The position numbers and the translations under genes are program-made. A stretch of 64,000 bases of DNA from Owenia fusiformis. Its lineage: Eukaryota. Where the stretch lies: assembly GCA_903813345.2 (NCBI GenBank), contig CAIIXF020000001.1, positions 15,872,001 to 15,936,000 of the forward strand. The letters run 5' to 3'. Below the pieces are notes generated by a model. The model was not told the DNA's origin. It ran no database searches and saw nothing but the letters and a program-made list of their open reading frames with translations. Positions 1 through 64,000 of the stretch are shown here, piece by piece. Positions within the stretch are counted from its first letter, which is position 1; each line of letters starts with the position of its first letter.

Positions 1-3000
1 GTGTATCTTGTTGTTTACTCTTTCCGGTCTTCTTTTTCTTTGCTTGAGCTTTGGAGCGACATTTTGCAGCAGATTTGTCCAAAACTTCTTTCATAATTTG
101 GCTTATTTCATTAATATGAATTTGGTCTTCCGAATTGACGTTTGCATTTGATTGTTTTTTCCTAATTTTTTCATTCAATATTTGAATTATTTTCTTCGTT
201 GAATCTGAAGGTTTCTTGTCATCGTCGCTCTCTCTGTTGAGCTCATCGGTTACGGAGTTGTTGTTCTCTTCTATAGTGGTATCTACCATATTATCAAGAA
301 TCGGTGGAATGTCTGAGTCGGAATCATCATTAGTAGAAGAATATGATGGGAGCATTGCGAAATCATCATTTTGGAATTCATCCAAAGTTTCATGTTCCTT
401 ACTGGGTGTACCGATCGTTGTCCGAGTGAATGTTTCTGATGAAGTTGACTGATCAACGAAATCTAGTTGAGGTGGTTCCTGGCTAAATGATGCAGATGCC
501 AGCGTCGCAGTCGGTTCTACATTATGTCCTTGTTGAGTTGAAGACACCTGATTGGGTACTACTCCTTCTACTATTTGATTGTCACCGGGATAATAAGTGA
601 TGTGTTGTGATGGATACACGTCGTTTTTCACTGGCGATTTATAATCTTCATTCTGGTGGGTTGAGGTGTGAGTCAGGTTTTTATTACTTCCCGTTGTCTC
701 ATGGACGCCGTTGTGTTGAGACGTTGATAAATCTGATAGCTGTTCTTTTGGCTCCGTGCTAGTTGTCGGGCTCTTTTGAGGACTGTCGGCCAGAGAAAAC
801 TAAAAATATACGAGATCAGTTAATGTCACGACCTTTCGAATCAAGGCCATTGCTGAAAAAAGCATAGCCTGCCAATGATGAATTATACTTCTATTGATCT
901 ACACGATGTTTTACTTAACAAAACCCTACTTGGCTTGATTTAAAAATGCTACAAAATTAGAGTGACCATACAATTCGGCATACAAGACTTCAAATTTCGT
1001 ATCAATTAAATTTATTATTTCTGCATAGAATGGCCCACCCTCAAAAAGTTTAATTGAAATTCAGAAGTGTCACATGCACGATATCTATAGAAGCAATTGT
1101 AAAACTATAGAGCACAAGTGTCAGTAAATGGTCTGGTGATAACACGCGATTGTTCACAGGGCATAGCTGTTCGAACTCTTTTACTTTCCCCTTCAGTCAT
1201 ATTGCGAAAGTATACAGCCGAGGAAAAACAGGCATTCAAATATACCCATCAGGTATCATCTTTAAAATAATGTTTCTCTTTTTCGTAATGTTCTTGTGAA
1301 TCTAATTTTGACTACCTGTACGTTTGTCGAAGTGGATTTATTAGAATTGCTGCTTTCGCTATTGGTGAAGTATTCTTCAACATTCGGGGCGTCGCCTGTG
1401 TTATAAGCTCCGTCGGCTCTTTCGTCCTTCCGTCTCCCAACATTCCTACAATATAATAAACCATAAAAATAATCATATTTATATTGTCATCTTCATATCT
1501 ATAATGGGCAGAGATAAATATGGCAAACGGAATAATTAATAGTGTTTATAATTCCAACTTATTTTGTAACGTCAATTGATGTCGAATTAACTCGACACAA
1601 AGCGACATCTTCAATCAAATTGTTTTGATATAAATGTCGAGATTTTGTTATAAGTAAAGAAACATGCGTTTGTTTACCCAGGATTATTTGGGAAATCTTG
1701 GTATTTATCCCTGATTTTAATATCACTGCGGTCTATTGCTGGTAAGTTGTGGTACTCATGGAGTAGTGCAAGGGCTGATGCATGCTCGTCCCCGTTGATC
1801 GCAGTTGTGGCTGCTGTCAGGGGATGTCCAAAGAATGCCTTGAGATCCTGTGGTACCTCCTCTTTTCCACATGGTCGCAGTATTGATTCATGGTCAGATG
1901 TCACTTCATTGCTGAAAAAAGAATTTTCCACAATAGAGATTTGGAAATAAATTCTAAAAAAAAAATTGAGGTATAAATTGGGCATGGCTAATAATATAAC
2001 TAATAAAAATGTTCATCTCAAGTTTTTAAAGACCTAATATTATGTTGATCGTAGTATCAATAAAGATACACCGTGCCCTGAGATAGAATTCGCGAACTGC
2101 CGGTTTAACCTACTTTTCTATGGCAACTCATTTAAATATGAATGGAGTAGTGGCATCTCTTGAAAGCCGATGGTTCTATTCATATTTAAATGATTTTGTC
2201 ATATGATAGTAGGTTACTCCGCCAGCCGTCAGCCGGCAGTTAAATCCCCGAATGCTACCTAAGTTTCAGTATCTTTTAAAGAACTAAAATCTGACTATTG
2301 TAAAGAGTAACGAAATATAGTAGAATTGCGAAAAAATGAAAAACACTAGGCCTATTGAAAGGGTGAACAATGGCTTGATTCAAGATTGAAGTGCCTTTAG
2401 TGTAAGGATCGTGTTTAGGATTAATGTATTGTATTAAGGTGGACAATGCCGGACAACGTTGTATGGTATGCGAATGGAGTGAAACTGTCAAAACATTATT
2501 GTACTTATATATCACAAAATGTACACAGGTTCATTGCGATCGTGATTCCCTAGTACTGTATAACGCACCATATAATGATAGAAACCGAGGTGCATAAAAA
2601 TCTCAAAAATAATCAGTAATGCCTTGGTCACATTTTGCTCCGATTTTCAAAATACAACATATTCAATCGCCCGGGTGCCTTAGTGAAAATCGGAGCAAAT
2701 GTGACCAAGGCATTATTCAAATTAAACGTAACACTTTGGCTGTTCACACATCCCTATGTGTATGTGTACTCCAGATGTATCTATACAATCATCTATCGAG
2801 TTTGGCTTACTTACAACCGTCCAACGCTCCAGTGACTTCATTTAAAGGCTGGTATAAAAATAGGCCATATTGAACACAGTCACCCATTCATTAATGTTTA
2901 CTATGTGACTACATATGCTAAGTTTTGATTGATAAAAATAACGAGGGTTTAATGTCTATTCTCTATCACTAATTGTGATTTTCCTTTGATGATTTACTGT

Positions 3001-3491
3001 CTTTGATTAGATACATGTATCATTAGCATTGCCTTATTGCGTAAGTTTACCTATAATTATTCCGGCCATAAATTGGTCAATCAACACTGCATGAGTCAAA
3101 ATAAGGGTGTGGCAAATCTAACTAATTTCTATCAATTAGAAAAGTTTTGATAAAAACTATACTGTTTTACTAAACCAGCATTGATAAAGACCACGTGTCA
3201 TAACAATAGGAAACTGACTGGCCTACCTTTCGCCCCGGGAAGAGCTCTGAGCACTCATTATTCCGTCCAAAACCCGTCCAACTGGTTCCACCCTCCTAAT
3301 GTATTGTTGGCATAAACCGGTCCTCTCAAAACTGGTTGACTCACACAAAGCCGCTCGATAAATAAGACCCCTCGCTATTTCATTTATGTGAATAAGCCGG
3401 TTTTAGGTATAAACATTTATTTGAACATACTTAAATGATCAAATAAGAATATAATGCCGTATAACCGGAGTAAACTTACGATGTTTTCCAT
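1..3491 (-). CDS. Uncharacterised multi-exon gene, 5' part only; low-complexity Ser/Thr/Asp/Asn-rich protein, continues past the left edge
   Basis: Exons 3491-3480 (MENI), 3295-3227, 2848-2811, 1911-1678, 1445-1316 and 799-1. All have GT-AG boundaries and compatible phases (0,0,2,2,0). The last exon is open for 266 codons to the window edge. No domain recognised. Confidence 0.72.
2082..2259. mobile_element. Short palindromic MITE-like element
   Basis: Imperfect inverted arms: aacctact...catttaaatatgaat versus attcatatttaaatg...agtaggtt, and ctgccgg versus ccggcag. Confidence 0.5.
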
Positions 3492-4963
3492 GAGTATATT
3501 CACGTCCGTTCAGTTTTCATAAGCGCGATGAATAATCGAATCAATTTTGACAAAAATATGAATATTATCTTACTTTTCGCCCTGTAGAACAATGATATGA
3601 GACACGTTATTCATATAATCAATTAATTTATTGTAAAAAATACAACCACATGTCTGAATATCAAATAGTTTGAAAATAAGTAGGTGATGTATTAAAATTC
3701 AATGAAATGTACATTATAATAGCCGAAATGGCAGAAGACGTCTTTATATAGATAAATCATATTTCAAAAGCAGTGGATGAGTGAATTAGTCAATGCTTAT
3801 TAGTGACGATATTTAGCATTTAAAGTCGGTAAGCTTTCCGTAAACATAATGTTTGACAAACATGACCATAGCTATAGCCCAACCCATAGACCATTTCCTC
3901 TTCATTTATATAATATAGCATTAGAAAATATTTAATCAAGAATTAAATCAAATGTGTCTAAAATCAGGAGCATGGATCTTTTATTTCTGATAGGTCATCG
4001 AAATCGGCCTCCTATTAATTTTGTCTATATAATTTTATTATCATCATTCATTTTTATTGGGAGGTCTTTTATATACCTTTCAGGACGATAGGCTCCCTTT
4101 GGCACCATAATTTTTATTTATATACATCGATGAAATGATAATATCTCCAGTTCTATTCAGTATTTTTACACCAAATTTTGACTAGTTGTTCTAATACGAT
4201 AGTCCTTACTAAAAATGTATTTCAGTGATAAAATTCAAGGTATAGGTCCCTGGGCATAGGTAATTTTCAGTTTTCCCCTAAAAACTGCTCTTACTTATCC
4301 GTCATCAGGGCCAACATTTTCCTCTTATATTCACGTCGGGAAATGTAACCATTGTAATGGTCTTTCTATTAATGTTACAGTATTATTTATTTATTTGTTT
4401 TTTATCAATTTATATATTTATTTGTTTTTATCATTGGGAGGTCTCAACGAATGTCCTTTCGGTTTTTTATATAACTTATTTTGATTCAACTTTGAGTCAG
4501 ATTGGTAAGAAAACTTCTAGAGAGGACTCGGTACAGATAAAGAAAAATGTTGACGTAAATGGTCTTCTGCTGTTACAGTATATACTGGATGGGCAATAAA
4601 AAATGGGATACGTATCAATTTTAGAATTATTACGATCACACAGATAAACACGGTAAATAAAATTCATTAAAATGGTTACATGTCTAATATGCCTCTCTAT
4701 CTGTGATAATCAATCTCAGAAAAGTCATTACTGAATAGGGTATGCCTTGTGAAAGTTTTGCAACCATTCACAGGTCATTCGAACCTTAATTTGTTTCCAT
4801 AAACAATGCTTATGATCAAGCTATGATCATAAAGTAGTTCCGTTTTTGAAATACTTCAAATACCCGATCAGCTTCCAGTGGCGGATCAAGGGGGGGGGGG
4901 GGGGCATGGGGCGGAATATCAGCCATATCCACCCGTATCACAAATACTGCACAACTAGGCCTA

Positions 4964-5837
4964 CACTCCCCTCCATAAGTTTGGCAACCTTTTTTCCCCC
5001 ATTGAACTACGTGTTAAAGCCTCTTTACCTTTGAATTTTTATTTACTTAACCTGCGATGAAAATAATTATACTATTGATGGAAACGTAATTTGACTTTAA
5101 TTCCAATACCTCAAAATCCTCACAATTTTTTTCCTCAATTACATTAGGTCGAAAATTGATGATAAATTTGATGAATTTTTGAAAATCGACATTCCCATGT
5201 TAACCAATGGGAAATGGTAGGTTTGCCGCAAGTCATATGACAGAATATCCATCTATCCGAGTCCTTGCAAAAATACGAGTTAGGCAGGCAGTTGAATTTG
5301 CTAACTTTATTTAACAAAAAATGATATGTTTCTTCAGGTTCAACAAAGTTATAGGGCTTTACAGTCAAAATTGTTTTTCAAAAAAACTCTCCCATTGAAA
5401 TAAAACAGGAGGCGAAAAATTATTTTCAAAAATGACTTTGAAGTGTAACTTTAATATTCATCAAATAAACGAAACACTTAGTGTTCAAAAAAGTTAGACA
5501 ATCCAATTTTCTATATAAAAATATTTTTTGCTGAATCTTTTACTGAACTTGAAGATATCCTGATTTCTGGTTTGGCCCGAACCCTCCATTTTCCATTGGA
5601 TTACATGGGAATGACGATTTTCAAAAGTTCATCAAATTTATCATCAATTTCGACCTATTGTAATTGAGGAAAAAAATTGAGAAAATTTGGAGGTATTGGA
5701 AATAAAGTCAAGTTACGTTTCCATCAATAGTATAAGTTATCATATCGCCGGTTAAGTAAATAGAAATTCAAACGTAAAGAGGCTTTAACACGTAGTTCAA
5801 TGGGGGGAAAAGGTTGCCAAACTTATGGAGGGGAGTG
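4964..5837. mobile_element. Non-autonomous Tc1/mariner-type element (MITE) with TIRs of about 260 bp and TA target site
   Basis: ta|cactcccctccataagtttggcaacc... at 4964 is mirrored by ...ggttgccaaacttatggaggggagtg|ta at 5837. Inverted similarity spans about 4964-5225 versus 5575-5837. No transposase ORF. Confidence 0.88.
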
Positions 5838-6141
5838 TATGAATGTATGAATGTATCACTTGCCATCATGATTCCGCGTAACACCTATCTTCCTGTTAAG
5901 ATGAAACGGGATTGTGTAATTTACCAGCCCCAGCCTGGGTGGATTTCGAACTAAGATTTAAGCAGTGATAGAGCGAGTTTAAACGTTTCAATGGGAGATA
6001 TCTTGATTTGTGTCCACCCCGGGATATCTCCAAAATCAAATTCGTTCTTTGCGTACCCCAGGCATGATTGCTCTGAACGAAATGCTTGTGATACCCTGAA
6101 ATAAATACGTGGCGTCTCTTTAGTTCTTCAAAATTGAAGGT

Positions 6142-6155
6142 TCGTCCTAGCGACG
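6142..6155. promoter_or_regulatory. Possible RFX X-box variant just upstream of the RSPH10B start codon
   Basis: tcgtcctagcgacg resembles the X-box GTTGCCTAGCAAC (one good half-site). RFX control of ciliary genes is established, but this site is an inference. Confidence 0.3.
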
Positions 6156-6166
6156 AAAAGCAAAAA

Positions 6167-16756
<10,590 letters not shown>

Positions 16757-16812
16757 ATTATCACTAGGTTTTGAGAAATAATGATTTTGAGTGAATGTCT
16801 GGTAAGTTTAAG

Positions 16813-16818
16813 AATAAA
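16813..16818 (+). other. Polyadenylation signal for RSPH10B
   Basis: AATAAA about 57 nt after the stop codon, followed by a GT/T-rich tract. Confidence 0.6.
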
Positions 16819-17029
16819 GAATGTGATTTAATATTTTGTGTTTATAGTTTACATATATATACATGCACAATAAATTATTCAGCCATATTACTGTTTTTGG
16901 TTGTTATAAATCATTACTTAGTCTTGTACCTGTTATAAAGTATCGAATGTCCATGAAACAAGGACGCACAAAAAATCTTATTAGATTGAAATAAAAAACA
17001 AACAGGACATGTTTTACTACATACAAGCA

Positions 17030-17035
17030 TTTATT
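17030..17035 (-). other. Candidate polyadenylation signal for the PDE10 gene (3' UTR of about 1.9 kb)
   Basis: AATAAA on the minus strand followed by a GU/U-rich tract (tgtcctgtttgtttttt). Confidence 0.4.
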
Positions 17036-18900
17036 GCTTAAAGTATTCACATAATACACTTACATGTACGAACAAATAACGATTTTGAGTCTGTTTAATT
17101 GGCAATGTAGAATGATCTAGAATACTAAGTACTCCAATCCTTGTTTCTCACAGATGTTCACAAATATTCAGATGTATGTTTTCCTTGTAAAGTACTTAAT
17201 ATTTCAACAGGCATTAAGTTGCACAACACTAAAGTTGTACAGTTGAGTTGAGTATTGGACAGTATTTGGGAGGCATTATGCCTCATGTCATGTGTTGGAA
17301 CACTTGAACACACCAATCTGGATAATTATAACATACATTCATGATAACCAAAATATATTGGATATGTCCAGATAACATTATGTACCAACAATACAACATA
17401 ATTGAAAAAAATGTAAAATTAAGAAAAATTGTTGAACATATACATATGATACCAAGTAAGATCTGGAAAGAAAGGGGGGGATAATTAACTGGTGACTTTT
17501 TGACCAAAATGCACAATGAACTCTACCTTACTATAGAATATACTAAAGTGTCACTAAGACTCCATACATTTCAGTAAATATTCCGGAGTTTGGTAAAAGT
17601 GACATAAAGGGACTCCACAAATAAATAAGCACTTACTTTTCTGTTAGAATATTGCACAGCCAAAACATGAGGCATGGAGGGGGGGGGGGCATGATATTAT
17701 TACAGTTACCGGTCGGGTACATTATTAATGTTACACAATGAATACATTGTATTACGGAATTCAAGTCAATATAAAACTTGTCATATTAGAGAAATGTATG
17801 ACTCAAAACCATTTTCTTTCCAGATGGTACCACTCTTTAACTTTTTACATTGTATTGGAAACATGAACAAGTGCGTCAATGGCAGACTATACCATTTAAA
17901 TAAATATCTTAGAAATAACATCATAATATTAAACAAATACATGAACTGTACAACTATGGGAATAAGAACAATTCCATATGTATCCAATCAAGCCTGATAC
18001 TACCAGTAAATTATGACGCATTATAACATTACAAAGCTTAATACGTCATCAGTATTGAGGATATAAATTAAACTTTGGAATTTTAAAAGATAACAAGATT
18101 TCATATCATACGAGCATCTGCAGATATCAATGCAGTGCGAAATGAAAGAGGTAGAGAGCAGCTTGTTTTGTACACGGTTTTGTAAATGGAGGTTATGAAT
18201 TCTATACAATGTATTGTACACGTTACACAAAATAGAAAGAATACATCATGTACAGGTACAAAGGCATTTCATTTTTAGGCAAAACATCTCATATATCCAC
18301 CCCTGCTCATTTATAAAACAATAAATTAAAATATACAACATCTCACATATACTCTCTCATATTTACAATTCGGGGATACACTATTGCAATGCCTATTCAT
18401 TCATTCAAAATAATTGCAGTATAATTGTTTCTGGTTCCACTTTGAGGGTCAGAATTGTGTATTAATTGCAATGACTTATTTGGTTGCACTAATAATATGA
18501 TATATGGTTTAACAACAAATGCCTTTTTATGTTATTATTTTCTTAACAACAGGACATGACATAACAAAAACCATTTACACATAAATACGTAGATTTTTCC
18601 ACATTTTAGGGTATATCCACTTTAATTTGTTCAGAATAGGTTTTTTATATTTTCATATTTGATATTAAGTTTGAAAAATAATATTTTGATCGGTCTTTGT
18701 AGTTTTTCTCTTAATTTGGGCCGAATAAAATAATTTGATATTTTGTTGATGTTTAGGCAAATTTATCATTTTGATCAATATAGCTCATCACAAATTATAT
18801 GCTTTTGATCACTGTTCTTTCAAATTCCCTGATAAAACATGCTTTTTGATGATACACACTGGTTTTGGCCGATGTGGGCTTTAAATTTGACTTAATGAGA

Positions 18901-21900
18901 TTAATCTTTTTTGTTTTCTATTGCTTTGGCACCGTTCTCAGTCTCTTTCTTTAACTTCTCTTCTTCCTTTTGTTTCTGTTCATCTACTAAAACCTTCCAT
19001 TGTTTTAAATTAGTGCTGCAAGAAAAATTACCATCAGTTAAAAAATGAAGTTTGTAATGTGTCATATTACTTGATAAACACTTAAACAATTTAATATTAT
19101 CATAAACATCTGGAAAATCAGATTACTCCTTTTAATTTTAGATAAAGACTATTTGAAAAATAAAGTTTCCTTATCATGTAAAAATTACTACTTCTACTTT
19201 GTTCGATGAAAAAAAGAGTTATTACTCTTGTCTCATATGGGTACAATCTTTTTGGGACACCCTGTATATGAATTCATGTAATTGGCGTTTTGTTCTGTTC
19301 AAGTTGATTTGATCATGTTTCCCTTTCTACTGTGTCATTAAGAAAATTCCAGTTTCAATGGCAGTAATAACATCAAAGGGGATTCTCAACAATCTTGCAT
19401 TCAAATCAGATTTGTCCTTTTAAAATAGTTTGTAGATATTTATTCGGAAGTCTGATTTTAAAAAGCATATTGTTTTGATAGTTCCGTATTATCTAAGTAA
19501 TGCAAGTTGAGAAGTTTTATTGCTTATCATGCTTATTGAAGGTAACTGTAAAAACTTACTTAGCTCCATCCACCATTGGTTGTGTACCTGGTAGTAGGTT
19601 GGCCAGGAGCTCATAACATGGTAGGCATATGCCAACAATGAAGCCCACCTAAAATACAAGCACGGACATTAAAAAACAAATACAAATACACAAAACTAAT
19701 TTCTTATAATATTTTGTTCAAGTGGATGCATCTGAAGCATTTTAGATTCTGTTCTGACAATTTATTAGTGTTAGAATATAATCAATTGATGCATATACGT
19801 TTCAATTACATACGTTTTCCTTCCAAAAGTTTGTATTCTAAGTAATTGTTAACGTAATTTTATTCATTAGTAATAGCAATCTTAAGCAATTAATCCATTC
19901 TATTCACACTTTTAATTAGTTGTGCAAAGAGTGATTGCGGAAATGCATACGTGTTCGTCTTCTGTTAAAAAGATTGCTTGGAATGCAGGGAATTCGTTTC
20001 CTCATGACCGTTGTACTATATCTAGTAGATGTTCTCTTTGTCTTTACCTTAATGGTATGTGACACTTAATTAGGACAGTTCTTGGCTTATCTTAAGGTGG
20101 ATTCCGGTTATGGCATTGACCCGGGGTATTGATGGTTCAGAAAAAGGAATCAAAACCTGCCTAAGATTTCTCCTGATAACCACTGTGAATGATTGTGTTT
20201 TATTGTGAATACTAGTACATATATCTAGAACTATTCCTTATGTGAAGATCACTGTATTGTTTGTTTATAACTAGACTCTGCGCGCAGGGTAGAGTATTGC
20301 TCGTCATTTCTAATTTATTCTTCAACCTGCAATTCTGCATTGCAAGGATCCGCAGTATGAAAGAAATGTTACTTGGTTTTGTGGTCTTAGATTGTGATAA
20401 CCGTTCCAGAATGATAGGGACGGATGTATGACCCATTGTTGCTGTTGTTGAATTTTGTGTATTTTTGCCACAGAAAAAGTGAAATTTAAAATGTAAGTTA
20501 GCTAGAGTGACATACTTGTCGTTTTCTTATTTCCGCATATGTATGATTGTAATTTTAGTGATCTCACTTATGTATCGTTGTGAAGTCCGAAAATAGCACT
20601 GATCGAATCCGAGCACTTATTTTATCTTAAAAAGTGTATAGTAAAAGCACTAAATCTATTTTACATTGGTTCTTAAGTTTATTTGCCATAAATTGTTAAT
20701 ATATAGCTAGTTAGTAATTAAATAGTAATTTTAAGCAATAAAACCAACATATTCACACTATCAATTAGTCGTGCAGAGAAAATACAAATTAGTATGTGTT
20801 CCACTTCTGATAGAAAGATACGTATCAATTTCTATCTCTCTAGTTTATATCCAAATATTAGTAATACCGCTTGCTAAAAGTTGCAATATTTTAAAATAGC
20901 CTATAAGCCAATTATGTGGCCATATATCGACCCCAGTATGTTGCTCTTGAGCAGGATTATTTGGTGCACAAATTTTAGATTTTGTATGGTGGTTAGTAAT
21001 TCACACTGGCACTCTTATCATAAAATCCTCCCAGAAAAGAGCACGTGAGACAGTGAGAAGTATACCTCCATCATCGGTAACTCATCTGATTTAGTCCGAT
21101 CCATCATTGTTATTGGTGTTTGACCCTGATTCTTTTCCTCATCGCCCTGACAATGTATAACCCAATCAAATTGTTTTAAACTCAATGTGATGACTACAGC
21201 ACCACATATACTTGTAAATAACATCATGTGTATCGATCATGATGCACTCACATCTTCGACCAGTTGAAAAAACTAAACAGTAGTCATCGGTCAACTGAAA
21301 CATTGGTCAACTGAAAGACCTAAACAGTAGTCATTGGTGAACAACATGCATTCATAGTACGAATACTACACATCTGCTTTGGTCGACCACAAATTACAAT
21401 TATATTTTGGTAATTATAACATGTTAGTCTCATTGAAGTCGAACAAAAGCAAATGGTAATATTTATAACGATCACTGTATCATCTACCTGACTCTGCGGT
21501 AGCTCATGGGCTTTGTCTCGATCCATCATTGGAATGGGTTGGTTTCCTTGTGCCTTCTCTTCATCACCCTATATAATAATATGATTAGTACGACATAGTA
21601 TTGTCTTTATATCTAGTAATTATACTTTTAAACATTGTAAATTGTGATTTCTGAAAGGAGGAACACTTTAAAAATCAAAATCAAGTCTTTATCATGCATG
21701 TAGTGAAGAAAATTGAAATACAAACAAAAATAATTGACAGCCTTTAATATTTCATTTCAGGAATGCATGACTAACTTTCACAATGTCTGGTTTTTAATAC
21801 AAGTATAGAAGTGGATTAATTTTGTCTGCGATATTGTTCTTCAAACATAATGCCTGTCGTTCTGTACCACTGTACATAAATATGTGTCAAATGAAATACA

Positions 21901-24900
21901 CGTTTTAAATACACTGAAACATTAACAGCACCATCGTATAGCAGCCTACAACTGAACACAACACAGCAACTACGTATACACACAATATTTCTGTTCGGTT
22001 GCACATTTATCTAACCTGCACATGCAAGAATGTATGGCCATTCAAAACGCTTTGCGTTTTTGTATTTAAAAAATCAAGATTTGTCAGACTTACGTCATGA
22101 AACGTACATTGAGATTAAAACAATTTCAAATAATTTGACAGTTGGTGCAGATTTAACAAAATGCTAGCAACAGTCCTGTTACCTTTGGAACACACTTTAT
22201 GTTTACGAGTTCTTTGATCCCTAAATTTTAAACACAATCATGCAGAACTTTTTGAATGGCTCCAGCATATCACTCAAAAAAGGAATATCAATATAACAAT
22301 AAGATTGCACTTAGAAGTCAATTAATTTAAAGTTCACATACTACAGAAAATGATGTATTTTGTTCAGTAACCCATCCCCATGATACAGCAATTTTGCATT
22401 TTGCGCCCATGCTCATCTTAGATATCAGATAGTTTTATGCAAAATATACGAAAATAAACGTTTCACTATCAAATAAGAAGATCTGTCTTTAATACCTACG
22501 TTTCTTATACTACACTGTTTTAACTATAAATGGTCAATACACATCTATTACATATAAAGCAAACCTGGCACCAAAATTCCTCCATAATAATAAGGACAAG
22601 TTGCTTCTGTAGGTCCCATGGCTTGTACATTGAGCAAAGATCAGCTGCTGTCATGCTGATACCCATTAGCAATTTTCTAGAAGCAGGTACAACATGGATA
22701 CAACATAACTAAATCATTAACTACATGGTTCTAACAACAAAAAACAGAAAATATCTCCTGAAATACCTCCTGTTGAAGAACCACAATTTTTGTTACGTCG
22801 AGTCAGTATTGACATTGTTCTGATTCCTATTCGCAAATCGCTCGAGTGCTTTTTGAGGTTATTGTGGATTTTAGCAAGGTGCTATTTTTAAGTTTTATTT
22901 TAGATTTAAAGTGTGCGCCAAAGTTTAAAACTGCGCAGGCGCACCGCTCTCGCTAACCTATATAAAGCGATTACCGAGTACAGGCTTCAGAGGTAAGCCA
23001 GGAAGGTGAACAATCTTCGTTCCGTGTTGATTCCCCGTATAATCGTAACCAAGTAAGTTTCACCATTGAAATTAAAAATTACTATTAGATATAATTTGTA
23101 GATGTTATTTATGAAGCTATTGAGTGTATGCATCAATCAAATGGCTCATTTTAAACATATCAAAAGTATTTGTGTTTTGTTTCCCAGGGAATTGTATTCC
23201 CATATAGTACACACATAAATAGTGTACATTATGTACTTGAATAGCCTGGTTTACATAAATTGAAGGGCATGCTGATTACATGCACACGAGTACATGAATG
23301 AAGGCCTGATATTGATATAGCTTGCATACCTAAACAAAAAATAAACTCTTCTAATCCCCTAATGTAAACACGGCGGTATACGTAGCCCGATTTATCGGGG
23401 GCTTTAAGGACACCTGTTTAACTCTATTATAACTTTACAATTTCCAAGGGATTTAACCAAATTTTGAAGAAAGCATCAAGAAATGTGATATTACAGTATC
23501 AACGTATTAAAAACAGTGGTTCTGCAACAGAAGATAAAACCGTAACGGGAGGTATTTAGAATTTTTGGTTTGACACTAAAAATGTGTACAGTAAATAAGT
23601 GAGGAAATGTAACCAGAGCAAGACAAACAGTGTATGTGCGTTGCAGGGTGAACTAATATTTTTTGAGTTATTTGAATGTGGATATTTTGTATGTGGCCAT
23701 TGCGATGTCTCTGGTCATCATCATCTGTGAATTTCGAAACAGATATACCGTAAAACAGGAATTCCTTCAAACAGCCACTATATTGTATATGCATACGTTA
23801 AAGCGGATGATTAATTTTCAGAGTTTAACAGTTCATTCGCATTTTCCATACACATTTCCAAATTTGATATCACAAATCATATTTTGCTTGCCATTACAAC
23901 CACCCACTCTCTGAAAATTCCCATTATACATCGATCCCACCAATATTTACCCATTGCAATGTATACTATTACCATTTTATTGCAAATTGATTTCCAATTT
24001 TAAGTTTTATGATACGCCTTCTCAAACCGAAATGACCGAGGATCGATTAGAATAGGCGACTCATTTATTGGGATACCCAGTAGGCTTACCCTGTACATGT
24101 ACAATATAATAAGACTATTCCATCGGCTGTCTTTTCATAAGAAAACGCATGTATTTGGTGATCTCCAAAGGATGCACATTCTGTGACAAAGGCGTAGTAA
24201 TATATAATATTCACATAGATACTCAAAGATCTCTGCAATATGATTATGATACATTATTTGTCTGGCTCAGATTACCATGAATATATAAACTTATAACAAA
24301 TACAATGGTTGCAACTGAGACAACTATTTGTAACAGCATACCAAGCAAGTAAAAGAGTCGAGTTTAGCAATTGATGAAAAGCATGGGATGAAGTAATGTT
24401 TGTGCCTATAACCAATAATGAAAAAGTGGGTATGTATTTACTGATATTGTAAGACATGATTTACCATTGCATATAAAAATCTAATGAAACCATGCTTCCA
24501 CGGCGCTAGATGGCACTGACCTACCAACTAAGTGTAACTAGGGACATATCAACGTTCATAGGGTTGTCCAAATAAGTCGATTACAAAAACATACATATAC
24601 ACGCCGCACTAAACACTGATTATAAGACATTGCACAAGTTCACAAAATAAAATGTAAATATGACTCTCTGTTGTGTTGTTCTGTTTGTTTTGGTTTGGTA
24701 ATTTGATTAACCATTTCACCACAGCACATTTATATTAACATTCATGACAAGGAGGTCGAGATGAGACATTTGAACATACAGCGTAGGATTATTTGAAGTT
24801 TGGCCACCGTTAAAACTATTTCGAGCACAAAAATGAGGAAATTGAATTCAAATGGTCATACCACGCATCATAATATGAAAAACACCAATTGCAGTGTTCT

Positions 24901-27900
24901 CTTCAGTATGTATCATTTATCATTTGTAAACTATTATAATGTCCTCTTTTACAGCACATTGACTACTGATGAGTTTGTGCTTTGCCGTGGTGTTATACTT
25001 AATCAAACCTATTCGGAAAACAAAGCCACCCAGAAGCCTATTGTTCGTAAGATATTTCCCCCTGCACATTTACACGTGTATGAAGCCAGCATGCGTGGTG
25101 ACAACATTTACATCACATGTCTAGCTAGATTTGAACATACAAATTATGCATGCATAGCTGATACCTGTGCGTAAAATTCTTCAAAAATTATCTTGACTGT
25201 GTCGACTTGCATATCCCATGGTTTGGTACTGGCACATAGATCACAGGCAGTCATCGCAATTGCCTTGGCAAATGACCTATTTGAAAGCACGGCCAAATAC
25301 AATAAAGCATTCACATTCTGTTTGTGTTTATTTGATCACTGCATTACACACAATAAATCAAACCCACTGGAATGAAGAAGTGCAGTGAGGAGAGATAAAA
25401 TGAAATGATAGACAGAGGTACGACGATCAGGGCAATCATGCAAATACACTTTTCTAGTTTTGAATACCTGGGCATAGAACTCCTCGAAGATGACCTTGAC
25501 TGTGCTGACCTGCACTTGCCAAGGTTTGGTGCTTGCACAAAGGTCGCTAGCCGTCATGGCTATAGCCTGTATCAACCGCCTAAGTAAGCATAGATATTGG
25601 AGAAAATAGCTCTTCAATTTGAATTTCGAAGTCAAAGTAAAAGAATACTACAGTTTTAACTTCAGGTTAGATAACGGAAGTTTCACAAGAGGAACACACC
25701 AGTAATATATAGTTTACTAGGTCAGAATCAAGACTACTAGAAAAGTATTTAGAAAGATACGCATGATTATAATTTTCTTATAATAATCTTTATAATACAA
25801 TTGTGTGGATGTTTACTTTTTTTAACATTTTTAATAAAAATGCAGAATGACACTAACAGACCGAGTTCATAATGAGTGCAAATAATTTTAGATAATAAAA
25901 TATAACTTTAATTTCACAAAATACAGATTTCACCTCAATTTATTTCATACTAAAATGATAATTTTATTAAAATATGTAACATTGGATCGAATTTCCATAC
26001 CTGTGGTCTTGGGCTTCCCATGAAAACTCTTTCTTTTCACAAAGATCCTTTAGTTTCGCCCTGTTGGGGAAAAACAATGCCAGATCTGTGGCCAGGATAC
26101 AATGTTTGATGTCACTTAAGACTTTCTTGTATTCATCTGATGTCAGGTGCTTGAATATATTGTGACCATCACGCTGCAAAATGGTGGAAATAGCTGAATG
26201 AATAATTGAAATAATTGAATTAAATAAACTTTTTCTTACCATTCAATCATTATATTTTACAGTTCATACATTTCTGATATAACATTTTGCTCCCCATATT
26301 TTTCGCAATTACAATAATATGAATTGAATACAGTTATTTGACATGCATCTAAAATAATAATCATAATCAAACCTTAGAACAAAACGCAAACCGGCTACAC
26401 AGGAATCAATGGTAAGATCAAATATGGTAGATTAAAACTCGAGGCTATATACAGTTGATCCTATATGTGTTTATTCCTTTCAACTTACCGGTTGATTTAA
26501 TATATGATAACATGACCAGATAAATTTTCTTTAGGCCAATAATAAATCAACATATACATGCAACACATTTCAGTTAATGACGAACACTTAATTCCCTATT
26601 CAACTGTGTACTACACCTGTTTTGAAATCAATAAATAGACTAAAAATTAACGTGTTAAGCAAACATTATGACAACACGTTTTGATGTATATGTAAAGGTT
26701 TTGACATTGTGGTCACTCTGTAAATGATTTTGCATTGCATTGCATTGGTTAAATAAAATCATTAAAGCATACCCCATTAAAGCATTCCCAACAATGACAA
26801 TATATAACAACACATGCGATGAATGGTACAGTTCTTACTTGTAAGATTGAGATGGTGTGATTAAAATGATGTTGTTCCATAGTTGAAGTGGAGTATATGG
26901 CTGCTAGGGGACTCGCAGTCTTCACCATGAAGGCATTTGTGTAACCCCGGTGATCAACATCGTGACAGAGGCATGCAACAAACAATGCCAGTCGCTGCAA
27001 CATCAAATATGGGTTCATGTGACCGATACAACAGCTCATGGTTACAACATATTTTGGGTGATACCCATGCATATGATTGGATGATCACACTGCATTTTCA
27101 TATTTCATACCATGGACATGAAGGAATGGATAGGAATGTTTAGGGAACTGGTCTCTCCAATTTAGTTTTGTTTTAGCCCAATAGGCCACACAAAATGGGT
27201 GAGATTACTGAGCCAGCGAAAGATTCCAAAACATTTCCTCAAGTTTATTCATCCATTTTTTCTCACATTCCATACGTGAAAAGTGTACAACATAAATATC
27301 CTGCTTCCTGGAAAGAATGCTATGAATTAGTAAGGTTGTGAGGTTGGAGTTTGGGTAACATAAAGCGTGATACCACATCCCATGCACAATTCGGTTATAC
27401 CTTGTGTACATGTACATTCACAATACCACAGGGTATGTACCTGTAGGATAGTCACTGTCATATTAAAGTGGTGGTGTTCCATAGTTGATGTGCTATATAT
27501 ATCAGCTAGAGGAGAACATGATTTCACCATAAATGAGTTGGTCTTCCCTCTGTGGTCCAGATCGTGGCATAAACATGCTACATACAATGCCATATTCTGC
27601 AAAAGTACTACAAGTGTGGGGAAATATTTAACAGACGAATGAGAGGGAGATACTTTAAGCCAGATTTTGGAGCGTTTGTCCATTCTAAAAGTATGCATAT
27701 ATGTTTTTCATACATCCTAAATTTTCGTATCATGTCCAGTGATACTTTGATTTGGTTAACAGTGATTCAATTAGGCTACTTTTCTGTTCTTTTTTCTCAT
27801 CGGATCTACAGCAAAAGACATGGAGCTGCAAAACACTACATAACATTCATGTAACATCGAAAAAACGCAATCAATTCAGCATTGGGACTGATTGAATCAT

Positions 27901-30900
27901 AGTATTTTACTAGTTTCATACAGCATAGACTAACTGTAGTTTACACGAGCTGATGATTTTATGTGCAATTGGGGGTACCACTTGTAAGTATATCAGGACA
28001 TGTCCTGGGTGTTCCGTATTACCGTCCATATTTTCGGTTATTTGCAAATGTTTATTTGTTATTTCTAAAGATAGTCTACTATAGTATAACTTATATAGGC
28101 AATTTTCCACAGTGATTATCGAGCAATCATTTTGCACAAGATTCCTGATTAATGACCTAATTATCAGGGTCAGTGAAATAAAATCATTACCTCAAGAGGG
28201 TTGAATATATTGTCCGTGGTCTTTATGACAGTGTACATGGCGTGGGCGACCGAGAAAGCATGGCTCCAATTGTGGTATGGCACATTACGATAATTCTTTC
28301 TCACAGTCAATGTGAACTTTATCAAACTGCTAATGTCGAACCTTGAAATAATAATATGCTAAATTGATATATAATTGATGATTGTTTATATGGTTAAAAG
28401 TTATTTCTGCATATCAAGAATTTGAAGACGTGCTAGACCGATTGATTTATGTGTATGTTATATAATATATTACAGAATGCACTGTTTGCACAGGAGTTTG
28501 ATTTTAACCCATGGTAATATTATAATGAACTGTACCTAAATAGAAAGAAAACTTGAAATTATTTTATTACAAATGCCTTAAATTCATTATAGTAAATGTG
28601 TATGTTTGTTAAAATGAAGAGACAATATCTACACGTCTAGTTTTAAAACGGAAAACATTTACGCATAAAGATAAATATTGTATTGGTCAAAAATACCAAT
28701 AATTATTGCTATTAAATAATAAATTAAGGTGTTTGTAACTACACTTTGATTACCCATATGAAACATTTATATATAACTTTAAGTACATAAATAATGCAAT
28801 AAAGCGCCCTAAAATTTTATTCTATGCACAGAAAAAGCTGATAAATCCTAAAATATAACTATTCACATTATACCTTTGGTCCCCCTCTTGGTCGCTATTA
28901 TGTGAAATAGTATAATTGAAATGTTTAATATTTGTGAAATCTACAACAATCCTTTAAGTAAAGGAGCATGGAAGGTATTGCAACAGATTTCAGACAGTCA
29001 TATGTTGGATTTTGCCTATTTTGGGAGGATTTGTACAGGTGCATATGCTAGGCCAATGCATAAACTCCATGACAAGCACTCATAAAGATGATAGAATAAT
29101 TGACTCTGAGACAGGAAGGGTGCAAACACCCCACCAACACGTTTTTCCTGAAATGTTGTCCTAATTTTCGGCCCTTTCCACCCCTGTCTCTTCAATGCTC
29201 GATGCATATATATGTTGCGTTTTGAGACAAAGTTAACCTCTTAAAAGGAAAATGGATTCATTTGGGATAAAGTGGAAAACAATATTTCCCATGTTATTTT
29301 CCCATAGGGAAAACTCATGCGATCCATTGTTTTCAGCTTGATTTTGGTCACCTATAAACCCCTGCATGAATCCTGTTTTCCTTTAAAGAGGTTAGCGGTG
29401 TCTCTAAACGCAACATACTGATGCATCAAACATTGAAAAACAGGGGTGAAAAGGGCTGAAAATCAGGACGTTTCAAGAAAATATGTTGTTGGGATGTTTG
29501 CACTATCCCTGTCTCAAAGTCCAAATCGTTTTATCATCTCTATAAGTGATTGTCCTGGAGTTAATGCCTAACATATGCACCTGTTCCAACATATGACTGT
29601 CTGAAATCTGTCGCGATACCTCCCGTGTTCCTATAAAGACAAGTCGCTTTTTACAATACTCATAATATTTATAGTAATTATGCTTGGGAGATTGCTCTAC
29701 TGGTCAAAATAGGTCTAATATCATTAAGACTAATCCTTCACCAAATTTGTGTTGCATTATCTCTCAAACAAATGGTAGGCATATGCCTCAGTAGTTAACT
29801 GTTAAAACAATATCAAACAACACCAGGTATGGATTACTTGGTGCTTTGCTAGAATTACTACTCTGTAAGGACAATGATTTGGTGAGAGGGCAGAAAAAAA
29901 TATATTTAAGATTCTACTATACCTTGACATGTTGAAGATGTCTTTGAACATGTACAGGACATACTGGGGCTTGTCTTCATTCAATACTCCCCATGGCGAG
30001 AATTCGTATCTAACAAATACATATGCATAGGATTTTAATGACAGTCATTGGGTGATTGTTTCTAGTATCAGTCAATTTTAATTTTGTAGGCGTTCTAGGG
30101 TTTGTTCCTAGTTTAAATACGCTTCTACATATCACTACAACATCTGCATTAATTATAGTAAGTTAATTGTATAATTGCGTGCGTTTCACAAAACTATGAC
30201 TCAGTTGTAAACTAAATGATAAGGAATCCAAATATATTAGAATTCTAATGTGTAACATCCTCCTAACGTAGGGTTCCAGATCTAGACATCATCCACTACT
30301 AGATTGAATGACATCCGGCACCTTGCGTTTGGAGGATGAATGTGCAAATAATGCAATATCAAGTTATTATACTGTAGTATTGGTTATTTCAACTCACAGT
30401 GTGACATCAGGTAGTGTTGTGGGTATGACTCGGTCTTTGTATTGAGAAAACTCATCTTCTGTGCATTGGCTATGGTAGGATAGTACTTCAAGTGCAACCT
30501 TGTGTTTTTGTTCAGACCGACGGATTTTATCATAAAGCTATAATGTAAATGCACTTCGGTTAATTCAAATCTGTTATGCAATCCTGAATGATGGGCGAAC
30601 ATTGTTTCTAATGCGTTGGATCATAATTGGGGTACTTGGGTTTGTTGACTTGTTTCTTGCCTTCGTCTTAATACACTTGGGTTCTTCTTATGTCACTGTG
30701 CTAACATACATGTACCATATAAAGTGAAACCGGTAGTGACTGAATTACTTCTTCTGTTATTTTCTGTTTTAATAATCATTTTATAGATATTCATGATTTT
30801 ATTTATGATTTTCTGTCAGTTGCCTGGGGATTTAAACAAGAAACTAGTTGCAACGAAATGAAATCATCTTATGTTTTTTATTAAAATGTTATTACAGTAA

Positions 30901-33900
30901 AACCTGCGAACAGGGAATGCTCTTGGGACTGGAGGAAAGTTTCCTTGTTCAGAGGTTTTCCCTATAGAGAGGGGCCGCACTTTCAGCAAACTCAAACTTG
31001 CCGAATAAGATTATTTGTATATATATTGATTGATTGTACAAATGCCGATTCCATACTTGGTTACATTCTCCCCATGTTGATTTTAGCTGCTGCTAGCGTC
31101 TGATGATGTCTAGTTGATGTAATCATTGGTATGATGTGTAGAGATATATTGCTAAGAACAGAATTTCAAGTTTCAGCAACCCTATTTTATATCATTGATA
31201 ATCTAGAAGTTGGATCAGTAAAAGATTTAAAGAGATTTGGCTCAACATGACCGTGTACTTACTATCTATCAACTCCATAAAACAATTGTGTCAGTCCCTA
31301 GATTATCACAACTGATTTGATGTAATTAGGTTTTTGAAAGAAAGAATTGGTGTCATGATAATAAGTAACAGATTAGTATTAGTTTTAAAATAAATCAGGG
31401 TAATTAACAGTGGGTGGGATGCTACATCATGTCAACAATTAGCTTATCTTAATCTCAATCATATTAATCCAAGCTTTTTATATTCAGATATTGGCTTAAG
31501 ACTTTCACACCTCTGAAAAATAATGGAATATACAGTGTCACCAATATTCCATATTCCTTGTTCACAGGTGAATTTTCATAATTTGCCCCAAAATAGTGTT
31601 CCTTGTTCCCTGTTCACAGGTTTTCCCTACAGAGAGGGTCCGTTAACATATAAGTCAATGGAAAAATATTTGGTTCTTTTGAAAAGCATTCCTTGTTCAT
31701 AGGTTTTCCCTACAGAGAGGTATTCCATCGGACAGGTTTTACTGTATATATATATAGCAACATCATACTTATGTCCGATCATAAGTTCGAATAATAGTTT
31801 CAAATATTAATTGTATGACATGTATATAAGACCAATGTTAACGCTACCAGGGGGAATCGGACATGCAGACCTTACTATTTATACATGTTATTCTGTCTTT
31901 TGAAAAATTCAACTTGTAATGTATATTTCCTAGTTTTTCAAAGAAATATCAATTTAAATATCAAGACGTCATGCTTTTCTCATACTTATAGAACCCAATG
32001 TGGCTGTCACTGGTCATTTATTAAAGCAGGAAAAAAATTGCTTCATGGATGACAAAATGTTTCTACTTTCCCGGTAAATGTAGAGTCTCGCACCATACGA
32101 ATATAATTTTAGGCGATCTGTCTGCATGGGGTGGAAATAAGGTAGTCTAGTACAGTGTAGTATGAAATTGAATGATATACATGTGTGTCAAATATCAGGC
32201 AGAAATTCCTTAAAATGACAAAGATATGGGGAAACAGAGTTGCCGTTTTTTACCACCCTGTATAAATCTAGAGATAGTAAATACAAGACGTAAATGATTA
32301 TGAGAACAGGATTTATGGTAGTAGCAAGAATTTCAAAATCATTATTTTCTTAACTAATGCTAAATTATTGGAAACACAATTGCATCAATATGAAACGTTG
32401 ACTATTGGCATACATGTTACATAACACTTGGACAACATAGATGTCAATCATAAATCGATGGCTAATACCTAATGATTTATCGTTATTGTTTACCTTTGCG
32501 TGGTGAAGGGCCAAGCCACAGTACACTGCAAACGTTTCGAATGACTCTTCGTCTGATTTTGTAAACACGCCATGTGTTTTATTCACCATTTGAACGACTC
32601 CTATTATGCTATATAGTACAAAATAATTTGAATTACATTGAGTACGATGAGTCGTTAAAACTTTGAAACCTATTATGCTATATGGTACAAAATAATTTGA
32701 ATTGCATTGCATACGATAAGTTGTTAGAACGTTGAGATCCTTTTGTACAGATACCATTCTGTTGTGTAAGAGTCAAATCATCTATTGTATAACCATTTAG
32801 TATGGTTCAATATTATCTAATGTCCAGGTTATAATGAAACATTTTGGGTGTTGGAATAAGGTAATGTACTGCTTAGTCTATTGTTTCAAATTATTGCAGT
32901 TAGTTTTTTGTTGGGCATTGTTAGTCTTTAAATATTCAAATATCTAAGACAACACTTCGATTCAACACAAACGAAATGATCTGAATATGTGATATCACAT
33001 GTAAGACAAATAATATGAGGACTTACTCTCGACTTACTGTCTGACTATTTGCTACTATATCTTAACTATTCACAATGTCAAATGGAACATATCAAAATTA
33101 CATAACACAATATAGGAATATTATTTTCTTACTTGTACTTCTTTTGACTGTAAGAGGAAAAGGGAAAATATAGAGAGATTACCTATTATGAGCAAATTAA
33201 AGCAGAATGTAAATGAGTACCAGTAATACAAGCATACACATGCAAAACATACAATAATTCATTTCAAACTAACTTGCTTGAACTTAGGCATATGGCGTTA
33301 CATATACGATATATAGCCAACACAATAAAATATTATATTTTATAAAGCAAACACTCAATTGAAGAAAACGTGGATACCACAGGGGCAAATATGCAAGAAT
33401 ATACATGATTTAAATATTAAGACCATGCATCACACACAATAGTTACATCAATATTCTTTCTGAACTTGTATCGAAAGTCAATGACAAGCCCTAAAATTTG
33501 AGGCAAAACTGAATATGAATCAAACTAAAACATGGATATAGTAATAACCAATAATAACCAGAGGATTGGCCTCATATTATTATTAAAATAGAATCCATAG
33601 TGCCTCAATAATATACCAAAATATATTAATCATAAGAATAACATTTCTAAATGAGCCATGCATTTTAAGAGCATAAAATATGATTAAATAGTTTGAAAAG
33701 ATATGACAAACTAAAATTTAATAATTAAATAAAATACTATGACTATTATAATGGGATTGTTAATATCACAACATACCTTCCACGAATATATATTGGCATA
33801 CACAGAATTGTTTTCGTAGTATAGCCTGTCTGGGCATCAACATCTCTGTAAAATAATATATAATATTATATTATAATGGATTATACTATATTATACTACA

Positions 33901-36900
33901 CTATATTATATTATATTGTATTATACTATACTATATTATATTATATGTCATGCCAAGATTGTGCATCAAATATCTGGTTTAGCTTATGGTCAGGTAATTA
34001 CAGTAAAAACAGAGTGATACTTTTTATTAATAATGAATTTACACGTTGACTCATCGAATAACCACAAAGATTATCTACTTTATAAGCGAGAAGTAATATC
34101 TACATCTGCTCTTGAGAACAATTATCAAAATGGACAGCTCTAAGTTGGTGTACTTATGTACCTGTTGAACCTGTCATCGCCATAAGCATCAGAGATGTTG
34201 AGAGTATTACCGGTAGTCGCTACATGACCAGCGATTCCCTTGTCCATTGGAAATCTAAAAGTAATTGAATTGCATGATTAATAATTGTAAGATCAAAAAA
34301 TTAAAAACTATTATATATGGGTTATCAACACAATGAATAATCTTGATCAAATGATATTTAATCATAAAAACTGTTCTTTTCACCACAAATGATAAGTGAA
34401 GTATAACAGTAGTGGACAATACAACAAATAGATATAGGTGAATGATAAGGTTCACGTTCTTGCTTTTAATCATCGACTACAAATGTAACACCATTTCATT
34501 GAAGTAATGTGTGTACAGACGTCTCGTATTCAACCATATCACAGGATATGCCGCAATACATTATTCATGTACAATATTGATAAAGGATTGATTTCAACAA
34601 CTGACAATGATTGATCAATAAAATATAGTGTGGAATCAATATCGCTTTCATCTTCATGCCATATCTAGTAAATAGACTACGTGTATAACAGACGCGTTGC
34701 AATGGTTGACCCTGGTTAATAGATACCCTTAACCCTCAGTCACATAATATATCGGAAGCACTGGTACCCACCTGGTTATAAAGACGTAACGTAACTTGAC
34801 AAAATGGATAAACTTCCGTCGGAGGAGATATTGATTTCATAATAGTAACACCCAGTTACTGAAAAACTACTTATCAGTAACGAGCAAATATATCCAGCAG
34901 CTTCAATAATCAAGTGAGAATTCCCTCACTTCAGCATCCAGGACATAATTGGATACAAATCGACCTCTTTCTTGGTGCAATAAACATTTCCGCCGACGGA
35001 AGTTCATTCATTTTGTTATGAAGACGTTGCGTCTTTATAACTAGGTGGGAACCAGTGGTAAGGTCCACTTTTAGCAATGTCAACAATTTTACACTGGGTT
35101 TTCTGACTAGAAAAGATGGCAGGTCGCAAATACAGGTAGTATGTTAAAAAATTACATACAAATGAATATGACTATCATTCCTGTATCTTTTAGAAAGCAA
35201 ATGTTAACTAGTAATCTGAACCTGACCTAATTTCTTTTTGTTGTCCATCTACAGGCTGAGCACCCAAACCGTTGCCTATATCAAATATCCGAGCGTATAA
35301 TTCTTTTGTTTGGTTGTCAACCAGGAACAGTGATGCTCTATCAGCATTTACCAATTTTTGAGCAAAGTTCTGAAATATAATTTTTAACAGTTTACTTATT
35401 TATCTATTTATTTATTTACTATACTGTCCAGTGTCCAACCTATGATACAGTCTTATCAAACTCCTCCTTTATATCATTTTACATTTTGTAGGATGAAGAA
35501 CATCAAAATACTCTCTTATTTTGAAAGCGAAATCGTTTGTATATTATAAAATACCACTCTATACGAATCAGTATACTGTTAGGCAATTGCAATTTAAACA
35601 GACGAATGAAATATTCTTAATAATAATAATAAAACTATATTCCACTCACCATAATTTTCATGATGACTGTGTCCATGCTGACTATATCTTGGAATATCGA
35701 CCTTAAAATATAGTTATATAGAGTTGTACATATATCTAGATTAAGCCAAGTTTTAGTTTTTGATATTACAGGTGAAATAAAACCAAACATAACAATGTTG
35801 TTACAAAGAATTATTTAATATATATTTTGAATAGGGGAAAACATAAAAATTTACATGTAATAAGAAATGTCAAACCAAAAACATGTTTTTCCGACTAACT
35901 TACTTAGTGACTGCGAGTAGAAACTCATTCAGCTTTCGCTGTTTTGTCATGCCGTGATACATCTGAAAGTAAACGATTTAGGTAAAAGTTACCCTTTGCA
36001 TTCACATGACTTTGCCTCTCAAAAGAGAGCTTCGTCTTTTAGGACATTTCAGCTGGACTCTGCGCATAGGGGAGGTAAAAATCATTGGATATCATTCAAA
36101 ACAATAATCACTTAGCTTTACAAACTAGTTTTATTTGACTATGAGTATTCTCGTTAAAATTTTACTTTATAAATTTAAACTTAGTAAACTCAATGCAAGA
36201 GAAATATCATGACTAACAGGAAACGCTTTACAAATAAATATACATACATAACTCACTCGGTGAAACATGATACAAACAAGAGTTACACACGTAAGATTCT
36301 ATTCAACAACTCAGAAATTAATTAGAAATGATAACCAAATCAATGTCTGTGACATGTGTTCTTTTCTAGGGTATAATTTATATCTGTCATAGTCTTTCAT
36401 TTAGATCTAATCAACAAATTGCTTTACGAATCATAATTCAGGATGAAACTAATCTTGTTCATTACATTCACTTAGGAAAGCTTTCATACGTTCACCTTTG
36501 ATATTTTCTCTTCAGGAAAAAATAGAACCACTATATAATTTGATAGGATATAAAACACTATATTGCCTAATTAATCATTTATTAAGCTAGGTATCATATG
36601 TTGAGAGTGATAGGTAAATAACATTTAACAAATAAATTCTCAGTTTTTAACTAATGATACTAGTAATGAAATATACATGAAGAATGTTAGATTGTGTAAA
36701 ATACTGGTTCAACCATGAATGCAATTTTTCCTCACAGATTGAATGCAAGGTTTGAGAATACATGTGCAAGTATAAGCATGGCCTGTGGTGCTACTTGTTA
36801 TCATTTACATTTTCTATGATGCAATATACATATTGTAAAATGAATGATAAATTGGAGTTGAATTGAAACTAGGGCAGTCAAATTCTATAGGAAACTTTTA

Positions 36901-39900
36901 GTAAGGAACCTTAAAGATCTATTTTCAGTTCAATAGTACACTGATCGAAATATGGAAGCACAGGTGTCCAAAAGGGGAAACGATCAAACAGTATTAAAAC
37001 ACGGATAGAAAAAAGTTTAAAGAGAACAGGCCGAAGCATATCCCCAGTATGCCAAAAATATCAAACTAAATGAAAGAATATCCTTTTGACTGCTGATATG
37101 AAATTATAAATATTTTATCATGCCAAAGGGTTATATATAATATCATAGTATCTAATAAATGATTTTGGGAGCCACGTGAGAAATATATTTGATGCAGGAA
37201 AATAAGAAAGTGGAAATGTTTGCCACTGAAATTTCCTTTCAATAGAAGAGTAACATGCATATTTCACAATCTTGTATGAATGAAATGTTCCATGCTTTTG
37301 TCGATATGGAGTGTTCTAATGATGCTTGAATCATGGTTTGTGCATAAACATTGTTTCTTTTGCACGTTAGATTATTATAAGGGATATTGGGGGTTGGTCC
37401 TTGTGGGTTATATGTTCATTTTTCTAGTGGTTTGTAATACTCTCTGATCTTCCCCTTTGTCAATTGTGCATACATATTTACATCCATTACTATAATGACT
37501 GCAAATCTTGATTTCCACATTACTCAATTTAGAGGAGGTGCTTGCATCTATACATTGATTAATATGTAAACAACGACATTTAAACATAAACAACATCCAT
37601 ACAACTATAGCATGTTTAAGATCATGACTACATTGTATATCTCTTGTGGATTAAATATCCTTATCACATCGAAATACCTCCGCATTGTAGATTCCAAAAG
37701 CTCCCCATACCAGTATACTGTTACAAATCTGCCAAATATATGCAAAAATTAGTTGGGAAAGCGAGCAGCAAGATAACCCAGGAGTAAATGTTCAAAGCCA
37801 AACTAAGGAGGAAAATAAAACAAAGCTCGGTTGTAACAAAAATGAAGCCAGGTCGGAAAAATTATAAAACCATATGAAAAATAAGGGGGTTGCAACATTG
37901 CTGATCCTGGAAAATGGCCAATTGCCACTATACGGTTTCATTATTTGGATTGACTATAAGTTAAGTATTATCATCAAATTGATAGCCATATGCAAATATG
38001 TGGGGAGGTGAGTGGCAATTGACTAAGTTGTTTCCTCCCTAACTGAGCTTTGGGGTACCACAACAAATACCATCTACATAAGTAGAGCTATTTATTTCAA
38101 TCCTGGAGGATTCTGGGTTCCAGTAGAATGCGCATTGTGGTTTCTAAATTGACCTTGACATTTTACCTCAGCACTAGAAGTTGCTACTCCACCCCACATC
38201 AAAAAACTGCTTGTAATCTGGAATAGATGCAATGTATTACAATACAGTAAAGTGTTAGCACAACACAAAACTTATTAGTTATTTCTACAATGTTAACAAC
38301 ATTATTTCTAGGAATCCATGATAGCCGACAGATGAAGAGCGCCATTTTGGAACATAGTCCCTCTTGCTTGAAATGGACAGTTGGACATTAGAACTCACTT
38401 AGTTATGTATTTATGTAATCATTCAAAAGTGATCAACCTGTTTTGAAAAGCGAACTTACTACACAATTTGATGATTTGATTGAAAGATAATTTGAAAATA
38501 AGGATGTTTGATATTCGTCAAAAATTCCCGGAACATCGGAATAAAGTTCATCGATATTTTGAGCCACTGTCCTTCTCAAAGCAATAATAACAATGTTTTC
38601 GCTAACTCCTATATGCGGCTAATATGGTCACCGGTTGAAGCCAAGCACTAGGGATGTATTTTAAGCAAGAATGCATGTAAAGGCCTATGAGATAAAGCGG
38701 TAGAACAAACAAGGGGAAATTAGTCTGATTAAATAGTAATGTGCAATCATTACTAGTCAAAGAAGCTGCATCTATTGAAGTTTTTCATGTATCACCCTGT
38801 TACAAAAGGAAAATATATAGTTAGTTGGAAAAGACGGCTCATTATAAAGTAAATTCGTGTAATTATGAATGTAAGTTCCAAGCTTGTTATTGTACTAACC
38901 GAGCCTAGCACGTCTACGGGATCTACACCTAAAGCGGCCATTACCTCTTGGCATGTTAATAGCACCGGGCACCACTGGAGGGCGCTAGACGTCACCTGGT
39001 GGAGAAAACTCCTCAGTCAATAACTAGCACAACATGCAAAGCTTGGTGCACAACATCTAGCATTCTCAAAATACACAAGTTTGTCATACACTAGTACATT
39101 TTCAGAATCTGATATATGTTGAACACTTAATGCAGGAGAGCCTAGTCGATATATTAATCAGCCCCGTGAAAATTTGAAAAAATAAATAAATTATTTTGAT
39201 ATTCGAAAATAGAGGTAAAAGTGCTATCTAATCCTAGAAAGGTATATTATAAAGACGACTGATGAATGACAATATTATAGTCATCAATTTGATATTAATC
39301 AATATCAATTAATATTAATCACCAAGCCAATGGTTGCAAATGAAACACGAATCAAGAGAATGAGAACTTTTAACATATATTTAAAGTAGTCTAATCAAAG
39401 AATGGTGTGAAGTATAATAAAACATTATATATATATGTGATGTATATATATTATGTATAATAAATTCATTAGTTGATTGTGATATTTGATAACATAGAAT
39501 TATCATACACCACCATTGCTACTACGAGGGTTGTCCCAGAAGTAATGCACTATATGCTCTAACTTTATCAATAATTGATATTTTTTCATGAAATTTTCAG
39601 TAAATGTTCCTTAGAGACATTTTGATTATTCTAGAAATTTTCATGTTGACTGATAAAACTAATTTGATGTTATAATAAAATCAAGTTGGTGAGTTTGGGT
39701 AGGGCGGGGCAGGTTATACAGTCACGTCAAAAGGAATGAAAAATTGAAAATCTGAAATAATTAATCAACAAATACCATTTGATGTAGCTATGAGAAGTAT
39801 GCTCAAAAATACATTTTAAGATACTAAATTACTATGAGCACATCCTAGATTTAATGGATGTATATTGCACAGTGTCCCATTTCACATTTTCTCAAAATAT

Positions 39901-42900
39901 TGCCCTTTGCATGTTATGTACTTTTGATGCCTGTCAGGTCAAACACTCTCGGCAATTTCTTCCACTGTGACTTGTGGAGTTTTTGCCTCCCATGTTTGGA
40001 GTTGTCATACAGGGTCAAATCGTCTCTTTTAAATCTCTTCTGCCACCCCATAATTGTAGTTCTATCTGGTATATACTCCTTATATACTTTCTTCATGGTA
40101 GCATTGTTTTGCGTGGCTGTGAGTCCAAGTGAAGTATGAAATTAGGCCACCAAAGGCAAGGCCTTCTGTTTCCTGGTGAGAATTGCAGCCATTTTTGCAA
40201 TTTCTTGACTGTGACTGTATTTGAATTCGTGACTATTGAAATGTGGTATTATGACATCACAGTGCTAAATGTCATTATTCGTACTTGGTTAACATCATGC
40301 TGAATAAATTTAACAATTTCCCAAACATTTTGACCATTTAAAGGAAAGAAATATTAATCAAATAACACTTTAGATCTTTTCATAATTAGAAAAATTGGTA
40401 CCTGCCCCACCCACCCCTACCCCCATGTTGTTATAGCAACCATATTAAGACTTAATATTAATGTTGGATGCTGAAACTTCGTGATATAATAGATAAAACT
40501 TCAATTGTTATATACACAAAATTTCAGCTGAATTGAAGAATATTAAAGAAAGTTAGAGCATATAGTGCATTACTTCTGGGACAACCCTCGTATATATGGA
40601 ATATTTTCCAATATTCACCCATGATATTCTCCATCGCCTCATTGTGTGAAGAATTTACAAATAAGTTTTCACTATTTGGTTAAGAAAAATGAATCAAACG
40701 TTTTTTATAACTAACAACATTTTTCATTTCCAACAAATCAATTCGTTTTAGTTTTAGTTTTTAATTGTTATAATTAAGAAAGTGCATTGATTTTCGTAAA
40801 GAGTGCACAATATACCAGATATATGAACAGCGGTGTATAGGATACTGTATTAAATGCTGACCCCGGTACTTTGGAATGAACTTGTTACATAACTTAAGTT
40901 ATCAATTTAAAAAAATACTAAATGTATTAGTAGTAATACAGAAGACACTGACCTCTTCATCTTCGTCTGTGAATTGCTGGTTACCAGCATTTCTGTACAA
41001 CTCTACCACACCTGGAATTTAAACACTAAATGCAACTTACTCGTAATCCAGCACATTGGGCGGGTAAGGTTACCACTATTTGTGAGAGAGAAACAATTTT
41101 GCCTAACCAGTGTTCATTTCACACTCGTTTTCAGTTTTAGTTCAACAGAGTGTGAAATAAATACCTCCCCCCAGAAGCTTTAACACAATGTTACATATCT
41201 TTTTTGTCTGCATGATATATTAATTGTCCTTTAGCACTTAAAAAACTAGCTTTCATGGACCAACTCCACAAGAAGTTTCAGATGACTGGCTCAACTAGTT
41301 TTTATGCACAAATTTTCATACTTTTGAAATTAAGGGGTACATATTTACTTGACACCCTGTATAGTTCCTACTATAGTACTTTTTCTTTGTTTTTCTGGTT
41401 TTGTCCATCGCGTTTTCTGTTAAGGTTTATTGCAACTGATCAAGCTGAACAAAATTTGAATGTAATAAATTGTTCCATAACATCATGTTAAATTTTGAGA
41501 GGGTTAAAAAGTCATCATAGATTTTTAGATCTGTCATGATGTTAAGTCGAATCACATACCAATCGAATGTAAACATTCGCATTAATATCAGTTCGAGTTA
41601 ATAACATAATCAATCACTGTACTACGTACCCAACGTTGCAGAGTTGGTTTGTATAATAGGTTGCGCTAATACTGCTTGTGCTGTTTCACCTCCAACTGCT
41701 ATACCATCGGGAAACCTTTCATCCTACAACATGTGAGTCATAAAAAAAACAAAATCATCTAAATAAGGAAAAGGAATAGCTCACCATTAGCCATGAGCCG
41801 GTGAATAATATAGCCATGGACCGATACAAGACTTGAATGTATTAAAGGTACATTATTATCTAAAAGCCATTTCATGCATGATTGATGATACATAGTCAGG
41901 CTCAAGATCGAAAACAAGAGATCATTTCGATCACCCTTACGTTTCGACCATAATCCAACATAAACAAATATATATTTCTTATGAAAGGTCGATCCATACG
42001 TACCCCTAGGACCTCTGTGAGTCTAAGGGCCTCTTGAGTTTCTGCTATATAAGCTCCTAACGTTCCCCCATTGCCTATTCGGCCACTCCACACCGTTGAA
42101 TTTTTTGTGCTGCAATAATGAATAATTAAAAACCAATAATATTGCTATCAATTGTTTTACTTCTAGGATGTAAATTAAAAATTATACTGAAACAATAAGA
42201 ATGTATTTGCTTTGTTCGACAACTTTAATTATAGCTATTGCAGCATTATGTTTTGACCTTTAGTACGAGCCGACTATGTTTTCTAACTTAATTAATATGC
42301 GTCAATTTGCATACTTATTTGCTATCAATGTTGACTTACTTGTTAGAGTTGGGCTTGAAGTAATATAAATCCTGAAATAAAAACGTCTATATATCAAAAT
42401 GAACGTAATCGTACGAAATTGCATATCAAAAACTTACAATTGTGGAAATGGAACATAGAGTCATAAATATTATTCAGCTTCTGACTATGTGCTAAAAGGA
42501 TTATTATATTTTTGCAATTCCAAACAGGTTGATGAGGCAATTTGAAGAATGATGACTTTCATCACTAAGAGTGTACATTATGGTCTAATGGTTACTATGG
42601 TAATTTGCAATGACAGTGTATCATAATTATGAATAATTGTAAAGTTAAATAACCATATTATCTCACCCGCCCATTTTCATCCACGAGGTATAAATTAAAT
42701 CCATCGGCATTTATTGCTAAAAGAAGAAGAGAGAAATTACTACATTGCATACCTGTATACCTTTATCATCATTAAGCTAACATTAGTGAAAAAGCATCAC
42801 GTATATATAAAAGAAACGTCATATAAATCTCGACTGTTAGAATAAAAGTCACATCAAATATACATTAGAGGGGAAATAATGGCTTATCAATAACAAACAT

Positions 42901-45900
42901 GAAAAAATATTATCCTGTCAACTAGAAATGGTTGAATAAATAAAACGTATTTATATTATTAAATGATCTGCCATATAATGTTTATTATAAACAATTTCAT
43001 TTCACTTCTCTATTGTTACCTCATACATATTCTCTTGATATGTGATGTTATAGCTTTAAAATGCACACATTCAAAAAACAACAAAGGGGTTGTTAAAAGT
43101 AATTTGAAAAGCAACTGTCAGATGTTATCATTCTATGTTCGCAACATTCCTTTGCATGTCTTATGGTCAAATAGTTTATTTATTGCAAAACAATATAATT
43201 TTACTTGATATTAATCCAATCCATACATATATGGCGCAGGTGGTTTATGAATAAATCTAAGTAAAATGGTAATCGAAAATGTGTTAGCATAATATCATTT
43301 AGGAAACGGAAGACCGAAAGCACAATCATTAAAATACTATTTTTAAAGAAACGATTCCAGCGCTGCAGGAGCACGTAACGTAATAAATTATATATGTATT
43401 TATTGAAATGACGTCAAGGTATCAGCATAAGTTGAACAAGAGCGTTGAAGAGCGCTATGAGACCCTATCAATCTTTCATTTTGATAATTATCTCTGATCA
43501 GGATATTCTCATCGAACTCTGGATCAAAAACGAAAACGCATAGGTTCAGTCAAAAGAATAAAACTTAAACGTAGGATGCAGAAAAGTAAGACACCTTGTG
43601 TCACCCTTCTTAATAAAACAAAAGTACTTTGAAGCAATGATTGCATATGTAAATGTAACAGCTTAGTAACTACTTTCAAATGTTTTTTATGAATATAAAA
43701 GTAATAAATAATAGCTAAATAAATAAACAATTAAATAAGTAAATAAAGTTTCAATCCCTTGCCCAAATGCTCTCTGGCTTTAGCAATGTAAATGAATGTC
43801 AATATATGTATGACCAAATGGCTAGAGCTACTTCTGGAATGGAAGGATATAGTGCTAGGGTCTCATTGGCCTCCATTAATAGCTGGATCAATTTAAAACA
43901 TTAGCCGATCATAAGCATGGATAATTCAATTAAATACCGCGTTCAATTCTGATTCTGTACATTAATGGGACATACAGAATTCCGATGCAGAATGAACAAA
44001 AGCCAGCCGGGGAAGATTGCAAAGAAGTTGCTAAGTGAACTAATACAACCTCGAATTAAAATAGAATCATTAGATATGAACACAGTTTTTTGTAATGTTA
44101 GGAAAATTGCTTCGATCTGTATACAGCTTGTGTAAACACACGCATCCCATTAGTATAGATCGATGGTGTTGTGATCATAGGAAGAGAGGTCTTACCCGAA
44201 GCTACACAGTTTGTCAGCTCGCTAAGAACCTGGGCTTTGTTAGGGTGTTGGTGTATGTCCTTTGTGAGTTCTTGTAATATCTTCCTCTTGTCGGGGTGAT
44301 GGCCCATCTACAATGGAAAGATCATTCATCATGATCGGTTGGTGTTACTATATGTCAAATAGTCAAGTGCTACATTTATGCATATGTATGGTTTCCTATT
44401 TCATTAAATGTTGCCCTTTGTCGATTACAATATAAACTGCCTCGTGGATTCATTCATCAATTCAACCGATTTGAGACTCATCTCATCTATTATTTCTGTT
44501 TTCCAACTCGAGAGGACAATGATAGCAATAGAGGGCTTTGATTTCATCAAGTATCACAACTACTAATCTACAGGAATTACAGATGACCGCATCAGGCAAC
44601 TTTCAACTAGAATCGCCTCTGAGCTACTTCACATAGCAGTCAGCCATGTTATAAGATTGATGATGTGGTCACATGTTCTACATTCACAGGTTTTCTGATC
44701 AATAGCTCACTTTCAAAGCAAATTAGATCAAGAAAAAATTCCCAAATTTGCATACTTGAGTTGTTCGTTCGTTGCAACGTCTGTTGGACTTCAGATCTAG
44801 AGTAGTTTCTAAATGTATATTAGACATTACAGATTCTCGTGTATGGTGGTAAAATGGCGCTATCGTTTTAAACGTATATATAAATATATGTTCCTAGACT
44901 TGAGAATTAAAATCATTTCAAAACTTCTGATTGGGTTGGAGACGAGGTTTCGCGAGCTGCCCGGATGTGACCGAGCAAAAGCCTAGTTATGCAATAAAAA
45001 GATACTAGTATACTGAGAAGCTCCCGTCACCAACCAACCCTCTTTTACAGCCCACTTACAGAGCTTCTACCGTCGTTAAATGATTAAAAGCTTCATTACT
45101 GCTAATACGTCATCGTCATTATTTCAAGCTATTTTATACATTTCCTCGTCCCTAGAATGTGATAAGGCTTTGCCGGGAAAGCATAAGGTGTATTATTCTA
45201 TAAACCGTGGTTTCCATGGAGATGAATGGACACTTTGATTTATCAGTAATTGGTGAATGATTAAGGACAAGGTGTATAACATATGAGATTAATCCGAGAT
45301 GTAATGTGAACACTATTCAATGCTCTCGCTATAGATATCCAGAGAAAATATACAGTCCCGTGCTGGTGTGTGTGGAAATTCATCCTCCGAACGCAGGGTT
45401 CCAGACATCATCCACTATGTTCCTTCCTGGAAGAATGAGGAATGAGGCCAGTGTGCGGAGGATGGTGCAAACAAATATAGGAATTTAGATTGTATTAACC
45501 TGATAACCTATTCGGATTAAGACACAATAGTAATGAGGTTCAGTCCGGGATTCTTGTCGTCATCCCGATGCTGAACTCAACTCACAATCACTTATCATTA
45601 CGTTTTTCTTATTCCTGTGATTCTATTCCATCTGGCGTTTCCTTGATTATATCACAGGTTAATTGATTATATCACAGGTTAATTGAATTTTAAAACCCCA
45701 CGGGGGTACATTTAATTGATTTTGGAAACCATGGTTACCGGAAAAGATATGTTGCTTCAATAAAAAATTAAGTTTATGTTATTTTGCAATTATTTTTTAG
45801 TCCTTAAAGTCTAGGTAGTTCATTCACCCACCTTCCAGCGTAGCAACCCGCTGCCATCTCGCAGTTCAGATTCCCCTAAAAGCAAAACAATAAATCATTA

Positions 45901-48900
45901 CACGCCATAAAACAAAATGTAGCTTTCCCTCCTCAAGTGGAAATTTATACTCCTCTAGAACTCGCTTGTAATTAATAAATAACAACGTCAAGCTTGATCT
46001 ATAGTTTTATAAAGCATTTGCAGATTTACACAATCCTGATCTCTGGTAAAGCGGTCAGTTGGAGAACAGATATTCAGTTTGAAGATTTTTTCCATTTTTG
46101 CTTCTTTAAAAGCACATTGTGTTGAAGAACTATATTAAAGTTCGATTCTTGACATAAAGGTTAATTTGAAAAGTGAAATTTGTTATGCAGTTCCGTTTCT
46201 AAACAAACCACAAGATTTAAAAATACTTATATGGGGGTTCAGGATCATGGTTTTGGGTTTGTGGGGTTACCTTATGTTAAGGATGACCCTATATTTCATA
46301 TGTTCTGAACCTAATGAAACATAACATTGACATACCATTGGGATAACATATAACTTTCCAACTTGACGTTTAAATTAGCTTGAAAAATGGACAGAGTAGC
46401 ATTGAATTCGGAAAAAATCTCCCAGAGCGGTATACGTATTTTTCTCGCGCTCTTTACATCAGTATAGATAACAGTAAATATACCATGCTTTTCTATCCTT
46501 GAAATTCACTACGTATGAGATAGATCTAGTATATCATGAATAAAACTCTCTAATGTTACTAAACTAGCGAGGGTCCATGCCGAAAACACGAAAGCGATTA
46601 GTTAATAAGAAACTGATTCCCAAATGTTTGAAAAGGAAAGTTGATGTTCAAATGAAAAATTGATTTTGCCTGAAAGTCATATATTTGTTGGTTGGTTGGT
46701 TTATGTGATGATATCATCGTTACATAGCCACATAATCGCTATATCCAATTGTCATTTGAAGGGGAAATATGATATTTCATTACTTTCGCAAATAGGGCCA
46801 GGGTTAATTCTTTTCAAAATACCAAAAACTCATAATGTTATATAGTCAGGCGCATGTTCATCAATATAACTGAGAATGGTGCCACAATTGAAGTAAACCT
46901 CTGGTTCTTTTCAATATACCTATCAGCAAACGTGTAAATGATAATATTGATGTTCTGTAATATATTGGTGAAGCAATCTTGGCCTAAAGATATGGCCTAA
47001 ATTTCTGAATTTTCCCTATGTCCCTGTATACCCCTACTTCAAAAGATGTAATTTTGTCGGTTTTTATCATGATCCAACCAAAAATGTATTTTTCTTACAT
47101 TTAGAATGAACTTTCTGTTTTCGAATATTGACAGATGGTACTACATTTATTTTTTCATGATATGGAGCAAACAAGGACGTGTCAATTTACACTGTAATAT
47201 CCTACATACTTATATTTCAAAGGTAGTTTTGAAGAATAATCAAGAAAATCCATGTTTCCAAATGGATTCATCCTTGTCAAAGAACGTGAATGAGTATGCG
47301 GTTGAAAAACTAACAACATGTTTCAAGTTCTTACAATTCTTGGTTGAAGCAAATATTTTGAAAGTTGTAATTTCGAATGTAATCTCCTACTCAATGAAAA
47401 TTGTTGATATTTGTGAAGTTTTTCTTCTCTTTCTTTCATCTTTTTCTAAATATCCACAGTTTAACTCTGTGGAGTTAATATCATAATCATAAGCAGGGGC
47501 GGATCTGGGAACCAACAAGGGGGGGGGCAAATTACAGGTTAGAGAAAAAACTCCCGGGCCCCTAAAACCCAAAAGTGGCCCCAAATTTGAAATTTCGAGG
47601 CCCATTTTCTTCAAAATTTTTCTGGGCGCAACCAAGGGCGGAGGAGGGCCCCCAGCCCCCCCCCCCCCCCCTCCCCAGTGATAAGTGCTCGAAACACTTT
47701 ATCATCTACCCTTGAGAGTCTAATGTTTCATGTTAATCTATAATTATGGTATCGGATTTGAGTATTATTTAGACGAGGCTCAAATGAAGCAATGCAAATG
47801 TATACAACCTCTTGCATTCTCAAAATTCATTTCGTTCGTTGCGTACCTTCACTGTAAGGCACAGGAGGTACGGATGGCACTGGACGAAAGGCTCGGAGAC
47901 TGAACCTCTTGAAGAATCCTCCTTCGAAGTGTTACCAAAGTCCTCCCCGGGAATGACAATTTTGTCTTGTGCAATCAAAATAATAGCGGGAATTTTTGTT
48001 TGAATTTATAGCTTACATCTCTAAATAAGAAGAATATGCTTTTGATTCAATATCTTGTTCCCAAAGGAATTTGTTAAGGAGCGGTATATCTTTACGTACT
48101 TTTATCACCCCGAACTCAAACATTGCGAAAACTTATTTCGCGAACGCTTTATTGAGAATGGATTAGAGATGAACAACAAATTATTTTGGAAATCAAAGAT
48201 GGACGATTTTTGAGATTTTCATTTTCGAATGATGACTTACTTACTGAACCTGACTGTATATACTAAAAGGCAAGTTTTCTTTAACCTCGAATCACCTTTG
48301 GCAAAAGAGAATACTTTTAACATCCAATGTACTTCTTTTTATCAAAATTTTACTGTTTTGTCTAGGTTATTAATTTGACGTTTCACTATCGACTGTGTTT
48401 CGCTCAGTAAGGGTTGTCTGGTGTGCCTGCTATATGATTCTGATTCCTCTATTATATTCGCAAAGGACGGAATTCAGTAACTGAGCAAATTCAATCATCA
48501 GTTGATATTTAAAATGCATGTATCTTTAAAATTAGTATCTCACCTAATGAACCTTCTTGACGAAATTACTACATTTCATGTACAATCTATTTTACCTGGG
48601 TGTTGATAAAAGCACTTGAGAATTTCTCATCAGATACTTCTAGCATAGTAATTATTCAGTCTTATATTTCCATCATCTAGTTGGGTGATTTCTTTCAATG
48701 ATAAGCCTTACTTTATAATTGGCAGAAAGCTGTTATGATTGGAAATATTGTATTTTCTAGTTTTCTCTTGGTCATGTACTGAATTAGTTTGATGATCGAT
48801 AATGGCACAAACCTTATTGAGGAATTTCCCTTATGGATGTTATTAAAAAATAAAACAAATGAAAATAAGTGGCATATTGAGGAGATTCACATCTTCGCTT

Positions 48901-51900
48901 TCTGTCATATACATCAGTTCAAGTGTTTCTCCATGGCTCGGGTGAAAGTTAGAAATTGGAAAAAATGAGATATTTATAAAATGGTGAATCGATAAGAAAA
49001 ACAATTCAGAGATATTATCATAATATTTAAAATCTGAACAAAGCACTGACATTTCCATTGCCTCTATGTTTCAAATCAAGGCGGGATACATTTCATTAAT
49101 AACAGAAAGAGTCGTGGTTGTATCTGGATTCTATGATATTGATTCCAGTCAATTTTGTGTCAGTGAACTTTTTTCTCTCGAGGCCCAACATCGCTGAATA
49201 ACATTTGACCTTTAGTAAGGTCTGGTACATTACATCTGATAAATGGCTTATTTTTGAGTTTTGATTCACTGCCATTGGGACTTTCAAGGTTTCTTCGTAT
49301 TACGATGATATTCCATCAACTCTGGACAAATCACATCAGTTATGAATAACTGTATATCATCCCCTTCCTGGGTATGATAGAGTGGGCTTCCTCGTACTAC
49401 TTATCACGGAGCTTAAATATTTTAGTCCCTGACTCTATGTTTTATGTCAGAAATATAATGTTGATGTTGCGCTCAGTGATGCAGATACATAGCGGCAACA
49501 CTACTAAGCCTATACCTCGAATATCTAATATAACAATTGACATCTCGTGTTGTATATGTATTGCTTCTATGAAGATGTTGAATTCATTTTTTCTGTTTCA
49601 GACTTTCTATTTTATCAACCTTTACCATAAACACTATAAATGCCCCCGATGGCTTCGAACTTAAAGACCCTCCATATGATCAAACTACGTGTTGACATGT
49701 TCAGTCGCACGTGATTATTGGGTGTAAGTGTTTTAGAACTTTTTTATGACTTGCTCTTTGACCGATATGTCCATGAATTTATGTATTTTGGACTGAACTG
49801 TGATTTTTGACTAACTTTTCAATAAACAAGGACATAAAGTCTCTCTGATACTGTGTCTTGCAAATAACTTATTGTGAGTACTCTGCTCGCAGAGTCTGTT
49901 ATGAAGACGAAGCTCTCTTTTAAGAAACGAAGTCTAACGCATCCAAATGGGACACTTTGAAGAACCGAAAGGTAGATAACCGTGATCTTTGGAACGTTGG
50001 AACATGCATGTGTACAGTATCATTTGCTGGTTTGCTGGGTTGGTCATTTACTTGTATCAACACTTACACCTGAGAGTGTAATACACTGAAGTATCAAGTC
50101 TAATACCTATTTATTCCAATCAGTGATTTATATCTGAATTTCCCTGACCAATCTACTTATATTAGTGTTGGAGATTCCATCCGTATTTAGCGATATTAAT
50201 CTCACGTAATTGCAGTATGCCAACTTATATTACCAATATTATGTTTATTCGGATAGATTGTCTCGTTTCTCATAGCTTAGTACTACATAATAGATAGACT
50301 CGACTGAACTTACCTTCAACAACATGGCACTCGATAAATTATATCAACGTCGACAGATAATCTTAAAAAATATGTATCTTCCCTGTCGGAAATTTGATAA
50401 AGCGTTGGATTCTAAAGGCTAATCTTTACCATTAATGCTTAAGACATGGAGGCTATCTATCAATTGTACACACTTATCTTGTTGGCAAACGTAGCAGAAA
50501 CAACGTGAGGAACTGAATGCAAATCATATGAGAATAAGTAAGGTTTCTCGTTAGAATCTGCATTTAACCAATTACAGAAAATAACTAGGTTTTCTTGCTT
50601 CAACGAATTCTTTTGTCAAGCTTTGATCACAAGATTTTTCTTAAGTTACTAATTATGGTATTGTTTTGTCGGAGCAAGGGCAAGATTCGATGATCCAGCA
50701 AAATAGCTCGATAGGGATACGTTCGGTTTAATTTTAATGGCGTAACCATGTTTCTGAGAAGAACCCTTGATGTAACATCTGATCAGTACATTCAGTAGCG
50801 ATAGAACGCCTAATGAGGGGGAATGCACGATGTAGCTATCCAGGCAAATTGAAAGGGAATTGATAATTATGAAATAGATCGAATAGAAAGATTTGTTTGA
50901 ACGCTCTATTGTATCTAGGGTCTGATTACTTTGCTCTAAGTAAACGTCACATTTCGTATCAATGTGTTATTAAAAAATGAAATATAGTTGGGATCTGCAT
51001 TGGGATACTACATGCAACCTGCTTACAATAACAATTTTACTGAAGCATTTGAGGCAAGCTCGCTCGGATAAATGTGTCAATGTGTATCTCAAACCAGGTT
51101 TTCGGGTATGTAGTCTTGCTTCAAGATCTGGATCACCCCCTTATCCGTATCTACTTCAACAACAACAAAGAATCTGTTGTTGGAAAGTGGGGTATCTTGA
51201 ACCAAGACTATCAACAGATCAAGTATGTTTTCATCGACATATTACTATAGGGTTACTCACCATTGATCCCATTTTCAACATCTGATCCTCTACGCTTGCC
51301 ATTTTCCTTGTTAGCGTTTTGTGTTCGTTTGATGATCCATCGTTCTAATTGGTCACTATTGACATTACGAACGACGTATTTCTCCAGAAACTCCGGATTA
51401 TCATTAAGGAATGACGTCACTGCATCGGGTGTGAGATCTGAAAAAATAATTCACTTAAAATGAACAACTTTGTAATTACATTCGCATGTGACACACATTA
51501 GTAATTGAATCGATGTAGTTCAATATACAGACAAACATGCACACAATGCAGAAGTTTTATGACGAATTGATCAAGCTAAAAGAAAATTAAATGGTTTAAA
51601 CATCCGCAGTTTTTATGACCAGTATGGAAATAATGTTGCTGGTGTTCTCTCCAAAGACATATAAGAAGGATTGATCATCTACAATCATATTGTGTTGAAA
51701 ATGAAAATATCTCATCTTAGTTTATAACACAAATATAGATTCTAGTAGATGCCATGTATATGCCCTTTATAACATTAAGCCAAGATACAATGGTGAATCT
51801 GCATTTGGGTAACAGCAGTTGAGGTCACACAGCATGAAAATAATTGTTTCAATGTTTTCAATGTTAATTTCAATTGAAACGTATATTCAATTCATCTATC

Positions 51901-52345
51901 CATGCATGGTAATGTTAGCTTATCATATTCCAATTAATACACCATCCTGGTCAACTACAGGATCTCAGAGAGTAAAAACTACTCCTGGCAACCATTCCTC
52001 CATTTTTATATTTTTTATTGTTCGAATAATGATCACGATGATGCACCTCTGTATTAGTGCAATTCTGTGGTGCCCTATGAACATTATTGAAACCAGACCA
52101 CCAAAACTAACCCCCAGTGCTCCGCCTATCACCCATACTAATACATTTATTTCGCTGTACTCTCTATTCATGTTGTTCACAGATATATCTTCAAGTGACG
52201 TAGTGAAGCCGTCAGGCATGACATATTAATCCAAGTTATGCTGTTTCAGCTGATTCACCGACCTACCCATTGTATAGGCTGTATCTCTTCGTGAAGGTTT
52301 CTTGAAGATAGGGCTACATGATGTTACTGAATTGCCATTGCCCAT
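18901..52345 (-). CDS. PDE10A: PDE10A-like 3',5'-cyclic nucleotide phosphodiesterase (GAF-A, GAF-B, class I catalytic domain); 25 exons per isoform, about 812 aa, four clusters of duplicated exons
   Basis: Exons in order: 52345-52267, 51437-51261, 45875-45832, 44307-44196, 42716-42667, 42371-42340, 42109-42004, 41723-41630, 41011-40953, [51-nt cluster], 35962-35904, 35701-35650, 35369-35227, 34254-34162, 33845-33777, 32608-32494, 30537-30398, 30009-29923, 28341-28191, [156-nt cluster], 26173-26001, [112-nt cluster], [81-nt cluster], 19648-19560, 19015-18901. Total 2439 nt, phase-consistent. GAF-B reads [32 protein letters not shown]...DE. Catalytic motifs PYHNWSH, HDxDHRG, ILATDLA, DLC..KPW and MMDR closely match PDE10A. 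Confidence 0.93.
21066..21146 (-). CDS. PDE10A: PDE10 M-loop exon, copy b ([27 protein letters not shown]); invariant Gln replaced by Glu
   Basis: tgtcag|GGC...GAG|gtata, 81 nt, phase 0-0, 17/27 aa identical to copy a. Confidence 0.85.
21488..21568 (-). CDS. PDE10A: PDE10 M-loop exon, copy a ([27 protein letters not shown]); canonical Gln
   Basis: atatag|GGT...CAG|gtagat, 81 nt, phase 0-0. Confidence 0.9.
22565..22676 (-). CDS. PDE10A: PDE10 pocket exon, copy c ([37 protein letters not shown])
   Basis: ttctag|A...CAG|gtttgc, 112 nt, phase 2-0, open. Absent from the ORF track. Confidence 0.85.
25165..25276 (-). CDS. PDE10A: PDE10 pocket exon, copy b ([37 protein letters not shown])
   Basis: aaatag|G...CAG|gtatca, 112 nt, phase 2-0. 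Confidence 0.88.
25468..25579 (-). CDS. PDE10A: PDE10 pocket exon, copy a ([37 protein letters not shown])
   Basis: acttag|G...CAG|gtattc, 112 nt, phase 2-0. Confidence 0.88.
26839..26994 (-). CDS. PDE10A: PDE10 HD/H-loop exon, copy b ([52 protein letters not shown])
   Basis: ttgcag|CGA...CAA|gtaaga, 156 nt, phase 0-0. Confidence 0.9.
27441..27596 (-). CDS. PDE10A: PDE10 HD/H-loop exon, copy a ([52 protein letters not shown])
   Basis: ttgcag|AAT...CAG|gtacat, 156 nt, phase 0-0. Confidence 0.9.
28962..29632. mobile_element. Foldback/MITE element with long imperfect inverted arms
   Basis: ggagcatggaaggtattgcaacagatttcagacagtcatatgttgga is mirrored by tccaacatatgactgtctgaaatctgtcgcgatacctcccgtgttcc. 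The arms continue inward for about 300 bp. Confidence 0.8.
30895..31744. mobile_element. pogo/Tigger-like MITE with TA target site and 12-bp TIR CAGTAAAACCTG
   Basis: ta|cagtaaaacctg ... caggttttactg|ta, with subterminal repeats ttccttgttca and gttttcccta(c/t)agagagg. Confidence 0.8.
32600..32735 (-). repeat. 69-bp tandem duplication spanning the acceptor of PDE10 exon 32608-32494
   Basis: cctattatgctatat(a/g)gtacaaaataatttgaatt(a/g)cattg occurs twice, 69 nt apart. Confidence 0.85.
33860..33945. repeat. Pentamer microsatellite (tatta/tacta)n
   Basis: Read directly from the sequence. Confidence 0.7.
34759..35057. mobile_element. MITE-like inverted repeat element
   Basis: cactggtacccacctggttataaagacgtaacgt is mirrored by acgttgcgtctttataactaggtgggaaccagtg; inner aacttccgtcgg versus ccgacggaagtt. 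Confidence 0.75.
35990..36068. repeat. Dispersed short repeat family; other copies at about 49885-49955 and 59255-59325, fragment at about 20268
   Basis: Shared motif cgcagagtc...acgaagctct(ct)ttt(g/a)aga..aagtc...caaa(t/g)gg. Confidence 0.6.
37678..37728 (-). CDS. PDE10A: PDE10 GAF-A terminal helix exon, copy c ([17 protein letters not shown])
   Basis: tggcag|ATT...GAG|gtattt, 51 nt, phase 0-0, Trp at position 8. Confidence 0.82.
38167..38217 (-). CDS. PDE10A: PDE10 GAF-A terminal helix exon, copy b ([17 protein letters not shown])
   Basis: ttccag|ATT...GAG|gtaaaa, 51 nt, phase 0-0, Trp at position 8. Confidence 0.8.
38945..38995 (-). CDS. PDE10A: PDE10 GAF-A terminal helix exon, copy a ([17 protein letters not shown])
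   Basis: ttttctccaccag|GTG...GAG|gtaatg, 51 nt, phase 0-0; shares S4, L6, W8 and E17 with the other copies. Confidence 0.7.
39525..40590 (-). mobile_element. Defective mariner transposon with perfect 42-bp TIRs, TA target site and a transposase N-terminal HTH remnant
   Basis: ta|cgagggttgtcccagaagtaatgcactatatgctctaacttt and its exact reverse complement ending at 40590|ta. Minus-strand remnant ...[28 protein letters not shown]...GRQK resembles the mariner HTH. It has an upstream in-frame stop and no DDD domain. Confidence 0.88.
47492..47678. repeat. GC-rich insertion (gcaggggcggatc...poly-G...poly-C); related fragment at about 4877
   Basis: Abrupt GC shift with the ggcggatc+poly-G start also seen at 4877-4905. 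Confidence 0.5.
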
Positions 52346-55300
52346 GTCGTCTCTCAGTATAGTTAATGAGTAAGTTCTCTAACTCAAATGATCTGCGTTA
52401 CATGGTCATTTTTGAGGATTAGTAGACTGTCGATATATTGCAAGAGCTTTGGCTCTATATAACTACCTACTATGGCATTTGATGCATTTGCCACAGCGTT
52501 AAGCGGCTTTACAGGTATTAACCACTGATTGTATGATTTAAAGTCCAAGAGTTATTCGTCCTAGAAATTCACAATGACGTTTTGTAAGTAATAACAATGT
52601 CCTCAGCCAATATTCCTGAAACTTTCTGTGTGTAATGTATGCCCTTTCTGTATTCACAATATCCTTCACAAGTCTATATACTAGCTCATCGCTGTAAGCT
52701 CTTAGTAGCTGTAAGAATATACCTGATCTAGTCCTTCGTCCTGATAGATATCGCGAAAGCGTTGCATTGATCTACTTCAACTCGACTTTATTCAAATAGT
52801 TCTAGACTTAACATTGAGAGCTCACTGCATCAATGATCTCAAGAGCGATTTGTCACATTGTAAAAAAAATTTGTCAAGGTTCATGGATTTTCTTTTCGAA
52901 ATAACCTCAATTTGTTAATTCTGTGTTACATTTGTTTATAGGCATGTATCTAATATCCTCATGCAATAAGCATAGTACAGTTATATGATAGCCTCGCGTA
53001 CCTTATACATTGTACAAGGTGTGAATCTGTTTACAGTAAACACAATGTGTCAAGGGATGTTTTACAACACTCACTTTGTAAACACATCATGTATATCCGT
53101 ATGCACTAATAAACTTGTTAAGTTTGTATTATCACCGGACTGTTTAAGTATCGATTTGTCGGAACATATTATTTATTAGTTTTTTCTTCATTGTTGTTTT
53201 TTCTAGTGTTGCCCCTTGTGCTATCTCATTGAACGACGAACTCCCATCTTGGATACATAGATATAAATGCATCATGTGCTACAATACAGAAGTGTGTAGT
53301 CGATTACTTAAGTCTTTACTTATTAATGCGTTTTCATTAAATGCAGCTTTTGATCTGCAATGGATTCGAAATTATTGGAGACGTGAGTTCTTTAGACGCC
53401 ATCTTTAGTTGGTGGAATAACATTCAATGTTTGCATATCAGTGATTTTGCAGTAACTAGATAAATATATAAATAACTCATACTCGATCATTTATTTAATT
53501 TGGTGTTGCTTTTCAAGAGCACCCTTCAAAAGTATAATATACTTCTGCACGTTGAATCAATGTTTTTGAGATCAAATCAATGTCAGGGTGTACCTCTTAC
53601 CTGAAAGGCAGGACTACGTCACTGTACTATTACAACTATCGCTATTGAATTTAAAAGTAAAAATATTATCATTTCTTTTCAACCTACGCACGTCTATCCA
53701 TTCACTGACTGACATGTAATTTATATATATATTATTTTAGATATCATCACATATTAATGTTCCAGCATGTCGTAATTAAACAGAATGGCATTACCCAGCA
53801 AAATTCACATTATTTGTTCATCATACTTACCAACTCCATAAAAATTAAGCAAATTATGGCTTTTGGGAGACGCTGTGTCTGACGCCATCAATTATCTGTG
53901 AGTTGAATCCAAATTGATTTAAAGCAGTCGTTGCACCCTTCGATTATTAGTAGATGTAAGTTTAAGAAATTGGCCAATTTGACCTTGATTTGAAGTGCAT
54001 ACGGTCTACTCTGTGTCTACTCCGATGCAAATGTACATGTCAGGGTCGAGATTCCTTATCTTAAAAATCAAATGATGATGGTTATATACGCTACTGACCT
54101 GACAATATGTTAGGATGATCCATATGAAAAAATGCGTGGCTAAATGATATATGACCTGATATATTCCCCTCGGATATCGGTTCATGAGAGGTAATATTCT
54201 TTGGATGTGTTCTTACGATGCGTCCATATCACTTAAATACTTGTGGCAATCGTGGTTTATGCCATCAAAACATTTGCATTGTTTTCCTATGCGGGATAGT
54301 ACTGCCTAAATCAAAGATCCTACATTAATGTCCATGAAGAACAGTACTAATGTGCCAATTATCAAGCTCCTTATATTCAATGCACGTCTTCGATCCCTTT
54401 ATAGTTCGAACCATCCAAATTCATTTCTAGTGTTACTGAATCAGTGTCCTTTGGGTGGACATCATTTCACGTCAGCGCTATTTATTTTGCAGCACGTTGT
54501 CTTGAGAGGACTTATCACAACTAGCTTATACAGGTCTAATATGTACATTGAGATAGAGGAATGGATCATGTTTGACTACATAGAAGGTCGACATAAATTC
54601 AGATCTTGAAGAGGTGTACACAAAGATAATAATAACATAAGTGTCACTGACGAAATATAATACTGATAAATGCCTAATCGTAACTTCAGTATTTCCAATT
54701 CACCCGACTATTTAGCGAGTCGTAAAAACGTTAAACTGAACTTATAATGGGTGCGGTGAAAGGTCAGGAGGTGAAATTAGAGATGAACCATGGACCCATC
54801 CTGAATTTTGAAATCCGAACAAGAAAATATTGACTTGACTTACAGATCACGACAACGATCTAATCTCTGTGCAGTGATATTACATAAGTTTTGATTTTGT
54901 ATCAGACCCTGTAATACTCGTAGATCAATCTGGTTTATTGTAGTGTTTGAATTATTGAAAATGATTTATCAGTGTTGCCCTTTGTGCTGATTCATCAAGA
55001 GTTTTCAATACGGATCGACACGAGGGGTTAGCCCTCCATTGATTCTTTCCCGGCAAAACCAAAGAGAAAATAAAAGATTGCTAATGTAAAACTCTTGAAA
55101 GGTTCTTTTATTATAATATAAAGTCCAATGAATCTCCGCTCCTGATGAGTGTAATATTCCTATCAGAAATGAAGTAGAAACTAAACGCTACGACCAAGTT
55201 TTGGTCATAAATTCATTCCCCTACTTAAAACGTTGCGTCATGAAGTCGTAAAATATCCTGCGCCTGATTGAAGTTGCGATATCGAAAGATTAAGGACCCT

Positions 55301-57814
55301 TAGAATGATAATTCAACTGTTTAAATTACAAAGACTAGCGTCATTTGTTAATCATTCCAATGAAATTTACCCTAAACAGTCGTCGCATGTGGGTATAGGT
55401 GTTTCATATCGTTTTTAGTATACTCATTGTCATACTGATTGTACTTTTATTTTCCAAATGTCCCGTTTACAGTTCTTCACCAAACATGTTCATAAATGAC
55501 TTGTAACAACACTGTAGGAATGAGAACCTATGTTTCCCTATTATTCTTACGTTTATCTCGTCACATGAGGTCATATGTTCGAAAATAAAAAAAAATGAGC
55601 AAGGCATTAACATGGCAAATGTCACCATGCATTTAAAAAAGAAATATAAAAAGCGGCCATAAAAATAGGTCACCACTTCCAGTGACAGTGGCGACATAAA
55701 ATCAAGGTCATAGTGCAAGATTAGTTCATCCCTTAGCACAGGATTTCATTCTGTGTTTTTATTAACTAATCACTATTTTTCGAAAAATCAATTACTCGTA
55801 TTATTGATAGGAAAATGCTTTACTTGTTGCTAGTGCAGAAAGTTGGGACATGTCCACCTGTCCGTTGGCAACGTGATATATGAATGAGTAAAATAAAACA
55901 AAACAAAATAAAACGACCTTATTGTTGAATTGAATTAGTGATCATCATATCACATTTCCTCATTAGTCCAAAATGTCTCTTCATTATTATGATCCATCAT
56001 GATAAACCATGCCATCTCAAATCTTCTCAGCCCTGAGTTTCAGGTGAAACAGAAAGATGCTATGAGTATCAGAATGATTATGATCATTGATTACACTGGG
56101 GAACACAAGTCCAGCCGTATAATGCTAACATTTCCCAGAGTCAAGAATATCGTGATATCGAGCCAATTTGCATACATATTGACGTTTTTATTCCGCTCCT
56201 AGGAATAAAAATTGAGTCAAATTTGAGAAGAAGCAGTCATGAATGTTTGATGTATTGCACTGACGGCAATGAAATGAGCATACTTGGACATAAAAGACAA
56301 TATTTGAAAAATAAATTGAATTCCTCGAGTCATTTGAACATTTTGATTGTTAAGAGGATTGAATCATTATTGAAAGTTATTCCAAAAATATGTTTTTGGG
56401 GCCACCCTGTATTCAGATTGCATATATAATTTCCCTTGAGCATGACCTGATGACGATCATCATGATGTAGACCCACAATGTGAAAAATGTGTTACATCAT
56501 GAAGTCGTAATCAGTATCTAGAGTTCTTCGATCATTCTTTATTACTGCAAAGTGGAGCATGGTATCACGCAGGTGAAAATAGGGAAAGTTAAATCATGAT
56601 TTTTCATAATTAAAGCTCACTAAACGTCATTTTGTTGGAAAAATAAAGATAAACGAAAGCGAAGATATAATTAAACAGTCCTAGATTGGTCTATATGTAG
56701 GAAACGGGGTCAATTTTAACACCAGACGTCTTATCTTATTCTACAAGCTCGTAGCATTATTTCTGTACTTCGAAACCCGCCTCGATTTCTGTGATAATTA
56801 CACACATATCAATTCAACTTCAATTAATTTATTTACATCACAAAATACATACAATAGTAAACAATGAAATGGATGACACAAAGATATGCGTATATTCACA
56901 CAAATGGAGTGAGTAAAATACAAGTATGTTACATTATGCAGTTTTGGGGATCTGCCTTTGCATGCCCTCAAAAAAAAGTAAAAAGAAATACAATAAGTGT
57001 CATCAAGTTGTCTAGAATTATTAAAGTTGCAATAGATATTTTTGGTTTGTTTTTTCATGAAAAATATATTATTGATGGATTTAATCGAGTAGAACGACTC
57101 GAGTAGTATACTTTTAACGAATCAAATTAACATGAATCTATTTTCTCTGTGAACACGTTTCCAATGTCTTGTTAGAGTTAACACCGTTATTGTTAATTTC
57201 TACTTATATTCGTATTGGTACGGAGGAATCTATATTGTAATGCTCATCACAGTCGAATCTTTTTCGTATATTTCAATAAGGAAGGAGCGAATAAGAGGGC
57301 CATTATTTCTCATGATAGGAGGAATCAAAAAAAACAGGGCGCAATCTTTATGTCATTGTAGGATTCACAGTAGCCTATGATATATAAATGGGGCTGATAG
57401 ATCAGAATGTCTGTGTGATGTATAACATGTCATGTGTGTCTGTCGTGTATCAGCACAGACGTATCTACACTGTACAGACGTCACATCAATTGCCTTGAAA
57501 CGTGACATTTTGTTGTTGTGTGCCAAACCATCCTAGACCCTGTCAATAATGATATTACTTAATCATTTTGACAAGTTAGGAGTACACTCTTTTCTGCAAA
57601 CTAAAAAACTAGGTGACACATTCATAAGACACAATAAACGAAATCAAAAAGACATAAATATAAACAAATCTATTTCACACATGAATATTCCAAATACGTG
57701 CCACACAACACTTCCAAAAAGGTTCCGTGATATAAGAGAACATCAGCCACAAGTGACGTAGGAAAGTCGAATATCAAATCGTGCAGGACCAAAAAGCAAT
57801 TAGCAGGACTTTGT

Positions 57815-58620
57815 TTTCAAATTAGTTTCAAATGAGCATGTAAATCGGATTGGTTTCTTCTTTATCATGTTTATTACGAATAAATATGCATGCAGGATTA
57901 TTTTAAATTGGAATACGCATGCGATTGCTTTCAGTTCAAGTTAGCATACACATGGGACTGGTGTCAAATTAGCATGTACGTGGGATTGTTTCAAATAAGC
58001 ATGAACGTGGTAATGGTTTCAGGTTAGCATACACATGGGATGGACTGTTTCAAATGAATATGAACGAATTGGTTTCAAATTAGCATAAACATGGTATTGG
58101 TTTCTAGTTAGCATGCACATGGAATTGTTTCAAATTAGCACGCTTGTGAGATTGTTTCAAAATAGCATGAACATGGTAGTGGTTTCATGTTAGCATACAC
58201 ATTCGTTCAAATTGGAAATTTCATGTGATTGTTTCAAATTAGCATATGATAGTTTCGAATGAGTATGCATATGGGATAGTTTTCAAATTAACATGTATGG
58301 TTTTGTTTCAAATTAGAATGTACATGCGATCGTTTCAAATTAGCATAAACATGGGATTGTTTCAAATTAGCATATACATGGGATTGTTTCAAATTAGTAT
58401 ATACATGGGAATGTTTCAAATTAGTATATACATGGGATTGTTTCAAATTAGCATATACATGGGATTGTTTCAAATTAGCATATACATGGGATTGTTTCAA
58501 ATTAGCATATACATGGGATTGTTTCAAATTAGCATGCACAGGGAACTGGTTTCGAAATGGCATGCAATCGGGTTGTTTTAAAGTATAGACATGTAATATC
58601 GTTTCTAATTTGCATGCATG
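57815..58620. repeat. 27-bp minisatellite (tttcaaattagcatatacatgggattg)n
   Basis: Near-perfect units at about 58330-58540 and degenerate units on both sides. It produces the LFQISIYMG / HVYANLKQS pseudo-ORFs. Confidence 0.92.
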
Positions 58621-61600
58621 GATATGGGATGGGAGAGAATTATCATGCTCATAAAAGTATGTCTACCTACCAAAAGGGCAGAGGGCATCCGTTGATGTGG
58701 TACTGTGATTTGATTTGTTGTTATTATGGTGATGGCTGGCAGATCCAATTGTATTGTGTCCTAGAATGAATAATAACTAAGCTTACTCACTAGTTTTAAA
58801 CCAAGTGAATATTCTCAAATCCCAATATAAACTTCTTTTTCCGTGTCCAATAAGTTAAAAGATGTCTTATGACAACGAACGTCACATAACCTACTCAAAT
58901 AAAAGGCCCTGCGTTTGGAAATTGAATCTGTACCAGGAATATCAGAAGAAATGCGTACTATCAATAATTATATTGAATAACAAGTCATGACGAAAAAACA
59001 CAAAGGACGCCATTCGAAACAACAACAAAAAAACACTTCTCTTACAATGGGAAATAATCTTATATTTGAAATAATATTATTTGGAAACTTCACAAACACC
59101 ATTCTTAAACATATGTGGACTAATCAGTTTACGTTTGTATTTTTAAAGCAAACCCTCTGTCTTGGATATGATTGTGTATTGTTGAAATGCTTTATTAAGC
59201 GCTAAACGAAATATGTTAATTGGACCTGAGAGCCATGGCATTTATGGTTAGCATGCGCGCAGAGTCTAGTTACCTGAACACGAAGCTCTTTTAAGAAGCG
59301 AAGTCGAAAGAATGCAAATGGTAATTTATGGTTGAGGAATAGGAACAAAAACTAGCTGTATTTTCCACCTGGTGATTATTGTTGAATTATTGTGTTAATC
59401 ACTATGACGACGGGTGGCAGAAGAAAACAGGTTGGCACTCTTATGGATTTTGAGAATGGGTCTTCCCTGTTCATCATCGTTGTAGACTGAATGCTCCATC
59501 TTATAAGTGTTCTAATAAAAAAAAACGTTTTTCCTGCAAGAGTATGGGTATTGTGGTTTTTTTAACAACAACAATCAAGTACAGTTCTATTTTGATTATA
59601 TCAAATGATATTTATAAGTCGTTACAATTTTAAGTATAATTTGGAATTTTGACGTCGCTACATCTAAAGTGTAATGTTTGAAAGAGCTGCTGTTGACAGT
59701 TAGCCTATGTCTATATTTCTAGTAGCTCTTAACAAGAGTCCCAAAAGTGGATATTTTATTGGACATTGAACTATCGTTCAAATGATCTATCGTATGAGCA
59801 ATATTTGACGTATCAGGAAAAGATATTAGGGAAGTTAAGCAACACGTTTTTAATACACCTTGTACGTGAACGTGTACAATTGAGGTCTCATACATGGATT
59901 AGTCCTTCCCAGTAATTACTTGCCCAGTTGAGTATAAAAGTATGAGGGTCCAGGGGTCATAATAGTACACGCCCACGTACACTTTCTCTTATTCTCCGTA
60001 TTGACACCTTGTTGATGGACCAAAAAACCTGTCGATCAAGATGAGATCGGAACAACTGAAACCTTGTCGTCGATCAGGTCAAGGTCGGTTGAATTTGGAA
60101 CAACTAAATATCATATCGATCATGTGGTGGCATATTGCTTTGAGATATGTCGATTGCTAGTGCATGTAAGGTGTGTTAGTAGGCCTGTTTTTCCAGAAGT
60201 GTATTTGATGTAAGTGCTCAAAGGCGAATAGCATTGCATTACTCAACCTGAGGATGTTGAAATAAGTAGTGTGTAACATCAGCCGCTTGGACTAATATGG
60301 AGGGGTGTATAGAACTTGTTATCGGTTTGTTTCTTGTAGATGATAGCATGTACAATGGATATCCCATCTTATGTCACGAGCTGGTCATAATCAATCAATA
60401 CCCTGGCCAACAAGTTCTAATTGACTAGTATCATCCGGGTAGTAACATCCACACCAATAGCATTGGTCATTAATAGCAAAGCCTTCTTCAAGAGTTCAAA
60501 GGTCGTCATCATTTGCGAAATAATTGTGATGGCATGGAACTTTTATGGATTGGACCTTATTAATAGGATCTCAGACACCTTACACCCTGCTAACTATTTC
60601 TTTACATTGACAACGATTCTTCATCATTCATTATACATCAGATACACACATTAAATCCGAATGTACATAAACTGTATGAATAAGTCTGCCATAATACAGG
60701 TGATATCAGGTCCATATTGATCTCCAGGAGAAAGGAATCAATTGCCTGTACCATGGTAACAATACAAGGAAAATAACATGCTTCACAGGACCTCCTTTGT
60801 CGATTACCAATACCACATTGATATCAACAGTTGCAAGGCATAATCCAACAGCATAGCAAGTGTGTATTTCTATGTTCATATTTTATGTGAGGCATTTTAT
60901 GTTACCATTTGCTCCAGTGGAAACTAGCATCTACTACTGTATGACGAAGACTGGAGTATGTAACCTAATTTAAAGTAACCACCCATTTATAATTATTGAC
61001 CAGTCAAGGGGTTGACTATTAAATAAGGATCCATACGGATACTATGTACAACTAAATTGAACACATATATTTCCACAATCTTTCCGTCATTATGAAACGT
61101 CATCCCCAAACACTGTTAGCCGAAAATGAATTGCTCGATCAAAATGCTTCGAGACCTTTTACCCTTGACGCCTGGTAGATCTGCTAGATAGATACTGAAT
61201 ACGGCATAATTTCAATATGATTTCACTGCAGATTATGTTGAAAAGAACATGACACAATCTTTCCGTCTTTCATCCAATTCCCCGAGGTTAATGGTCACAA
61301 GTAAATAGTAATTTATCGAGGATAACATGCGATTTATGCAGGCTTACTTAAAAAGATAAATGAGTTTAGAACTTCAGAATGCAGCAAAATGACATTGTTT
61401 TCTCTCAATTCTGGGCACACAATTTCCGGAGGACATATCACGGGTTAAGTCCTGATTTTAGAATCATTTATTTAAGCTGCACCTAGATTCATTCTTCATG
61501 AAGGGTCAGTTTCATTGCACAATTACGCAAAACCTGCAGTCGTTCATTGACGCTTGTGACTTTTCATACTCTCAAGTCCCGGATTGCAAAAATCAAAGTC

Positions 61601-63092
61601 CCTGTTAAATCCTGGTAGTACCAAAGAGTCACGAAAAACAATAGAGCTAATACTAAAACAACCGAACCTGCAGTGCTTGTGCCGCGATGCAGTCTTACAT
61701 TAAGAAATACCATTACTCCTAATTGTGGATAAAAACTCCAAACGAATATACCAGGTCGTTCAATAAGTTCACGGAAAATGCTCTCATTTCAAAGATTTTT
61801 GATATTTTCTCATGAAATTTTCACACAATGTATAAAAAATACTTTCTGATTGATTCTTAATATATCAGCGTCTCTTATCTGATTGGTCAAAAATAAGGGT
61901 TATTATGGTAACTTGACTTTTGGGTATACTTGTAATTGTTAATTGATTTCAATCTTAATCTACAAACAAACAAAACTGAAATGAACGTATGATACCCATA
62001 CCATGTCTATTAGTATGGTATATAGTAGTAGTATCATTTCAAATAATCATCAAATATAACTGGAAATAAGCTGAGAAGATCGATATATTCTATTTCAGCA
62101 ATTTACGAACCCTACCATCCTTCATCAAAAGGTAGTGTTGAAGGCTTCATTGCTATTCCAATATTCAGAAGAATGAAGTGAAATACCCATGGGCCAAGGA
62201 TGGTACCCTGTGTGATTTCAGACGTTAAAGGATGGGTGTCAATTTATTGTTTGATTATCTTCTGAATAGTTTGATACCATTTACTGTGAAAATGTATGGT
62301 ACGCAGTATAGTATAGATGCCCTCCACATAGCCTATACAATCATCAGATCTTGGTGTTAATTTTTTAGAGATTAAGTGCTGGCAACACAGAAGAAAGCAA
62401 TTAAGAACCGTATGAACACTAACACGTAAGAGCCGGTCTAATTAATTACAAAGTTATTGGAAGCATATCACAAGATACACCTTGTAGATTAACATCAAAG
62501 CCAATAATAAGTTATGTCATTAATATCCGAAACTCAGTATGGATCAAGAACAAGAATTGTTTTATAGTATAGCCGAAGGGAGAGATCAATACTCTTCAAC
62601 CTCGAACTTTCCGATGGTCTCAAGTTTCTGAACACGGGGTGTCAGTTCTTCATAAACGCAATTTATTTCATCGTGGTAAGCCACGCCCTCTCCACCTCTA
62701 TCCTTCTGCGATGCAACAGAGAGAGATGCTATGAGTATCAGAATGAATTTATTTAGTCTTAGTATTGAGTCAAAAGAGGATTTGCTATATAGGTGGTTAA
62801 AATAGATGGCAGTAGAGGTTTTGGGCAGGCAAGAATCCTATAGACCCCTGACAAAAGTTACTTAATGTCTTGATTTATTTCTAATTGCATGATTGGATTA
62901 CAGTAATGTAAAATTATATGTGATATGCTGCGCTCCCTCGGTCAATATCATATTACCCTTCGGTCAATATCATATTGTCCCTCGGAATAAAACCCATATT
63001 CAATCCCTCCCAGTAAATAACCTATATATATCATATATAGTCTAATAGTAATATCATATGTATATAGCACTATGCAGTACATGCAATATTGC

Positions 63093-63300
63093 TATAGGAA
63101 TATCCTATGGATTTGAAAAAATCATTATATCCGTGAATGATGTTGATATCTTCACGAGTGGGTGTAATTGATACTTTACCCAAACCAGATGATTGTCCGT
63201 TTATCCCATGGGAAGTGATATTCGATGGTTTTGGGGATTTTTGCTTATGATATCTTGATCCACATATCAATATATTTTGGTGATATTCGATCTATATCAA
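63093..63300. mobile_element. Shorter copy of the 11833-12690 repeat family
   Basis: Shares ataggaatatcctatgg, gattgtccgtttatcccatggga, gtgatattcgatggttt, atgatatcttgatc and gatattcgatctatatc. Confidence 0.7.
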
Positions 63301-64000
63301 CTATTGGATAAAATCTGATATTATACATTCGTTACTTGAGCTGATAATCTGATATTCATTCAGGTGTATACTCCCGGTATATACCATAAAATATGAACTT
63401 TGATTTTTCAGAAAATAGATTAGGAATGGAGACACAAAACGAGTTTGGAATTTGCTATATTTTAAAAGATATAGATATGCATTTTTGCTCCTCGTCCTGT
63501 CATAGAGTTATTGCAATTCTATCATAAATTGAGACGAATATTTATGAACTGCACCCTTAAACTTGATAGCTAATTTTGAATTAGTAATATATAAAATCAG
63601 GTTAAAAAAGGTGTTATTGTTTCATAAGGCTTTGGCTACAAGAATTAATTCCTATATTTTAGTGAAACTGTATATTTAAGATTATATTTGAATTGTGTTA
63701 GGTTTTAATATGTATTGTGTCTTGTGTCTTATAGCTGTTGTGCAAACAGTAACTCGCTGTCTTTACTCTTTTAGGATGACATGGGTGTCTTTCCACAGAA
63801 TGTAATAAGAGCTGAGTATGGTAGTCATCTTGATCCATCAAGGTTCATGGTCGCTTTAACAGTGTCACATATACAAAGAATTGGTGTCTCGCGTTCATTT
63901 TTCTATTTTCATTTTTACAATGTCAACCTGATCTCTAATCCTGGTCTTGGTGATGGCCAACTGCCCAATCTTGATTCCCAAGTCTACGATACCTTGACAT

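Follow-up and report, generated by a model that had tools for sequence, protein, structure and literature searches.

We consider it likely, at a probability of about 0.7, that a single PDE10-type gene of the annelid Owenia fusiformis holds four clusters of ancient tandem alternative exons and that splicing picks among the copies. The gene lies on the minus strand of the window, by which we mean the whole 64-kb stretch of DNA that was analysed. An earlier note on this DNA had described tandem clusters of 51 nt (three copies), 156 nt (two), 112 nt (three) and 81 nt (two), and all ten copies were found on the minus strand (Table 1). The copies of each cluster have equal length and phase (phase 1 for the 112-nt copies), and all ten are bordered by AG/GT and have exactly one open frame, as had been claimed. 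The 51a copy is extended to 38900 in one annotated Owenia isoform by means of an alternative 5' splice site. Searching the whole 64 kb with every copy (tblastn) found no additional copies beyond the ten. The exons between the clusters had been described as single-copy, and an all-against-all blastp of the minus-strand open pieces of the window revealed no second copy of them.

Table 1. Alternative and constitutive exons of the gene and arms of the candidate RNA pairing, with positions in the window.
Feature	Position	Strand	Remarks
51-nt copy a (V-type)	38945..38995	-	last helix of GAF-A; AG/GT, one open frame; in P0183; matches mollusc and nemertean V-type
51-nt copy b (IT-type)	38167..38217	-	in P0183; counterpart in Tubulanus and Lineus
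51-nt copy c (IC-type)	37678..37728	-	in P0002 and P0183; counterpart in Tubulanus
156-nt copy a (K-type)	27441..27596	-	HD motif and H-loop; absent from annotated Owenia proteins
156-nt copy b (V..Y-type)	26839..26994	-	HD motif and H-loop; in both annotated Owenia proteins
Single-copy exon between 156 and 112 clusters	26001..26173	-	ends in phase 2; identical to P0002
112-nt copy a (A-type)	25468..25579	-	metal-binding Asp and pocket helix; in both annotated Owenia proteins
112-nt copy b (A-type)	25165..25276	-	PDEase_I match; placed in 112 tree
112-nt copy c (C-type, common to Spiralia)	22565..22676	-	within 17-row C clade, 98/96
81-nt copy a (Q-type)	21488..21568	-	M-loop; last residue is the invariant Gln; in both annotated Owenia proteins
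81-nt copy b (E-type)	21066..21146	-	Glu at invariant-Gln position
Candidate RNA pairing, upstream arm	22106..22126	-	in intron 112c-81a; 20 of 21 bases complementary to 21168-21188
Candidate RNA pairing, downstream arm	21168..21188	-	stops 21 bases short of 81b 3' splice site
Constitutive exon before 51-nt cluster	40953..41009	-	borders approximate
Constitutive exon after 51-nt cluster	35903..35962	-	borders approximate
Constitutive exon before 156 cluster	28191..28340	-	5' border approximate
Constitutive exon after 81 cluster	19560..19648	-	starts with clamp Phe motif
Last coding exon	18904..19015	-	stop codon after it

The gene most probably encodes a PDE10-type (C. elegans pde-5-type) cyclic-nucleotide phosphodiesterase. 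The O. fusiformis protein P0002 is 100% identical to the unduplicated exon that separates the 156 cluster from the 112 cluster, and precomputed Pfam families place two GAF domains ahead of a PDEase_I domain in this protein. A search of solved structures with 156a and 156b returned PDE10A as the top match for both (E values of 4e-18 and 1e-20), with PDE2A behind by 12-20 bits, in keeping with the earlier assignment to PDE10. The catalytic domain of P0002 scores about 320-333 bits against PDE10A chains; full-length PDE5A and PDE2A outscore these chains against P0002 because the alignment takes in the GAF domains too. Orthologues are named PDE10 in some sources and pde-5 in RefSeq. The Pfam family PDEase_I (PF00233) matched 156a (4.3e-19), 156b (8.7e-21) and the 112-nt copies (5e-07 to 2e-06), so that five of the seven catalytic copies lie above the curated cut-off; 81a (0.0019) and 81b (0.16) fall below it, as expected for exons of 27 residues. 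The motif CHD.DHRG is present in 156a and 156b alike. Single exons gave weak GAF matches, and the GAF region can be aligned to PDE5A and PDE2A. Alignment to full-length PDE5A places the three catalytic clusters where the earlier note had put them, namely at the HD motif plus H-loop, the metal-binding Asp plus pocket helix, and the M-loop plus invariant Gln, within the ranges that we take to be the H-loop and M-loop in the PDE alignment.

Similarity between copies in the catalytic clusters is far beyond chance. Among 1587 minus-strand open pieces compared by blastp, the E values were 8e-31 for 156a and 156b, 3e-19 for 112a and 112b, 2e-11 and 8e-12 for 112c against 112a and 112b, respectively, and 3e-08 for 81a and 81b. 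Synonymous sites are saturated (pS between copies of 0.76-1.0), and pN is 0.20 for the 156 pair, 0.15 for 112a and 112b, 0.37-0.39 for 112c against the other two, and 0.25 for the 81 pair. The many synonymous differences noted previously are borne out by 156a and 156b, which differ at 28 of 33.8 synonymous sites. The introns that flank the copies are no more alike than background. The copies are intact, and the substitution patterns show them to be ancient and under purifying selection.

In the 112-nt cluster, inclusion of exactly one copy keeps the frame open to the normal stop, and inclusion of zero, two or three copies leads to a premature stop. The exclusivity of this cluster is thus enforced by the reading frame. 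A tree of 48 variants of the 112-nt exon placed 17 C-type rows, including Owenia 112c, in one branch (98/96) that includes molluscs, nemerteans, other annelids and a rotifer and stands apart from the A types that those species also have; the vertebrate exon in this tree has a very long branch. The topology shows that the A/C pair predates the split of annelids, molluscs and nemerteans. Among the models listed, the numbers with the A versus the C type were 1 versus 23 in Mytilus, 1 versus 13 in Crassostrea, 1 versus 14 in Lineus, 1 versus 11 in Tubulanus, 3 versus 10 in Haliotis, 2 versus 9 in pectinids, 2 versus 6 in Mercenaria and 2 versus 7 in Patella. A second 112 type was found too in Ptychodera, Asterias, Apostichopus and Lytechinus. 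Transcript-length Logan contigs contain either the A type (P0198 and P0396) or the C type (P0014, P0201 and others). The two types differ consistently at the PDE5A-equivalent positions 756, 768, 769, 778, 783 and 787 and are invariant at 761, 764, 765, 770-772, 775, 779, 782, 785 and 786; the metal-binding Asp of the exon aligns with position 764 of full-length PDE5A. Compared with the RefSeq sets of its relatives, Owenia carries one more 112 copy of the A type.

The 81-nt exon ends in the residue that aligns with the invariant Gln at position 817 of full-length PDE5A, and this residue is Gln in 81a and Glu in 81b. The Glu form occurs widely across Spiralia (102 of 216 motif matches in the proteins retrieved), and the main form in molluscs is of the 81b type. 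In the relatives' listed models, the 81 variants are divided 13 versus 2 in Lineus and, as Q versus E, 12 versus 2 and 6 versus 8 in oysters. A single 81 unit is present in 241 of the 243 proteins that have the region. The other two, P0020 of the annelid Paralvinella and P0209 of the pearl oyster Pinctada, are ab initio 'hypothetical protein' predictions in which a Q-type unit is followed by an E-type unit, in the same order as in Owenia; none of the RefSeq isoforms listed carries two 81 units. The substitution Q453E in PDE9 (PDE9A2) raises the KM 25-fold for cGMP and 2.5-fold for cAMP and lowers the cGMP/cAMP efficiency ratio from 337 to 29, and the idea of a glutamine switch has been disputed (PMC3069055). 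The Glu-type 81-nt exon, which makes the same Gln-to-Glu change at the invariant glutamine, should by analogy weaken cGMP binding relative to cAMP. Q453E was made in the laboratory in a PDE family specific for cGMP (PMC3069055), whereas the Glu form described here is natural and is available as a splice alternative in Owenia and oysters.

Owenia 156a is 88-90% identical to mollusc orthologues, and no protein more than 90% identical to it was found in a collection of 5.8 billion. The signature of 156b occurs also in Paralvinella P0020 and two ENA records, and a sister relationship between 156a and 156b is rejected by an AU test (p = 0.0045). Two 156 variants were not seen within one relative's isoform set among the sets listed. 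Proteins with two or three 156 units (P0001 and P0184-P0187) have only identical copies or are a 1312-residue fusion, which suggests that they arose as artefacts of assembly or prediction.

The 51-nt copies resemble one another only weakly. Among 41 open candidates of the form AG|51|GT, the best pairs score 36 (b and c) and 30 (a and b), and the best unrelated pair scores 16; tblastn matched b to c with an E value of 0.14 and found no match for a. Their homology is inferred mainly from relatives, since the three 51 variants of the nemertean Tubulanus pair one to one with the three of Owenia. Of the Mytilus models, 4 of 24 include two variants in tandem, as do 9 of 13 from Tubulanus, and P0183, one of the two Owenia models, includes all three. 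Models that skip every variant number 2 of 24 in Mytilus and 2 of 15 in Ostrea. The 51-nt exons therefore act as optional cassettes that can be joined in tandem and not as strict either-or exons. Mutual exclusivity, which had been proposed as probable for every cluster, is backed by the frame rule for the 112-nt cluster and does not hold strictly for the 51-nt cluster.

The Owenia annotation contains just two isoforms, distinguished by the 51 cluster and a micro-exon, and both proteins carry 156b, 112a and 81a. In samples of about 6-12% of each of three Owenia RNA-seq runs, depth over the exons ranged from 0 to 0.82 and the junctions listed included none between exons. The isoform models of relatives, which are RefSeq XP entries and hence computational predictions, treat the 112, 81 and 51 variants as alternatives, in line with the earlier note. 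Owenia itself may well use all of its copies, including 156a, 112b, 112c and 81b, and the 156 and 81 copies are presumably mutually exclusive. Steric hindrance is an unlikely means of choice since the introns between copies are 191-2488 nt long, and no U12-like 5' splice sites were seen. One possibility for the 81 cluster is that a candidate 21-nt pairing between introns (2 matches in the window versus 0.02 expected) helps to choose 81b. The pairing, which is AT-rich and comes from one species, is present in both the MFE and centroid folds and would loop out 81a. Duplex energies of whole introns were no better than those of shuffles (z of -1.0 to 0.3), and neither the pairing search nor the intron duplex energies yielded RNA pairing for the 156 or 112 clusters.

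Other explanations for the clusters can be weighed against splicing choice. It could be argued that Owenia has one functional copy per cluster and that the others are leftovers of old duplications which splicing no longer includes. The uniform content of the two annotated proteins at the catalytic clusters, the lack of 156a in any protein of the collection and the lack of Owenia junctions from the RNA runs are all compatible with such decay. An unconstrained copy, however, would over such a time lose its frame, splice sites and similarity, whereas the amino acids here have been kept despite saturated synonymous sites, and AG/GT and the open frame are preserved in all ten copies. In addition, 156a remains close to its mollusc orthologues, the clade of 112c holds the main form of molluscs, nemerteans and other annelids, and 81b belongs to the main mollusc type. 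We therefore regard decay as quite improbable and agree with the earlier note that the copies are alternative exons. That the duplication itself arose in assembly, for example from uncollapsed haplotypes or a mis-join, has a negligible probability, and no point in its favour was found. Between 24 and 76% of residues differ between copies, this tandem layout is implied for other phyla as well, and contigs from a separate DNA run reach across both 156 copies (26263-27810), 112a and 112b (25058-25808) and all three 51 copies (37344-39256), with an even depth of about 10-21.

A more serious alternative, which we still consider unlikely, is that the clusters of 51, 156 and 81 nt are optional or additive cassettes whose copies are often co-included. 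These lengths are multiples of three, and tandem inclusion would therefore stay in frame. The tandem inclusion of 51-nt exons in Mytilus, Tubulanus and Owenia P0183 and their skipping in Mytilus and Ostrea are what such cassettes would produce, and both 81 units do occur within P0020 and P0209. The latter two proteins, however, are the 'hypothetical protein' predictions discussed above, and they stand against the single unit in nearly all other proteins and the lack of any listed RefSeq isoform with two. The multi-156 proteins, being identical copies or a fusion, offer no better case, and a doubled HD/H-loop or M-loop would presumably upset the compact catalytic fold.

If splicing does pick among the copies, one gene would give rise to enzymes that have common catalytic residues but different modules, with swaps of the last helix of GAF-A (51 nt), the HD motif and H-loop (156 nt), the pocket-lining helix after the metal-binding Asp (112 nt) and the M-loop (81 nt). 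The variants may differ in kinetics or in cAMP/cGMP preference, and 36 isoforms (3x2x3x2) would be the ceiling. We suggest tentatively, at somewhat less than even odds, that modular active-site splicing is ancient and common to annelids, molluscs and nemerteans, with the 112-nt pair possibly homologous in echinoderms and hemichordates, and was lost in vertebrates, arthropods and nematodes. Swaps of the H-loop, pocket helix and M-loop, including the change from Gln to Glu, would give differing nucleotide preference and regulation, and the GAF-A cassettes would tune dimer or allosteric coupling.

Alternative splicing of PDEs is known mainly for N-terminal targeting and regulatory parts, and for PDE enzymology the significance of the present alternatives is that they remodel the pocket where catalysis takes place. 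In the variants each catalytic residue tested is retained, and the differences lie at fixed positions of the pocket helix and at the glutamine termed invariant in textbooks; the variants can be viewed as natural, selection-tested experiments on the old question of how PDEs tell cAMP from cGMP. For the evolution of splicing, alternative exons form several clusters within a single enzyme gene, and retention of the 112-nt pair goes back beyond the divergence of annelids, molluscs and nemerteans. There are also consequences for annotation, as most of the possible isoforms are missing from that of Owenia and ab initio predictions in other species wrongly join copies in series. A literature search found no published description of swappable PDE10 active-site exons, and the earlier note had known of none, but the alternatives are already present in public RefSeq models of relatives.

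Vertebrate PDE10A (with solved catalytic domains such as 3lxg and 2oun; Xenopus and shark, P0374 and P0376) likewise has a GAF pair followed by PDEase_I and homologous segments of 37 and 27 residues of equal length, but each segment has a single form in the Xenopus and shark representatives, for which there was one protein each. Vertebrate PDE10A isoforms vary mainly at the N-terminus. Further parallels are the RefSeq sets named 'probable 3',5'-cyclic phosphodiesterase pde-5 isoform X..', which represent the orthologous gene in molluscs, nemerteans, echinoderms and a hemichordate (for example Mytilus edulis, Magallana gigas, Lineus longissimus, Tubulanus polymorphus and Ptychodera flava). These sets have the same 51, 112 and 81 alternatives at the same positions and in several combinations, but none of the sets listed has two 156 variants. 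The alternative oxidase of oysters is reported to be another spiralian enzyme gene with a duplicated exon that is alternatively spliced, although it is a different gene with one exon pair (PMC5589949). Classical mutually exclusive clusters share with the Owenia gene the homologous exons that lie in tandem and match in length and phase and, for the 112-nt cluster, exclusivity enforced by frame. Drosophila Dscam1 depends on RNA pairing between docking-site and selector sequences, and other pairs are enforced by frame and NMD; the candidate long-range intron pairing that would loop out 81a resembles control of the Dscam1 kind. The Owenia gene differs from the classical clusters in that each cluster has two or three variants, the modules build the active site of an enzyme and the 51-nt cluster permits tandem inclusion.

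The window is AT-rich in base composition and is animal DNA, and its PDE10-type phosphodiesterase gene has more than 25 exons on the minus strand, between about 58.8 kb and 18.9 kb. A constitutive 57-residue exon is 100% identical to P0002, an annotated 884-residue protein of the annelid Owenia fusiformis that carries the GAF and PDEase_I families. The 156-nt exons find PDE10A catalytic domains as their best matches among solved structures (E = 4e-18 and 1e-20), with PDE2A second, and orthologues are named "PDE10" or "probable 3',5'-cyclic phosphodiesterase pde-5", depending on the source. An earlier note had described a 3x2x3x2 set of tandem exon copies with intact AG/GT sites and no stops, and this observation is borne out by a script that located every copy, preceded by AG, followed by GT and holding a single open frame. 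When 1587 open pieces were searched all against all, the catalytic copies matched one another with E values of 8e-31 to 3e-08. The 51-nt copies are only weakly alike, forming the best two pairs among 41 candidates and giving a tblastn E value of 0.14 or no match. Searching the 64-kb window by tblastn with each copy revealed no further or decayed copies, and contigs from an independent DNA run span the 156-nt pair, 112a together with 112b, and the 51-nt triplet. Thus, the arrangement is real.

Positions of the exon copies and other features of the gene (copies lettered in gene order)
Feature	Position	Strand	Remarks
5' coding exon	~58666-58776		
27-nt tandem repeat	~58290-58540	minus	repeated KQSHVYANL units
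83-nt inverted-repeat arms	39523-39605 / 40510-40592		intron upstream of 51-nt cluster
51a	38995-38945	minus	AG/GT, one open frame
51a extension	38900-38944	minus	in P0183
51b	38217-38167	minus	AG/GT, one open frame
51c	37728-37678	minus	AG/GT, one open frame
Micro-exon	~33135-33149	minus	~15-18 nt (SQKKY..)
~70-nt tandem duplication	32605-32720	minus	intron end and 3' splice region
GAF-B exon	32607-32494		follows the duplication
Intronic repeats	~22900-23410, 29000-29700, 30890-31750		high copy
156a	27596-27441	minus	AG/GT, one open frame
156b	26994-26839	minus	AG/GT, one open frame
Constitutive exon	26173-26003	minus	57 residues
112a	25579-25468	minus	AG/GT, one open frame
112b	25276-25165	minus	AG/GT, one open frame
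112c	22676-22565	minus	AG/GT, one open frame
Upstream 21-base arm	22126-22106	minus	intron before 81a
81a	21568-21488	minus	AG/GT, one open frame
Downstream 21-base arm	21188-21168	minus	ends 21 bases before 3' splice site of 81b
81b	21146-21066	minus	AG/GT, one open frame

The same note had assigned the catalytic clusters to the HD motif and H-loop, the metal-binding Asp and pocket helix, and the M-loop and invariant Gln. When P0002 is aligned with PDE5A at full length (chain 9lss_A, 875 residues), the source of all PDE5A numbering here, the result agrees with this assignment. The 156-nt exon corresponds to PDE5A 643-694, which includes His653/Asp654 and the H-loop (660-683); the 112-nt exon corresponds to 753-789, with Asp764 and the helix bearing 782/786; and the 81-nt exon corresponds to 790-817 and takes in the M-loop (788-811). 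The 51-nt exon encodes the last GAF-A helix, directly before the helix linking to GAF-B (query residue 333 in this region aligns with PDE5A 316). The text on the Q817A mutant in PMC3069055 treats PDE5A residue 817, the last position of the 81-nt exon, as the invariant glutamine. The equivalent residue is Gln in 81a and Glu in 81b, and among matches in the orthologues retrieved the clamp-Phe motif is preceded by Gln 114 times and by Glu 102 times.

Alternatives at these positions recur in relatives, where the four segments were extracted from orthologues with up to 15 members listed per 90% cluster (15 of 59 for the main Mytilus cluster), so that all counts are of listed proteins only. The A type of the 112-nt exon occurs in all animals examined, and the C type in molluscs, nemerteans, annelids and one rotifer. 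A/C counts are 1/23 in Mytilus, 1/13 in Crassostrea, 1/14 in Lineus, 1/11 in Tubulanus, 3/10 in Haliotis, 2/9 in pectinids, 2/6 in Mercenaria and 2/7 in Patella, and the proteins listed for Ostrea (15) and Pomacea (9) are of C type only. Besides A, a third type, F, is present in echinoderms and in the hemichordate Ptychodera (A/F: Asterias 4/2, Ptychodera 3/6, Apostichopus 3/4, Lytechinus 4/1), and only the A type is found among proteins listed for Branchiostoma, Hermetia, Daphnia, spiders, nematodes, Trichoplax, Lingula and Watersipora. At PDE5A positions 761, 764, 765, 770-772, 775, 779, 782, 785 and 786 the residues of types A and C are the same, and consistent differences stand at six others, namely 756 (Gln/Arg vs Met), 768 (Ser/Asn vs Met, the latter throughout the 17 C rows), 769 (Thr/Ala vs Tyr), 778 (Thr vs Leu), 783 (Phe vs Met, the types not overlapping) and 787 (Tyr vs Trp). 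A maximum-likelihood tree built from 48 variants and 37 columns places the 17 C-type rows, Owenia 112c included, on one branch (support 98/96), and therefore the A/C duplication is older than the split of annelids, molluscs and nemerteans. Five F rows form a separate branch (95/91), and Owenia 112a and 112b lie within the A group, which itself lacks resolved branching. Transcript-level support comes from those Logan contigs whose length leaves no room for introns: P0198 and P0396 (918 residues each, on contigs of 3.0-3.4 kb) carry the A type, and P0014, P0201, P0213, P0016, P0172 and P0174 the C type.

Both the Q type of the 81-nt exon, which ends in Gln, and the E type, which ends in Glu, are present in oysters (12 Q and 2 E in one listing, 6 Q and 8 E in another); the E type also occurs in most molluscs, Lingula and Lamellibrachia, and the proteins listed for Lineus split 13 to 2 between two Q-type variants. 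Two alternative 51-nt variants are seen among the proteins listed for Crassostrea (14/1), Lineus (13/2), Haliotis (10/3), Pomacea (8/1) and Ostrea (10/3, plus two proteins with none), and the three variants of Tubulanus are one-to-one counterparts of the Owenia V, IT and IC types. For the 156-nt exon, a single form per relative was found among the proteins listed. The signature of 156b around the HD motif, V..Y, appears again in Paralvinella and in two ENA genomic fragments, but since vertebrates and Lepidoptera carry it too, it does not mark orthologues cleanly. The 156 tree (51 columns) has no resolved branching, yet a sister relationship between 156a and 156b is rejected in an AU test (p = 0.0045). 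Tandem repeats of the 156-nt or constitutive exons in P0001 and P0184-P0187 were rejected as evidence and taken as artefacts since they are identical copies or fusions. P0001, P0184, P0185 and P0187 are public predicted proteins that come from a sea urchin, from a metaclust entry and from a sturgeon record bearing a contamination flag; whole PDE segments recur in them as identical tandem copies, and they look like assembly or prediction artefacts.

Could the additional copies be relics that have merely drifted? Synonymous sites between copies are saturated (pS 0.76-1.0), with pN of 0.20 for 156a/b, 0.15 for 112a/b, 0.25 for 81a/b and 0.37-0.39 for 112c against 112a and 112b, and the 80 intron bases flanking the copies show no likeness above background. 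Drift over such a time would have cost the copies their frame, splice sites and residues. Moreover, 156a, which is in neither annotated Owenia protein, is 88-90% identical to the mollusc exon, as compared with 84-88% for the annotated 156b.

Regarding usage in Owenia itself, the annotation, described in PMC9977687 as RNA-seq and ab initio models merged with PASA, offers P0002 and P0183, both with 156b, 112a and 81a. P0002 has 51c alone, and P0183 has 51a, 51b and 51c in tandem, with 51a lengthened by 15 residues through an alternative 5' splice site. The two proteins also differ at the ~70-nt duplication before the GAF-B exon and in a micro-exon that P0002 contains and P0183 lacks. Near the 5' end of the gene, a coding exon is closely followed, in the direction of the gene, by a tandem 27-nt repeat. 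Reads of three same-species RNA-seq runs and one DNA run were compared with 21040-41039. The gene was practically uncovered in the RNA-seq runs, which are uninformative on splicing because their reads are confined to intronic repeats. These repeats, which account for all RNA signal in the stretch compared, have very high DNA word depth, and the RNA reads on them run into unrelated sequence at their ends. The 83-nt inverted-repeat arms are 80% complementary and bound a stretch of about 1.07 kb, which has a DNA contig depth in the thousands and reads in 3/3 RNA runs, the loose ends of these reads falling precisely on 39523 and 40592; it looks like a multicopy terminal-inverted-repeat element.

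The interpretation of the clusters as mutually exclusive, also put forward in the earlier note, is partly supported as a whole. The case is strong for the 112-nt cluster, whose exon length is not divisible by three. When exons were joined by coordinate, the frame stayed open as far as the usual stop codon of the last exon with exactly one 112 copy and either 81 copy; with two or three copies it closed after 33 bases of the second copy, and omission of all copies led to a stop within the 81-nt exon. Transcripts with zero, two or three copies would be expected to be targets of NMD. The 156-, 81- and 51-nt exons keep the frame, and therefore exclusivity there needs another mechanism. Exclusivity is plausible for the 81- and 156-nt clusters; proteins with both 81 copies number 2 of the 243 with the region, and both of these (P0020 of Paralvinella and P0209 of Pinctada) are "hypothetical protein" predictions with Q then E in tandem, the genomic order of Owenia. 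Strict exclusivity of the 51-nt cluster does not hold, as tandem copies are annotated in P0183 and in 9/13 Tubulanus and 4/24 Mytilus proteins listed.

One possible mechanism is steric hindrance, but the introns between copies (191-2488 nt) appear too long for it, judging by their coordinates. Another candidate mechanism is RNA pairing. A scan for inverted repeats gave one credible pair, in the 81-nt cluster, whose 21-base arms are 20/21 complementary, unique in the window (2 matches vs 0.02 expected) and paired in both the MFE and centroid folds of 21040-22180. Such pairing may loop out 81a and draw 81b near the upstream exon, or it may hide the region of 81b that holds the branch and polypyrimidine sequences. 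The scan revealed no such pairing in the 156-, 112- and 51-nt clusters, where its pairs were weak and either AT-rich or derived from repeats, and whole-intron duplexes of the 81 and 156 introns were no better than shuffles (z -1.0 to 0.3).

As for function, the passages of PMC3069055 on the engineered PDE9 Q453E report that the fold is kept, and that KM rises 25-fold for cGMP and 2.5-fold for cAMP, which takes the cGMP/cAMP efficiency ratio from 337 down to 29. By analogy, the E-type 81 exon should lower affinity for cGMP relative to cAMP. The other catalytic modules may tune pocket shape and loop dynamics, and the GAF-A cassettes could possibly change dimer geometry or allosteric coupling.

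The earlier note knew of no description of such exons for PDE10, and a full-text search of PMC and bioRxiv likewise finds none, with supplementary exon catalogues as a place where they may be listed. RefSeq isoform models of relatives already hold the alternatives, and thus the data are public. Mutually exclusive and tandem-cassette exons are of a well-known kind; what is new is their presence in the catalytic pocket of a PDE, in several clusters and deeply conserved, with a natural Gln/Glu alternative.

Follow-up and report, generated by a model that had tools for sequence, protein, structure and literature searches.

Can a class I phosphodiesterase work with a glutamate in place of its purine-binding glutamine, and does the annelid Owenia fusiformis make such an enzyme by splicing? 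Passages of PMC7720076 and PMC5617230 call this glutamine a hallmark, or invariant, residue of class I phosphodiesterases; it anchors the substrates and most inhibitors, and its role as a “glutamine switch” in cAMP/cGMP discrimination is disputed, as set out in part of PMC3069055. In the window analysed here, a 64,000-nucleotide stretch of the O. fusiformis genome, a preliminary description had noticed two alternative copies of one exon, “a” and “b”, the latter encoding glutamate at the invariant position. Our literature search found no paper on a natural glutamate at this position, and a natural Gln/Glu exchange made by splicing within one gene would provide matched enzyme pairs for testing the glutamine switch.

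The PDE10-like gene and its duplicated catalytic exons

From its domains and closest matches, the gene reads as the PDE10A orthologue of O. fusiformis, with tandem GAF domains followed by a class I PDE catalytic domain. A Pfam profile search matched nine of the ten open reading frames searched to PF00233 (PDEase_I), seven of them above the 24.8-bit cut-off, and the two short frames of the Y exons described below at 18.0 and 18.4 bits. The top PDB match was PDE10A for the HD-motif exon, for exon Y-a, and for the exon starting with VGF, the exception being exon X-b, which scored 26.8 bits against PDE6 and 21.2 bits against PDE10A. By tblastn, the annotated O. fusiformis PDE10-like protein (P0005, 884 aa, with the Pfam domains PF01590/PF13185 and then PF00233) is 100% identical over the exons, and its annotation uses the Gln exon (Y-a) only.

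All exons lie on the minus strand and are given here in the order of transcription. The HD-motif exon has two copies of 156 nt, of which the distal one (27441–27596, CHDLDHRG) is only predicted, with AG/GT borders and 67% nucleotide identity to the proximal copy, and has no joint among the 15 of 33 run X1 joints listed; the proximal one (26839–26994, CHDVDHRG) is present in spliced contigs (joints 26173/26839 and 26994/28191) and in the annotation. The constitutive catalytic exon that follows (26001–26173), supported by Pfam, by its joints, and by the match to P0005, lies upstream of the X cluster, which holds three 112-nt copies of the exon encoding a metal-binding Asp and the clamp Ile: X-a1 (25468–25579), of type A and used in the annotation, with joints 21568/25468 and 25579/26001; X-a2 (25165–25276), the second type A copy, with joint 25276/26001 in run X1; and X-b (22565–22676), of type B (...IIMEEFWCQ), placed by joint 21146/22565 and by its clade. 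The two Y exons are of 81 nt each: Y-a (21488–21568), which ends in ...ELPQSQ, is the canonical Gln form used in the annotation (joints 19648/21488 and 21568/25468), and Y-b (21066–21146), with 27 codons ending in ...ELPMME, was delimited by its translation, its AG/GT borders, and joint 21146/22565. Last come the constitutive 89-nt exon that starts with VGF and carries the clamp Phe, which joints 19015/19560 and 19648/21488 place at 19560–19648 and not at 19561–19648 as first described, and the last coding exon with its stop codon (18901–19015; joint 19015/19560, splice sites, and match to P0005). Copies are equal in length within each of the X, Y, and HD clusters and all have AG/GT borders, and, as read from these exons, the purine pocket is apparently built from such sets of duplicated, alternative exons.

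Human PDE10A (3LXG, 5UWF) shares with the Owenia gene its domain order, its metal-binding motifs (HNxxH, HDxDHxG, the Asp of TxxDL, and E..HH are all present in the Owenia exons, X-b included), and its hydrophobic clamp, Ile692 and Phe729 having their equivalents in the Ile at position 30 of all three X copies and in the Phe of the VGF exon. In contrast to the human gene, however, the Owenia gene has alternative copies of three catalytic exons, and one of their combinations encodes Glu for Gln726 and Met for Tyr693, Val678, and Gly725.

A spliced glutamate exon and its upstream partner

Y-a and Y-b share 65% nucleotide identity, and this resemblance is not due to chance, because both match the same positions (182–213) of the PDEase_I profile and the same residues of PDE10A chains. 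On chain 3lxg_A, Y-a aligns with 238–264 and the VGF exon with 266–290, and since the two are contiguous there, the last residue of the Y exon is the invariant Gln; the offset of chain 5uwf_C gives Ile711, Met713, Met714, Gln726, and Phe729, in agreement with the residues that PMC8979230 lists for 5UWF. At the third residue before the clamp Phe, Y-a accordingly has the purine-binding Gln and Y-b has Glu, just as the preliminary description had claimed for PDE10A Gln726, and the translations also show the accompanying changes that it listed, QS to MM and PIP to PIT. Among the best 150 representatives, this position holds Gln in 144 and Glu in 3, the remaining 3 not being covered.

Y-b proved to be a real alternative exon, which is spliced and encodes Glu where class I enzymes have the invariant Gln. 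In the contigs of run X1 we found the CT..AC-bounded joints 21146/22565, 21568/25468, and 19648/21488, with word depths of 206.5, 1686.2, and 2174.5, respectively, together with seven further exon-exon joints of the same gene; this spliced evidence comes from the contigs of that one run, whose library type is RNA by guess only. Both copies had been said to join the constitutive VGF exon, which proved right for Y-a (19648/21488); for Y-b, the one joint among the 15 of 33 listed leads to X-b, and its junction with the VGF exon (21066/19648) is absent among them. No joint between Y-a and Y-b occurs among these 15 of 33 either; a product with both Y copies would keep the reading frame and gain 27 aa, and one with two X copies would be shifted out of frame. 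A looping-out RNA structure was also searched for, with weak evidence. In runs X13–X15, which come from the same species and are recorded as RNA, the gene has a depth of at most 1.8 in the part read, with no joint for Y-a or Y-b; the bins containing Y-b and X-b have a few reads, a number that does not allow interpretation.

Both annotated O. fusiformis proteins (2/2) use Y-a, so the current annotation of the gene misses a catalytic-site isoform. It might be argued that Y-b is a relic in Owenia, seen as splicing noise or in unproductive intron-retaining transcripts, with the Glu exon being used by molluscs only. The sole listed contig across the Y-b donor (record 2, 20263–21149) is indeed unspliced there, with a depth of 149.4 that is close to that of intronic contigs (115–153), and neither an annotated Owenia isoform with Y-b nor a database protein containing it was found (the search with the Y-b frame gave no database protein sharing three words, in a database where isoforms collapse into 90% clusters and with contig fragments that are short). 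We consider this very improbable, however, given that Y-b has kept its open frame, length, canonical splice sites, and motif residues despite the old split from molluscs, that it is precisely spliced to X-b, itself intact and orthologous to the type-B exon of molluscs, and that a second annelid retains both exons.

The Glu exon is conserved in molluscs and in that second annelid, as comparison of predicted proteins shows. Of the 109 PDE10-like proteins parsed (120 listed), 27 have a Glu directly before VGF, and the named Glu-bearing proteins among those 27 all come from molluscs or from the annelid Paralvinella, whose model has the Gln and the Glu exons in tandem. In gastropods, Glu was found in all isoforms examined of Pomacea (9/9), Haliotis (15/15), Babylonia (7/7), and Patella (9/9 parsed, of 10 in total), and likewise in those of Mytilus (24/24), Ostrea (15/15), and Saccostrea (15/15), all these counts being of predicted models that are not independent of one another, while in Crassostrea virginica the Glu exon alternates with a Gln exon, a single contig giving 10 isoforms with Gln and 2 with Glu (the cluster members listed were 15 of 59 for Mytilus, 15 of 30 for Crassostrea, 15 of 21 for Saccostrea, and 15 of 18 for Ostrea). 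Private variation and assembly error are both rejected as explanations of Y-b, which is spliced in run X1 and whose Glu is kept in molluscs. Close counterparts are the mollusc RefSeq proteins named “probable 3',5'-cyclic phosphodiesterase pde-5” (for example P0006, P0011, P0013, and P0033), which derive from the orthologous gene and have the type-B exon and Glu followed by VGF as in Owenia; they differ in that Glu is their main or only annotated form, while in Owenia it is unannotated and minor, and in that the residue before the Glu (position -1) is Leu in them and Met in Owenia.

The preliminary description had also proposed that the pocket is remodelled rather than hit by a single mutation, and the change turned out to be wider than it saw. 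Because Y-b is spliced to the alternative upstream exon X-b, and Y-a to X-a1, the swapped unit is a two-exon module (X + Y) that covers 9 of the 12 listed PDE10A pocket residues, the coupling of X-b with Y-b resting on the 15 of 33 joints listed. In the tree of X exons, X-b falls in the clade of exon type B with support of 100/99, which assigns it to a type common to molluscs and a nemertean; the orthology of the module is read from this tree, the 27-residue Y exons being too short for one of their own. Among 284 parsed proteins, 105 have Glu, always with Leu at -1 (105/105); positions 678 and 693 are both Met in 94 of these, and 9, from molluscs, combine Glu with a type-A exon, while a type-B exon occurs with Gln in 28 proteins. 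The coupling is therefore not obligatory.

Proposed purine recognition by the glutamate form

Our best overall explanation, to which we give a probability of about 0.6, is that the alternative pocket exons of this PDE10A orthologue provide an active Glu isoform with changed purine recognition, preferably by means of a protonated Glu. By splicing, the gene would yield a canonical A+Gln enzyme, predominant in run X1, and a second, B+Glu enzyme whose pocket has Met, Met, Met/Leu, and Glu at positions 678, 693, 725, and 726 (PDE10A numbering), all four changing together. The Glu form would be a catalytically active phosphodiesterase with altered purine recognition and inhibitor sensitivity, its Glu sitting in a more hydrophobic, Met/Leu-lined pocket, where it would be largely protonated and neutral. 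Like Gln, a neutral Glu could serve as hydrogen-bond donor and as acceptor, with the change in polarity being made by movement of a proton rather than by a flip of the side chain. Such an isoform would be expected to discriminate less between cAMP and cGMP and to be sensitive to pH, whereas a charged Glu would instead lower the affinity for both nucleotides.

The only measured Gln-to-Glu exchange that we found in the literature is PDE9A2 Q453E, for which part of PMC3069055 reports an active enzyme with about half the kcat, a Km increased 25-fold for cGMP and 2.5-fold for cAMP, and a cGMP/cAMP selectivity falling from 337 to 29; its authors invoke protonation of a neighbouring residue, Glu406, which contacts the mutant Glu453. 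The exchange is the same, at the same invariant position, and the mutant is folded and active. It was made in the laboratory, however, as one substitution next to an acidic residue in a member of a cGMP-specific family, while in the natural Glu form hydrophobic residues of the pocket co-vary with the Glu, and selection has preserved this form in two phyla.

It had been suggested from the sequence that Glu favours guanine, and a charged Glu accepting hydrogen bonds from guanine N1-H and N2-H2 would indeed make the B+Glu form cGMP-preferring. The chemistry is plausible, and guanylyl cyclases and CNG channels use acidic residues to read guanine. The slightly higher score of X-b against the cGMP-specific PDE6 points the same way, as does the constant Leu at -1 beside Glu, which also occurs with Gln in 15 proteins. 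We nevertheless regard a simple guanine preference as unlikely, because PDE9A2 Q453E lost more affinity for cGMP than for cAMP, according to the same part of PMC3069055. Moreover, the base is contacted by the Gln at its N1/6-substituent edge (how PDE10A hydrogen-bonds to cAMP and cGMP is cited here from a secondary statement in PMC8979230), where a carboxylate would face a donor and an acceptor whichever of the two bases is bound; unless the base shifted, no preference would be expected.

Another reading, which we hold to be quite unlikely, makes the Glu isoform a subunit with little or no activity, which would act by dimerising with the Gln form or by buffering nucleotide. This would suit a minor form in run X1 (206.5 versus 1686–2174, word depth being a poor measure of abundance), and the Gln-to-Glu exchange cut the cGMP kcat/Km of PDE9 by 50-fold, as also reported there (PMC3069055). 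But Glu is present in all the isoforms examined of Pomacea, Haliotis, Babylonia, Patella, Mytilus, Ostrea, and Saccostrea, and if the Glu form were inactive, these molluscs would be without an active PDE10-type enzyme; the finding of Glu alone in every gastropod isoform examined also makes low activity less likely, and the catalytic metal-binding motifs are intact in 30/30 Glu proteins checked. Least probable of all is a pocket tuned to some other nucleotide, such as cIMP, cCMP, or cUMP, the single point in its favour being that several pocket residues change together, while the purine-stacking clamp residues equivalent to Ile692 and Phe729 are unchanged.

An active Glu isoform with a protonated Glu could be part of a broader, tentative and rather doubtful proposal, namely that the buried Glu of lophotrochozoan PDE10 acts as a “proton switch” that reads adenine or guanine through the movement of a proton, making the enzyme dual-specific and gated by pH or local electrostatics, with annelids and oysters selecting between it and the Gln form by coordinated splicing of the pocket exons. 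If this were true, the natural Gln/Glu isoform pairs would directly test the disputed glutamine-switch model. A similar use of splicing is described in part of PMC7434440 for exons 6a/6e of coq-2 in helminths, annelids, and molluscs, which are mutually exclusive, of the same length, and remodel the enzyme core, changing what the enzyme acts on. The likeness lies in a choice between same-length exons that remodels an enzyme core in annelids and molluscs; the enzyme and its chemistry are different, and the effect was shown genetically for coq-2, while for the PDE10-like gene it is inferred. With regard to pharmacology, we predict that PDE10-type inhibitors that need a hydrogen bond to the Gln would act differently in molluscs and annelids; in PDE9, one selective inhibitor became more than 1800-fold weaker upon the Q453E exchange, as given in the cited part of PMC3069055.

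The PDE10-type gene and its tandem Y exons

The window carries a class I phosphodiesterase (PDE) catalytic domain split among many small minus-strand exons, as read from stop-to-stop open frames and Pfam, and its best solved relatives are PDE10A structures (E 4e-18 for the exon with the HD motif). A protein search with a constitutive exon found P0005, an annotated Owenia fusiformis PDE10-like protein of 884 residues with GAF and PDEase_I domains. In tblastn, P0005 is 100% identical to the window over its exons, from 58773 down to 18904, and the gene in the window is therefore the PDE10-type gene of this annelid, or one almost identical to it; it belongs to the PDE10 group. The same search gave a second, 43%-identical match to one exon (35650-35808 and 37672-37731, minus strand), just upstream of the next exon; this could be a further, diverged copy of an exon within the GAF region. 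Plus-strand open frames at 13858-16756, downstream of the gene's 3' end, suggest a convergent neighbour gene.

Minus-strand reading and translation bear out the preliminary description of two exon copies ending in Gln and Glu: these are the tandem 81-nt exons Y-a (21488-21568) and Y-b (21066-21146), each with an AG acceptor and a GT donor and 65% identical in nucleotides. Next comes the constitutive VGF exon (19560-19648, minus strand), which bears the clamp Phe. Both match Pfam PDEase_I profile positions 182-213 and align to identical residues of PDE10A chains. In chain 3lxg_A, Y-a corresponds to residues 238-264 (ending PQGQ) and VGF exon residues 2-26 to 266-290, so that the last alternative-exon residue is the Gln three before the clamp Phe, as had been proposed. 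In 5uwf_C, adding 445 to the chain index gives Ile711, Met713, Met714, Gln726, and Phe729, the names listed in PMC8979230, and the Y-b Glu therefore sits at the Gln726 position (human PDE10A numbering, used throughout). The Glu isoform lacks this Gln, a textbook feature of class I PDEs. P0005 and its one cluster mate (2/2) use Y-a.

A 21-nt inverted repeat, 95% complementary (RNA duplex energy -20 kcal/mol), has one arm at 21168-21188, separated by 22 nt from the Y-b acceptor downstream of it, and the other at 22106-22126 in the X-b to Y-a intron, and pairing of the arms would loop out Y-a. Its 20/21 match was exceeded in none of 40 mononucleotide shuffles, by a small margin over the shuffle maximum of 19, and the second arm lies within a repeat resembling a hairpin (arms at 22037-22071 and 22226-22260), possibly a mobile element.

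A conserved, spliced alternative module alters the purine pocket and keeps the metal site

Among the 120 proteins listed from the constitutive-exon search, 109 could be parsed at the site, with Gln in 82 and Glu followed by VGF in 27, and all named proteins among the latter are gastropod, bivalve or from the annelid Paralvinella palmiformis, whose gene model has a Gln and a Glu exon in tandem. Every parsed isoform has Glu in Pomacea (9/9), Haliotis (15/15), Babylonia (7/7), and Patella (9/9 parsed of 10), and likewise in Mytilus (24/24), Ostrea (15/15), and Saccostrea (15/15); for each of the four large bivalve clusters, 15 of the members were covered. On one contig of Crassostrea virginica, ten isoforms carry a divergent Gln exon and two the Glu exon; the nemertean Tubulanus (12/12), the annelid Ridgeia, and the cephalopod Argonauta have Gln. 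That mollusc and annelid proteins share the Glu rules out a private variant or an assembly error as the origin of the GAG codon. Among the best 150 representatives of 1.84 billion proteins for a catalytic-domain query combining X type B with the Glu exon, 144 carry Gln and 3 Glu, with 3 uncovered at the site; by these comparisons Glu is a lophotrochozoan trait of this single PDE family. Another relative with Glu is P0235 (660 aa; NLPKLEVQF), which combines a type-B-like exon with an M-loop insertion.

The exon upstream of Y, encoding the metal-binding Asp and clamp Ile, exists in three 112-nt minus-strand copies, X-a1 (25468-25579), X-a2 (25165-25276), and X-b (22565-22676), all with canonical splice sites; including two X copies at once would break the reading frame, whereas including two Y copies would preserve it. 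Type A follows the pattern AIAMTA.DLCAS.KPW...VIFEEFY.Q and type B SMTA.DLC.MYKPW...VIMEEFW.Q, and in a tree built from 94 distinct X exons Owenia X-b groups with mollusc and nemertean exons in a type-B clade (support 100/99). With X position p at residue 662+p and Y position p at 699+p, the X and Y exons cover nine of the twelve pocket residues listed for 5UWF (Leu675, Val678, Ile692, Tyr693, Phe696, Ile711, Met713, Met714, and Gln726). The pocket is indeed remodelled beyond a single mutation, as had been suspected: from type A with Y-a to type B with Y-b, Owenia changes Ser678 to Met, Thr679 to Tyr, Phe693 to Met, Tyr697 to Trp, and Ser725 to Met besides Gln726 to Glu. Across 284 parsed proteins, which are not mutually independent, Leu occupies 725 in 105/105 Glu proteins, and 94 of the 105 have Met at both 678 and 693; Glu occurs with a type-A exon in 9 and type B with Gln in 28 of the 284, so that the pairing is common without being obligatory. 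All 30 Glu proteins checked have intact catalytic motifs.

Echinoderm orthologues from sea urchin and starfish (P0004, P0014, P0018, and P0039) have two X-exon versions (ANTKPW...VIFDEFY and AV.KPF...FEEFY), both with Gln, which points to a pair of alternative exons in this position that is either older or of independent origin. The HD-motif exon is also duplicated, with canonical splice sites, as 156-nt minus-strand copies at 26839-26994 (proximal, used in Owenia, with MEQHHFN) and 27441-27596 (distal, unannotated, with MEHHHFN), the distal one being closer to mollusc sequences.

Splicing in Owenia

Sequencing run X1 consists of contigs, and its RNA library type is only guessed. Among the 15 of its 33 joints listed, CT..AC-bounded joints fall exactly at exon borders, both on the 3' side (19015|19560, 19648|21488, 21568|25468, 25579|26001, and 25276|26001) and further up (26173|26839, 26994|28191, 28339|29921, and 30009|30398). 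Of the junctions expected for Y-b, the upstream one to X-b is present in an X1 contig (21146|22565), but Y-b|VGF is absent among these 15 of 33, and the one listed contig crossing the Y-b donor is unspliced. Word depth, a poor abundance measure, is 206.5 for X-b|Y-b against 1686.2 for X-a1|Y-a and 2174.5 for Y-a|VGF, about one tenth of the Y-a contigs. That Y-b is splicing noise in Owenia would suit the unspliced contig across its donor, but with the exact X-b joint and the conserved Glu we hold it to be very unlikely. X1 also has intronic contigs, reaching depths of 115-213 within 19.7-25.4 kb but no more than 9-44 beyond that on the upstream side, an uneven pattern more in keeping with pre-mRNA than with DNA. 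The three runs recorded as RNA give hardly any coverage of the gene.

X1 joins X-a2 on its upstream side to 26001 (depth 197.5), and the listed contig runs unspliced into the downstream intron, to 24282. The bin of the distal HD copy has an X1 depth of 44.3 against 8.9-10 in adjoining intron bins; no joint of this copy is among the 15 of 33 listed, and it may be part of the X-b/Y-b module. Intronic 22792-23673 and 28966-29847 have depths of 25-75 in each of the three RNA runs, in contrast to the silent exons on either side, and, with many loose ends and variant letters, they are probably transcribed repeat families foreign to this gene.

Nucleotide recognition by the Glu isoform

The one measured precedent is PDE9A2 Q453E (PMC3069055), which kept about half of its kcat while the Km rose from 0.113 to 2.8 uM for cGMP and from 501 to 1233 uM for cAMP, selectivity for cGMP over cAMP fell from 337 to 29, and one selective inhibitor became >1800-fold weaker; its authors proposed protonation of the neighbouring Glu406, which contacts the mutant Glu453. 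The earlier suggestion that Glu favours guanine finds no help here, since this mutant argues against any simple gain in preference for guanine, and a charged, guanine-selective Glu is accordingly unlikely. A carboxylate at the N1/6-substituent edge would face one donor and one acceptor whichever base is bound, and a neutral carboxyl could satisfy both by a proton shift. Because such a carboxyl would suit both bases and the shift to Met/Leu around Glu fits a raised pKa, we favour a protonatable Glu, giving a less discriminating, pH-sensitive isoform. The module would yield an active enzyme that recognises nucleotides and inhibitors differently; that the Glu form is a weak or inactive regulatory subunit is improbable beside the intact motifs and the species in which every isoform examined has Glu, and we give hardly any credence to other nucleotides as substrates.

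In the main texts of openly accessible papers we found no description of a natural Glu at this PDE site; the mollusc Glu proteins are already in public databases, only as automatic predictions. In function, the nearest parallel is offered by the a/e exon pair of coq-2 in helminths, annelids, and molluscs (PMC7434440).

Follow-up and report, generated by a model that had tools for sequence, protein, structure and literature searches.

We describe a cluster of three 112-nt exons (a, b and c) in a 64-kb stretch of Owenia fusiformis DNA (hereafter the window), which are very probably tandem, homologous and mutually exclusive exons of a PDE10-like GAF-GAF PDE gene. One of the three would be spliced in after a 173-nt exon (26173..26001) and ahead of an M-loop exon; every copy encodes the helix bearing a metal-binding Asp, together with a large part of one purine-pocket wall. 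The choice of a or b would leave the listed pocket residues the same and the choice of c would alter the pocket, while inclusion of none, two or three copies would lead to a premature stop and to removal of the mRNA by nonsense-mediated decay (NMD).

The host gene is an Owenia GAF-GAF-PDE gene lying on the minus strand from ~58.8 to 18.9 kb of the window. Exons of the deposited Owenia fusiformis protein (P0001, 884 aa) were mapped by tblastn from ~58773 to 18904, exon a being matched at 100 %. Pfam recognised PDEase_I (PF00233, 5e-83) and GAF in the gene product, and the HD motif of a class I cyclic-nucleotide PDE is found, as HDxDHRG, in both HD exons. Judged by chain bit scores, the catalytic domain is, among solved PDEs, nearest to PDE10A (333 bits for PDE10A chains, 235 for PDE5 catalytic chains and 228 for PDE2A), and the GAF-GAF-catalytic architecture is common to the worm protein and vertebrate PDE10A. 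RefSeq names the invertebrate relatives pde-5, as C. elegans pde-5.

Transcription was assessed on RNA-derived contigs of run X9 and on three raw RNA runs, of which 6-12 % each was read. The features concerned are the following:

27441..27596, minus strand: HD-motif exon, second copy, 156 nt, with ag/gt borders; protein 74 % identical to the used copy
26839..26994, minus strand: HD-motif exon, used copy, 156 nt, placed by X9 joints
26001..26173, minus strand: upstream constitutive exon, 173 nt, placed by tblastn of P0001 and by X9 joints 26173>26839, 25578>26000 and 25274>25999
25468..25579, minus strand: pocket exon a, 112 nt, a-type; equals P0001 residues 753-790 (100 %) and is the copy in the deposited 884-aa model
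25277..25467, minus strand: a-b intron, 191 nt
25165..25276, minus strand: pocket exon b, 112 nt, a-type, with X9 joints 25274>25999 and 21567>25164
22764..23536, no strand assigned: repeat element in the b-c intron, with 58-nt inverted ends, 88 nt upstream of exon c
22565..22676, minus strand: pocket exon c, 112 nt, c-type, with donor gtttgc (T at +3)
21488..21568, minus strand: M-loop exon 1, 81 nt, ending with the codon of the invariant purine-binding Gln (P0001 Q817)
21066..21146, minus strand: M-loop exon 2, 81 nt, whose last codon is Glu replacing the invariant Gln
19560..19648, minus strand: next constitutive exon (VGF...), placed by tblastn of P0001 and by X9 contigs

Many RNA reads with variant letters fall on the repeat element of the b-c intron (22774-23641), as expected of a multi-copy family.

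The first-pass annotation of this DNA, made from the letters alone, had proposed three 112-nt pocket exons, and the coordinates bear this out, placing all three on the minus strand. Copies a, b and c each span 112 nt in the same phase (1 base + 37 codons) and carry their own ag acceptor and gt donor; the 173-nt upstream exon ends in ..CACAG, and an Arg codon is completed by the opening base of whichever copy follows. Amino acid identities of 28/37 (a/b) and 18/37 (a/c) were reproduced as claimed, that of b/c being 19/37, and the corresponding nucleotide identities over 112 positions are 77, 60 and 61. When a pocket-exon profile was searched against the six frames of the window (3596 stop-to-stop ORFs), the three copies were recovered at E-values of 1e-23 to 2e-24, a likeness far beyond chance, and no fourth copy was found in the window (next best E 0.67).

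Since the exon length is 3n+1, the frame constrains which combinations can be read through. When the cluster is skipped, a stop falls 130-136 nt ahead of the last junction; when two or three copies are included in any combination, base 34 of whichever comes second starts a TGA (249 nt before the last junction for double and 361 nt for triple inclusion). The claim that skipping and double inclusion end in a premature stop thus holds; its extension to a frame shift upon triple inclusion does not, as 336 nt is a multiple of three and the downstream frame is kept, yet the internal TGA in the second copy interrupts this form as well. These are non-3n exons with premature stops beyond the ~50-55 nt upstream of the last junction that the NMD length rule sets, and mRNAs mis-spliced in this way, with stops more than 55 nt before that junction, should therefore undergo NMD.

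Other means of enforcing exclusivity were considered. Steric exclusion of a and b was rejected: the intron between them is long enough for splicing (191 nt), so exclusivity would not be enforced by intron size. U12-type introns were likewise rejected, all borders being gt..ag without the U12 donor motif. The cluster resembles Dscam-type arrays in having more than two alternative exons, but no sign was seen of docking/selector pairing, in which an intronic selector complementary to one docking site would precede each variant exon: the best duplex energies of five intron pairs show no excess over 30 shuffles (z from -0.85 to +0.58). The inverted repeats detected, 65 pairs in all, are short and rich in A and T.

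In the RNA of Owenia, a and b occur as alternatives. The X9 contigs hold 10 joints with CT..AC ends on the plus strand, i.e. GT..AG on the minus strand, among which are those from the upstream exon to a and to b, from a and from b to M-loop exon 1, and from M-loop exon 1 onward to the next exon. As both a and b are joined to the same upstream exon and to M-loop exon 1, they are alternatively used. Neither an a>b joint nor any other joint of double inclusion or skipping is listed in the X9 contigs, from which rare forms are dropped. The three raw RNA runs gave almost no reads from the PDE gene in the 6-12 % portion, which we take as evidence neither of expression nor of its absence.

The first-pass annotation had set its case on junction reads for b and c: those for b exist in X9, and for c no junction to any neighbouring exon is listed in the X9 contigs or the raw Owenia RNA runs. 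Copy c is covered in X9 only by a 203-nt contig (22479-22678, word depth 11.2), which runs 86 nt into the downstream intron with the donor unspliced. M-loop exon 2 and the second HD copy are likewise represented by unspliced contigs (20956-21154, and 27467-27663, unspliced at the acceptor). The protein collections yielded no sequence from Owenia that contains c, and identity reached at most 83 % (representatives library, 71 matches). The c donor, gtttgc, looks weak. In X13, depth amounts to ~82 letters in the bin of the upstream exon, ~148 in that of c and ~74 in that of M-loop exon 1; these values fit one read pair spliced upstream-c-M-loop 1 (close to 2 x 151), which is below the listing threshold, not a listed joint and only a hint. 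From its conservation, described below, we infer that c is also used in Owenia.

Copy c had been described as a strongly divergent copy, a view that the comparison with other species overturns. All eight longer matches to c are closer to c (24-29/37 identical, including the oyster and nemertean exons) than to a or b (15-21), and among them three oysters and a nemertean are represented by isoform models, beside Logan transcripts; in RefSeq, oyster and nemertean isoform models already include the c-type. All 13 short matches proved to be c-type exons, sharing the same donor border. Among 14 metagenome loci, ten (L001, L003, L005 and L008-L014) hold an a-type exon followed downstream by a c-type exon, and four (L002, L004, L006 and L007, L004 being intronless) hold a c-type without an a-type exon. 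Each of the ten loci with both types showed a single a-type exon. Exon length is 112 nt in all 18 exons read from 12 of these loci, and ag/gt borders occur in 17/17 exons from intron-bearing loci. In spliced sequences of other species, the c-type stands alone, i.e. no second pocket copy is present.

Compared with 11 c-type exons, Owenia c agrees at 23-30 of the 37 first codon positions, at 29-32 of the second and at 12-21 of the third. Third positions are near saturation between c-type exons, and this low third-position identity, together with high identity at the first two, is the pattern of purifying selection. A phylogeny of the copies across species, the check that had been suggested, splits a-type from c-type exons with support 97/89, Owenia a and b grouping with the former and c with the latter. 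By these sequence comparisons, c is a member of a conserved c-type exon class, not a drifted copy, and the class is old and probably functional.

Mapping of the exons onto solved PDEs places the differences between c and the other copies in the substrate pocket. HMMER alignments of a and c are gapless both against full-length PDE5 (exon position i corresponding to residue 752+i) and against PDE10A chains, which upholds the earlier hand alignment of the a/c differences to PDE10A S677/V678 and Y693. Position 12, the metal-binding Asp in all three copies, corresponds to PDE5 D764 and PDE10A D674, positions 15 and 16 to PDE10A S677 and V678, position 31 to Y693, and position 23 to PDE5 Q775 or PDE10A T685. 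These residues are named as belonging to the pocket in passages of PMC11007772, PMC12982385, PMC12571622 and PMC6321839.

The nine differences between a and b all fall outside the listed pocket residues. From a/b to c, four pocket positions change (15 A>S, 16 S>M, 26 T>L and 31 F>M), along with two neighbouring positions (17 T>Y and 35 Y>W); the motifs reported earlier are all present, a and b having DLCASTK and (V/I)IFEEFY where c has DLCSMYK and IIMEEFW. The equivalents of PDE10A D674, L675, I692 and F696 are retained in the three copies. These also carry, as had been noted, Gln at exon position 23, like PDE5 Q775 and unlike Thr685 of PDE10A. With Phe (a, b) or Met (c) as the Y693 equivalent, the hydrogen bond of the PDE10A selectivity pocket is absent. 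Because c alters pocket positions, its choice should give an enzyme with a differently shaped pocket and probably another preference for substrate or ligand, such effects on specificity being predicted from homology. The invariant purine-binding Gln before VGF is contributed by M-loop exon 1 (..QSQ followed by VGF) and is absent with M-loop exon 2, which ends in Glu.

This last exon bears on a further proposal of the first-pass annotation, i.e. that c is co-selected with one M-loop copy. In its present form, c would be chosen with the Glu-type exon (21146..21066) and perhaps with the second HD exon, giving two discrete pocket types, which we regard as possible but rather doubtful. The five spliced sequences with a Glu-type M-loop (P0030, P0031, P0033, P0034 and P0069) all carry the c-type, but this sample is biased, having been drawn with a c-type query. 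The spliced forms seen in X9 combine the used HD copy and M-loop exon 1 with a or b (H2-a-M1 and H2-b-M1), and the second HD copy, c and M-loop exon 2 are each represented by no more than a short unspliced contig of low depth, as such a linkage would have it. However, in other species c-type exons are joined to a Gln-type M-loop in six spliced sequences (P0032, P0035, P0036, L004, P0058 and P0078) as well as to a Glu-type in five. In L001 and L007, only a Glu-type M-loop exon lies between c and the next exon, and the a-type exon that L001 also holds would have to pair with it too. In Owenia itself, no phased read was seen, and the X13 depth arithmetic fits a pair joining c to M-loop exon 1, although not as a listed joint. 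No clear two-type split of the HD exons emerged from tblastn identities.

Two other readings concern whether c yields protein in Owenia at all. Its inclusion might be mainly non-productive, the weak donor retaining the downstream intron as a regulatory 'poison' choice; the donor gtttgc and the sole X9 contig over c, with its 86 nt of intron, agree with this. We consider it unlikely, as c conservation follows the codon-position pattern of a translated exon, in mRNAs from other species the c-type exon is read in frame, and short unspliced contigs also lie over M-loop exon 2 and the second HD copy, which fits slowly spliced pre-mRNA. Even less probable, in our view, is that c is an unused relic, a pseudo-exon retained by chance, with a and b alone mattering. 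The lack of listed c junction reads and the use of a in the deposited model speak for it; on the other side, c has an intact frame, exactly 112 nt and ag/gt borders, and RNA-derived contigs cover it. Moreover, a silent exon would not keep 24-29/37 identity to c-type exons of other phyla while third positions are near saturation. Mutually exclusive use of all three copies thus accounts best for the data.

Mutually exclusive exons are familiar from PKM (M1/M2), KHK (A/C) and the exon 3 variants of insect sodium channels and GluCl. Clusters have also been described in C. elegans (passages of PMC4165533) and as human events (PMC9741552). Like them, the worm cluster consists of homologous exons in tandem, alike in length and phase, of which each mRNA holds one (as seen for a and b), and its substitution is old and conserved. 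As in 19 C. elegans clusters, its exon length is non-3n and other combinations are out of frame; of those 19, 14 are reported in passages of PMC4165533 to be NMD-dependent. Unlike in these clusters, the swapped segment lines a PDE substrate pocket and carries a metal ligand, and two further duplicated exon sets (3n long) flank it within the same catalytic domain. The terms 'pde' and 'phosphodiesterase' have no occurrence in the main text of PMC9741552 or PMC4165533. Our literature search (mutually exclusive exons/PDE, invertebrate PDE10, Owenia splicing) found no publication on swapped PDE pocket exons, nor any on Glu in place of the invariant Gln in mollusc PDE.

Known PDE isoforms, including those of vertebrates, vary in regulatory N-terminal parts and are not known to differ in the pocket. 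In the worm, splicing would swap a wall of the substrate pocket itself and, since the swap occurs in at least three animal phyla, it is probably functional. More tentatively, one gene may encode at least two old catalytic pockets, its HD, pocket-helix and M-loop sets being chosen in coordination and kept since before the annelid/mollusc/nemertean split. If this were true, a c-type helix (Ser/Met/Tyr/Met/Trp at pocket positions) with a Glu M-loop would confer a cyclic-nucleotide preference differing from that of the a/b-Gln form. The cluster provides a natural test of what determines the choice between cAMP and cGMP and the response to inhibitors among enzymes of the PDE5/PDE10 group, bearing on the Q775-type anchor, the Y693-type selectivity pocket and, via the M-loop exons, the invariant glutamine. 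Gene models limited to one form, like the deposited 884-aa protein, also understate the enzyme repertoire of such animals.

A PDE10-like gene of Owenia fusiformis contains a genuine and conserved set of pocket exons that are mutually exclusive. A search with the open reading frame around pocket exon a retrieved a deposited O. fusiformis protein of 884 aa (P0001) that is identical across this exon, and tblastn matches of P0001 placed the gene on the minus strand, from about 58773 to 18904. The predicted product is classified as a PDE10-like GAF-PDE because Pfam assigned P0001 two GAF regions and a PDEase_I domain (5e-83) and because it scored best, among solved structures, against PDE10A catalytic chains (333 bits vs 235 for those of PDE5 and 228 for PDE2A). 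RefSeq names this GAF-PDE group 'pde-5', after the nematode gene. The duplicated exons of the catalytic domain, those of the HD motif and M-loop being located by tblastn with P0001, are as follows.

Duplicated exons of the catalytic domain (window coordinates)
25579..25468, minus strand, pocket exon a, exactly 112 nt, ag before, gt after
25276..25165, minus strand, pocket exon b, exactly 112 nt, ag before, gt after
22676..22565, minus strand, pocket exon c, exactly 112 nt, ag before, gt after
27596..27441 and 26994..26839, minus strand, HD-motif exon copies, 156 nt each
21568..21488 and 21146..21066, minus strand, M-loop exons 1 and 2, 81 nt each

Of these three sets, the pocket exons alone depart from a 3n length. 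Each pocket copy reads as 1 base plus 37 codons, with protein identities of 28/37 (a/b), 18/37 (a/c) and 19/37 (b/c) and DNA identities over 112 nt of 77, 60 and 61, respectively. A multi-species exon profile run against each of the window's 3596 stop-to-stop ORFs recovered the three copies at E values of 1e-23 to 2e-24 and detected no fourth or decayed pocket-exon copy (best other E value 0.67); the three 112-nt exons proposed in the first-pass annotation are confirmed. The HD-motif copies are 74% identical in protein and have ag/gt borders; two copies were also seen in metagenome locus L001 and a single one in other loci. Upstream of exon c, at 88 nt, lies an element with 58-nt inverted ends (22764-23536), on which numerous RNA reads pile up, showing variant letters and loose ends as for a transposon family of many copies; comparable pile-ups are present at ~29266-29717 and 30586-31000.

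Exon c, initially described as strongly divergent at selectivity positions, is shown by database hits, codon positions and phylogeny to be a member of a c-type class conserved across species and not a drifted copy. All longer database matches to c (8/8) were c-type, with 24-29/37 residues identical to c vs 15-21 to a or b, and included isoform models of Saccostrea, Crassostrea, Ostrea and the nemertean Tubulanus as well as transcript-derived proteins; the 13 short matches were without exception c-type exons from genomic sequence, each with the same donor at its end. An a-type exon lies upstream of the c-type one in 10 of the 14 metagenome loci encoding a c-type exon, arranged as upstream exon, a-type, c-type, M-loop and next exon, and L004 is a spliced intronless copy holding the c-type alone. 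Pocket exons from 12 of these loci were all 112 nt long (18/18), and the 17 in intron-bearing loci have ag/gt borders. When Owenia c is compared with 11 c-type exons, identity covers 23-30 first and 29-32 second codon positions out of 37 but only 12-21 third positions, the signature of purifying selection on a translated exon. The tree of 38 exon peptides, which with 37 columns is reliable for the deep split only, separates a-type from c-type (support 97/89), with Owenia a and b opposite c. Besides the Owenia protein, matches to exon a were all a-type (28/28, 28-31/37 identical to a), those from named species being arthropod proteins.

The a/b pair is old as well: third positions are identical at 13/37 and second positions at 34/37. 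Since a single a-type exon was seen in the other loci, b is a lineage-specific additional a-type copy. Further c-type variants were found in the representatives library. Two database proteins, P0051 and P0102, each hold two tandem pocket-exon copies within one genomic ORF, which suggests that the pocket exon was duplicated repeatedly. In one of them, a third class (DLCSS.K.W ... IIMEEFFQQ) stands alongside a copy resembling c; the other belongs to another GAF-PDE (DLSSSSK ... EFHEQ).

Use of the copies was assessed in an Owenia run available as contigs (X9), which, although no run is recorded as an RNA source, is cDNA-derived since its 10 joints at exon borders show CT..AC ends on the plus strand, i.e. 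GT..AG on the minus strand. Some of them join the upstream exon (26173..26001) to a (25578>26000) and b (25274>25999), and a (21567>25467) and b (21567>25164) to M-loop exon 1; word depths, a poor gauge of level, were 22.6 and 22.4. Exons a and b are both in use, each by itself; b, whose junction reads the first-pass annotation had treated as decisive, is joined on both sides. The downstream HD-motif copy (26839-26994) is the one joined. Over exon c, the sole piece among the contigs listed is one of 203 nt (22479-22678, depth 11.2), which spans the exon, continues 86 nt into the downstream intron and fully explains the bin mean depth of 5.16. M-loop exon 2 (contig 20956-21154) and HD copy 1 (27467-27663) lie under similarly short, unspliced contigs, i.e. 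each of the three exons with no spliced joint sits under one ~200-nt contig with flanking intron, in contrast to the remaining intron bins, most of which hold nothing. Such contigs may reflect, among other causes, slow splicing around alternative exons. Three raw RNA runs, of which 6-12% each was read, gave almost no reads from the gene; in run X13, letters below the listing threshold (~82 in the bin of the upstream exon, ~148 in that of c, ~74 in that of M-loop exon 1) sum to a single 2 x 151 read pair, a hint of splicing from the upstream exon through c to M-loop exon 1. From its strong conservation and its use in other phyla, we infer that c is used in Owenia.

Regarding exclusivity, steric block between a and b is ruled out because their intron measures 191 nt, and unusual splice borders are unsupported, ordinary gt..ag being present throughout. 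In five intron pairs, pairing between introns was no stronger than in shuffles. Exon combinations were also joined by coordinates and read for frame. Any single copy with either M-loop exon leaves the frame open to the normal stop. Omission of the pocket exon leads to a stop inside the M-loop exon, 130-136 nt ahead of the last junction. When any two copies are included, the second shows a TGA at its base 34, because conserved Met-Thr codons are read one base off. The proposed frame shift therefore holds for skipping and double inclusion; three copies (336 nt) restore the final frame, yet meet the same TGA. The predicted stops sit where nonsense-mediated decay would act, a process on which 14/19 non-3n exon clusters of C. 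elegans rely, according to the portion of PMC4165533 consulted.

By HMMER, a and c align gaplessly to PDE6 chains, PDE10A chains and full-length PDE5, where exon position i is residue 752+i, and P0001 and a PDE10A chain match over spans of equal length. The Asp at position 12 corresponds to PDE5 D764 and, via the D-L-x-S motif, to PDE10A D674, the anchor from which PDE10A numbering was derived along the gapless alignment.

Pocket residues by exon position (residues in a/b/c)
13: PDE5 L765; PDE10A L675; L/L/L
15: PDE5 A767; PDE10A S677; A/A/S
16: PDE5 I768; PDE10A V678; S/S/M
23: PDE5 Q775; PDE10A T685; Q/Q/Q
26: PDE5 I778; PDE10A not named; T/T/L
27: PDE5 A779; PDE10A A689; V/V/V
30: PDE5 V782; PDE10A I692; I/I/I
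31: presumably PDE5 A783; PDE10A Y693; F/F/M
34: presumably PDE5 F786; PDE10A F696; F/F/F

In the excerpts consulted, PMC6321839 gives 11 PDE5 site residues (8/11 inside the pocket exon) and PMC12571622 gives 11 for PDE10A (5/11 inside); PMC11007772 adds Asp674, Leu675 and Ser677, and PMC12982385 assigns Y693 to the selectivity pocket. Exons a and b differ at nine positions (1-4, 11, 21, 22, 25, 29), none of which is tabulated, and c departs from a/b at 17 and 35, which are neighbouring sites, besides pocket positions 15, 16, 26 and 31; the earlier hand alignment to S677/V678 and Y693 is right on this account, and the gapless alignment confirms it. In the c-type exons of L008, L009, L011 and P0036, Cys replaces Gln at the PDE5 Q775 equivalent; L008 and L009 show a Gln-type M-loop exon only, P0036 is spliced to one, and no M-loop exon was seen in L011 in the metagenome-locus comparison.

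The M-loop exon ends in the codon for the invariant purine-binding Gln. In Owenia M-loop exon 2 (21066-21146), this residue, preceding VGF, is replaced by Glu, as in oyster isoforms and loci L001, L002 and L007; in L001 and L007 the Glu-type is the sole M-loop exon seen. Among spliced sequences of other species, the c-type is followed by the Glu-type in five (P0030, P0031, P0033, P0034, P0069) and by the Gln-type in six (P0032, P0035, P0036, L004, P0058, P0078). All five Glu-type sequences carry the c-type, in a sample biased by being drawn with a c-type query. Given these counts and the Glu-only loci, the suggested co-selection may operate in some lineages but is not a rule.

The cluster belongs to the known class of tandem-exon substitutions. 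In the literature on mutually exclusive exons, PDEs and Owenia splicing, we found no tandem-exon swap in the wall of a phosphodiesterase substrate pocket, and the main texts of PMC9741552 and PMC4165533 name no PDE.
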